Shown: one piece after another, positions 1-32,000 of the stretch
Position numbering within the stretch: position 1 is the stretch's first letter
Layout of the letters: the number at the start of each line of letters is the position of its first letter
Assembly: GCA_964007875.1 (NCBI GenBank)
Contig: CAXGAH010000011.1
Location: 25,495 to 57,494 of the forward strand
DNA from: an uncultured Balneolaceae bacterium
Lineage (GTDB): Bacteria > Bacteroidota > Rhodothermia > Balneolales > Balneolaceae
DNA: 32,000 bases
Direction of reading: 5' to 3'
Position numbers and translations under genes: made by a program
Notes under the pieces: generated by a model
Seen by the model: the letters and a program-made list of their open reading frames with translations, nothing else
What the model was told of the DNA's origin: nothing
Databases searched by the model: none

Positions 1-1
1 T

Positions 2-2689
2 GTAGTCGAGGCTGGCGAAACTACGAAAGTAAACCAAAGCTTGACCGAACAAATCTTTGAATCTGACCAAGAAGTAGTCGTCATCGGTGAGGCACCAATT
101 TTTGATGTTGAAAAATCTACAACCTCTTCTACTATATCGAAAAAAGATATTGAAGCAGCGCCTATTCAGAGGGTAGAAGATGCTGTTTCTTTGCAATCTG
201 GAGTGGTTAAAGATCCTACTGGACTTTATATAAAAGGGGGACGTGCCTATGAAACAGGCTATGTGGTTGATGGTGTTTCTGCACAGGATCCATTGGCAGG
301 AACGGGGTTTGGACTCGATTTAGGGTCTAATTCGTTCAGTAATATAGAGGTTATTACAGGTGGTGTTGGGGCAGAATATGGTGACGTTACCTCGGGTGTG
401 GTTTCGGTGCAAACTCAAAATGGAGGAGAACGTTACGAAGGTAACTTCTCTCATAAACGAGATAATTTGGGCAGCAATATATTGTCTAATCAGGCAAACT
501 TTTTCTCTGATATCTATGAATTAAGCATAGGTGGTCCGTCTATTTTAACCGAGCAATTATTACCTGCTTTAGGTATCGATTTGCCTGGTTCACTTACTTT
601 TTTTGCTACAGGACAAATTTCACTTACAGATGGCTATACCAAATTATCGGCGAATCAAATTCGCTCATCCATCGTAAATAGTGATTTTTGGTCCCCCAGA
701 CAAGGGAACCGATGGAATGGTATGTTTAAGATGACATATAACATCAAACCTGGTGTTCGATTACAGGGTGCTTATCAGCGCTCTTTAACCATTAATCAGA
801 ATACGCGAATGCTTCAGATTACAGGGGCCGATACGCAGATTCGACCTGGATTTCAATTCGCCTTTTCAAATGGGTTTTTAGATAATGCCAGTACCTATAC
901 CCATGATAGTAATTTGTCCTATCTAAAATATACTCAGACGCTCACGCAGTCGGCTTTTTATGAGGTTCAGGTGAGTCGATTATTTACCCGGCTCCGCGCC
1001 GATGCAAATGGTCGTAAATGGCGTCCAAATAATATTGACAGTGAGTTTGATCCAGAGAGTATTGTGATTTCCCCTGCAGAGGAGTTTGAAGGTGGCGAGG
1101 ACTTTACCTATGTATTAGCAGGTCCAGGCTATGTAAACAATGGGGGTATTTCCACTCTATGGCACGATCATTTTGCGGAGGAACTTACTGTAAAAAGTAG
1201 CCTAACTAAGTTTTTTGGTGATCGCACGAATCAAATAGTAGCGGGATTTGAATTTAAATTTAATGACTATCAATGGATTGATATCACACGTCCTTGGATT
1301 GGAGCACCCATATTTATTGATGAGAACAGGACTTCGGAAACGTTTAGGGTAGGGGAAACTTTCGATGCATGGCGAGTTAAGCCAAAACGGGGGGCTATTT
1401 TTGTAACCGATAAAATTAGGTACAATGGACTTATAGCTAATATTGGAGCTAGATTAGAGTATTGGGCTCCAGGAAGGTATGTGGACAATGCGGTAAATAA
1501 TGCACTTGATCCAAATACCCTCTCCACCATTCCTACTTTTGTAGCACAAGATTATCTAGACAGTAGTTCCGAAATTTTAGGTCTTCGCTATAAGTTTAGG
1601 TTTTTACCCAAGATTAATGTGTCATTTCCTGTTCGGGAAAATCAAGTGTTGTTCTTTAATTACGGACACTCGACTCGAATTCCTCATCCCTCTTATATAT
1701 ATGCAGGCCTAGATCCATTTTATCAAGATCAGTCTGATTTGCCTGATTTAGGGAACCCCAACTTAGATCCAGAAGTTGATATTTCTTATGAAATTGGGTT
1801 TAGAAATCAAATTACTTCGAACGATGCATTTAATGCTTCTGCCTTTTGGAGAGATAAATATGATTTTGTAACTACACAGTCGATCCGTGTACAAGACGTC
1901 GATGGGCGAAATGTAAGTAAAGCATTTAGGATTAATGGGGATTATGCCCGTTCTAGAGGGATAGAGTTATCCTATATTAAACGCTATAAGGATTTAATTA
2001 GAGGCCAACTTTCTTTTACCTATTCACGAGCAGAGGGGCTTAGTTCTACTAATGATGATAATTTAAATGCAATCAATGCAAACCAAAATATTGGAAGTAA
2101 TGTAGAGACTCCTTTAGCTTGGGATCGCCCATTTGATATAAAAGGTAATATCACTTTTACTCATGATAGGCCACAAGGTTTGTTTGGGTGGTCTGCTTTA
2201 AATGACTTTCAGATCTTTTTATCAGGGGTATGGCGATCCGGGACCCGTTATACTCCTATGGAATTCATCGGACTGCAGCGAAACCCAGTTACAGGTAGAG
2301 AAGACTGGCGCCCCAATTATGAGCGTGTAGTCAATCCTACTAAACGTTACAGTGAATTAGGCCCTGCTTGGTTCTACATGGATTTGAACATTCAAAAGTG
2401 GTTTGAAGTACAAGGTGTTCGTATTTCTACCTTTGCTGAAATTACTAATGTTTTGGACAACAGAAGTTCAGTCATTGTTAATCCAGTTACGGGTGAAGGT
2501 TATAAGAAATATCCACGAGATCCTGCGGCGTTGATGGCGCTTCGAAGTGATCGAAGTTATGATGTTCCAGGTAATGTTCGAGATCCAAGGTATTTAGATC
2601 CAACCGATAATAACTTACCCGCCTACGATAACCCAGCCAATTATATAGAACAACGTCATTTAATGGTAGGGGTATCGATTCGATTCTAA
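2..2689 (+). CDS. TonB-dependent outer-membrane receptor (5' end lies outside the window)
   Basis: The frame is open back to position 2 (VVEAGETTKVNQS... precedes the track start at 41), so the N-terminus is upstream of the window. Plug-like segments are present (DIEAAPIQRVEDAVSLQSGV, YIKGGRAYETGYVVDGV, IEVITGGVGAEYGDVTSGVVSV). They are followed by about 700 aa of beta-strand-like sequence ending in the aromatic terminus ...VGVSIRF typical of OM barrels. Confidence 0.85.
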   Translation, partial: VVEAGETTKVNQSLTEQIFESDQEVVVIGEAPIFDVEKSTTSSTISKKDIEAAPIQRVEDAVSLQSGVVKDPTGLYIKGGRAYETGYVVDGVSAQDPLAGTGFGLDLGSNSFSNIEVITGGVGAEYGDVTSGVVSVQTQNGGERYEGNFSHKRDNLGSNILSNQANFFSDIYELSIGGPSILTEQLLPALGIDLPGSLTFFATGQISLTDGYTKLSANQIRSSIVNSDFWSPRQGNRWNGMFKMTYNIKPGVRLQGAYQRSLTINQNTRMLQITGADTQIRPGFQFAFSNGFLDNASTYTHDSNLSYLKYTQTLTQSAFYEVQVSRLFTRLRADANGRKWRPNNIDSEFDPESIVISPAEEFEGGEDFTYVLAGPGYVNNGGISTLWHDHFAEELTVKSSLTKFFGDRTNQIVAGFEFKFNDYQWIDITRPWIGAPIFIDENRTSETFRVGETFDAWRVKPKRGAIFVTDKIRYNGLIANIGARLEYWAPGRYVDNAVNNALDPNTLSTIPTFVAQDYLDSSSEILGLRYKFRFLPKINVSFPVRENQVLFFNYGHSTRIPHPSYIYAGLDPFYQDQSDLPDLGNPNLDPEVDISYEIGFRNQITSNDAFNASAFWRDKYDFVTTQSIRVQDVDGRNVSKAFRINGDYARSRGIELSYIKRYKDLIRGQLSFTYSRAEGLSSTNDDNLNAINANQNIGSNVETPLAWDRPFDIKGNITFTHDRPQGLFGWSALNDFQIFLSGVWRSGTRYTPMEFIGLQRNPVTGREDWRPNYERVVNPTKRYSELGPAWFYMDLNIQKWFEVQGVRISTFAEITNVLDNRSSVIVNPVTGEGYKKYPRDPAALMALRSDRSYDVPGNVRDPRYLDPTDNNLPAYDNPANYIEQRHLMVGVSIRF

Positions 2690-2690
2690 C

Positions 2691-3746
2691 ATGAATTCAA
2701 TTGAAAAGCATATTAAATGTACTTTCTATAAGCGAATATTACCGAAAAGTATTTTAGTATACGTTGGGTTTATGGTATTGTTATTTTTATTCGTAGCTGG
2801 CTCTACCACTACGCTCAAAGCTCAAAAAAGCTTTGGGCAAGACCGAGCAGGCACGGAAGGTTTCCAGTTTACTAAAATCCCAGTCGATCCCCGTTCAGCG
2901 GCTATGGGGAACTCTAATATGGCCGATGCAATGGATGGCTCTAGTTTATATTGGAACCCTGCTTTATCTGCAGAAACGAATGGATCAGAATTTATGGTCA
3001 GTCATACGGAGTATGTAGCTGGTATTCAGCAAGATTATTTTAGTTATATCCAGCGTATCAATAGCTATGCAATCGGTGTTTCTGTTCAGTACTTAGGGTC
3101 TGGTGACATAATGGAAACTACGGAGTTTCAACCCTTTGGTACGGGCAGAATATTTTCAACCCACCATATGGCTGCTGGACTTTCAGTTGCTCAGAAGGTA
3201 ACGGATTTATTCAGCTATGGTCTTAGCTTTAAGTATCTATTAGAGAAAGTTGAAGAGATACAATACCAGAGTGGTGCCATAGATTTTGGTTTTGCTTATC
3301 GGGTAGGAGATACAGGACTACGTTTTGCAGTAGGGATTAATAACTTTGGTCTGGATGCGGCACCAGATGGTACTACTCAAAGAGAGTCCTTAGAGGGAGT
3401 TTTAGAATTAGAACCAGAAACTAATACATCTTTACCGACCCGTTTCCATATTGGCGCTGCATATGATTTGGTTGATAATCAGCAAAATAAAGTAACAATT
3501 ACGGCTCAAGTGACCAATCCATCTGATAATGCTGAGCAATTAAATGTAGGTGCTGAGTACAGTTTTATGGATCAATTTCATCTCAGAACTGGCTATGAAT
3601 TTGGACAATTAGAACGCAGAATGCCTAGTCTTGGTGGTGGCGTGTCTGTACCTTTTGTCGGTAGAATATTGAAAGCTGATTATGCCTACACACGTTTTGA
3701 GCGTTTGGGGCAAATTCATCGGATAGGTATGAGGGTAAGTTTATGA
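2691..3746 (+). CDS. PorV/PorQ-family outer-membrane protein (T9SS-associated family)
   Basis: It has a signal-like N-terminus ending ...TTTLKAQ. The segment AGTEGFQFTKIPVDPRSAAMGNSNMADAMDGSSLYWNPA matches my recollection of the conserved PorV/PorQ N-terminal motif (FL.I...AR..GMG.A..A..D.S....NPA). The rest has a beta-barrel-like alternating pattern. The ATG lies 1 nt after the receptor stop. Confidence 0.6.
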   Translation: MNSIEKHIKCTFYKRILPKSILVYVGFMVLLFLFVAGSTTTLKAQKSFGQDRAGTEGFQFTKIPVDPRSAAMGNSNMADAMDGSSLYWNPALSAETNGSEFMVSHTEYVAGIQQDYFSYIQRINSYAIGVSVQYLGSGDIMETTEFQPFGTGRIFSTHHMAAGLSVAQKVTDLFSYGLSFKYLLEKVEEIQYQSGAIDFGFAYRVGDTGLRFAVGINNFGLDAAPDGTTQRESLEGVLELEPETNTSLPTRFHIGAAYDLVDNQQNKVTITAQVTNPSDNAEQLNVGAEYSFMDQFHLRTGYEFGQLERRMPSLGGGVSVPFVGRILKADYAYTRFERLGQIHRIGMRVSL

Positions 3747-5053
3747 AATTAGCACTAATTCAACCTTTTATGAGAGTTTCAGCACCTTTGCTACTGCTCT
3801 TTTTGATGATGGTTCAAGGTGGATGTAGTGAACTATTTAACACCAAAGACAATACGGATACCGACGAAATATTTGACGAAGGTAAAATTGATCCCCGATT
3901 AGAAAATGTAGATGGTTATGCCCCAGTGTTACCATTTTGGGGTAGTTTTGACGCTCCTAATGATATACATGTAGGATTTGATGAATTTGTTTACGTAACC
4001 GATGCTAATGGGGTTCATTTACTAGATAGAGCTGATCTATCTCCACGAGTGACCATAGAATTAGAAGGAGCAGAAGCAGTAACTCAGGATAGACTCTTGA
4101 ACGTGTATGTAGCAGCTAGGATTGACACGGTTATTGAGAGTATTGATCCTACCATTACATGGAATCTTCCCGCTGTGTTTAAAATAAAGAATATGAACGG
4201 AGCGGGCCCTATAAAATTTGTAGATACTCTTATTTTTCCATTTGATGATGCGAGTTTAAGTACTTCTGCGGCTCAAAATTCACGCTTAAATCGTAGCAGT
4301 GGGACCAATTACGAGAAAGTGAAAATCACTGGTCTTAGCATACTGGCTGATAATACCTTGTATGTCACAAGAACTGGTCCATTCAATGAGACCACTCAAG
4401 TTGCGGCGCCAGATAATACGGTGTTAGAATTTCACCGAATAGTAGAAAACGGCATTAAAACAGATAAGATGCGTAACGTGCGTCAAATCAGGAGCCTTAG
4501 CCCAAACGTGCCTTCTTTAAGAAGTGCTATAGGCCTGAGTGGAATTGCTACCTTTGTAGCCCCACCACAGAGAGATACCTATACCGATAATCGAAGCTTT
4601 TTGATTACACAATCACAAGCCAACGTAGATATACCGTTTCGAGTTTTATGGATTGACGTAGTAGAGACGGTTGATGGGTTGGTTTATCAACAAAATTCAC
4701 AACTACTAGCCCAGGATACTTCACAAGCAAGTGGTTTTCTGTATGAACCTAATAAATTCATGCGCCCTCAAGACGTGGCATTTGGAGGAGATGATGATGC
4801 CTTTATTTTCGTAGTAGATAGTGAGACTCACCGATTATACCAGTTTCAGTCTAATGGTCAAGAAGGTGTCCCCCCACCAGCAGGAGCGGAAGATCAAACT
4901 CGTCAGATTATGGTGTCTTTTGGTGAGCTAGGGGCAGGTCCTAAAGAGTTTAATATGCCTAGTGGTGTGGCATATTTTCGCCGAGTAGTTTATGTAGCCG
5001 ACAAAGGAAATAATCGTATTGCTCGGTATAAATTAACCTCTGATTTTGAATAA
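3743..5053 (+). CDS. probable lipoprotein with NHL-type beta-propeller repeats
   Basis: The ATG overlaps the upstream TGA (ATGA), implying translational coupling. A hydrophobic leader ends ...MMVQGGC, with Cys directly after the signal. NHL-like repeats are visible (FVYVTDANGVHLLD, FIFVVDSETHRLYQFQ, VVYVADKGNNRIARYKL). Confidence 0.6.
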   Translation: MKLALIQPFMRVSAPLLLLFLMMVQGGCSELFNTKDNTDTDEIFDEGKIDPRLENVDGYAPVLPFWGSFDAPNDIHVGFDEFVYVTDANGVHLLDRADLSPRVTIELEGAEAVTQDRLLNVYVAARIDTVIESIDPTITWNLPAVFKIKNMNGAGPIKFVDTLIFPFDDASLSTSAAQNSRLNRSSGTNYEKVKITGLSILADNTLYVTRTGPFNETTQVAAPDNTVLEFHRIVENGIKTDKMRNVRQIRSLSPNVPSLRSAIGLSGIATFVAPPQRDTYTDNRSFLITQSQANVDIPFRVLWIDVVETVDGLVYQQNSQLLAQDTSQASGFLYEPNKFMRPQDVAFGGDDDAFIFVVDSETHRLYQFQSNGQEGVPPPAGAEDQTRQIMVSFGELGAGPKEFNMPSGVAYFRRVVYVADKGNNRIARYKLTSDFE

Positions 5054-5472
5054 AACTATGCGAGATATGCGTATACACGAATCCAGGAAGTGTATATTTT
5101 TGACTGGTATGTATCTCTTGATTTCGCTTCTTTTAATGTATATTTGAAACAAGATATACCAGAGCGTTTCCGCTATAAGAATCATGATCGAACGCCAAAT
5201 TTATTGCTATTGGCTAACTTGGGGTACACCATTACCACCACCGTTTAGACTCTTGGCCCAATTTCCCATCGGGTGGAGCGTACGGCTATGATCCTGCCTA
5301 TCCAGAAATGCATGCCGTATTTATGGCAATAGGACTAGATATTGTTCCTAGCAACATGCTTCCTCCTTATGAAGTAGTGCATGTGTACGAATTACTGACC
5401 CATCTACTAGGTATAGCACCCGCTCCTAATGACGGAAGCCTCGAAACGTTTGAGGGAATTCTTTACGATTAA
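5054..5472 (+). pseudogene. relic of an ectonucleotide pyrophosphatase/phosphodiesterase (alkaline-phosphatase superfamily) gene, C-terminal third only
   Basis: One frame reads ...DIPERFRYKNHDRTPNLLLLANLGYTITTTV then TAG at 5246-5248. Shifted by one frame from 5251 it continues SWPNFPSGGAYGYDPAYPEMHAVFMAIGLDIVPSNMLPPYEVVHVYELLTHLLGIAPAPNDGSLETFEGILYD then TAA at 5470-5472. This matches the NPP C-terminus as I remember it (G.HGYDP....M.A.F.A.GP........NV.VY.L...LLGI..APNDG). There is no start codon and the N-terminal two thirds are missing. The metal-ligand His context is altered (GGAYGYD). Confidence 0.55.
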
Positions 5473-5525
5473 ATAAAGTTATCTTATTGTGTTACTTAAT
5501 GTTGTGTGCTTTGGCACCGCATATT

Positions 5526-5534
5526 TGCTATAAT
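5526..5534 (+). promoter_or_regulatory. candidate extended -10 promoter element (TGCTATAAT) upstream of fdxA
   Basis: TGCTATAAT at 5526-5534 fits TGnTATAAT, about 70 nt upstream of the ferredoxin ATG at 5608. No good -35 hexamer sits at 17-nt spacing. This is a sequence match only. Confidence 0.3.
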
Positions 5535-5607
5535 TTGGATTGCATCTAATCAAATTCGGGCGCATATTTCATCTCAATTCAAGAATAACTTACTCTATTT
5601 TCACGCT

Positions 5608-5943
5608 ATGCCTTACGTTGTTACAGAACCATGTATTAAATGTAAATACACCAACTGCGCGGCAGTTTGCCCGGTTGATGCTTTTCGAGAAGGGCCTAAT
5701 TTTTTGGTTATAGATCCTAATGAGTGCATTGACTGTGATGCATGTGTATCCGAATGCCCTGTTGAGGCTATTTATCCCGATGATGAGGCGCCTGAAAAAT
5801 GGGAACATTTTATTGACTTGAACGAACGCCTTGCCGAAGTATGGGAAGACAATGTCATCAACGAAACCAAGGATGCATTGCCTGAAGCAGATGAATGGGC
5901 AAGTAAAGAGGGTAAAGAAGACCAACTTCAAGAAGAGTGGTAA
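5608..5943 (+). CDS. fdxA: 7Fe ferredoxin ([3Fe-4S][4Fe-4S], FdxA type)
   Basis: [26 protein letters not shown]...[17 protein letters not shown] shows the Cys pattern CxxCxxxxCxxxCP ... CxxCxxCxxxCP diagnostic of 7Fe ferredoxins. I chose the ATG at 5608 because this family starts at MPYVV. The 34 extra N-terminal codons in the track ORF (from 5506) are unlikely to be translated. Confidence 0.85.
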
Positions 5944-5988
5944 AGTTACTGTATAAGGTAGTTTTATACACATCACCCTGCTAAATTG

Positions 5989-6828
5989 ATGTTAGCACTC
6001 GCCCCGTTTTTTGCAAAAGAACGTCCATCCATTATGGGAGTACTCAATGCTACTCCCGATTCCTTTAGTGACGGAGGACAGTTCAATCGGGTTAGTGCAG
6101 CTCTTCATCGTATTGACGAAATGATTGCACAAGGCGCTTCGATCATTGACATAGGTGGAGAATCCACCCGCCCATATGCCCTTGCTATTGAAGAATCAGA
6201 GGAAATTCTCAGGGTTATTCCCATTTTACAAAATGCAGTACCCCGCTTTTCCGATCAGGTCCTTTTTTCCATTGATACCACTAAATACGGGGTAGCAGAG
6301 CAGGCCTTAGATGCGGGTGCGCTCATCATAAATGATGTCAGTGGGCTTCAAAACTCCCCAGCAATGGCAAGCTTAGCTGCATCGTTTAATGCGGCATATA
6401 TTCTAATGCACACCCAAGGAAGCCCCCAGGATATGCAAGACAATCCGAGTTATACGCATTCCGTCACAGATATCGTTGATTTTTTAGTACAGCAAAGCGT
6501 GCTCTTGCAGCGGGAAGGAGTAGAACACATTATTGTAGATCCAGGCATAGGCTTTGGGAAAAGTCTGGATCACAATCTGCAGATTATTGCAGGGCTTGAC
6601 AAAGTGGTAGAAATTGGCTTTCCTGTATTGTTAGGTGCCTCTCGAAAATCTATGTTTGGTCAGCTGTTAGACGATCGTGGAGTGGAAGGACGATTGGCAG
6701 GAACACTAGCGGCACATTATCATGGATTAATGCAGGGAGTGCGTATATTGCGTGTGCATGATGTGCAAGAAGCTAGTGATAGTATACGGGTGTTTGAAGC
6801 TTTACAAGCGGCTAAACAACCAGAATAG
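5989..6828 (+). CDS. folP: dihydropteroate synthase
   Basis: IMGVLNATPDSFSDGG, IIDIGGESTRP, INDVSG and DPGIGFGK are the DHPS pterin-binding motifs. I used the ATG at 5989, one codon after the TTG chosen by the track. This leaves about 15 residues before MGVLN, as in E. coli FolP. Confidence 0.9.
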   Translation: MLALAPFFAKERPSIMGVLNATPDSFSDGGQFNRVSAALHRIDEMIAQGASIIDIGGESTRPYALAIEESEEILRVIPILQNAVPRFSDQVLFSIDTTKYGVAEQALDAGALIINDVSGLQNSPAMASLAASFNAAYILMHTQGSPQDMQDNPSYTHSVTDIVDFLVQQSVLLQREGVEHIIVDPGIGFGKSLDHNLQIIAGLDKVVEIGFPVLLGASRKSMFGQLLDDRGVEGRLAGTLAAHYHGLMQGVRILRVHDVQEASDSIRVFEALQAAKQPE

Positions 6829-6925
6829 AATTTTAGATTTTGTATAGATACTTTTAGGCCGCATATTAGTTGGTTAGACGAACCTATGACACACGCTATT
6901 ATTAAACGCAAATTACCCTTTTGAA

Positions 6926-7741
6926 TTGAATCCTCTAGGCTTTCTCGATTTTGGATTATTGGATTTTCTAGAGACACTAATTATTGCAGGAGCTTTAGTT
7001 GGTGTCTACCGTTGGATCCGTGGAACCTACGCCATTCGCGCGGGTGTGGGTATTTTATTTCTTTTACTTATCAATTTTATTATTCGATTATTTGGATTCA
7101 CTACTATCGATTTTATTCTAAGCGCCATTCTTGATGTAGGTATTTTAGCTGTATTTATCATATTTCAACCAGAAATAAGAGGGCTTTTATACCGAATAGG
7201 TCAGAATCCTTCTATTCGATTATTTGGTGGTAAGTCTAGCACGGAGCAGGTTATTGATGAGGTTATAAATGCGGTTAAGCATATGTCAACTGAGTATATC
7301 GGTGCCCTTATTGTTTTTGCTCCTCCTTCTGGAGCCTTGAATTATGACAATACAGGGACGCAACTCGATTCGGTAGTAAAACAAAAATTATTGGTGAGTA
7401 TCTTTAGAAAAGAATCTCCATTGCACGATGGCGCCGTTATTATTCGTAATAACCGGATTACTGCAGCAGGTTGTTTCCTATCTTTGTCTGAAAATCCTAA
7501 TTTAAGTAAATCTCTAGGTACTCGTCACCGAGCAGCAATTGGTATGTCCGAAAATAATAATATGTTTGTTATTGTCGTCTCAGAAGAAACTGGCCGTATA
7601 TCGGTAGCTCAAAACGGTAATTTAAACAGTGGACTTAGTATTCAACGTCTCCGTAAAGAAATGGAGAGTAGTTTTTCTTTGACTAAGTTTAAAGAAGAAG
7701 TAGCCTTTTCAGCCCCGCAAACGGAAATGAATCTGAAATAA
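6926..7741 (+). CDS. cdaA: diadenylate cyclase CdaA (c-di-AMP synthase), membrane-anchored
   Basis: Three N-terminal hydrophobic helices are followed by DAC-domain motifs (SPLHDGAVIIRNNRITAAGCFLSLS, LGTRHRAAIGMSE, VIVVSEETGRISVA). The only in-frame start upstream of the TM region is the TTG at 6926, so the exact start is uncertain. Confidence 0.88.
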   Translation: MNPLGFLDFGLLDFLETLIIAGALVGVYRWIRGTYAIRAGVGILFLLLINFIIRLFGFTTIDFILSAILDVGILAVFIIFQPEIRGLLYRIGQNPSIRLFGGKSSTEQVIDEVINAVKHMSTEYIGALIVFAPPSGALNYDNTGTQLDSVVKQKLLVSIFRKESPLHDGAVIIRNNRITAAGCFLSLSENPNLSKSLGTRHRAAIGMSENNNMFVIVVSEETGRISVAQNGNLNSGLSIQRLRKEMESSFSLTKFKEEVAFSAPQTEMNLK

Positions 7742-7771
7742 TTTAGGCGACTAACTAGCGGTTGCTCTGCA

Positions 7772-9115
7772 TTACCCAGAGTTACGTTCTAAGAAATGAG
7801 TATTTCCCTGTACTCTATATAGACTTCTGGCGGTTTTAACGGTGCCTTTTCCATAGCGATTATTGATACGATCAATGGCTTGATAACGCTGAGTATATTC
7901 GGCTTCATCCCGAAAAAATAGATTCATTTGGCTGGTTTTATCCATGTCTTGAGTGCTTATCATTAGACTACGAATAGCCATTTTTCGCTGGCAAAAAGAG
8001 TCAATGAGCTCAGCTAATTCTCTCATGCACGCGTCATATACATATTTGGTTATGTGAGTAAAACTAGGGGTTACAAAGCGGAATCCTATGCTAGGATAGT
8101 CATTTTTGTCAAAACCAATATGCCCACCAAAACTACTCGAACGTATGCCGTAGGCCCGCATTCGGTAGCAGATCATTTCGATTCCAATGGCTAGTTCACC
8201 TTTGATAGCTTCTGGGTCGGTACTTCCTTCGGAGAAGGTATGTCCATAACTTACGCCCCATTTAGGTGAATATTCATGATTTTCCTCGAGTATTCGACCT
8301 TGATCCTGGCCGGTAATCGTTTCAAAAAGCATACGCCCAAAATGGGGTCCAAATAGACGCACAAAGGTGTTGGGTTCATTGTGTTTTACCACATCTCGTA
8401 TGCGCTCATATCCTTCTGCTAGGAGATGCTCATAACGCCTTCGCCCTACCCCCCATACTTCGTTGAGCAGTAATGGGTGTATACACATTCGTTCATCTTC
8501 ATTGCTTAGAATAAGAGAAATACCGCGGGGCTTATCCAAGCCACTGGCTAGCTTAGCATAGGTTTTGGATCGAGCAATTCCAATAGATCCATATAGTCCC
8601 GTGGTTTCCACGATATCGCGTTGCATTTGCTGAGCAAACGTTCGGATTTGAGGCTCTTCTTTGCCTAGAAGAAAACTTGCATCCATAAAATATTCATCCA
8701 TCGAGTAGCGCTCTATTTGGTGTGAGTAACGGTTCATAATATGATGTACCTGTGTTGATATAGCGGTATAACTAGCGTAGTCTACCTGAAGCATGCATAC
8801 GTATGGGCAGCGTTTATAAGCCTCATAGGCGCTCATTCCTGTTTTAATCCCCATCGAACGTGCTTCATAAGAAGAGGTGGCTACAATACCTTTAACGGTT
8901 CCATTTTCTTTTCTCCATCCACCTATAATGAGGGGAATTCCGTACATATTCTTTCGGAGTTGCTCTACTTGCGCGTAAAAACAGGCAAAGTCGAAATGCA
9001 AATATAAGCGGTCTTTTCGGTGTCGATGTTGGTGTTCTGGGTATACCGTATTGTAGAGAGTAATACGATGTACATCTTGTTCGGCTTGATACGAATATTC
9101 ATTTTTTTTTGGCAT
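7772..9115 (-). CDS. Y-family (DinB/UmuC-like) translesion DNA polymerase
   Basis: LYLHFDFACFYAQVEQL corresponds to the DMDAFYASVE motif. ATSSYEARSMGIKTGM corresponds to STANYEAR.FGV..GM. ERYSMDEYFMDAS corresponds to the SIDEAFLD motif, with the catalytic Asp and Asp-Glu retained. The C-terminus is little-finger-like (QMNLF....RYQAIDRINNRYGKGTV). GGAG sits 7 nt upstream of the ATG. Confidence 0.8.
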   Translation of the reverse strand: MPKKNEYSYQAEQDVHRITLYNTVYPEHQHRHRKDRLYLHFDFACFYAQVEQLRKNMYGIPLIIGGWRKENGTVKGIVATSSYEARSMGIKTGMSAYEAYKRCPYVCMLQVDYASYTAISTQVHHIMNRYSHQIERYSMDEYFMDASFLLGKEEPQIRTFAQQMQRDIVETTGLYGSIGIARSKTYAKLASGLDKPRGISLILSNEDERMCIHPLLLNEVWGVGRRRYEHLLAEGYERIRDVVKHNEPNTFVRLFGPHFGRMLFETITGQDQGRILEENHEYSPKWGVSYGHTFSEGSTDPEAIKGELAIGIEMICYRMRAYGIRSSSFGGHIGFDKNDYPSIGFRFVTPSFTHITKYVYDACMRELAELIDSFCQRKMAIRSLMISTQDMDKTSQMNLFFRDEAEYTQRYQAIDRINNRYGKGTVKTARSLYRVQGNTHFLERNSG

Positions 9116-9161
9116 AAATTACTCCGCTATTGATATGTACAATATATGTGTGTAATTTAAA

Positions 9162-9824
9162 ATGACCAAACAAATATTGGTCATGAACAACTTTCCCCTT
9201 GTAGAAATGCTCGCTTTTTTCCCCCGCTATTCAGAGGTGTACACTTTTGATTGGAGGCTGCGCTATGTGCGGCAGGTACGTCATATTAGATCCTGTCACA
9301 CTAAGACGCTAGGAGGGGTGCAATATTCATTTTTTAGTATTATGACTCAGCAGGGCGAAGCTATGGATGTACGCTTTAATCACGATGAATTACTTTGGGA
9401 CATTGTAGCGCTGCCTGGATCCGAGTTAGCTATACATAGCGAAGATGGTTCGCATTTTGTTATTGACCGAATATTGGTGCACCAACAGCGGCATAAGCAT
9501 CAGCCTTCTCTGGCTCATCGTATGCGCCCTATCCGTTTTGAGTGGCTTCCTTACGCCCGATGCGCGAGGAAGAGCCCTATTGAACATGCCAAAGTAGACC
9601 GCATGCATCCGTATCGTTTTTTGAAAGGAAAAAATAGCTCCTATCAGGTTCATAGGATAGAAACGCGTCATCTAGAAGATGTTATGGTCACCCGGCATTT
9701 TCATTATGTTGTTGAGGATACCGAGCGGAGGTTCTATCATGTAGTATACATATTGGATCAGGGAGATTGGCGGTTTATACAAGAAGTAGATGAACAGTTC
9801 TTATTTCACCGGTCTACTCCTTGA
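9162..9824 (+). CDS. hypothetical protein (His/Arg-rich, no family recognised)
   Basis: A 220-codon stop-free ORF in an AT-leaning genome is very unlikely by chance. It has no recognisable motif, signal peptide, TM segment or Shine-Dalgarno. It diverges from the Y-family polymerase across only 46 bp. Confidence 0.5.
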   Translation: MTKQILVMNNFPLVEMLAFFPRYSEVYTFDWRLRYVRQVRHIRSCHTKTLGGVQYSFFSIMTQQGEAMDVRFNHDELLWDIVALPGSELAIHSEDGSHFVIDRILVHQQRHKHQPSLAHRMRPIRFEWLPYARCARKSPIEHAKVDRMHPYRFLKGKNSSYQVHRIETRHLEDVMVTRHFHYVVEDTERRFYHVVYILDQGDWRFIQEVDEQFLFHRSTP

Positions 9825-9844
9825 AAGCGGGCCAAATAGTATGA

Positions 9845-10561
9845 TTAGAATAACCGTAATTTGGCTTCGATAAGATGAGGCCCGTTGTTACGTACGTTCC
9901 CAACAGCAGCAGGAACGATATGGCTTTTAAGTCCATCATCGGGGTAGGGGTCCAATAGGTAGTTCAAATCTTCTATACCCAATTGTGGATTTAACCAATG
10001 AGTCCATTCAGATGAATGCAAAAAAATAGGCATACGGTCATGAATGTCTTGCATGGTTGCATTGGGTCGAGTGGTCAAAATAGAAAACGAGTAAAGAGAG
10101 TCCAGTGGGCTTAAGGGAGAATAAAAGCCTGCTGCAAAAAGAATAGAGTTATTGACCGCTTGTATATAATGAGGAGTTTTATTCCCTTTTGTGCCTGACC
10201 ATTCAAAAAATCCGTTCATTGGGACAAGGCATCGCTGCGTAGATACGGATCGCCACATGAGTTTTTCGACTATCTGTTCGGATCGAGTGTTAATGGGTAG
10301 TAGGGGGCGGCTTCTTGCCTTCGGTTTCCACCCCATAAATCCCCAATACATGGGTGTCCGTATTAATTGGGGAGTATCGGTGGTGGCTTGAAAGATGACC
10401 GGTACGATATGGCTGGGCGCTATATTATAAGAAGGTAGTTTATGAGCGATTTTCTGTAGATTCTGTTCTCCAAAAATTCCATCTATTTCGTTTGGCAGCG
10501 AAGATCCGATCAGTGTATCTATGGTACTAAGGTCACTAAAAAGAGTGTATCGTCCACACAT
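9845..10561 (-). CDS. SOS-response-associated peptidase (SRAP/YedK family, abasic-site DNA-protein crosslinking)
   Basis: The N-terminus is MCGRY..., with the invariant Cys2 nucleophile, which requires the ATG at 10559-10561 rather than the TTG one codon upstream used by the track. Further family-like segments are NIAPS, VPMNGFFEW and HDRMPIFL. Confidence 0.85.
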   Translation of the reverse strand: MCGRYTLFSDLSTIDTLIGSSLPNEIDGIFGEQNLQKIAHKLPSYNIAPSHIVPVIFQATTDTPQLIRTPMYWGFMGWKPKARSRPLLPINTRSEQIVEKLMWRSVSTQRCLVPMNGFFEWSGTKGNKTPHYIQAVNNSILFAAGFYSPLSPLDSLYSFSILTTRPNATMQDIHDRMPIFLHSSEWTHWLNPQLGIEDLNYLLDPYPDDGLKSHIVPAAVGNVRNNGPHLIEAKLRLF

Positions 10562-10578
10562 CAAATAGAAAACGCCGT

Positions 10579-11241
10579 TTAATAAAAAATGCGAAGTACA
10601 ATCCGTCTATTTTTTGCACGGTTTTCTATAATATCTTGACCAAATTCGTCAATATGGGGTGCAGTAGGTAAGGGTTGTGTGTCTGCATATCCTGATGCTT
10701 TCAGATTGGAGGCTTGGTATCCTTGACTAACAAGAAATTTAACTACCTCAGAGGCTCTTGCAACAGAAAGTTCCCAGTTAGAAGGAAACCTTAACGTATT
10801 AATAGGAACATTATCAGTATGCCCTTCGATATCTACTTTAAAATTGTAAAATGATAATCCATTTAGAGCATCAGATACTTTACTAATAATACTCTCACCT
10901 GAGGGTAATAATTCGGCACCACCTGAGATATAAAGTGAACTACTATTAAATGTCATCACAATTTCTTTGGTAGTCAAATCAATATTAACTAAGCCTTGGT
11001 TACGTTCGGTAGTTAAAACAGAATCTAGATCAGCTTTAATTTCTGCCAACGGAGTTTTCTGTATTTCTGTACCCGTTACCTCTGAACGCATTCCTTCTTT
11101 CATTTGATCCCAAAGAGCTTGATCAGGGGTACTTGAAGCAATTAGAATAGCAAAAAAAGCAAGCAGTAATGTAATCATATCACTGTAGGTAAGAAGATAT
11201 TCAAGATCTTCTTCTGCTTCTTCCATTTCATTAGCGCTCAT
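10579..11241 (-). CDS. motB: MotB/PomB-like stator subunit (OmpA-like peptidoglycan-binding C-terminus)
   Basis: LLTYSDMITLLLAFFAIL is a single TM carrying the conserved channel Asp, as in the MotB TYADLMTLL motif. The C-terminal OmpA-like module reads IEGHTDNVPI...FPSNWELSVARASEVVKFL...ASGYADTQP...NRAKNRRIVL. Confidence 0.8.
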   Translation of the reverse strand: MSANEMEEAEEDLEYLLTYSDMITLLLAFFAILIASSTPDQALWDQMKEGMRSEVTGTEIQKTPLAEIKADLDSVLTTERNQGLVNIDLTTKEIVMTFNSSSLYISGGAELLPSGESIISKVSDALNGLSFYNFKVDIEGHTDNVPINTLRFPSNWELSVARASEVVKFLVSQGYQASNLKASGYADTQPLPTAPHIDEFGQDIIENRAKNRRIVLRIFY

Positions 11242-11277
11242 AACAAACTTATTTAAATTATTGTACTATCGAAATAG

Positions 11278-12099
11278 TTAGTCATCCTTATCTTTACTTT
11301 TGCTGCCTTTCTTTTTGAAGTCTCGCTGTAAAAAAGTACTAAGTTTATCCTGAATAAAGAATGCAGTTTTCTTTTCATTAATTAAAATGATTCCTTCGAG
11401 CATGAAAGTCTCTCTAAAACGATTTATAGAAGCTGAATTTTTAATTTTCTCAGCAACAGGATAAAAAATGAATCGAGAGAGTACAATTCCATATAATGTA
11501 GTCATTAAAGCAGCTGCCAGTCCAGGCCCCATGGCAGTAGGGTCGTCCAAATTACTAAGCATATCAATTAATCCAAATAATGTACCGAACATACCAAATG
11601 CAGGTGCCGCTCCACCCATCGCGCGAAGGACATCAACAACGACCATTTGCCTAAAAAAGCCTTCTTGGATATGGTTAGTTCCGAATTGACGAATGTCGTC
11701 ACTTGAATAATTGGTACTTAAAAGAGAAAAAAGATATCCTTCTAAATATCCACCTCGTTCTTCTTCTAATCTATCTAATGCATTAACTCTATCTTTTCTG
11801 ATTTCATCATTCCATTCAACGATTGCTTCAAAATCTTTTTGCAGCGATTTTTTGTTCGCACCTGCTTGACTAAAAAAGTATCTCACTCCCGCTAAAGCAC
11901 TATTTACATACCTTGATTGAAACGTAATATAAGAGGCCATAAGAACTCCACCTACTACAATAACCATACTAGGTATATTCATAAATTGGGTGTTAATACC
12001 TACAGTAAATGTTGTGGTTTTAATTGTCTCCAATACACCAAAAATTATCATTGCTAAACTAATGACTGTACCGATCATTGAGCCAATTGAAAATTTCAT
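11278..12099 (-). CDS. motA: MotA/PomA-like stator subunit (four-TM MotA/TolQ/ExbB proton-channel family)
   Basis: Two N-terminal TMs are followed by a cytoplasmic loop of about 95 aa, then TM3 (AAPAFGMFGTLFGLIDML, with the conserved Pro) and TM4 (LAAALMTTLYGIVLSRFIFYPV, with YG...P). The four-TM layout is MotA-type, not TolQ/ExbB-type (three TMs). GAGGA lies about 10 nt upstream of the ATG. Confidence 0.8.
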   Translation of the reverse strand: MKFSIGSMIGTVISLAMIIFGVLETIKTTTFTVGINTQFMNIPSMVIVVGGVLMASYITFQSRYVNSALAGVRYFFSQAGANKKSLQKDFEAIVEWNDEIRKDRVNALDRLEEERGGYLEGYLFSLLSTNYSSDDIRQFGTNHIQEGFFRQMVVVDVLRAMGGAAPAFGMFGTLFGLIDMLSNLDDPTAMGPGLAAALMTTLYGIVLSRFIFYPVAEKIKNSASINRFRETFMLEGIILINEKKTAFFIQDKLSTFLQRDFKKKGSKSKDKDD

Positions 12100-12102
12100 T
12101 TG

Positions 12103-12750
12103 TTACTGTCCTCTGCGTATTTCTTGTATTAAAGTTTCTAATTCTGGAATGCTAGGAATGGGAATATTTGGATCCATTTGGACTGCTCGATTCCAATTGG
12201 CACGTGCTGCTGTGATATTTTCTAACATAAAAAAGACCGTTCCTTTTAAGGCATAAGCGTCTGCAGTATCTTGAATTTCAAGGGTCTTGTCAATAAATTC
12301 TAAAGACTCTCGGTATTCTCCAAGATAAAATAAATCTTGAGCTTTCCGAAAGTTAGTAAGTAGAGATTGTATATCTCTGGCTCTGTTTTGTACTAGACTG
12401 GAGTCGATTACTATAATGGAATCTTTATCAACTGGTCGTATGCCCCGTAAATCCAAATAAAATTGTTCTTTAGATGGATCTAGTTTAATCTGGATATTTG
12501 AACTCTCATTTAAATAATTGACGGTAATTACTTCATTTAGAGGACTAGCATCGGTTGTGTTTACCGTATTGCGTTGAGTGTTGGTATTTACCGTACGCCG
12601 ACTAGTATCTTCCAATTGTGAAGAGGTATTACTTTGAACCGGCTCAGTGGTCGCGCAGCTCAATGTAAATGTAATTATGAAAGCTACCAAAAATGCTGTG
12701 AGCGTAGTTTTAGTTATAAGTACAATATGTTTAAAATCGTAAGACTGCAT
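12103..12750 (-). CDS. probable lipoprotein with C-terminal TPR-like repeats
   Basis: A hydrophobic leader ends ...ITFTLSCATTEP (lipobox-like LSC). A low-complexity T/N/S-rich linker follows. The C-terminal half has TPR-like helices (AQDLFYLGEYRESLEFIDKTLEIQDTADAYALKGTVFFMLENITAARANWNRAVQMDPN). Its start overlaps the upstream gene by 20 nt. Confidence 0.6.
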   Translation of the reverse strand: MQSYDFKHIVLITKTTLTAFLVAFIITFTLSCATTEPVQSNTSSQLEDTSRRTVNTNTQRNTVNTTDASPLNEVITVNYLNESSNIQIKLDPSKEQFYLDLRGIRPVDKDSIIVIDSSLVQNRARDIQSLLTNFRKAQDLFYLGEYRESLEFIDKTLEIQDTADAYALKGTVFFMLENITAARANWNRAVQMDPNIPIPSIPELETLIQEIRRGQ

Positions 12751-13894
12751 GGAATCCGATTCCAGTTTGTTTATAAGTTATACGGTCTTTGTTTGGTAAT
12801 TTGATAGATTCACCAGCGAGCATTAGATTCCCAAATACCGAAAGCCCAATATTTTTACTCAGATTAAATTGCACTCCAGGTTCTAACATAAACATTTCAC
12901 CATCCTTGTTACCAAGAGGAAATTGCATATTTAGTTTGGAGTAGAATACTACTCGATATTCATCTATATCAGGATTCTTTTCTGATAAGGCTTGGTAATA
13001 AACTAAACCCAAATCAAAAAGTGATATATCGAATAAAGTTATATCTCTATTTCGAGATCTAATAATATGATAACCTGCTGTAAAACCAATATAAGAACTA
13101 TTCTCTAAATCTAAAGGCTGTCTGTAAGAAAACGTTAAACTGAAATCTGTGAGAGCTTGTCGTAATAATGTATCGGCTTGATGTGAAAATGTAGTTGATG
13201 TGGAATCAGTGCCTGCGCCGGTACTATCATTACTTGATGTTGTAGTCGAATATTGATTCCTATACCAGCTATCGGAGGATCTAGTAGTGATTCCAAAACT
13301 GACTAATTTTTGTGAACCTTGATTCAATGTAGGTAAAACTATAGGTGGATTTGATATAAATGAGTTACTCCATACTACTTCACGTGATTGAGGGTTCATA
13401 ACACGAATTCCAATGACAAGTCCCTCTGGTTCTCTCCTTTGCAAACTTAATTCTACTAAACCTTGGACACCATATTTATAAGAAATTTCTTCTAACATAT
13501 CAGGTGATACATCTGCTAAGGATCTTCCTTGCATATTTAAAATCTGTAGTGTTGAATCGTTTCCTATAATCTTGAGTTTGTCATTTGGTTCTAGTTCTGG
13601 TGGTGATAATACAGTAAGTCCAGCATATTGACGCATTGAATATTCGATCTCAGCCCTTAGATATTCTACTTCTTCATTTGTAAACCTTAGAGCGGAATAA
13701 TTTATTTTATAAATCGCTATACGACGAACATTAACAGGAAAATCAGCTAAATTTGGATGTAACTGTTCTTGGATTTTTTCAATCATATATGGGTCACCTT
13801 GCTGATGAGTGAAAGTCTGAGCAGAGACATGAACTGTATTTAGTAACCCTCCAAAAGTTAGAACCAATAGTAGATTGAATGATCTTTTCATCAT
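12731..13894 (-). CDS. signal-peptide outer-membrane protein: N-terminal soluble domain plus C-terminal beta-barrel
   Basis: The leader MMKRSFNLLLVLTFGGLLNTVHVSAQ looks cleavable. The C-terminal half has alternating beta-strand patterns (FSLTFSYRQPL, YIGFTAGYHII, FDLGLVYYQAL, VVFYSKLNMQF, MFMLEPGVQFNL, IGLSVFGNLML) and ends GIGFHAVLRF with a terminal Phe, the OM insertion signature. The ATG directly abuts the stop of the upstream gene (TAGATGATG). Confidence 0.6.
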   Translation of the reverse strand: MMKRSFNLLLVLTFGGLLNTVHVSAQTFTHQQGDPYMIEKIQEQLHPNLADFPVNVRRIAIYKINYSALRFTNEEVEYLRAEIEYSMRQYAGLTVLSPPELEPNDKLKIIGNDSTLQILNMQGRSLADVSPDMLEEISYKYGVQGLVELSLQRREPEGLVIGIRVMNPQSREVVWSNSFISNPPIVLPTLNQGSQKLVSFGITTRSSDSWYRNQYSTTTSSNDSTGAGTDSTSTTFSHQADTLLRQALTDFSLTFSYRQPLDLENSSYIGFTAGYHIIRSRNRDITLFDISLFDLGLVYYQALSEKNPDIDEYRVVFYSKLNMQFPLGNKDGEMFMLEPGVQFNLSKNIGLSVFGNLMLAGESIKLPNKDRITYKQTGIGFHAVLRF

Positions 13895-15823
13895 CTATGC
13901 TTCTGTTTTCATTTTACGACGTACTGCGTAAAGAATGGTTTTTTGAGCGTCCTCTACTTCTGAATTAGTAGCTTCAGAAGGCATTTCTATTTCACTTAAA
14001 ATAAGCTGCTGATCTCGTTTAGTACGAGACTTAAGTACTTTTTCTCTGACAGCAGCTGGTGCAGTGCGTAAAGCTAAAATAAGTGTTTCAGAAGGTATTT
14101 CGTCAAGTGCTGATTTTATTAATTCAATTTTTACTTTTGGTAAATCATCAAATCCGATAAAATATTTTTTGATTTTTTTCGCCAATTCTAAATCTTGTTC
14201 TGCAATTGAAGCAACATATGCATCTTGTTCAGAAAGTGGCATAGTTTCAATTGTATTTAATATAGTTTCTACACCATCTGCTGCAACATATTTCATGTCA
14301 GAGATTGCTAAAGCTTTAGTAGAAAAATGAGAGGCAACTTTTTTATAGACGGAAATAGGTATATTATTGATTTTTCCCATTTTAAGGAGAACAGATATAC
14401 GTTTGTTTTCATCCATTTTTTGTAAAACAATACCAGCTCTCTCGCCAGCAACTTGTGCTAATAAAATAGAAATCATTTCATTTGACTCGTCTTTCATTAG
14501 ATGTAGAATTTGTTGATCTGTTAATTGATCAACAAATTCAAACATACTAGTTTCTTTATCTTCTGACTCTTTTGGGGTTTTGTATGTTGTAATACTGCTG
14601 CGCAGGTTCTCTGTCTCATTTATTCTTTCTTCGAGAGTAAGGCTACCAGAATTATCAATGCCATAATTAATTATTTCATAAATATTGGAACTCATATAAG
14701 GCTTTAAAATATTAATGAGTTTCTCATCTACACTAATAAGACTTTTTACCACTTTAGTTGTACCCTGTTCTTCATCATTCGCAATCCATTCACTAAACAT
14801 GCTTGAGATAATTTTTGGCTTACTAATGCACATATTTGCAATGAATGTTTTATCTCCTTCAAATTTCGCCATTTCTTTAACAGTAGGACCTTTGCGCGAC
14901 TGTTCTTCATTTATTTCTGTGGTAATCGATTGAGGTATGTTTAAAATAGTTTTAGATTGTTCTCTATTTTGTATAGCTTCGTCATCCTTTTTAGTTTTCG
15001 GCTTTCTTGAGACAGCAAATATTAAAGCCGCAATAAATAATATTGCTAATGCGAGAATAATGTATAATAGGTGCTCTGGGTTGTTCCAGTCAATTCCTAA
15101 AAATAGTTTCTGTTCTCTTTCTTCTACTAGGGTTTGGAAAACAGTATCAGGTAAAACAGGTGAAATATTATTAACTATATTTTCTTCTTGGTCTTCATTA
15201 GGTTGTTCTTGTGTATTATTGACGATATTAGTACTGTCTAGCAATGTTGCAGGACTAGGTGCGTAAGGCTTTTTAATGTCTTGTTCGAAAGCACGACTAT
15301 TTCGGGGAAATACTTTTTTACTGACCGTTACAATATCACCCCGAAATTCATCTGCATTGGCAATTAACGAGGCGGCTTCTTCTACAAAATCTACATCTTC
15401 GTCACTGTATGAAGTATCTACTAGTACCTTAATGTTAAGTCTAGTGAGTTGAAAACGTGCATCAAATCCAGACGCCTTGATACTGTCCTGCCCAGTAGGC
15501 CTGTTTGATTGTAGATTAGGTGGTATAAAAGGGAGCCCAGGGAGATTTTCAATTTTAATGTCTTCTTGTGGTTGAACGACTTGGTAGCCTTTAGGGACTA
15601 AAATGCGCTCTAATGTGGCCTTAACATCTACAATAAATGTTCCCTCCCGGTAGTAATCTGAGAGTGCGTTATCTAAAACAACTTCATAATATCGTTCGTA
15701 TTTAGCTGCTTCTTCCTGTACATCTGCAGACGAATTCTGTCCGGGCACTATTTGCCCGGTTACGATCATACTCTGAAGCGCAATAATGCTTGTAAGAGCA
15801 AGAATTTTTAGGTTTCCTGCCAT
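13895..15823 (-). CDS. membrane protein with FliF-like topology fused to a full-length FliG-like cytoplasmic module
   Basis: aa 1-25 are hydrophobic (a signal or TM1). aa 26-250 are periplasmic with alpha/beta segments (FIVDVKATLERILVP, RLNIKVLVDTSY, DIVTVSKKVF). The TM is at aa 251-271 (LLYIILALAILFIAALIFAV), followed by SRKPKTKKDD (positive-inside). aa 315-642, about the length of FliG, align by eye to E. coli FliG. The middle domain (ESNEMISILLAQVAGERAGIVLQKMDENKRISVLLKM) aligns with [37 protein letters not shown]. The C-domain (YFIGFDDLPKVKIELIKSALDEIPSETLILALRTAPAAVREKVLKSRTKRDQQ...SEVEDAQKTILYAVRR) aligns with MFVFENLVDVDDRSIQRLLQEVDSESLLIALKGAEPPLREKFLRNMSQRAAD...SQVENEQKAILLIVRR. GGAGG lies 7-8 nt upstream of the ATG. 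Confidence 0.7.
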   Translation of the reverse strand: MAGNLKILALTSIIALQSMIVTGQIVPGQNSSADVQEEAAKYERYYEVVLDNALSDYYREGTFIVDVKATLERILVPKGYQVVQPQEDIKIENLPGLPFIPPNLQSNRPTGQDSIKASGFDARFQLTRLNIKVLVDTSYSDEDVDFVEEAASLIANADEFRGDIVTVSKKVFPRNSRAFEQDIKKPYAPSPATLLDSTNIVNNTQEQPNEDQEENIVNNISPVLPDTVFQTLVEEREQKLFLGIDWNNPEHLLYIILALAILFIAALIFAVSRKPKTKKDDEAIQNREQSKTILNIPQSITTEINEEQSRKGPTVKEMAKFEGDKTFIANMCISKPKIISSMFSEWIANDEEQGTTKVVKSLISVDEKLINILKPYMSSNIYEIINYGIDNSGSLTLEERINETENLRSSITTYKTPKESEDKETSMFEFVDQLTDQQILHLMKDESNEMISILLAQVAGERAGIVLQKMDENKRISVLLKMGKINNIPISVYKKVASHFSTKALAISDMKYVAADGVETILNTIETMPLSEQDAYVASIAEQDLELAKKIKKYFIGFDDLPKVKIELIKSALDEIPSETLILALRTAPAAVREKVLKSRTKRDQQLILSEIEMPSEATNSEVEDAQKTILYAVRRKMKTEA

Positions 15824-15909
15824 AATTTAACCTCCGCAGAAGGTATTTTTATTTTAGCTTAAACGTAAATGATATTAACCACCTCGTAAAGTATGGGAAA
15901 TTTTTTGTG

Positions 15910-15918
15910 TTTTCCACA
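15910..15918 (+). promoter_or_regulatory. DnaA-box-like 9-mer TTTTCCACA (fits TTWTNCACA)
   Basis: This is a direct sequence match in the AT-rich region upstream of the motor operon. It has the same orientation as the box at 16030. Function is untested. Confidence 0.25.
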
Positions 15919-16029
15919 CTTTTACTTAAAATAAGTAGAATATTAATCTAATGATAATAATATTGATTTTTATTGGTAATTAGATGTTTAGGATAGAATA
16001 AGTTTCTTATAACATGATTTTGTATAAAC

Positions 16030-16038
16030 TTATCCACA
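16030..16038 (+). promoter_or_regulatory. perfect consensus DnaA box TTATCCACA
   Basis: It is an exact match to the E. coli-type DnaA box consensus, 120 bp from the related 9-mer at 15910. One perfect box in 32 kb is not very improbable by chance, so function is uncertain. Confidence 0.3.
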
Positions 16039-16084
16039 CTGCGAACTACGTAAAAACACTTAGTTTGTACGTATGCTGAATTGC

Positions 16085-16519
16085 TCATAACTTGGAAGAG
16101 AAGGCTAGCGCATAGATTTTCATTTGCTTAACCATAGAAGCCAAGCCATTAGCTCTGGTAGGCGAGAGATGCTCATTCATTCCAATCTCAGTGATGAAGG
16201 TAGGCTCTGTTTCCAAAATAGCGGTAGGGGTTTGATAGCTATACAAGCGTACCATTAATGCTACAAGTCCTTTAGTGATAGCAGCGTCACTGTCTGCCTG
16301 GAATACAATCCGCTCATCACTGAGTTCAGCATGCAGCCAAACTTGGCTTTGACAGCCTTTAACAATATTGCTATCTATTTTTTTTGAACTATCGAGTGGA
16401 GGAAGTTTAGATCCGAGCTTAATGATGTGCTTGTAACGTTCGGTCCAATCCTCGAAAAGTCTAAATTCTCTGGCAATTCTATTTTGTATGTCTTCAATAC
16501 CTATTTTGGGCTGCGACAT
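16085..16519 (-). CDS. sufE: cysteine desulfuration protein SufE
   Basis: The length is about 140 aa. The SufE/CsdE active-site context KGCQSQVWLH (persulfide-accepting Cys) is present, and the overall similarity to SufE is family-like. Confidence 0.85.
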   Translation of the reverse strand: MSQPKIGIEDIQNRIAREFRLFEDWTERYKHIIKLGSKLPPLDSSKKIDSNIVKGCQSQVWLHAELSDERIVFQADSDAAITKGLVALMVRLYSYQTPTAILETEPTFITEIGMNEHLSPTRANGLASMVKQMKIYALAFSSKL

Positions 16520-16527
16520 GTCGACAC

Positions 16528-17406
16528 TTAAATTTCTTTTAACTCTAGCTTACCGACTGACTTTACAGTTGAAATTTTATTGCTGGTATCGTCTTTTACG
16601 GGACTGAATGACTGATAAATTGTTTGGTACTCGTCAGTACCGGGTACTTTATATCGAAATAACTCTGAGACAGTTATACCTTCAAATGCACTGCTTAGAG
16701 CTTGCTTTATCATTGCAACATCATGTGGATGTATAACACTCTCCAATCCTTTTTCAAAAACATCATCTGAGCCGAATCCAGTGACTTCTTCGAAAGCTTC
16801 ATTGATGTATTTGCAATTGAACCCAGATTCGTCTTTCGAAAATTTGAGAATGAATTCTTCTCTTTGTTTTAATAAGGAACCAAAATCGGTATTGAAAATA
16901 GCCTTAGCACTTTCTTTTTTCTCTGTAACATCTCGTTGATATGACACCCAATGAGTAACCTCTCCCTGTGCGTTCATTAAGGGATGAATATCCCACTGGT
17001 TAATAAACTCTGAGCCATCTTTGCGATAGTTAATGGTATGACCAAAGAATGCTTGCCCTTCAATTAATCGCCTTTTGAGACGTTCCAAAATAACTCGATC
17101 AGTTTTCGCACCTTGAAGGATTCGTGGTGTCTTGCCAAATACTTCTTGTTTTGTATATCCAGTCATTCTAGTAAAACCGTCATTCACATAGACAATTCTT
17201 GGTCCAGGTTTTTCCAAACTAAGTTCAGTGATTATGATAGAATCATAATCATTTCGAATCGCGCTTTCAAGCAAGTCTAACTGATGTTTTAGTGTAGCAA
17301 TTTGATCTGCTTGTGACTGAAAAGCACCTTCAAGCCTTACTTGGGCATCGGCATCTTTGGCAAAATTCTTGATGTCGTATAATTCAAATAGTTTATTGTG
17401 CTTCAT
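16528..17406 (-). CDS. tandem PAS-domain sensor protein; first PAS is LOV-like but lacks the photoactive Cys
   Basis: An N-terminal coiled-coil-like segment is followed by PRIVYVNDGFTRMTGYTKQEVFGKTPRILQGAKTD...INYRKDGSEFINQWDIHPL...VSYQRDVTEKK (LOV-type PAS). A second PAS follows (YINEAFEEVTGFGSDDVFEKGLESVIHPHDV...). There is no output domain. Confidence 0.75.
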   Translation of the reverse strand: MKHNKLFELYDIKNFAKDADAQVRLEGAFQSQADQIATLKHQLDLLESAIRNDYDSIIITELSLEKPGPRIVYVNDGFTRMTGYTKQEVFGKTPRILQGAKTDRVILERLKRRLIEGQAFFGHTINYRKDGSEFINQWDIHPLMNAQGEVTHWVSYQRDVTEKKESAKAIFNTDFGSLLKQREEFILKFSKDESGFNCKYINEAFEEVTGFGSDDVFEKGLESVIHPHDVAMIKQALSSAFEGITVSELFRYKVPGTDEYQTIYQSFSPVKDDTSNKISTVKSVGKLELKEI

Positions 17407-17543
17407 AGGGCCTACTTGGTCTCGCGGAGTTTTTCAAATTATTAGTAAGTAATTAAACGATGAATAGAGTTTAATCATTCCACAACTTCAAACAAATAAA
17501 ATAGAAGGCCTAATATGAGCTTTTCTTGATACAATTACAGGAT

Positions 17544-17571
17544 AAAAAAAGGGGGACTATTGTCCCCCTTT
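17544..17571 (-). terminator. rho-independent terminator (minus strand)
   Basis: GGGGGAC (17551-17557) and GTCCCCC (17562-17568) form a 7-bp GC stem with a 4-nt loop. On the minus strand the stem is followed by a run of seven U (plus-strand A7 at 17544-17550). It lies about 290 nt downstream of the meaB stop and upstream of the PAS gene. Confidence 0.75.
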
Positions 17572-17860
17572 CCTCACTCACTCATCGAAGTAGCAGCTTC
17601 GCTTTAGCTTAGCTGCACGCTCTTTAAAATTTATTTAAACCCACCGGTTCATGTGAACTCATACAGTTAAATTCATCGCCCAAACATCGTTATTTTATGT
17701 GCACATTACAAATGGTTATAGTGGCTTATCGCATATCTGACTATAAAATAAATATAATACTGTAAGCGCTTTTTTGCTAGTATAAAGTATGTTTTTGAGC
17801 AATTTTTTTTTATGTCATCAAAAGCTTTTCTAAATAGGCTAAAACCTTAAAATGAAGGGT

Positions 17861-18874
17861 TTATTCCTTATTGAATAGTGACCGCGAGAATTCTTGAGCT
17901 GCTTCTATCACATTTTTTTTACCGGATTGGATCTCTTTTATGAGCGCGTTTCGAAAAGAGCTAGTGTGCCTAGCTGCCTGTAAATAGTGAAGCCAATAGT
18001 ACTCACTTAATTTTTGAAACCAGTGTTCTTGTTGGAGTTTTCTTTTGTGCTCAAAGAATCCCTCTGCTACAGCTTGTTCTAGAAATTTAGTTACGGCTTG
18101 CCAACTTTCAGTGATTCCAATGTCTTGGGTGGAACTGACCCCTAAGGTCGGTACTTGGTAATTCTTAAGGGAATGATTGATTAGTTGGGAAGTAGATCGT
18201 AACGATTGTAGTGTTTGTTGAGCTAATGATTTTGTCATTCCGTCCATTTTATTCACCAACAAAACATCTGCAAATTCTAATACTCCTCGTTTAATCCCTT
18301 GTAATTCATCTCCACTTCCAGGTTGGTTAAGCAAGACAAAACAGTCCACCATATCTGCTACAGCACCTTCACTTTGCCCAATTCCGACAGTTTCAATTAG
18401 AATAATGGAATAACCAGCTAGTTCACATAAGCTCATGATGGATTGAGTAGCATGGGTAACTCCACCAAGAATTTGTTGAGAAGGTGAAGGGCGTATGAAG
18501 GTATTTGGCTGGGTGCTCAACCGCTTCATCCTGGTTTTATCACCTAGAATAGAACCTCCAGATAGTTGGCTACTAGGATCAATAGCTAGCACACATACTC
18601 GGTGTCCTAGCGAAAGTAGGTGCATCCCCAAGGATTCTATATAGCTACTTTTTCCTACCCCAGGAGGGCCTGAAATTCCTATTCTTATCGTTGGTGCACG
18701 TTCGGTAGCACTGAGTCGTGCCAAACTTTCTTTGAGTAGGTTTCCAGCCCTATGCGTATCTTCTGTCCGAGTACTTTCAAGCAGTGTAATTGCCCGAGAA
18801 AGACTTCTTATTTGTCCATTTTCGATGGAATTTATCCATTCCGAAATGGAAGTGTGATCGCTGGATTCTTTCAT
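17861..18874 (-). CDS. meaB: methylmalonyl-CoA mutase-associated GTPase MeaB (ArgK family)
   Basis: The P-loop GISGPPGVGKSS, the Walker B-like LIETVGIGQSE and the NKxD motif LVNKMDG are present. The gene lies 3 nt downstream of the mutase gene. Confidence 0.9.
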   Translation of the reverse strand: MKESSDHTSISEWINSIENGQIRSLSRAITLLESTRTEDTHRAGNLLKESLARLSATERAPTIRIGISGPPGVGKSSYIESLGMHLLSLGHRVCVLAIDPSSQLSGGSILGDKTRMKRLSTQPNTFIRPSPSQQILGGVTHATQSIMSLCELAGYSIILIETVGIGQSEGAVADMVDCFVLLNQPGSGDELQGIKRGVLEFADVLLVNKMDGMTKSLAQQTLQSLRSTSQLINHSLKNYQVPTLGVSSTQDIGITESWQAVTKFLEQAVAEGFFEHKRKLQQEHWFQKLSEYYWLHYLQAARHTSSFRNALIKEIQSGKKNVIEAAQEFSRSLFNKE

Positions 18875-18877
18875 AAA

Positions 18878-20959
18878 TTAACTCGAGGCTATTCGATCTT
18901 CTAACGCTGCAAGTATAGATTGTGCTGCTTCGGTTATGGGTGTTCCTGGGCCAAAAATGGCAGTTACTCCGTCTGCTTTCAATTGAGCATAATCCTGTTC
19001 CGGTATCACACCGCCTGCCACGATGATCATATCGTTGACACCTTGCTTCGTGAGTCCCTCGATTAGTGCTGGTATCAAGGCTTTATGTCCACCGGCTAAA
19101 CTTGATATCCCTACTACATGCACATCATTTTCGATGGCCTGTTTTACTACTTCATCCGGCGTGGAGAAAAGACTTCCCATATCCATATCAAATCCTAAAT
19201 CTGCAAATGCGGTGGCAATGACTTTGCTTCCTCTATCATGTCCATCTTGTCCCATTTTAACAATAAGCATGCGAGGTTGGCGTCCGAGTGCCCGTGCTAA
19301 TTTTCGTACTTGTTCTTTTAATTGCTCGAAAGCTGGATCTTTTTCATACACTTTGCTATATACTCCTTTTATTGTAGAATGATGTGCACTATGTCGCCCC
19401 CAAACGCGTTCTAGCGCTTCAGAAATTTCACCAACGGTAGCCTGTGCCCGTGTGGCTTCAATAGCGACGGATAAAATATTTTGCGTGGATGATTTTGCAG
19501 CTTCTACGAGAGCGGCCAAACGTGTTTCTACAAGTTCATTATCCCTATTCTGTTTAAGAAGGGAGAGTTTTTTTTCTTGAGACTGCCGGACTTTTGAATG
19601 ATCGATGTCACGAACATCCATGGGTGTTTGATCAGGGCTCTTATATTTATTAACCCCCACAATAATTTCAATTCCTTTGTCTATGCGAGCTTGGCGTATG
19701 GCTGCGAAGGCTTCAATTTTCCTTTGTGGAAAGCCCTGTTCAATCGCTCTTGTCATTCCACCCATGGCCCTGATTTCTGTAATAAGTTCTTTGGCTTTGG
19801 TATATAAATCATGAGTGAGTGATTCCATGGCATAGGAGCCAGCAAAAGGGTCAATGATGTGAGTTACATCGGTTTCTTCTTGTAAAATAAGTTGGGTATT
19901 ACGGGCAATCCGAGCAGCTGTTTCTGTAGGCAGGGAGAGCGCTTCGTCGTAACTATTGGTATGAAGGGATTGAGTCCCACCAAAAATAGCGGCGATAGCT
20001 TCGACCGTAGTTCGTACGATATTATTTAAGGGGTCTTGTGCTGTCAATGACCAACCAGATGTTTGGCAATGGGTGCGTAACATGGTGGATTTAGGATTTT
20101 TTGACTCAAATAAATCCTGCATTAGTTCCGCCCACAATTCTCTCGCAGCGCGTAGTTTGGCAATCTCTGTGAGCATATTCATTCCAATACCAAAAAAGAA
20201 GGAAAGCCGAGGAGCAAACTCATCTACATCAAGACCTCGATCAACAGCAGTTCCAACATATTCTAGCCCATTTGCAATAGTGAAAGCTAATTCTAGCACT
20301 TCATTCGCACCTGCTTCTTGCATATGGTAGCCTGAAATAGAGATTGAATTGAATTTAGGCATATATTGGCATGTATAGTCAATAATATCGGAGACTAAAC
20401 GCATGGACGGGGTAGGGGGATATATATATGTATTGCGAACCATGAATTCTTTTAAAATATCATTTTGTATGGTTCCACTGAGTTGATCTTGGGAAACGCC
20501 TTGTTCCTCAGCTGCTACAATATATGCCGCCATAATGGGGATAACAGCACCGTTCATTGTCATTGATACGGACATTTTATCCAGTGGAATCCCATTGAAG
20601 AGTTGTTTCATATCTTCCACTGAATCAATAGCTACACCAGCCTTTCCTACATCACCCACTACCCTTGGATGATCTGAATCATAGCCTCTATGTGTGGCTA
20701 AATCAAAGGCTACACTCAGGCCTTTTTGTCCATTTTCAAGTGCATTCCTGTAAAAAGCGTTGGACTCCTCAGCTGTTGAAAATCCTGCATACTGCCGAAT
20801 AGTCCACGGCCTACCGGTATACATGCTACTATATGGCCCCATACGATAAGGGAATTCGCCTGGATTTTGTGGTTTAATACGCCTTTTATTGAGGTCATCA
20901 GGCGTATATAAAGCCTTTTTTTGGAGTTTTTCGGAGTCTTGGAAAGAAAATTCACTCAT
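18878..20959 (-). CDS. scpA: methylmalonyl-CoA mutase (single-chain catalytic barrel plus B12-binding domain)
   Basis: [38 protein letters not shown] and [17 protein letters not shown] are mutase barrel motifs. The C-terminal cobalamin-binding DxHxxG is present ([13 protein letters not shown]). Confidence 0.95.
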
Positions 20960-21018
20960 CGAATACGTATTAAGAGGTTTTGATGGTTAGAATATGCAAT
21001 AAACTAAGAAGTAGCCTT

Positions 21019-24000
21019 TTATGCCACATCTTCCATTCGAACTCCTACCAATCGACTAACACCGGTTTCAGGCATGGTGACACCATACATCATCTCTGCC
21101 TTACTCATGGTTTTTTTATTGTGCGTAATAATGATGAACTGAGTGTCATTTGAAAACGCTTTAATCATTTTAGCAAATCGTTCGATATTTGCATCATCTA
21201 AAGGAGCATCAACCTCATCCAATACACAAAAAGGTGAGGGTTTTACCAAATAGATGGCAAATAGTAATGCGATGGCAGTGAGTGTTTTTTCCCCTCCTGA
21301 AAGTTGGGAGATACCTGAGGGTCGCTTACCCCTAGGTTGAGCTTTAATTTCAATACGAGCTTCTAGTGGATCTTCGGCATCTTGCTCTATAATCAAATCA
21401 CAAAAGTCGTCAGCAAAGAATAATGTTTTGAACACACGCTGGAAATTATTTCGAACTTCTTCAAAGGTTAAGTTAAAGCGTTCTGTGGCCTTGATATTGA
21501 TTTCATCTATGGTTTCAAGAAGTTGAATTTCGGCTTTCGTTAAATCTTCAATTTGTTCTTCATAGAAGTTTAATCTTTTGCTTTCCTCTTCATATTCTTC
21601 AATTGCAAGCGGGTTAACTTCTCCCAGACTGTTCACTTTTTGTTTGAGCCAAGTAATTCGCTGTTTCACTTCCTCTGTACTTTTATCCTCGGGCAAAGGG
21701 TCACTTTCAAGTAATTTAATGAGTAGCCCATAACTTTCCCAAACATGGTCGCGAAGGCTTCCGCTTTGTAAATCCATTTTTTCCTTGGCCATGTGCAAAT
21801 GATGAACTAGTTCGATGTTTACTTCTTTTTGGCGTCGAATTTCTTTGAGCTGCTTCTCTATTTCGTTAATGCTCCCTCGAACTATTGCAGCAGTTTCTTG
21901 TGTGTTAGATAGAGCCTGATCGGCCTCTTCTTTTTGGATAGTCGATTGCGCTAGTTTTTCTTTCCAGCTAGTTACTTGTTCGGTGTTTAAACTGATATGC
22001 TCACTTGCCTTACCAATGCGTTCCTCACGATGCTCTATGCGTTGTTCAACCCCATTTATACTAATCTGAGCACGTTGGATTTCACGTTCATGATTCTCAA
22101 TCTTATTGGTAATATCCTGATGTTTAAGTTGGGCATCGTTATACCGGCTTTGTGCACCTGAACGCTGTTCTTCTAATGACTCTAATAAGCTTTTTTGCTG
22201 TTCAAGTTTATGGTTATAGCTTTCAATTTTTTGTTCGCTTTCTTTTTGGGAAGGTGCTATGTTAGCAAGTTCTTGTTGTGCATTTCCCTCATTGGATTGA
22301 AGAGAGTTTTTTCGGTTAACCCGATCGGTAATATTCTTTTGGTAGACTTGCACCTTTGAACTCATTGAGTGTTTTTGCTGCTCTAATGTGCGAATTTGTT
22401 GTTCGAGATCTTTCAGCGCTTTATTGAGTACGGGTAAATCAATCTGTGTGCTTTTGTTCTGAATCTGTTCTAGATAGTCGGTTAGCTTGTGTAGCTCTTT
22501 CTGAATTTTTGCCTGTTGCTTTTTTAGTCGCTCAATTTTGGTTTTTAAGCTGACCCGCATACCAGTGTGGCTACTTTTACTTCCCGATGTGTAAAAAGAG
22601 TATCCACTACGAACATCCCCTTGTAAACTTACCGAGCTCCATTCTTTGTTTAACTCTGTTTTATTCATGAGCTCGATGTCCTCAAATACAAGAACATTAC
22701 CCAATAAGAGTTGCTTTAGGGCAGAGTACTTTGCTTTACAATCCACATGATGAAATAAGCTACCATTAGCAACATCATAGGTAGCGGCAAGCTGTTGTAG
22801 AGGAATAAAAGTAGCCAAGCCTTTTTTGTGTTCCTTTAATAATTTAGCAGCCGCATGTGCTTCTTCCATTGTATCCACGACTAAATAATTTAGCATAGGA
22901 CCAAGTGCTGACTCCAAAGCAACAGCATAAGTCTCATCAGTTGAAAAAACATCACTGACGGTCGTCATGCTTTTAAAATTAAATCGCTGCTCTTCTAATA
23001 GATATTGGACACTCGATGGAAAAGCTTCATTGGAAGCGGCTAAATCTTGAAGGAGCTGCGATTCTGACTCGGCTGATGCTAAATCACTGCTCAGGCTGCG
23101 AATCTGATCCTTCGTCTCGTTCTGGGTATGAGCGAATTGTTCTTTTTTTGCACGAGCCTCTTCTAACGACTTTTCCTGTTGGCTTCGATCGCTGAACATT
23201 TTTTCTAGCTGTTCATCTACATTACTTTGTTGCTCAGTAATAGTAGCAATTTCACTATTCAAATTAGAAATCTCAGACTCAATATGTTCAAGATCACCTT
23301 CGGTATTTTCGAGTTTGGACTCAATTTTAATTCGCTTGGCTTGAAGCTGAGTTAATTCATTTTTAGCTGCACTTATTTGAACTTCAAGCTCATATATTTC
23401 GTGGCGAATTTTGCTGTATTGCTGTTGGGTTTGGGTGTAAATGACTCTTGAATCTTCTAAGCTTTTCTCAGATCGTCCTTGTTCTGTAGCAAATTCCTCT
23501 AGTTTTTCCTGACTGTGTGTTCGAACTTGCTGTAACTCTGCTAAATCCTTATTACCCTGTTCGATATCCCTTTTATATTCACTTAGAACTTTTTCTTCGC
23601 TTTCAATTTTTTGCTGGGCAATACGGATTTGGGTGGTAGCTTCTTGAACAGCTTCTGCTAGGGATTGTACTCTGCGTTGAGCTTCGGACTGTGCTCGTTC
23701 TTTTTCCACGAGGGCTTTCCGAGTCTGCTCATCTTCAGCTTCAAGTGTATTCAGTTTTTGCTGGAGCTGTGTTTTTTCAAGCTCTGCGGAGTTTACGCGT
23801 TCAATTAATGGATTTAGTTCTTGTTGAATCCTCTCGTACTCATGCATGGAGAGCGCTTTATCAAGTTTTTCTAGTTCTTCTTTATATCCTTTTGCCTTGA
23901 TCGCTTTCTCTGCTTGGATTCCTAAGCTTCGTGTTTTCTTGCGTAATTCAATCAATAAATCATCGATGCGCTGAAGATCTTTACTTGTTTCCTCAAGCTT

Positions 24001-24537
24001 TCTGAGGCTTCTTTTTCGCTGATCCTTATACCTCGTGACACCGGCAGCCTCTTCAAAAAGTTTCCGCCGATCGTTGTTTTTATCATTTAAAATTTCCTCT
24101 ACCATCTTAAGCTCAATCACCGAATACGCATCCGAACCCATGCCGGTATCCATGAACAATTCCATGATGTCTTTTAATCGGCATGAAGTACCATTTATAA
24201 GGTATTCTGAATCTCCAGATCGGTATAAACGCCGAGTGATGGTGAGCTCTGAATATTCAATGGGTAAAATACCTTTATCATTTATAAAAGTTAGAGACAC
24301 CTCAGCTAGCCCAAGAGCTTTTTTCTTGGCTGTACCATTAAAAATCACATTACTCATTGCCGAAGATCGCAACAACGAAGGTCGCTGTTCTCCTAGTACC
24401 CACCGTAAGGCATCTACAATGTTAGATTTACCGCACCCATTTGGTCCGACAATGGAAGTAATTCCACTATCAAAGCTCACTTTTGTTTTATGAGCAAAAC
24501 TTTTAAATCCTTGTAATTCTAGTTCAGATATGTACAA
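21019..24537 (-). CDS. smc: chromosome segregation protein SMC
   Basis: The N-terminal Walker A reads FKSFAHKTKVSFDSGITSIVGPNGCGKSNIVDALRWVLGEQ. Long coiled-coil arms and a central hinge follow. The C-terminal signature LSGGEKTLTAIALLFA and Walker B FCVLDEVDAPLD are present. Length is 1172 aa. Confidence 0.95.
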   Translation of the reverse strand: MYISELELQGFKSFAHKTKVSFDSGITSIVGPNGCGKSNIVDALRWVLGEQRPSLLRSSAMSNVIFNGTAKKKALGLAEVSLTFINDKGILPIEYSELTITRRLYRSGDSEYLINGTSCRLKDIMELFMDTGMGSDAYSVIELKMVEEILNDKNNDRRKLFEEAAGVTRYKDQRKRSLRKLEETSKDLQRIDDLLIELRKKTRSLGIQAEKAIKAKGYKEELEKLDKALSMHEYERIQQELNPLIERVNSAELEKTQLQQKLNTLEAEDEQTRKALVEKERAQSEAQRRVQSLAEAVQEATTQIRIAQQKIESEEKVLSEYKRDIEQGNKDLAELQQVRTHSQEKLEEFATEQGRSEKSLEDSRVIYTQTQQQYSKIRHEIYELEVQISAAKNELTQLQAKRIKIESKLENTEGDLEHIESEISNLNSEIATITEQQSNVDEQLEKMFSDRSQQEKSLEEARAKKEQFAHTQNETKDQIRSLSSDLASAESESQLLQDLAASNEAFPSSVQYLLEEQRFNFKSMTTVSDVFSTDETYAVALESALGPMLNYLVVDTMEEAHAAAKLLKEHKKGLATFIPLQQLAATYDVANGSLFHHVDCKAKYSALKQLLLGNVLVFEDIELMNKTELNKEWSSVSLQGDVRSGYSFYTSGSKSSHTGMRVSLKTKIERLKKQQAKIQKELHKLTDYLEQIQNKSTQIDLPVLNKALKDLEQQIRTLEQQKHSMSSKVQVYQKNITDRVNRKNSLQSNEGNAQQELANIAPSQKESEQKIESYNHKLEQQKSLLESLEEQRSGAQSRYNDAQLKHQDITNKIENHEREIQRAQISINGVEQRIEHREERIGKASEHISLNTEQVTSWKEKLAQSTIQKEEADQALSNTQETAAIVRGSINEIEKQLKEIRRQKEVNIELVHHLHMAKEKMDLQSGSLRDHVWESYGLLIKLLESDPLPEDKSTEEVKQRITWLKQKVNSLGEVNPLAIEEYEEESKRLNFYEEQIEDLTKAEIQLLETIDEINIKATERFNLTFEEVRNNFQRVFKTLFFADDFCDLIIEQDAEDPLEARIEIKAQPRGKRPSGISQLSGGEKTLTAIALLFAIYLVKPSPFCVLDEVDAPLDDANIERFAKMIKAFSNDTQFIIITHNKKTMSKAEMMYGVTMPETGVSRLVGVRMEDVA

Positions 24538-24582
24538 CGTTTACGGGGCTTAGGCTCTTGGCTTACTTGGAAGCCAAGAAAT

Positions 24583-25152
24583 TTAGACGGTCATTATTTC
24601 CGATTCTTTTAGCTGCAATAGTTGATCTACATTGCTAGTGTGCCCATCGGTCACTTTTTGAACTTCCGCTTCTGCCTCAAATTTAGAATCTTCGGGCAAT
24701 GAATGGAACTCGACAGCTTTTTTCACCGCATCATTGGCATCTCGACGTGCATAACGAATGCTAATTCGTGCTTGTTCAGATTTATCCTTAGCCACTTTTA
24801 CTAATTCTTTGCGTCGCTCCTCGGTTAAAATAGGTAGAGGTATACGAATCAAATCACCATCATTCATTGGGTTGAGTCCCAAACCTGAGGACATAATCCC
24901 TTTTTCTATATCTGTTATAATACTTTTATCATAGGGCTGTACTAAAAGTAATCGTGGTTCAGGGGCTGAAATATTCGCCAATTGCTGAAGGGGGGTTTGG
25001 GCACCATAGTATTCTACATGAATACCTTGGATTAATGTGGGGTTTGCCTTACCGGCTCGAATATGCGAAAATTCTTTTTTTAAATATTGAACCGCATCGT
25101 CCATTTTCATTTCTGCTTCATCTACTATTTCTTGCAGTTCGTCCGCAATCAT
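24583..25152 (-). CDS. frr: ribosome recycling factor
   Basis: 189 aa. EFSHIRAGKANPTLIQGIHVEYYG and LPILTEERRKELVK...IRYARRDAND are typical RRF sequences. It sits in the conserved frr-pyrH-tsf-rpsB order. Confidence 0.95.
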   Translation of the reverse strand: MIADELQEIVDEAEMKMDDAVQYLKKEFSHIRAGKANPTLIQGIHVEYYGAQTPLQQLANISAPEPRLLLVQPYDKSIITDIEKGIMSSGLGLNPMNDGDLIRIPLPILTEERRKELVKVAKDKSEQARISIRYARRDANDAVKKAVEFHSLPEDSKFEAEAEVQKVTDGHTSNVDQLLQLKESEIMTV

Positions 25153-25299
25153 AATGTTCTCCTACCAAGTTTTTGTTCAACTGAGTTATTATGGTATCGC
25201 CTTCCTAACATATCTCCCTACGGGTTGATGTATGCCATATACCACCTTCGAAAATACTAAATGTGTGGTATAAATCTTAATAATTTGTGGGACAGTTTA

Positions 25300-26016
25300 T
25301 TACCAAATCACCGTGGTACCATCATTACTGCCTTCGCAGACAATCTTCTTAAGTGTACCCTCTTTATTCATATTAAAGACGATAATGGGGGTTTCGTTTT
25401 CACGGCATAGAGTAAATGCCGTGAGGTCCATTACGGATAAGCGTCTTTTTAGGACTTCATCGCCAGTAATAGTATTAAATTTAATAGCATCGGGAGTAGT
25501 TTCTGGGTCTGCGTTGTAAATTCCATCAACCCGAGTACCTTTGAGTATTACATCGGCCTCTACCTCAATAGCTCGAAGGGCTCCAGCGGTATCGGTGGTA
25601 AAATAGGGGTTACCGGTTCCGGCACCAAAGATGATGACTCGTCCTTTTTCGAGATGTCTGACAGCTCTTCGGCGTATAAATGGCTCAGCAATAGCTTCCA
25701 TTCGAATAGCACTCATTAGTCTAGTCATTATCCCACTACGTTCCAGCGCATCTTGGAGTGCCATCGCATTAATCATCGTTGCTAACATTCCCATATAATC
25801 ACCTTGAACACGATCCATGCCTTCGGTAGCTCCTTTCACTCCGCGAAATATGTTCCCTCCACCAATTACAATACAGATTTCTATGCCTTGCTCATGGATA
25901 GATTTGATTTCTTTGGCGTACTGATGAAGAATTTTCCCATCGATACCATGTCCCTGTTCTCCCAGCAAAGCTTCGCCACTGAGCTTCAAAAGTATGCGTT
26001 TGTATGTATTTGCCAC
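25300..26016 (-). CDS. pyrH: UMP kinase
   Basis: [23 protein letters not shown] and DGIYNADP are present. I placed the start at the GTG at 26014-26016, giving [15 protein letters not shown]. The track ORF start at 26061 would lie inside the tsf terminator hairpin and its U-tract. Confidence 0.88.
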
Positions 26017-26035
26017 GCTATTTGGATTTATAGGA

Positions 26036-26068
26036 TAAAAAAAAGCTGACTTGAAAATCAAGTCAGCT
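26036..26068 (-). terminator. rho-independent terminator after tsf (minus strand)
   Basis: AGCTGACTTG (26044-26053) and CAAGTCAGCT (26059-26068) form a perfect 10-bp stem with a 5-nt loop. On the minus strand it is followed by eight U (plus-strand A8 at 26037-26044). It lies 20 nt downstream of the tsf stop. Confidence 0.85.
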
Positions 26069-26087
26069 TAATGTACTGAAATTTTAA

Positions 26088-26921
26088 TTAAGCGTCTTCG
26101 CCTAATTGAATTCGATGGAAGGATACAACAAGAGGTGCGTTGTTATCCTGTAAATATTTTTTAACAGACAAGCTATTATCCTTCACAAATTTTTGATTCA
26201 GAAGAACTAGCTCTTCATAAAAGCGTCGTAGCTTACCTTTTGCAGCTTTTTCCGCTATTTCTTCTGGTTTACCTTCATTGATAAGAAGTTCTTTGGCTAT
26301 TTCCAATTCTTTCTCTACAACAGAGGCGTCAACTTCAGCTTCAGTGACGGCAATTGGCTTCATAGCTGCTACTTGCATCGCAATATCTTTGCCGATTTCT
26401 GGGTCGATAGAAGGTCCGTCGAATTCGACAAGTACGCCCAATTGATTACCTGGGTGAATGTAACTAACCATGGCGCCATCGGTGGTTGTAAGTATGGTCG
26501 TACTGATTTGGATTTTTTCTCCAATTTTACCCGTCATGTCTTGAAGATGATCGGCTATACTACGGCCGTCAATTTTAATAGCTAATAATGCCTCAACAGA
26601 CCCTGTGTCGTTGTCATAAGCTGCATTTAAGAAGGTATCAGCTTGTGCTTGAAAATCTTCGTTACGAGCTACAAAATCGGTTTCACAGTTAATCTCAATG
26701 GCCACTGCTTTTTTGGCGTCTTCACTAATTCGTGTGAGAATTAACCCTTCTTTGGCTTCACGATCGGCTCGCTTGTGAGCTACCTTTTGGCCTTTTTTTC
26801 TAAGAATCTCAACAGCACTGTCAAAATCACCCTCGGCTTCTGCCAAGGCTTTTTTACAGTCCATCATGCCTGCTCCGGTCATGTCTCTTAGCTTCTTTAC
26901 ATCTGTGGCAGAAATGCTCAT
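26088..26921 (-). CDS. tsf: translation elongation factor Ts
   Basis: The N-terminal UBA-like domain ATDVKKLRDMTGAGMMDCKKALAEAEGDFDSAVEILRKKG is followed by the EF-Ts core (INCETDFVARNEDF). Confidence 0.95.
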   Translation of the reverse strand: MSISATDVKKLRDMTGAGMMDCKKALAEAEGDFDSAVEILRKKGQKVAHKRADREAKEGLILTRISEDAKKAVAIEINCETDFVARNEDFQAQADTFLNAAYDNDTGSVEALLAIKIDGRSIADHLQDMTGKIGEKIQISTTILTTTDGAMVSYIHPGNQLGVLVEFDGPSIDPEIGKDIAMQVAAMKPIAVTEAEVDASVVEKELEIAKELLINEGKPEEIAEKAAKGKLRRFYEELVLLNQKFVKDNSLSVKKYLQDNNAPLVVSFHRIQLGEDA

Positions 26922-26965
26922 TTGTATGTCTCCAAGATTGAAAGTTTGGTGATTAAATTGGTGAA

Positions 26966-27898
26966 TTACGCTTTTTCTTCTGAAGCGCTGTCTTCGGTAG
27001 TCGCTTTATCTGAGGTATCTTCATTTGTAGAGATAGTTGCGTCTTCTGCCTTCTCAGAAGGTGCGTCTTGAGGTTCTAAGGTCTCAAGATTGCTGGTATC
27101 TTTTTTCTTGCGGCGAGAACGCAATTTGGTTTTAGGTTCTAGATCCTCATTAGAATCTTCTTTGGCATCCATGGCTAGTTCTTCCATATATGCTTCTTCT
27201 TCATATGCTTCACGTTCAGCCGATCCTTCGATAATGGCGTCGGCTACCTGTGAGGTTACTAGCTGAATAGTTCGTGCAGAATCGTCATTACACGGAACAA
27301 TGTAATCAGGAACATCAGGATCACTGTTAGTATCTACCATGGCAATAATAGGAATGTGCAGTTTAATGGCTTCACTTACTGCTAAATGTTCTTTCTGAAT
27401 ATCTACGACAAAAATAGCACCTGGTAGGCGGTTCATGTTGGCAATACCACCGAGTGTATTTTCAAGTTTTTCTTGCTCACGAGAAAGCATAAGTCGCTCT
27501 TTTTTGGTGAGCTCGTCAAATGTACCATCTGTTTTCATACGCTCGATTTCTTCCATACGAGAAATACTTTTTCTAACGGTAGTAAAATTGGTTAACATAC
27601 CGCCTAACCAACGGTGTGTTACATAAGGCATTCCAGATCTAACCGCTTCATTACGAATTATTTCGGTCGACTGTTTTTTAGTACCTACAAATAAAATAGT
27701 TTTTCCAGCACGTGATAAATTCTGGATTTCGTCGATGGCTTCTTGAAGATAATTTTGTGTCTTCTTTAAATCGATGATATGGATCCCGTTGCGTTGCATA
27801 AAGATGAATTCTTTCATCTTGGGGTTCCATCGACGGGTTAAGTGACCAAAGTGGGCACCTGATTGAAGTAGTTCCTGAATGGAGGCTGCTTTAGGCAT
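26966..27898 (-). CDS. rpsB: 30S ribosomal protein S2 with a long acidic C-terminal tail
   Basis: [36 protein letters not shown] and [12 protein letters not shown] are present. The roughly 85-aa C-terminal extension is rich in E/D/S/K. Confidence 0.95.
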
Positions 27899-28104
27899 GA
27901 TATATTGTATTAGGTTATTCCTCTGTGTGGATCAACTCTTTAAACCTATTAGCAGAGTTAAATTGTTGAATAAACAACTCTATCTGTTAACACCTAGTTA
28001 AAGATCACCACACATGTGTTTTTGTGTGTTGAGCTGAGCTCTAATCGCAAAAATCAACCAGTAGAATATAGAATTTGTACAGGCTAATTAATGTTATGTT
28101 CTGG

Positions 28105-28491
28105 TTATCGTTTACTGAATTGGAAACGTTTACGCGCCTTTGGTTGTCCGTATTTCTTACGCTCAACCATGCGACTGTCGCGTGTTAGAAGCCCATGCTC
28201 TTTTAGACGTGAGTGCATGCCTTCTTGTTCCCCATCGATGGCACGTGCAAGTGCATGCTGTATAGCGCCAGCTTGTCCTGCCTTTCCCCCACCTCGTACG
28301 GTAACTTTGATGTCGAATTGTCCATCCATTTCAGTAATGTGCATCGGTGAAAGAGCAATATTACGCATAGCTTTTACCGGTAGATATTCTTCGATGGGTA
28401 CGTTGTTAACGATAAATACACCTGTTCCTGGCTTAACGTATAAGCGAGCAGTAGAGGTTTTTCTTCGTCCTAGATAATTTGCTTGGGCCAT
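28105..28491 (-). CDS. rpsI: 30S ribosomal protein S9
   Basis: YLGRRKTSTARLYVKPGTG, GGGKAGQAGAIQHALARA and the C-terminal RDSRMVERKKYGQPKARKRFQFSKR are present. Confidence 0.95.
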   Translation of the reverse strand: MAQANYLGRRKTSTARLYVKPGTGVFIVNNVPIEEYLPVKAMRNIALSPMHITEMDGQFDIKVTVRGGGKAGQAGAIQHALARAIDGEQEGMHSRLKEHGLLTRDSRMVERKKYGQPKARKRFQFSKR

Positions 28492-28497
28492 GATAGT

Positions 28498-28941
28498 TTA
28501 GAGCTCTACAATTTCAGGATTCTGTGCAGTATGCTGATGAACAGGACCGGCATACACACGTAGATTTTTTAAAATTTTTCTACCCAATTTGTTTTTTGGT
28601 AACATGCCTTTGACAGCCATAGTAACCAATGATGTTGGGTTTTTTGCCATTTTTGCTTCGGCACTTGTAAATCGCTCACCACCTGGATAAAAAGTGTGGT
28701 GGAAGTACATCTTGTCCGTCATTTTTTTGCCGGTCAATTTTACTTTTTCAGCATTAATTACAATAACATTATCGCCTGTATCCATATGAGGAGTAAAAGT
28801 AGGTTTATTTTTGCCACGTAAAATTGACGCAACTATACTACTCAGTCGTCCTAATGGTTGGTCTTCGGCGTCCACTAAAACCCAGTTCTTATCGATATCA
28901 CTGGCTTTAGCTGAGTATGTTTTGAAACTTAAAGTATCCAC
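28498..28941 (-). CDS. rplM: 50S ribosomal protein L13
   Basis: KNWVLVDAEDQPLGRLSSIVASILRGKNKPTFTPH, GDNVIVINAEK and MLPKNKLGR are present. I placed the start at the GTG at 28939-28941, giving MDTLSFKTYSAK..., the usual Bacteroidota-type L13 N-terminus. The 23 upstream codons in the track ORF are probably untranslated. Confidence 0.88.
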   Translation of the reverse strand: MDTLSFKTYSAKASDIDKNWVLVDAEDQPLGRLSSIVASILRGKNKPTFTPHMDTGDNVIVINAEKVKLTGKKMTDKMYFHHTFYPGGERFTSAEAKMAKNPTSLVTMAVKGMLPKNKLGRKILKNLRVYAGPVHQHTAQNPEIVEL

Positions 28942-29112
28942 AGTATTTGTGTTTAGTTGCTTTTTTAGAAAGGCATAAAAATTACGGGAAAAAAAACTAC
29001 TTATCAACAATTATAATTATAAAGCTGTATGAAAGATACTTTTCTTAGTTAGCGTTAGATAATTAAATGGAATCAGCAATATAATTTATCAATTTATGGC
29101 CTATTGCATTAG

Positions 29113-30216
29113 TATACTCAGTCTTTACTTATTAAACAGTCGAGTTTTTTCGATACAAATGGCTTACACAGCCTTATCATAAGGGTAAACCGTGTAAAAT
29201 CTGGAGTTATTCGGGTTGAAGGGGTTCGAAGTGACACCATTGAATATGTGCTATTATACAAAGGTATACCTGCCCAACTTCGAGCTATACCCGCTGCGGG
29301 ATACCGGTTTGCGCGTTGGGAGGGTCTTAGTCAATCCAACAGCGCTGGCATTTGAGTTACGCTTGACAAAAATAGTGAGATTCAGGCCATATTCGAGCCT
29401 ATTACATCCACACAAACCAGTGAGGTGGTCATTAACGAGATTCATTATAATGTTGCATTTACCCAGGATTCTGATGACTGGGCCGAATTACACAATCCTA
29501 ATGATTATGCGGTTGATATGAGTTATTGGTTTTTCTCAGATTCAGACGATGCGCATTGGTATTACTTTGCTCCAGGAAGTATGATGGCAGAAGGAGGTTT
29601 TCGGGTATTAGTACGAAAGCCAGAAGATTTTGCTGCAGCATATCCTACGGTCAGCGTGGCAGAAGGATCAATTGGATTTGGATTTGCTGGTTCTGGGGAG
29701 TTACTGCGACTATTCAATGCACAGGCACAGTTAGTAGATTCAGTCCGATATGACGATTAGTCTCCTTGGCCAACCGCTGCAGATGGGCAAGGAGCTAGTT
29801 TAGCCCTAGTGCATCCACTATTAGACAATGCTCAGGCTCGATTTTGGAGTGCTTCTGCAAATGGAGGAACTCCAGGGGAACCTAATTTAGACGTACTAGT
29901 GGCCAATGAATTGAACGAGAATCCCCTAAATAACACAGACCAACCATACCAAACTCAACTTGGCAACAATTACCCGTATCCGTTTAATCCTACCACAACA
30001 ATTCCCTTTAGTTTGGAAAAGGCTTCAAAGGTGAGACTAACCGTCTATGATATGCTAGGCCGTTCAGTACAGATAATAATCGATGAATATCGTTCAGCAG
30101 GGACACATGAAGTCCGTTTCAGTGCCGGTCTGGATAGGTTATCGAGTGGTTTATATATGTATAGTTTAGAGTTTGATGGTGAGCGAATAACAAAAACAAT
30201 GCTACTTATAAAGTAA
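29113..30216 (+). pseudogene. decayed secreted-protein gene: Ig-like repeat, lamin-tail domain (LTD) and T9SS type A C-terminal sorting domain; 5'-truncated with two in-frame stops
   Basis: A single frame reads ...VKSGVIRVEGVRSDTIEYVLLYKGIPAQLRAIPAAGYRFARWEGLSQSNSAGI, then TGA (29353-29355). It continues VTLDKNSEIQAIFEPITSTQTSEVVINEIHYN...DDWAELHNPNDYAVDMSYWFFSD...GELLRLFNAQAQLVDSVRYDD, then TAG (29758-29760). It then reads SPWPTAADGQGASLALVHPLLDN...GGTPGEPN, then NYPYPFNPTTTIPFSL...VRLTVYDMLGRSV...GLYMYSLEFDGERITKTMLLIK (T9SS CTD). There is no start codon or signal peptide. The frame is closed by TAG at 29110-29112, only about 170 bp from rplM. Confidence 0.6.
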
Positions 30217-30373
30217 GCCGCACGAAAAGGTAGGTTGGACTTCCCCAAATAGGGAAAAAATTCGTACATTTATATTCTGTAATGGGTAAGCATGGGCTTG
30301 AATAAATGCGGATGCTAGCCTCTTACCATTTTATCATCACATACATCCAACACATTCACAAAAAGACTCCTAA

Positions 30374-32000
30374 ATGAGCGATTTTAAGAACACAAGAGTA
30401 GCATTTGAAACAGGAAATGGCACAGCACATATGTTTAGTCTGTCCAAACTAAAAGAGATGGGCTATGAGGGAGTTGATAGGCTGCCATTTTCAATAAAAA
30501 TATTATTGGAAGCGGTGCTGCGTGAGTATGATGATTATCTAGTCACAGCAAAAGACATTGAAACACTGGCCAATTATGCGCCTGAAAATCCACAGGGAGA
30601 AATACCATTTAAGCCTTCCAGAGTAGTGCTTCAAGACTTCACAGGGGTCCCTGCAGTAGTTGATTTAGCCGCTCTTCGCTCCGCAATTAAGCGTATGGGT
30701 GGAAACCCTGAAGCCATAAACCCCCAAGTACCTGTTGATTTAGTTATTGATCACTCAGTTCAGGTAGATATGTTTGGGCAAGAATTTGCGTTCATGCATA
30801 ATGTCGAAAAAGAAATGGAGCGCAACCGAGAGCGATATGAGTTTTTAAAATGGGGTCAAAAGGCTTTCGATAATTTTCGAGTGGTACCTCCTGGGCGAGG
30901 AATTGTACACCAAGTGAACCTGGAATATTTAGCGAGAGGAATATTTACAAGAACAGAGGAAGATGGGTCCATTACTGCGTATCCAGATACTTTGGTAGGA
31001 ACTGATTCACATACTACAATGATTAATGGTCTTGGAATATTAGGATGGGGCGTTGGAGGTATTGAGGCGGAAGCAGCTATGCTAGGACAACCTATTAGCA
31101 TGTTAGTTCCAGAGGTAGTAGGGATGAAATTAACAGGGAAGCTTAGAGAGGGCGTTACGGCAACTGATTTAACGCTAACTGTCACCCAGATGCTTCGTAA
31201 GCATGGTGTAGTAGGAAAATTTGTCGAGTTTTATGGTGAAGGAATTAGCAATATGAGTTTGCCTGACCGGGCGACCATAGCCAATATGGCGCCGGAATAT
31301 GGAGCCACCATGGGATTTTTCCCTATTGATCATGAATCCTTACGGTATATGCGGCGCACTGGACGATCAGAAGAACTGGTGCAACTTGTTGAGTACTATA
31401 ACAAAGCCCAGGGTTTATTCCGTACCGATGACACACTAGATCCTCACTTTACCAGCACGCTTGTGTTGGACTTAAGTACGGTTGAAACCTCGCTTGCAGG
31501 CCCAAAATTACCACATGATCGAATAACATTAGGTAATATGAAGCGTACTTTTGAGGCGGCTTTAACGAGCGGCAATCCCACGATGGGCTTTGCTCTAGCT
31601 CAAGATCAGCTAGCTAACAAAGCGATGTACCGCAATGGCCAAGATATTGAAATGAAACATGGTGATGTAGTGATTGCTGCAATAACCAGTTGTACAAACA
31701 CCTCCAACCCAAGTGTTATGTTGGGAGCAGGTATTGTCGCCAAGAAAGCAGTAGAACGAGGCTTGAAAGTGCCAGCATATGTCAAAACCTCATTGGCACC
31801 TGGCTCCCGAGTCGTGACGGAATATTTGAATGAAGCTGGACTAACTGAATACTTGGACACCTTAGGTTTTAATCTAGTAGGCTACGGTTGTACTACCTGT
31901 ATTGGGAATTCAGGGCCACTTCCTGCCCCCGTAGAAAAGGCGGTCAAGGAAGGTGATTTGATTGTAGCAGGAGTGTTATCTGGAAACCGAAACTTCGAAG
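30374..32000 (+). CDS. acnA: aconitate hydratase AcnA (3' end beyond the window)
   Basis: An ATG at 30374 opens a frame that runs to the window end (542 codons). It is absent from the ORF track because it has no stop. The sequence reads [21 protein letters not shown]...[14 protein letters not shown]...[17 protein letters not shown]...[12 protein letters not shown]...[14 protein letters not shown]...[13 protein letters not shown]...[12 protein letters not shown]...[12 protein letters not shown], including the Fe-S cluster Cys ligands. Confidence 0.95.

Follow-up and report, generated by a model that had tools for sequence, protein, structure and literature searches.

A conserved Balneolaceae gene cassette combining a natural FliF–FliG fusion, a PomAB-type stator pair and two envelope proteins

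Genes related to the core of the flagellar motor lie side by side on a contig of an uncultured Balneolaceae bacterium, and this locus raises the question of whether they belong to a flagellum of the host or to another machine. The window, i.e., the whole 32-kb stretch of DNA that was analyzed, had previously been read from the sequence alone as holding an orphan set of rotor, stator and envelope genes. This reading was followed up here by profile searches, structure prediction and comparison of related loci.

Layout and distribution of the cassette

The ORF list gave exactly the coordinates proposed by the sequence-only reading for five minus-strand genes, with junctions of 0, -20 (overlap), 3 and 36 nt counted from the 642-aa gene. 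The cassette and the region upstream of it comprise:

10579-15823, minus strand: whole cassette, five tightly packed ORFs
13895-15823, minus strand: 642-aa ORF, FliF(RBM3)–TM–FliG fusion, putative rotor subunit (Pfam, TIGR00207 and PDB matches, AF2, Foldseek)
12731-13894, minus strand: 387-aa ORF, secreted protein with predicted outer-membrane β-barrel (AF2, Foldseek)
12103-12750, minus strand: 215-aa ORF, TPR lipoprotein (Pfam TPR_1/TPR_2, lipobox)
11278-12099, minus strand: 273-aa ORF, MotA/PomA-type stator A subunit (Pfam, NCBIfam and PDB matches)
10579-11241, minus strand: 220-aa ORF, MotB/PomB-type stator B subunit (Pfam, NCBIfam and PDB matches)
15824-16084, minus strand: conserved non-coding region, probable promoter or 5' leader (conservation among relatives)

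No flagellar export, rod, hook, switch or filament gene was detected among the other ORFs scanned in the 32 kb (those of at least 120 aa and one running off the end), all of which were housekeeping or unrelated, in agreement with what had been claimed for the window.

Genomes of Balneolaceae and Fibrobacterota, about 50 in all, have the identical five-gene order, as do unassigned distant metagenomic contigs at 24-28% identity; the synteny in related genomes that the earlier reading had called for is thus real. The genes common to loci of different clades are only the five of the cassette, and dN/dS values of 0.04-0.31 across all five indicate purifying selection. As the order is the same at nearly all related loci with enough flanking sequence, and as every gene has a dN/dS in this low range, the arrangement is far beyond chance. 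At two related loci (L048 and L061), the genes for the fusion, the barrel protein and the TPR lipoprotein are present, but motAB is not next to them. Flagellar genes were absent within ±8-10 kb around loci L001, L059, L060, L061 and L062.

The upstream region (~260 nt) showed 82% mean column identity among nine relatives in which synonymous sites of the coding sequence approach saturation. It contains two TGTGGA(T/A)AA boxes and a CCTTCTGCGGRGG element which can pair across a Shine-Dalgarno-like GGAGG. An Rfam scan of this region gave no match, and a sigma-70 consensus scan upstream of the cassette was not above chance.

A FliF–FliG fusion and a flagellar-type stator pair

Three parts were delimited in the 642-aa protein:

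15308-15727, minus strand: periplasmic FliF RBM3/β-collar-like domain, residues ~33-172 (AF2, Foldseek, family profile)
15008-15079, minus strand: TM helix, residues ~249-272 (hydropathy peak 3.11; AF2 helix 249-272)
13901-14881, minus strand: cytoplasmic FliG-like module with N, M and C domains, residues ~315-641 (Foldseek, Salmonella FliG alignment, family columns)

Both FliG_C (E 2e-19) and FliG_M (E 2e-8) exceeded the Pfam cut-offs, and the TIGR00207 fliG model matched with E 3e-25 over model positions 108-319, short of its equivalog cut-off. Matches to FliG structures in the PDB reached E 3e-17, full-length Aquifex FliG being aligned from residue 332. In the AF2 model (pLDDT 81), Foldseek aligned 307-318 columns of the FliG part to FliG chains of 310-331 residues (E 5e-10). 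The complete FliG-like module proposed from the sequence alone was therefore recovered by profile searches, and over its full length by structure. R603, the equivalent of the torque-helix residue R281 of E. coli FliG, was found in 42/42 Balneolaceae-group and 15/15 Fibrobacterota members, and an acidic residue of the torque-helix region is kept at position 611 or 613 (E611 in 41 of 42 Balneolaceae-group sequences, E613 in 14 of 15 from Fibrobacterota). The equivalents of E. coli FliG D288 and R297 are not conserved in the fusion family (S610, T619). Also, alignment with Salmonella FliG and the family columns revealed that the FliM-binding EHPQR motif is lost, EHPQ being replaced by E-S-(D/N)-E.

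The FliF-like part gave nothing significant in a Pfam scan of the single sequence, and its assignment in the earlier reading is now supported by the fold, by a family profile and by a family-wide Pfam scan. Its predicted fold is α-β-β-α-β with two strands of ~20 residues each (AF2 pLDDT mostly >90), and LPGLP and RGD..FP are its conserved motifs. Foldseek matched the domain with the FliF RBM3/S-ring structures 8z5v, 6scn, 8ftf and 6sd1 (E 2e-4 to 7e-4, prob 1.0, TMt ~0.5), the profile of the fusion family run against the PDB had FliF on top with the RGD motif aligned (E 0.002-0.004), and PF08345 (YscJ_FliF_C) was matched by 21 of the 28 family members (best E 1.3e-4). FliF domains RBM1/RBM2, which seat the export gate, are absent from the protein, and the Pfam scan gave no PF01514 match. 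Residues 185-242, which separate the periplasmic domain from the TM helix, form a ~58-residue low-complexity linker predicted to be disordered (AF2 pLDDT <50), and a further hydrophobic segment is present at the N-terminus. Sequence matches and predicted structure together show the 642-aa protein to be a natural FliF–FliG fusion, in which an RBM3/collar-like domain, corresponding to the distal, ring-building part of periplasmic FliF, is followed by a linker, one TM helix and FliG N, M and C domains.

The MotA and MotB assignments of the sequence-only reading were borne out by Pfam. The 273-aa protein matched MotA_ExbB (E 7e-19); among NCBIfam models, MotP/PomA matched over their full length (up to E 1e-38) and tolQ/exbB with E 1e-3 or weaker, and among PDB entries PomA gave E 3e-28, Aquifex MotA E 2e-26 and TolQ E 7e-3. 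It has a large cytoplasmic TM2-TM3 domain, and a loop with conserved charges that aligns with PomA R88/K89/E96. Basic residues of this loop are K/R101 and R104 in Balneolaceae and K98/K99 in Fibrobacterota, and acidic ones are conserved at E112/E114 or E/D109; these charged positions differ between the clades, and a pairing of charges may be suggested from imperfect alignments. The 220-aa protein exceeded the Pfam cut-offs of MotB_plug (E 3e-11) and OmpA (E 2e-13), and matched MotD/MotS/MotB in NCBIfam (E 1e-39 to 1e-28) and flagellar MotB/PomB/MotS in the PDB. It is composed of a TM segment with Asp21, invariant in 41/41 and 11/11 sequences, a plug, and an OmpA-like peptidoglycan-binding domain. 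Judged by these sequence comparisons, the pair is of the flagellar PomAB type, and not of the ExbBD/TolQR or Zorya type. The cut-offs of all NCBIfam flagellar equivalogs were missed by wide margins, and the cassette proteins are thus divergent paralogues whose biochemical behavior may differ.

The cassette shares with the flagellar motor core (FliF MS-ring, FliG and MotAB/PomAB) homologous FliG N/M/C and FliF RBM3/collar domains, a homologous PomAB-type stator pair (plug, Asp and OmpA-like anchor included), and the conserved R281-equivalent Arg and charged MotA-loop residues. Unlike this core, it has FliF and FliG as one polypeptide lacking RBM1/RBM2 and EHPQR, a disordered linker ahead of the TM helix, dedicated β-barrel and TPR proteins, and no linked genes for FliM/N, export apparatus, rod, hook, LP-ring or filament. 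Chlamydiaceae, which are not thought to be flagellated, have another natural fusion, in which a shortened FliF is joined to FliG-like sequence and which has the same two-hydrophobic-segment topology (Bergeron, 2016; PMC4768692). The chlamydial protein, of ~330 aa, has an RBM2-like domain and an additional RBM, and its similarity to FliG is restricted to FliG_M; it has been discussed as a possible injectisome partner, with no report of motAB, barrel or TPR proteins accompanying it (PMC4768692). In contrast, members of the cassette fusion family are ~600-750 aa long and linked to motAB, and they retain RBM3 together with all of FliG, the torque-generating C domain included. Engineered FliF–FliG fusions of Salmonella (as cited in PMC4768692) and Vibrio (PDB 8z4d/8z4g) show that a covalent fusion can form a ring and support rotation, but these are laboratory constructs with full-length FliF inside complete flagella. 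The Vibrio fusion chain aligns with both the FliG part and the S-ring part of the 642-aa protein.

Outer-membrane and lipoprotein partners

The 387-aa protein carries a signal peptide and two predicted domains:

13355-13783, minus strand: TolB-N/LpoB-like periplasmic domain, residues ~38-180 (AF2, Foldseek)
12734-13309, minus strand: C-terminal predicted outer-membrane β-barrel, residues ~196-387 (AF2, Foldseek)

The AF2 model is of moderate confidence (pLDDT 70.6). Foldseek matched it with TolB (E 2e-5), the LpoB C-domain (TMt 0.63), GNA1162 and the OmpT/FapF/TamA barrels. An aromatic C-terminus of the outer-membrane protein type (F/Y) is invariant in 56 homologues. Homologues were found in cassette contexts only. 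The outer-membrane barrel proposed earlier is therefore supported by predicted structure, while the Pfam scan of the single sequence matched no family. FlgT was a weak Foldseek match (E 0.08). Like the H/T-ring proteins of Vibrio (FlgT and MotX/MotY, which scaffold PomAB), the cassette combines a periplasmic accessory protein having a TolB-N-like domain with a PomAB-type stator; however, the likeness to FlgT is weak and confined to the fold. FlgT also lacks a β-barrel and acts around an LP-ring, a structure absent from the cassette.

In the 215-aa protein, TPR_1/TPR_2 exceeded the Pfam cut-offs, with the repeats in the C-terminal part (residues 128-200). A hydrophobic N-terminus leads to ..FTLSC with lipobox Cys32, followed by an S/T/N-rich linker. 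This Cys is present in 42/42 Balneolaceae-group homologues, and a lipobox was also found in a Fibrobacterota locus (L052), so the proposed TPR lipoprotein stands.

A proposed machine and its alternatives

Of the readings considered, the most likely, and in our view a fairly probable one, is that the cassette encodes a self-contained rotor–stator machine that derives from the flagellum, has no filament and is coupled to the outer membrane. The fusion protein would oligomerize into a ring in the inner membrane, as FliF and FliG do, and ion flow through peptidoglycan-anchored MotA5B2 units would make the MotA pentamers turn, and these would act on the FliG_C torque helix to drive the ring. Lacking the FliM/FliN switch, the ring would probably rotate unidirectionally. 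On the periplasmic side, the collar would contact the lipoprotein as well as the TolB-N-like domain of the barrel protein, and mechanical work would then reach the outer membrane or the cell surface. Candidate outputs are surface movement, outer-membrane remodeling or tethering, and export. Ring formation, rotation and envelope-spanning contacts are what we infer from the parts. Full-text literature searches aimed at the cassette found no published description, in line with the earlier statement that the FliG-containing architecture was not recognized as a described system. As the set is conserved in two phyla, including a cultured non-motile species, it is possibly an undescribed molecular machine.

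Every homology in the cassette leads to flagellar proteins, and it might thus be part of an ordinary or atypical flagellum of the host, with fliF and fliG fused and the other flagellar genes elsewhere in the genome. In Salmonella, engineered fusions retain function (cited in PMC4768692). The family member Balneola vulgaris was described as motile with flagella in a work cited in PMC5167729, and some Balneolaceae (Aliifodinibius) are rich in flagellar genes (PMC5167729; PMC9909488). We nevertheless regard a host flagellum as improbable. The fusion lacks the RBM1/RBM2 and EHPQR elements and always comes with two envelope proteins that are not flagellar, the flanks inspected are all devoid of flagellar genes, and the equivalog cut-offs were missed throughout. 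Moreover, Gracilimonas tropica DSM 19535 has an intact cassette, and this species is described as non-motile (PMC5167729) and reported to lack the KEGG flagellar-assembly genes (PMC9909488). Incomplete flagellar gene sets in Balneolaceae have been read as gradual loss in a genome comparison (PMC9909488), and non-functional flagellar remnants are known from other bacteria (PMC12199754), which could suggest a functionless, decaying remnant of an ancestral gene set. That reading is already effectively refuted: the five ORFs are all intact in the ~50 genomes of two phyla, each gene is under purifying selection, the upstream region is conserved, key catalytic and structural residues are invariant, and the flagellar parts, besides being fused, have dedicated non-flagellar genes as partners.

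The motor-like proteins could also serve a non-rotary system of energy transduction or tethering, Tol-Pal/Ton-like, in which the FliG-like domain only docks or regulates the MotAB-type unit and no ring turns. This would fit the TolB-N/LpoB-like domain of the barrel protein, the lipoprotein and peptidoglycan-binding OmpA domain of the set, the loss of the switch-complex motif and the three-gene variants without adjacent motAB. The long flexible linker before the TM helix likewise fits tethering better than torque transmission; as modeled, it would make a poor torque shaft, and the periplasmic ring may be only tethered. We hold this reading to be unlikely, though less so than a host flagellum. 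The stator is of flagellar type with a large torque-interface domain, the torque-helix Arg is invariant across phyla, and the part of FliF found in the periplasmic domain is specifically RBM3/collar, which builds rings. In every system studied, 5:2 motors are also believed to rotate, which counts against it. ExbBD-TonB, TolQRA-TolB-Pal, GldLM/PorLM (T9SS), AglRQS-Glt and ZorAB resemble the cassette in having an ion-driven inner-membrane unit with periplasmic or outer-membrane partners that carries energy across the envelope, and the barrel protein has a TolB-N-like fold. However, the A and B subunits of the cassette are of the flagellar type (TolQ/ExbB matches of E 1e-3 to 7e-3, no ZorA match), and the proposed machine would drive a FliG-bearing ring protein instead of an extended periplasmic protein of the TonB/TolA/GldM/GltG type.

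Zorya, an anti-phage defense system, likewise has a MotAB-like 5:2 motor, and MotB of the cassette matched the PADLOC ZorB models (E 6e-18), as expected from shared MotB homology. A defense system of this kind is unlikely, and in our estimate very much so: PADLOC gave no ZorA match for MotA and no other family for the remaining four proteins, MotA has 273 aa without the long ZorA tail, and no ZorC/ZorD-like nuclease or helicase genes are present. The cassette lies amid housekeeping genes and is stably syntenic in Balneolaceae, not placed in a variable defense island.

The five-gene cassette and its surroundings

The sequence-only reading had proposed an orphan, envelope-spanning rotor/stator-like operon on the minus strand. 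This observation was real and its interpretation is supported: the cassette combines the rotor and stator parts of a flagellar motor in a new arrangement that is not that of a flagellum. The ORF listing returned the five genes at exactly the coordinates given by that reading, with successive junctions of 0, -20, 3 and 36 nt, and their products are predicted to span the cytoplasmic face, the inner membrane, the peptidoglycan, the periplasm and the outer membrane.

Genes of the cassette and of the region adjoining it downstream
13895-15823, minus strand: 642-aa ORF, fusion protein (FliG_M at E 2e-8, FliG_C at E 2e-19; each exceeds its Pfam cut-off)
12731-13894, minus strand: 387-aa ORF, without Pfam or NCBIfam family
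12103-12750, minus strand: 215-aa ORF, TPR repeats (Pfam/NCBIfam scans)
11278-12099, minus strand: 273-aa ORF, MotA_ExbB (Pfam/NCBIfam scans)
10579-11241, minus strand: 220-aa ORF, MotB_plug and OmpA (Pfam/NCBIfam scans)
9845-10564, minus strand: SRAP/YedK-type SOS-response peptidase gene, directly downstream of the cassette
9162-9824, plus strand: 220-aa ORF without Pfam family, downstream of the cassette
7772-9115, minus strand: DinB/IMS-family polymerase gene, downstream of the cassette

The last three genes (7772-10564) form a small DNA-damage-tolerance cluster. Profile scans of the other ORFs of at least 120 aa agreed with the earlier claim that genes for flagellar export, the rod, the hook, the switch or the filament are absent from the 32-kb window. 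These ORFs encode a TonB-dependent receptor, a PorV-like protein, FolP, CdaA, the DinB-family polymerase, the SRAP peptidase, SufE, a PAS protein, MeaB, methylmalonyl-CoA mutase, SMC, Frr, PyrH, Tsf, RpsB and RplM, as well as a T9SS-tail protein and a probable aconitase. Tandem genes for the TonB-dependent receptor, the PorV-like outer-membrane protein and an NHL-repeat protein occupy positions 41-5053, and a gene near the opposite end of the window (29809-30216) encodes a small protein that bears a C-terminal sorting domain of the T9SS type; on the basis of these two regions, the host appears to have a type IX secretion system.

The 260-nt region upstream of the fusion gene (15824-16084, minus strand) is conserved to an unusual degree: it showed 82% mean column identity among relatives, whereas the coding dS of the same relatives was 0.8-1.7, with synonymous sites near saturation. 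In this region, about 120 nt separate two boxes of similar sequence, TGTGGATAAG and TGTGGAAAAC, and an invariant ACCTTCTGCGGRGGTTAAAT element lies beside the start codon of the fusion gene. To judge from its sequence, this element could form a 5-bp hairpin over a GGAGG Shine-Dalgarno-like sequence. Rfam gave nothing meaningful for the whole window or, at a permissive setting, for the upstream region. No tRNA was found in the window, and predicted sigma-70 promoters and terminators between 9800 and 16600 were not more numerous than expected from shuffled sequences.

Domain architecture of the fusion protein

The FliG-like domains proposed for the 642-aa protein by the sequence-only reading were upheld by Pfam, with 34.6 bits for FliG_M (PF14841, cut-off 25) and 70.3 bits for FliG_C (PF01706, cut-off 23.3). 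Among PDB sequences, phmmer retrieved FliG chains with E-values down to 3e-17, and residues 332-637 aligned with residues 19-319 of Aquifex FliG. Foldseek against the PDB matched full-length FliG (best 8wiw, E 5e-10), with 307-318 aligned columns on chains of 310-331 residues. The Pfam FliG_N match was sub-threshold (21 vs 25 bits) and fell on residues 450-523, off the place expected for the N domain. An MgtE_N-like reading of the cytoplasmic domain was ruled out (E 0.43, vs E 2e-19 for FliG_C).

Hydropathy revealed an N-terminal hydrophobic segment (residues 5-26), which may be either a cleaved signal peptide or the first of two membrane segments flanking the periplasmic region as in FliF, and a strong transmembrane (TM) helix at about 249-272. 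The AF2 model, built on 41 diverse homologues (mean pLDDT 81), predicted an α-β-β-α-β domain at residues 33-172 (pLDDT mostly >90) as the sole folded domain of the periplasmic region, followed by a disordered linker (185-242), the TM helix and an all-helical cytoplasmic region (315-641). Independently of FliG, Foldseek matched the FliF RBM3/β-collar of the S-ring (8z5v, 6scn, 8ftf, 6sd1 and others) with E-values of 2e-4 to 7e-4, a probability of 1.0 and TM-scores of about 0.5 on the target. Built from 28 family members, a profile of the periplasmic domain also had FliF as its top PDB matches (E 0.002 and 0.004), with an RGD...F motif aligned. YscJ_FliF_C (PF08345) was matched by 21 of these 28 members (best E 1.3e-4), in all cases under the 23.8-bit cut-off; the likeness to the FliF RBM3/β-collar is one of fold and profile only. 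Since the Foldseek matches to FliG and to the FliF S-ring agree with the phmmer, profile and Pfam evidence, we read the 642-aa protein as a FliF cut to its distal ring-building domain and fused, via a TM helix, to a probably complete FliG.

The linker is a stretch of about 58 residues (185-242, nt ~15098-15271) of low complexity, acidic and rich in Asn/Gln, with pLDDT <50, between the RBM3-like domain and the TM helix. Such a segment could keep the periplasmic ring at a considerable distance from the inner membrane.

The fusion differs from canonical FliG and FliF in equivalog scores, in the EHPQR motif, in the RBM1/RBM2 domains and in its membrane-bound form. It scored 89.5 bits with TIGR00207 (equivalog cut-off 226.7) and 25 bits with NF004260 (cut-off 550), below the level of a FliG orthologue. 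The FliM-binding EHPQR motif of FliG_M is not kept: EHPQ aligns to E-S-N-E, the family column being E-S-(D/N)-E with the Glu (E446) alone conserved, and this loss fits the absence of a switch complex. RBM1/RBM2, the SctJ-homology region (YscJ_FliF, PF01514), gave no Pfam match in the 642-aa protein. Canonical FliG is a soluble cytoplasmic protein of ~330 aa encoded in a flagellar gene set, whereas the fusion is a 642-aa membrane protein in a window without flagellar genes. Two family matches of canonical length (331 aa, P0226 and P0241) lie on contigs of 1.3-1.4 kb, and one of them falls into a cluster with a 589-aa protein; for these reasons we regard both as probable pieces of longer family members rather than genuine FliG. 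In public annotations, members of the family are called 'hypothetical protein', 'FliG C-terminal domain-containing protein' or 'flagellar motor switch protein FliG'.

Among natural proteins, the closest precedent is the FliF–FliG fusion of Chlamydiaceae, which keeps different domains (RBM2 and FliG_M only) and for which no stator or outer-membrane partners were reported (PMC4768692). Engineered FliF–FliG fusions show that a fused protein can serve as rotor.

Stator, predicted envelope partners and putative rotor–stator interface

The 273-aa protein is of the type of MotA, which has four TM segments and a large cytoplasmic torque-interface domain, and its similarity scores place it nearer to PomA/MotA than to ExbB/TolQ: PDB matches were Vibrio PomA (E 3e-28), Aquifex MotA (E 2e-26) and TolQ (E 7e-3), and the best NCBIfam models, MotP/PomA, aligned over the full length (E 1e-38), under their equivalog cut-offs. 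In MotB, PF13677 and PF00691 were both above cut-offs, the TM Asp21 is invariant, and PDB matches were flagellar MotB, PomB and MotS. At the orthologue level, MotA and MotB missed every NCBIfam equivalog cut-off (e.g., 132 vs 394 and 137 vs 283 bits), and the stator genes have no flagellar neighbours in the window. MotA T173 and T201, which may correspond to Na+-site threonines of PomA, are conserved in all sequences. A recent survey places PomAB/MotAB-type stators in a flagellum-specific clade ('FIT'), of which the plug and the OmpA-like domain are hallmarks (PMC12505986).

Position 200 of MotA (nt ~11500-11502) is Thr in 41/41 sequences of the Balneolaceae group, which is marine or saline, and Ala in 9/11 Fibrobacterota; this sequence difference may reflect Na+ vs H+ coupling. 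Also, in two related loci (L003 and L004) compared with the window cassette, dS was 0.10-0.58 for motB/motA and 0.82-1.15 for the fusion gene of the same genome pairs. Because of this dS mosaic within the cassette, the sequences suggest recent recombination of stator genes among marine Balneola populations.

In the AF2 model of the 387-aa protein (pLDDT 70.6), a signal peptide is followed by an α/β domain at residues 38-180, and residues 196-385 make up a C-terminal β-sheet region. For the N-terminal part, Foldseek found TolB (matched through the N domain of TolB at E 2e-5), the C-domain of LpoB (TM-score 0.63) and GNA1162, with a weak match to FlgT; the C-terminal part matched the outer-membrane barrels OmpT, FapF and TamA. 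Its last residue is aromatic in all 56 homologues (56/56), as in outer-membrane β-barrel proteins. The lipobox Cys of the TPR protein is conserved in 42/42 Balneolaceae-group sequences.

Interface columns were counted in 57 family sequences (42 from the Balneolaceae group and 15 Fibrobacterota). Through the Salmonella FliG alignment, E. coli FliG residues R281, D289, K264, D288 and R297 correspond to R603, E611, R586, S610 and T619 of the fusion. Both clades have R603 without exception. E611 occurs in 41/42 sequences of the Balneolaceae group; in Fibrobacterota, position 611 is Gly and E613 is found in 14/15. The K264-equivalent column is R, K, Y or L, and the D288 and R297 equivalents are not conserved. 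On the stator side, PomA R88/K89/E96/E99 align with MotA R101/K102/D109/E112. Balneolaceae MotA proteins have K/R101 (41/41), R104 (40/41), E112 (39/41) and E114 (37/41); those of Fibrobacterota keep K98, K/R99 and E/D109 instead. Complementary rotor–stator charges are thus kept but shifted between clades, and from the alignments they may pair across the interface.

Distribution and possible function

An exhaustive HMMER search returned 2531 cluster representatives at E ≤ 1e-3 and 101 at E ≤ 1e-30; most of the best 150 matches were proteins of 580-750 aa with the same architecture. Clusters of distant family members consist almost wholly of metagenomic proteins. The scan of GTDB species genomes gave 57 loci: about 40 in Balneolaceae (among them Gracilimonas tropica DSM 19535, Balneola sp. 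EhC07 and numerous MAGs with complete chromosomes), about 15 in Fibrobacterota MAGs (27-31% identity), and one in a MAG labelled Chitinophagales. As the scan was run with an alignment of 10 closer sequences, the distribution outside Balneolaceae and Fibrobacterota is probably under-sampled. The expected synteny was borne out by tblastn with the five window proteins, which found the genes in the same order in every locus with enough flank, and two distant metagenomic loci at ~24% identity (L059 and L062) carry the full cassette. The five cassette genes are all that is common to all clades, and they are inherited together.

Two loci, in the 'Chitinophagales'-labelled MAG (L048, 8854-12643) and on a related metagenomic contig (L061, 3930-7650), encode the fusion, the barrel protein and the TPR protein, but motA/motB do not lie next to these genes. 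Downstream of this three-gene set are a MarR regulator and a TonB-dependent receptor in the former, and small ORFs without assignment in the latter. Given these sets, the three genes may represent a core whose stator is either encoded at another place or missing.

Most Balneolaceae isolates are non-motile. The cassette is intact in G. tropica DSM 19535, a species listed as non-motile (PMC5167729) and placed among taxa without KEGG flagellar-assembly genes (PMC9909488). Many flagellar genes occur in Aliifodinibius species (PMC9909488). Accounts of Balneola are discrepant: a passage of PMC5167729 cites a description of B. vulgaris as motile and flagellated, whereas a KEGG-based comparison puts the genus among taxa without flagellar-assembly genes (PMC9909488). 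B. vulgaris was not among the loci returned by the GTDB scan. A flagellated ancestor, and some flagellated carriers, are possible. No flagellar gene was seen in any inspected flank of the window cassette or the related loci, and an ordinary flagellar function is unlikely: despite its flagellar parts, the system is probably not a flagellum. It is also unlikely to be a relic, because dN/dS against four relatives was 0.04-0.31 for each of the five genes, all of which are under selection.

The best-supported reading is that of a filament-less derivative of the flagellar motor. Homology, architecture, joint inheritance and selection are what the data show directly. We infer that the FliF–FliG fusion would form a ring, as FliF does with ~33/34 subunits, driven by peptidoglycan-anchored PomAB-type 5:2 stators, and that the periplasmic collar of this ring would contact and couple to the TPR lipoprotein and to the TolB-N-domain/β-barrel protein, through which rotation would have its output. 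Four points weaken this motor reading: a long disordered linker joins the ring domain to the TM helix, the classical charged residues are conserved only in part, some variants have no adjacent motAB, and the barrel model is of moderate confidence. Its main rival is a non-rotary, Tol-like role in tethering or energising. Tol-Pal itself (TolQ/TolR/TolA, TolB, Pal) is not encoded by the cassette: the tolQ model gave E 9e-4 and 19 bits vs a cut-off of 221, and the 387-aa protein shares with TolB the fold of its N domain only, a β-barrel replacing the β-propeller. The logic of an ion-driven unit with envelope partners is shared with the 5:2 motors of Ton, Tol, Gld/Por, Agl-Glt and Zorya, but the A/B subunits are of another type and the driven partner is another one. 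Anti-phage defence is unlikely, since PADLOC found only a generic similarity to ZorB. Zorya was rejected: these ZorB matches concerned MotB alone, the other four proteins gave nothing, and neither ZorA, a long-tailed MotA homologue, nor its partners ZorC/D or ZorE/F/G were found in the cassette.

FliG and its torque-generating contact with MotA are, to our knowledge, regarded as flagella-specific. The cassette offers a concrete, conserved, selectable and directly testable case of a rotor and stator wired to outer-membrane components. In full-text literature we found no description of it; the closest items were the chlamydial fusion (PMC4768692) and what PMC12199754 says in general terms about rotor proteins of species that lack motility. 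We entertain, as a substantial possibility though somewhat less likely than not, a rotary nanomachine of a class not described before that spans the envelope of FCB-group bacteria, one of them a cultivated species listed as non-motile, in which a stator-spun fusion ring drives an outer-membrane or surface process via the TPR lipoprotein and the barrel protein. If true, nature would here offer its first example of a flagellar rotor–stator pair that operates with neither export apparatus nor rod nor filament, and a living model of a minimal or proto-flagellar motor; candidate outputs would be surface motion of a new kind, export or remodelling of the envelope. A rotating cassette would enlarge the small group of envelope machines driven by ions (flagellum, Ton, Tol, T9SS/Gld, Agl-Glt, Zorya), would be a naturally minimal rotor, without switch complex or export gate, for structural and biophysical work on torque, and would bear on scenarios for the evolutionary assembly or dismantling of the flagellar motor. 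Also, KEGG-style calls of an 'incomplete flagellar pathway' in Balneolaceae, Fibrobacterota and similar groups may mean a different machine, not decay.

In 10 Fibrobacterota loci (L044, 7100-8800, minus strand, and nine others), a divergently oriented gene for a 569-aa MORN-repeat protein lies just upstream of the cassette. It was not found in the Balneolaceae loci and may represent lineage-specific synteny or an accessory component. Another locus (L060, 1420-11781, GCA_036681025.1) encodes a 754-aa FliG_C protein with motA and motB, preceded by a cargo gene with a T9SS tail (Por_Secre_tail) and by six co-directional genes without Pfam family (179, 202, 156, 191, 281 and 966 aa). FliG-coupled stators may thus have a second architecture in this locus.

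Follow-up and report, generated by a model that had tools for sequence, protein, structure and literature searches.

A natural fusion of FliF-type and FliG domains, encoded with its own MotA/MotB pair, as a candidate rotor of a non-flagellar motor in Balneolaceae

An uncultured marine Balneolaceae bacterium (assembly GCA_964007875.1) encodes a head-to-tail fusion of FliF and FliG in a single polypeptide, here called FG. The fusion lacks the RBM1 and RBM2 domains of FliF; the RBM3/collar, TM2 and FliG regions are kept. Its gene is the first in a cassette of five, in the order FG, outer-membrane barrel, TPR lipoprotein, MotA and MotB. On balance, and with moderate confidence, we take FG to be the rotor of a flagellar-type rotary motor that serves a non-flagellar purpose. 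The window is the whole stretch of DNA that was analysed, 32,000 nt from contig CAXGAH010000011.1 (positions 25,495-57,494, forward strand); all features given below lie on its minus strand.

The FG gene (13895..15823) was recognized as an ORF with FliG matches in Pfam, NCBIfam and the PDB; it starts with ATG and encodes 642 aa. About 120 homologues, with identities of 56-100%, are found among the matches listed, and the wider family comprises 121 clusters at 50% identity. By these sequence comparisons, the gene is real and conserved. The family alignment and all residue counts for FG refer to 78 members.

A preliminary description of this DNA had given FG a FliF-like topology, with an N-terminal hydrophobic stretch and one strong transmembrane (TM) helix followed by a basic cluster, and the hydropathy profile bears this out. 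The single TM helix (aa 251-273, 15005..15073) lies within a hydropathy stretch of aa 247-276 that reaches 3.1 and peaks at aa 253-271 (nt 15011-15073); the cluster SRKPKTKK comes directly after it, and family-profile matches align it with the TM2 region of FliF. The N-terminal hydrophobic segment (aa 1-23, 15755..15823; aa 2-27 by hydropathy) is probably a signal peptide cleaved between ..VTG and Q. A glutamine at +1 after the signal peptide is a habit of Bacteroidota, and the cleavage is inferred from that habit; the family consensus also has a hydrophobic run and then 'AQ'. Thus, TM2 is a clear membrane pass, and the first segment resembles a cleavable signal (a hydrophobic run, then G/A-Q).

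The cytoplasmic part of FG scores as FliG. The C-terminal (torque) domain (aa 539-639, 13907..14209) matches Pfam FliG_C (PF01706) at 2e-19 with 70.3 bits (cutoff 23.3), and the middle domain (aa 437-508, 14300..14515) matches FliG_M (PF14841) at 2.2e-8 with 34.6 bits (cutoff 25). FliG_C is present in 78/78 family members and FliG_M in 73/78, and FliG chains in the PDB match FG at 3e-17. An N-terminal-like domain (about aa 355-420, 14564..14761) is placed by FliG alignments: residues 19-319 of full-length Aquifex FliG align to aa 332-637 of FG, and the family profile matches the Thermotoga maritima FliG_N chain 5tdy_B at 5e-4. The Pfam model FliG_N (PF14842) matches 61/78 members; in the FG of this window its score of 21 bits stays under the cutoff of 25, and the match falls on the M region. 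As judged from these profile matches, the resemblance to FliG is far above chance. The NCBIfam model for fliG (TIGR00207) gives 2.6e-25 and 89.5 bits, below its equivalog cutoff of 226.7, so that FG is a FliG homologue but not of orthologue grade. An MgtE-type domain was considered and rejected, with MgtE_N (PF03448) at E 0.43 and 11.6 bits (cutoff 25.9) against the 2e-19, 2e-8 and 3e-17 of FliG_C, FliG_M and the PDB FliG chains; no CBS or MgtE domain is found in FG by Pfam.

Individual FliG residues are conserved to different extents. In alignments to Salmonella and Thermotoga FliG, E446 and R475 are what remains of the EHPQR motif. Both of these residues are invariant in the family alignment; HPQ reads S-N-E here and is lost across the family. 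The torque residues were mapped by HMMER alignment to Salmonella FliG, and two earlier assignments, made by eye, have to be revised. The stator-facing R281 had been located in VREKV, where the arginine corresponds instead to R271; the alignment puts R281 at R603 (nt 14015-14017), in 'TKRDQ'. The position of R297 had been read as proline and is T619. The stator-facing charges are partly kept, and only one of the five classical FliG charges is well conserved in the family. This is the R281 equivalent, which is nearly invariant (R72/K5/H1, n=78). In terms of E. coli FliG, K264 corresponds to R586, D288 to S610 and D289 to E611. The D289 equivalent is Glu in 31/78 members, and the equivalents of K264, D288 and R297 are not conserved.

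The periplasmic part, in turn, has a FliF fold. It consists of one domain resembling FliF RBM3 and the beta-collar (aa 38-175, 15299..15712; assigned from AF2, Foldseek, PF08345 and 6scn_A) and a disordered linker, which together account for all of the approximately 225 periplasmic residues in the AF2 model. The core of the domain is modeled at pLDDT ~98, with the elements in the order helix, 20-residue strand, loop, 22-residue strand, helix and strand. In the PDB, Foldseek ranks 18 FliF RBM3/S-ring structures ahead of everything else (E 6e-7 to 1e-5, probability 1.00), and OsmC/Ohr is the fold that comes after them, at E >= 1.5e-3. Pfam YscJ_FliF_C (PF08345) is matched by 26/78 family members (best 7e-8) and is sub-threshold in the FG of this window alone (E 0.21). 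When the 78-sequence family profile is compared with the PDB, it finds residues 404-560 of Salmonella FliF (6scn_A) at 1.2e-4. A smaller profile, of 13 sequences covering the end of RBM3, the TM helix and the tail, finds FliF at E 0.23, amid noise from low-complexity and TM segments. The top Foldseek matches, the PF08345 matches and the Salmonella FliF match thus identify a ring-building fold, and with the FliG scores they support the proposal, already made in the preliminary description, of a covalent mini-FliF/FliG.

Neither FG nor its 78-member family matches PF01514, the model of RBM1-RBM2 with homology to SctJ. In FliF, RBM1 and RBM2 form the inner M-ring, which houses the type III export gate; without them, FG has no export-gate housing.

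Two periplasmic motifs and one cytoplasmic segment stand out in the family alignment. LPGLPFIP (aa 94-101, 15521..15544), located in the loop that joins the two long strands in the AF2 model, is the most conserved periplasmic motif, with P95 invariant and G96, L97 and P98 in at least 90% of the 78 members. At the end of RBM3 is the RGD...FP motif FRGDIVTVSKKVFP (aa 160-173, 15305..15346), which aligns to Vibrio FliF QGRGDLLNVLSVKFA; its R161, G162, D163 and P173 show little or no variation. Between the TM helix and the FliG domains, the family-profile alignment places a segment like FliF's C-terminal tail, ..ISKPKIISSMFSEWIANDEEQG (aa 327-354, 14762..14845). At its end Vibrio FliF has ANEPELAAQVVKNWMND, and the segment's motif I.NP......L..WI..D aligns there, a match that is weak alone (i-Evalue 0.31); in Salmonella FliF the profile alignment reaches the closing residues (560), and W346 and G354 are nearly invariant across the family. 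In FliF this tail binds FliG_N, and in FG the segment comes right before the FliG_N-like domain. The family profile is collinear with the engineered Vibrio FliF-FliG (8z4d) through the RGD motif, TM2, the FliF tail and FliG N, M and C.

The genes that accompany FG are those of a stator and of envelope proteins. Directly abutting the FG stop codon is the gene for a 387-aa secreted protein (12731..13894), which takes position 2 of the cassette in every locus and gives no Pfam family. AF2 and Foldseek indicate a signal peptide, an alpha/beta domain like TolB-N, LpoB and PelC, and a C-terminal OmpA-like beta-barrel ending in Phe (mean pLDDT 74; TolB 4.5e-6, OmpA TM domain 1.2e-4, LpoB 2.8e-4, PelC 2.2e-3). 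The third gene (12103..12750) encodes a TPR lipoprotein of 215 aa with TPR_1/TPR_2 matches and a lipobox, ..TLS followed by Cys32, whose Cys is kept in 55/55 homologues. Its TPR region matches the TPR modules adjoining divergent FG genes at E ~1e-12.

The stator A subunit (11278..12099, 273 aa; PF01618, 7e-19) is MotA/PomA-like. Its NCBIfam matches are MotP (1.9e-38) and PomA (2.7e-36), with TolQ at 8.6e-4 and TolQ and ExbB generally only at ~1e-3, and PDB PomA matches aa 35-258 at 3e-28. With 132 bits against an NCBIfam equivalog cutoff of 394, it is a divergent member. P166, P214, T173 and T201 are invariant (54/54 loci). The MotB-like B subunit (10579..11241, 220 aa) has a plug (MotB_plug, 3.4e-11), a TM helix with Asp21 and an OmpA peptidoglycan-binding domain (2.3e-13), with NCBIfam matches to MotD, MotS and MotB; Asp21 is present in 53/53. 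The MotA residues equivalent to R88 and E96 vary: the first is K/R in Balneolaceae and Gln in Fibrobacteria, the second D/E in 13/13 Fibrobacteria and often Ser in Balneolaceae. Since these and the FliG charges vary, the MotA-FG interface, if any, would be unlike that of E. coli.

The five genes form a tight operon, with gaps of 0, -20, 3 and 36 nt. Among 62 loci, the 55 not cut by a contig end agree in all five genes and in their order; they come from two phyla, represented by Balneolaceae and Fibrobacteria, and their flanks are unrelated. FG identity between the phyla is 27-31%, and partners and gene order are still kept. At six more divergent loci (L063, L065, L067, L068, L069 and L070), MotA/MotB come right after FG or one small gene later; at L064 and L066, MotAB is absent directly downstream of FG. 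In divergent relatives, the TPR-FG-MotAB core is accompanied by small secreted DUF4402-like proteins and an envelope protein of ~1000 aa, which at L064 combines CarboxypepD_reg, TPR and OmpA, domain types found in PorE. A PDB sequence search with the DUF4402 protein gave no match, and a literature search for it found no description. There are also stand-alone 'mini-FliF' proteins, with a signal peptide, optional LysM, RBM3/collar and a C-terminal TM helix but no FliG, encoded near DUF4402, ~967-aa and TPR genes without MotAB. Scans of 9700-16200 for promoters and terminators gave counts at shuffle expectation, and Rfam and tRNA scans across the window gave no match.

The annotated cassette neighbourhoods contain no flagellar family other than FliG, MotA and MotB, which rules out membership in a flagellar gene cluster; FliM and FliN, which the flagellar C-ring also needs, are absent from all of them. 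The cassette occurs in strains reported in the literature to be without flagella, the relatives Gracilimonas tropica (locus L028), described as non-motile (PMC5167729), and Balneola sp. EhC07 (L038), which has no matches to FliF, FlhA/B, FliPQR, FliM/N or rod, hook and filament proteins (PMC12199754, supplementary file 3).

The reading that we lean towards, somewhat more than we doubt it, is a rotor ring free of both type III secretion and a switch, driven by dedicated stators, with the energy passed on to outer-membrane partners. What argues most strongly for a working rotor is that dedicated MotA/MotB genes and genes for outer-membrane proteins lie downstream of FG; these genes, the conservation across two phyla and a carrier without flagellum genes argue for a non-flagellar use. 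Some tens of FG subunits would assemble into a periplasmic ring, as FliF RBM3 does, and on the cytoplasmic side their single TM helices would bear a FliG ring in a 1:1 ratio. A peptidoglycan-anchored, ion-driven MotA5B2 could then push on the torque helix of FliG_C, which bears the near-invariant R281 equivalent. The driving ion is possibly Na+, since the Thr triad of PomA is kept. Lack of FliM/FliN and the degraded EHPQR suggest a motor without a switch, which would turn in one direction or without regulation. Torque from the ring would reach the collar, with LPGLPxxP at its tip, and the tip might touch the TPR lipoprotein, the outer-membrane barrel protein by way of its TolB-N-like domain, or both. 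In this way, the ion-motive force of the inner membrane could be delivered to a process at the outer membrane or the cell surface. A surface structure or transport apparatus is hinted at by the divergent relatives, where the core is paired with DUF4402-like and ~1000-aa proteins.

More tentatively, and with rather less than even confidence, we suggest that non-flagellate bacteria of the FCB group have a self-contained rotary machine, independent of type III secretion, with a covalent mini-FliF/FliG ring, its own MotAB and coupling to the outer membrane. Such a machine would either be a survivor, related to the rotor-stator module that went into the making of the flagellar motor, or be a flagellar motor that was stripped down and redeployed for a new surface or envelope process.

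Three other explanations can be weighed against this motor. In the first, which we regard as unlikely, the assembly is a static scaffold: the RBM3 ring is the base of an envelope complex, and FliG and MotAB anchor or position it on peptidoglycan, gate it or sense, without sustained rotation. The mini-FliF proteins found without MotAB in the same DUF4402/~967-aa/TPR context indicate that the ring evidently can work unpowered, and most of the classical torque-interface charges are not conserved. However, the ion-conducting parts of MotAB (plug, Asp, the two Pro and Thr) are strictly conserved over two phyla, the R281 equivalent of FliG is nearly invariant, and the keeping of an ion motor beside what is probably a whole FliG is difficult to account for unless energy passes between the two.

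The second, about as improbable, is envelope maintenance like that by Tol-Pal, with MotAB acting through the FG ring rather than TolA to pull on or mobilise outer-membrane partners, for tethering or constriction and with no appendage. This concerns the output rather than the rotor-stator core, and overlaps with the preferred motor. The parts parallel TolQ-TolR-TolA-TolB-Pal-CpoB, with a TolB-N-like protein whose best Foldseek match is TolB (4.5e-6), a CpoB-like TPR protein and OmpA domains. Like the CpoB of most non-proteobacteria, the TPR protein is a lipoprotein of the outer membrane, the large partner at L064 has the domain types of PorE, and canonical tol-pal loci are reported not to be identifiable in Bacteroidetes (PMC12204202). 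On the other hand, the cassette MotA is PomA/MotP-like over its whole length, with only ~1e-3 for TolQ and ExbB, the TolB-N-like fold is also found in LpoB, PelC and GNA1162 and hence not specific, and there is no beta-propeller. Membership in Tol-Pal proper is rejected (TolQ 8.6e-4 versus MotP 1.9e-38; no TolA, no beta-propeller). In the cassette, likeness to Tol-Pal parts is limited to the TPR lipoprotein and the TolB-N-like fold.

The third, which we consider very improbable, is that a canonical flagellum uses the cassette as an accessory or alternative rotor-stator set, or that the cassette is the decaying remainder of such a flagellum. The FG domains are clearly of flagellar descent, and Balneolaceae include flagellated species such as Balneola vulgaris (PMC5167729). 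Yet the cassette is found in the non-motile G. tropica, in EhC07 without core flagellar genes and in Fibrobacteria MAGs, it never adjoins other flagellar genes, and its partners and order are kept across phyla at 27-31% FG identity. Unlike those of a remnant, its ORFs are intact and the catalytic residues are invariant. Zorya, and with it any other defence system, was rejected on the PADLOC result, a generic ZorB-MotB similarity with no ZorA, ZorC, ZorD or ZorE.

It has long been asked how an ion-driven stator and a secretion system came together as a rotary motor. The cassette offers a conserved and experimentally tractable 'half motor', with the S-part of the MS-ring, FliG and the stator but without export gate, rod, hook, filament or switch, and it is carried by cultured strains (Gracilimonas tropica DSM 19535 and Balneola sp. 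EhC07). If FG rotates, then FliF(RBM3)-FliG-MotAB would be a sufficient rotor-stator unit and a minimal system, with its stoichiometry fixed at 1:1, for structural and single-molecule studies, and the cassette would add a route for energy from the inner to the outer membrane beside Tol, Ton, Gld and Agl.

Literature searches found no description of the FG family and turned up only a Chlamydia fusion and engineered fusions. With flagellar FliF and FliG, working with MotAB or PomAB, FG shares the RBM3/collar fold, TM2, the FliG M and C domains and the Arg equivalent to R281, and probably the tail segment (i-Evalue 0.31 alone) and the FliG_N-like region (sub-threshold here); the cassette stator likewise has a PomA-like MotA and a MotB with plug, Asp and OmpA domain. 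In contrast to the flagellar proteins, FG is one polypeptide without RBM1/RBM2, has probably one TM helix rather than two, and has an EHPQR motif without HPQ. The cassette differs from the flagellar core in having no genes for FliM/FliN, type III secretion, rod, hook or filament, in adding an outer-membrane barrel and a TPR lipoprotein, and in occurring in non-flagellate genomes.

The nearest precedent is the smaller FliF-FliG of Chlamydiaceae, also a natural covalent fusion in organisms without flagella, and a natural fusion is thus not unprecedented (PMC4768692). The chlamydial protein has ~330 aa, with RBM2 and one other RBM but no SpoIIIAG-like RBM3, and its FliG share is limited to a middle-domain-like region; flagellar genes are few (FliF, FliL, FlhA), no Mot genes are mentioned, and a link to the injectisome was proposed (Bergeron 2016, PMC4768692). 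FG keeps the reverse part of FliF, the RBM3/collar, and probably all domains of FliG, the torque domain among them, and has a dedicated stator downstream. Laboratory fusions have the same order of parts as FG and are collinear with its family profile, although they are engineered, contain full-length FliF and act within a complete flagellum. Artificial FliF-FliG deletion-fusion mutants of Salmonella have been reported (PMC4768692), and a Vibrio FliFG fusion (PDB 8z4d/8z4g) forms MS-rings whose S-ring structures have been solved (PMC10941966, PMC11481574); a covalent 1:1 rotor is therefore feasible.

Single-pass proteins with an RBM and a beta-insertion that form large periplasmic or intermembrane rings are also known in SpoIIIAG and SctJ/SctD (PMC4768692). 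However, the best structural matches of FG are to FliF, and the SpoIIIAG and SctJ rings are not coupled to FliG or a stator. Finally, Tol-Pal, ExbBD-TonB, GldLM of gliding and the T9SS, AglRQS and Zorya resemble the cassette in combining a MotA/MotB-family motor with periplasmic or outer-membrane partners and TPR- or OmpA-type modules (PMC12204202). In those systems the transducer (TolA, TonB, GldM or the ZorA tail) is part of the 5:2 complex or inserted in it, whereas the cassette has a MotA of the flagellar PomA/MotP type and, alone among them, a FliG ring would be used.

The minus strand does contain the reported open reading frame (13895-15823). Its product, here called FG, has 642 aa, and in it a part of FliF, a transmembrane (TM) helix and FliG follow one another. 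A 19-residue hydropathy scan finds two hydrophobic stretches only: aa 2-27, and another of very high hydropathy that peaks at aa 253-271 and is followed by SRKPKTKK; the membrane topology is thus as the preliminary description had it. The N-terminal segment ends in G/A-Q across the FG family, and from the signal-peptide habit of Bacteroidota we presume that it is cleaved, which would leave FG with one TM helix.

The same description proposed a full FliG-like module in the cytoplasmic part, and this proposal holds. In Pfam, both FliG_C (2e-19, aa 539-639) and FliG_M (2.2e-8, aa 437-508) score above gathering, whereas MgtE_N, the alternative identity, reaches only E 0.43 and can be set aside. 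FliG chains in the PDB match FG at 3e-17, and residues 19-319 of full-length Aquifex FliG align with FG aa 332-637. The NCBIfam fliG model TIGR00207 also matches (2.6e-25), yet far under its equivalog cutoff. Two residue assignments have to be revised: E. coli R281, earlier placed in VREKV, is R603 of FG (in TKRDQ), and the position of R297, earlier read as Pro, is T619. Elsewhere K264 corresponds to R586, D288 to S610 and D289 to E611. The R281 equivalent is R or K in 77 of 78 FG members. The family keeps E and R of the FliM-binding motif EHPQR, HPQ being gone, and there is no FliM or FliN gene in the neighbourhood of FG.

The periplasmic part of FG is FliF. Searching 1.84 billion representatives with FG aa 1-330 gave 121 clusters, 77 of them proteins of 550-754 aa. 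FliG_C is present in all 78 aligned full-length members, and 26 of them match YscJ_FliF_C (best 7e-8), the Pfam family that covers the C-terminal half of FliF; the family profile matches residues 404-560 of Salmonella FliF at 1.2e-4. Modelled with AlphaFold2 from 93 sequences, aa 28-250 have pLDDT of ~98 over the core and consist of a helix, a 20-residue strand, a loop, a 22-residue strand, a helix and a strand, then a disordered acidic linker. In Foldseek, the best 18 PDB matches of this model are all RBM3/S-ring structures of Salmonella or Vibrio FliF (probability 1.00, E 5.7e-7 to 1.1e-5, target-normalised TM <=0.59), so the part has the ring-building fold of FliF; OsmC/Ohr comes next as a fold, from 1.5e-3 on. 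Conservation in the periplasmic part is highest at two motifs: LPGLPxxP lies in the loop that links the long strands, and RGD...FP, with which the domain ends, aligns to the same motif in Vibrio FliF.

Against PDB entry 8z4d, from an engineered Vibrio FliF-FliG fusion studied by cryo-EM, the FG profile matches, in order, the RGD motif, TM2, the FliF C-terminal tail and FliG 620-932 (3.9e-29). In the tail, I.NP......L..WI..D of the FG family lies against Vibrio ANEPELAAQVVKNWMND. The Salmonella FliF match stops at the last residue, 560 (FG profile position 314), and the FliG match starts right after it, at position 316. Because the FliF and FliG matches are collinear, FG resembles what would result from joining adjacent fliF and fliG genes with deletion of RBM1-RBM2. 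The tail stretch by itself is statistically weak (i-Evalue 0.31, or 0.23 with a small profile), and so this step is suggestive, short of proof.

A dense same-strand cassette starts with FG and continues with genes for a 387-aa barrel protein, a 215-aa TPR lipoprotein (12103-12750, minus strand), MotA (11278-12099, minus strand) and MotB, with gaps of 0, -20, 3 and 36 nt. Scanning a single genome for each species finds 60 loci in Balneolaceae and Fibrobacteria MAGs, with FG identity of 26-31% in the latter; cultured Balneolaceae carriers include Gracilimonas tropica DSM 19535 and Balneola sp. EhC07. When two loci fetched earlier are added, the five genes occur in the same order in 55/55 loci free of contig-end truncation, and the flanking genes differ between loci. 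The lipobox Cys of the TPR lipoprotein is found in 55/55 homologues. In one further locus (L066:3930-8826, FG protein P0137) the first three genes, for FG, the barrel protein and the TPR protein, are in place, but two small ORFs of 132 and 78 aa stand where MotA/MotB usually come next; the stator is either elsewhere in the genome or lost.

The surroundings in the window include a 261-nt intergenic gap upstream of FG (15824-16084) and one of 454 nt between a PAS-domain gene and MeaB (17407-17860). Neither has Rfam or tRNA matches, and a sigma-70 consensus scan gave background. GCA_038144155.1, a close relative whose FG is 94% identical, has its SMC gene split into three ORF calls of 78, 521 and 599 aa (L002:1286-4806) and a MeaB of 255 aa (L002:6951-7718) vs 337 aa in the window. 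Since SMC (21019-24537, minus strand) and MeaB (17861-18874, minus strand) are both intact in the window, that record probably contains frameshifts or assembly errors.

The cassette stator is well preserved. MotA is PomA/MotP-like over its length, its best NCBIfam matches being MotP and PomA, and MotB has a plug, the channel Asp and an OmpA domain. This Asp is found in 53/53 cassette loci, and MotA Pro166, Pro214, Thr173 and Thr201 in 54/54. MotA aa 173, 200 and 201, all Thr and nearly invariant over the 54 loci, are what we take to be the Na+-site threonines T158, T185 and T186 of Vibrio PomA; with these kept, sodium drive is possible in this marine lineage. At the putative torque interface, where the FliG R281 equivalent also lies, the equivalent of MotA R88 is K/R in Balneolaceae and Gln in Fibrobacteria, and that of E96 is D/E in 13/13 Fibrobacteria and mixed in Balneolaceae.

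Beyond the domain identities, fusion order, conserved cassette and intact stator demonstrated here, we think it somewhat probable that FG and the cassette form a working non-flagellar rotor-stator machine. FG would assemble into a ring, and the stator would act on its FliG part to generate torque, presumably with no switching. The earlier observation on FG is confirmed, and its interpretation as a minimal rotor is supported and extended. The cassette is of great interest to studies of flagellar evolution and of minimal rotary motors. A static scaffold seems unlikely to us; related loci do have a ring protein with no MotAB (see below), and in the cassette the channel Asp of MotB is invariant.

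The collar tip may couple FG to the TPR lipoprotein or to the barrel protein. No Pfam family covers the latter; modelled with a mean pLDDT of 74, it shows a signal peptide, an alpha/beta domain that is TolB-N-like and, at the C-terminus, a beta-barrel whose last residue is Phe, with Foldseek matches to TolB (4.5e-6), the OmpA TM domain (1.2e-4), LpoB (2.8e-4) and PelC (2.2e-3). Tol-Pal-like force transduction, which differs from a rotor-stator machine chiefly in output, is about as improbable as the scaffold.

More divergent FG genes outside the window (L063:259-13898, L064:1-12864, L068, L069:36-10242 and L070) again have MotA-MotB downstream (though L064 has none directly after FG), with other partners: several DUF4402-like proteins of ~180-200 aa, paralogous ~277-aa proteins and one protein of ~950-1200 aa with CarboxypepD_reg and a C-terminal TPR (and OmpA in L064). 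The order is these partners, FG, sometimes a 155-aa TPR protein, MotA and MotB; L063 continues with a response regulator and a histidine kinase. In such loci the ring may carry a fibre or a secretion apparatus. The TPR module of the window lipoprotein (aa 114-211) is specifically related to the TPR at the C-terminus of these large proteins, at E ~1e-12 to 1e-14 (L063:5050-7986, L069:3439-6312, L064:4266-7922, L065:8741-9907); the conserved core is therefore TPR, FG and MotAB, and a dedicated TPR partner travels with the ring across cassette types.

Stand-alone mini-FliF proteins of ~260-385 aa have a signal peptide, RBM3/collar and a C-terminal TM without FliG, some with LysM (P0176, P0177, P0201, P0204, P0230) and some without it (P0185, P0193). 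Their RBM3/collar motifs, LPG[LM]PF[IV]P and RGD...FP, are those of FG. The three P0177 loci (L071-L073) encode a ~967-989-aa protein, mini-FliF and a TPR160 protein, which in L073 ends at the contig end; DUF4402 occurs in L073 only. None of the three has MotAB, and so mini-FliF is read as an unpowered version of the same ring. Taken with the FG loci that do have MotAB, this suggests an uncharacterised envelope apparatus that is built on the ring and exists in powered and unpowered versions.

The cassette is not a flagellum, judging from neighbourhoods and from the relatives G. tropica and Balneola sp. EhC07. No flagellar families besides FliG, MotA and MotB appear in any annotated FG neighbourhood; G. 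tropica is non-motile (PMC5167729, Table 1), and a survey entry for Balneola sp. lacks FliF, export gate, rod, hook, filament and FliM/N (PMC12199754, supplementary file 3). The survey lists a 'FlgO' match in the non-flagellate Balneola sp. EhC07 and Balneolaceae bacterium ECT2AJA-110-D (supplementary file 3); FlgO of Pfam does not match the 387-aa barrel protein. A flagellar accessory or remnant is highly improbable. The survey authors remark that filament-less rotor proteins 'could have an alternative function' (PMC12199754).

Literature searches found no published description of the five-gene cassette. The closest precedent, a FliF-FliG fusion in Chlamydiaceae, keeps the opposite part of FliF from FG, plus a FliG_M-like region only; the paper makes no mention of Mot genes with it and reports artificial Salmonella FliF-FliG fusions (PMC4768692). 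FG does not qualify as an orthologue of the flagellar proteins FliG or FliF, failing on equivalog scores, EHPQR/FliM, RBM1-2 and flagellar context. Its homology to both stands, a shared mechanism is likely, and the engineered Vibrio fusion shows that a polypeptide of this kind can form rings.
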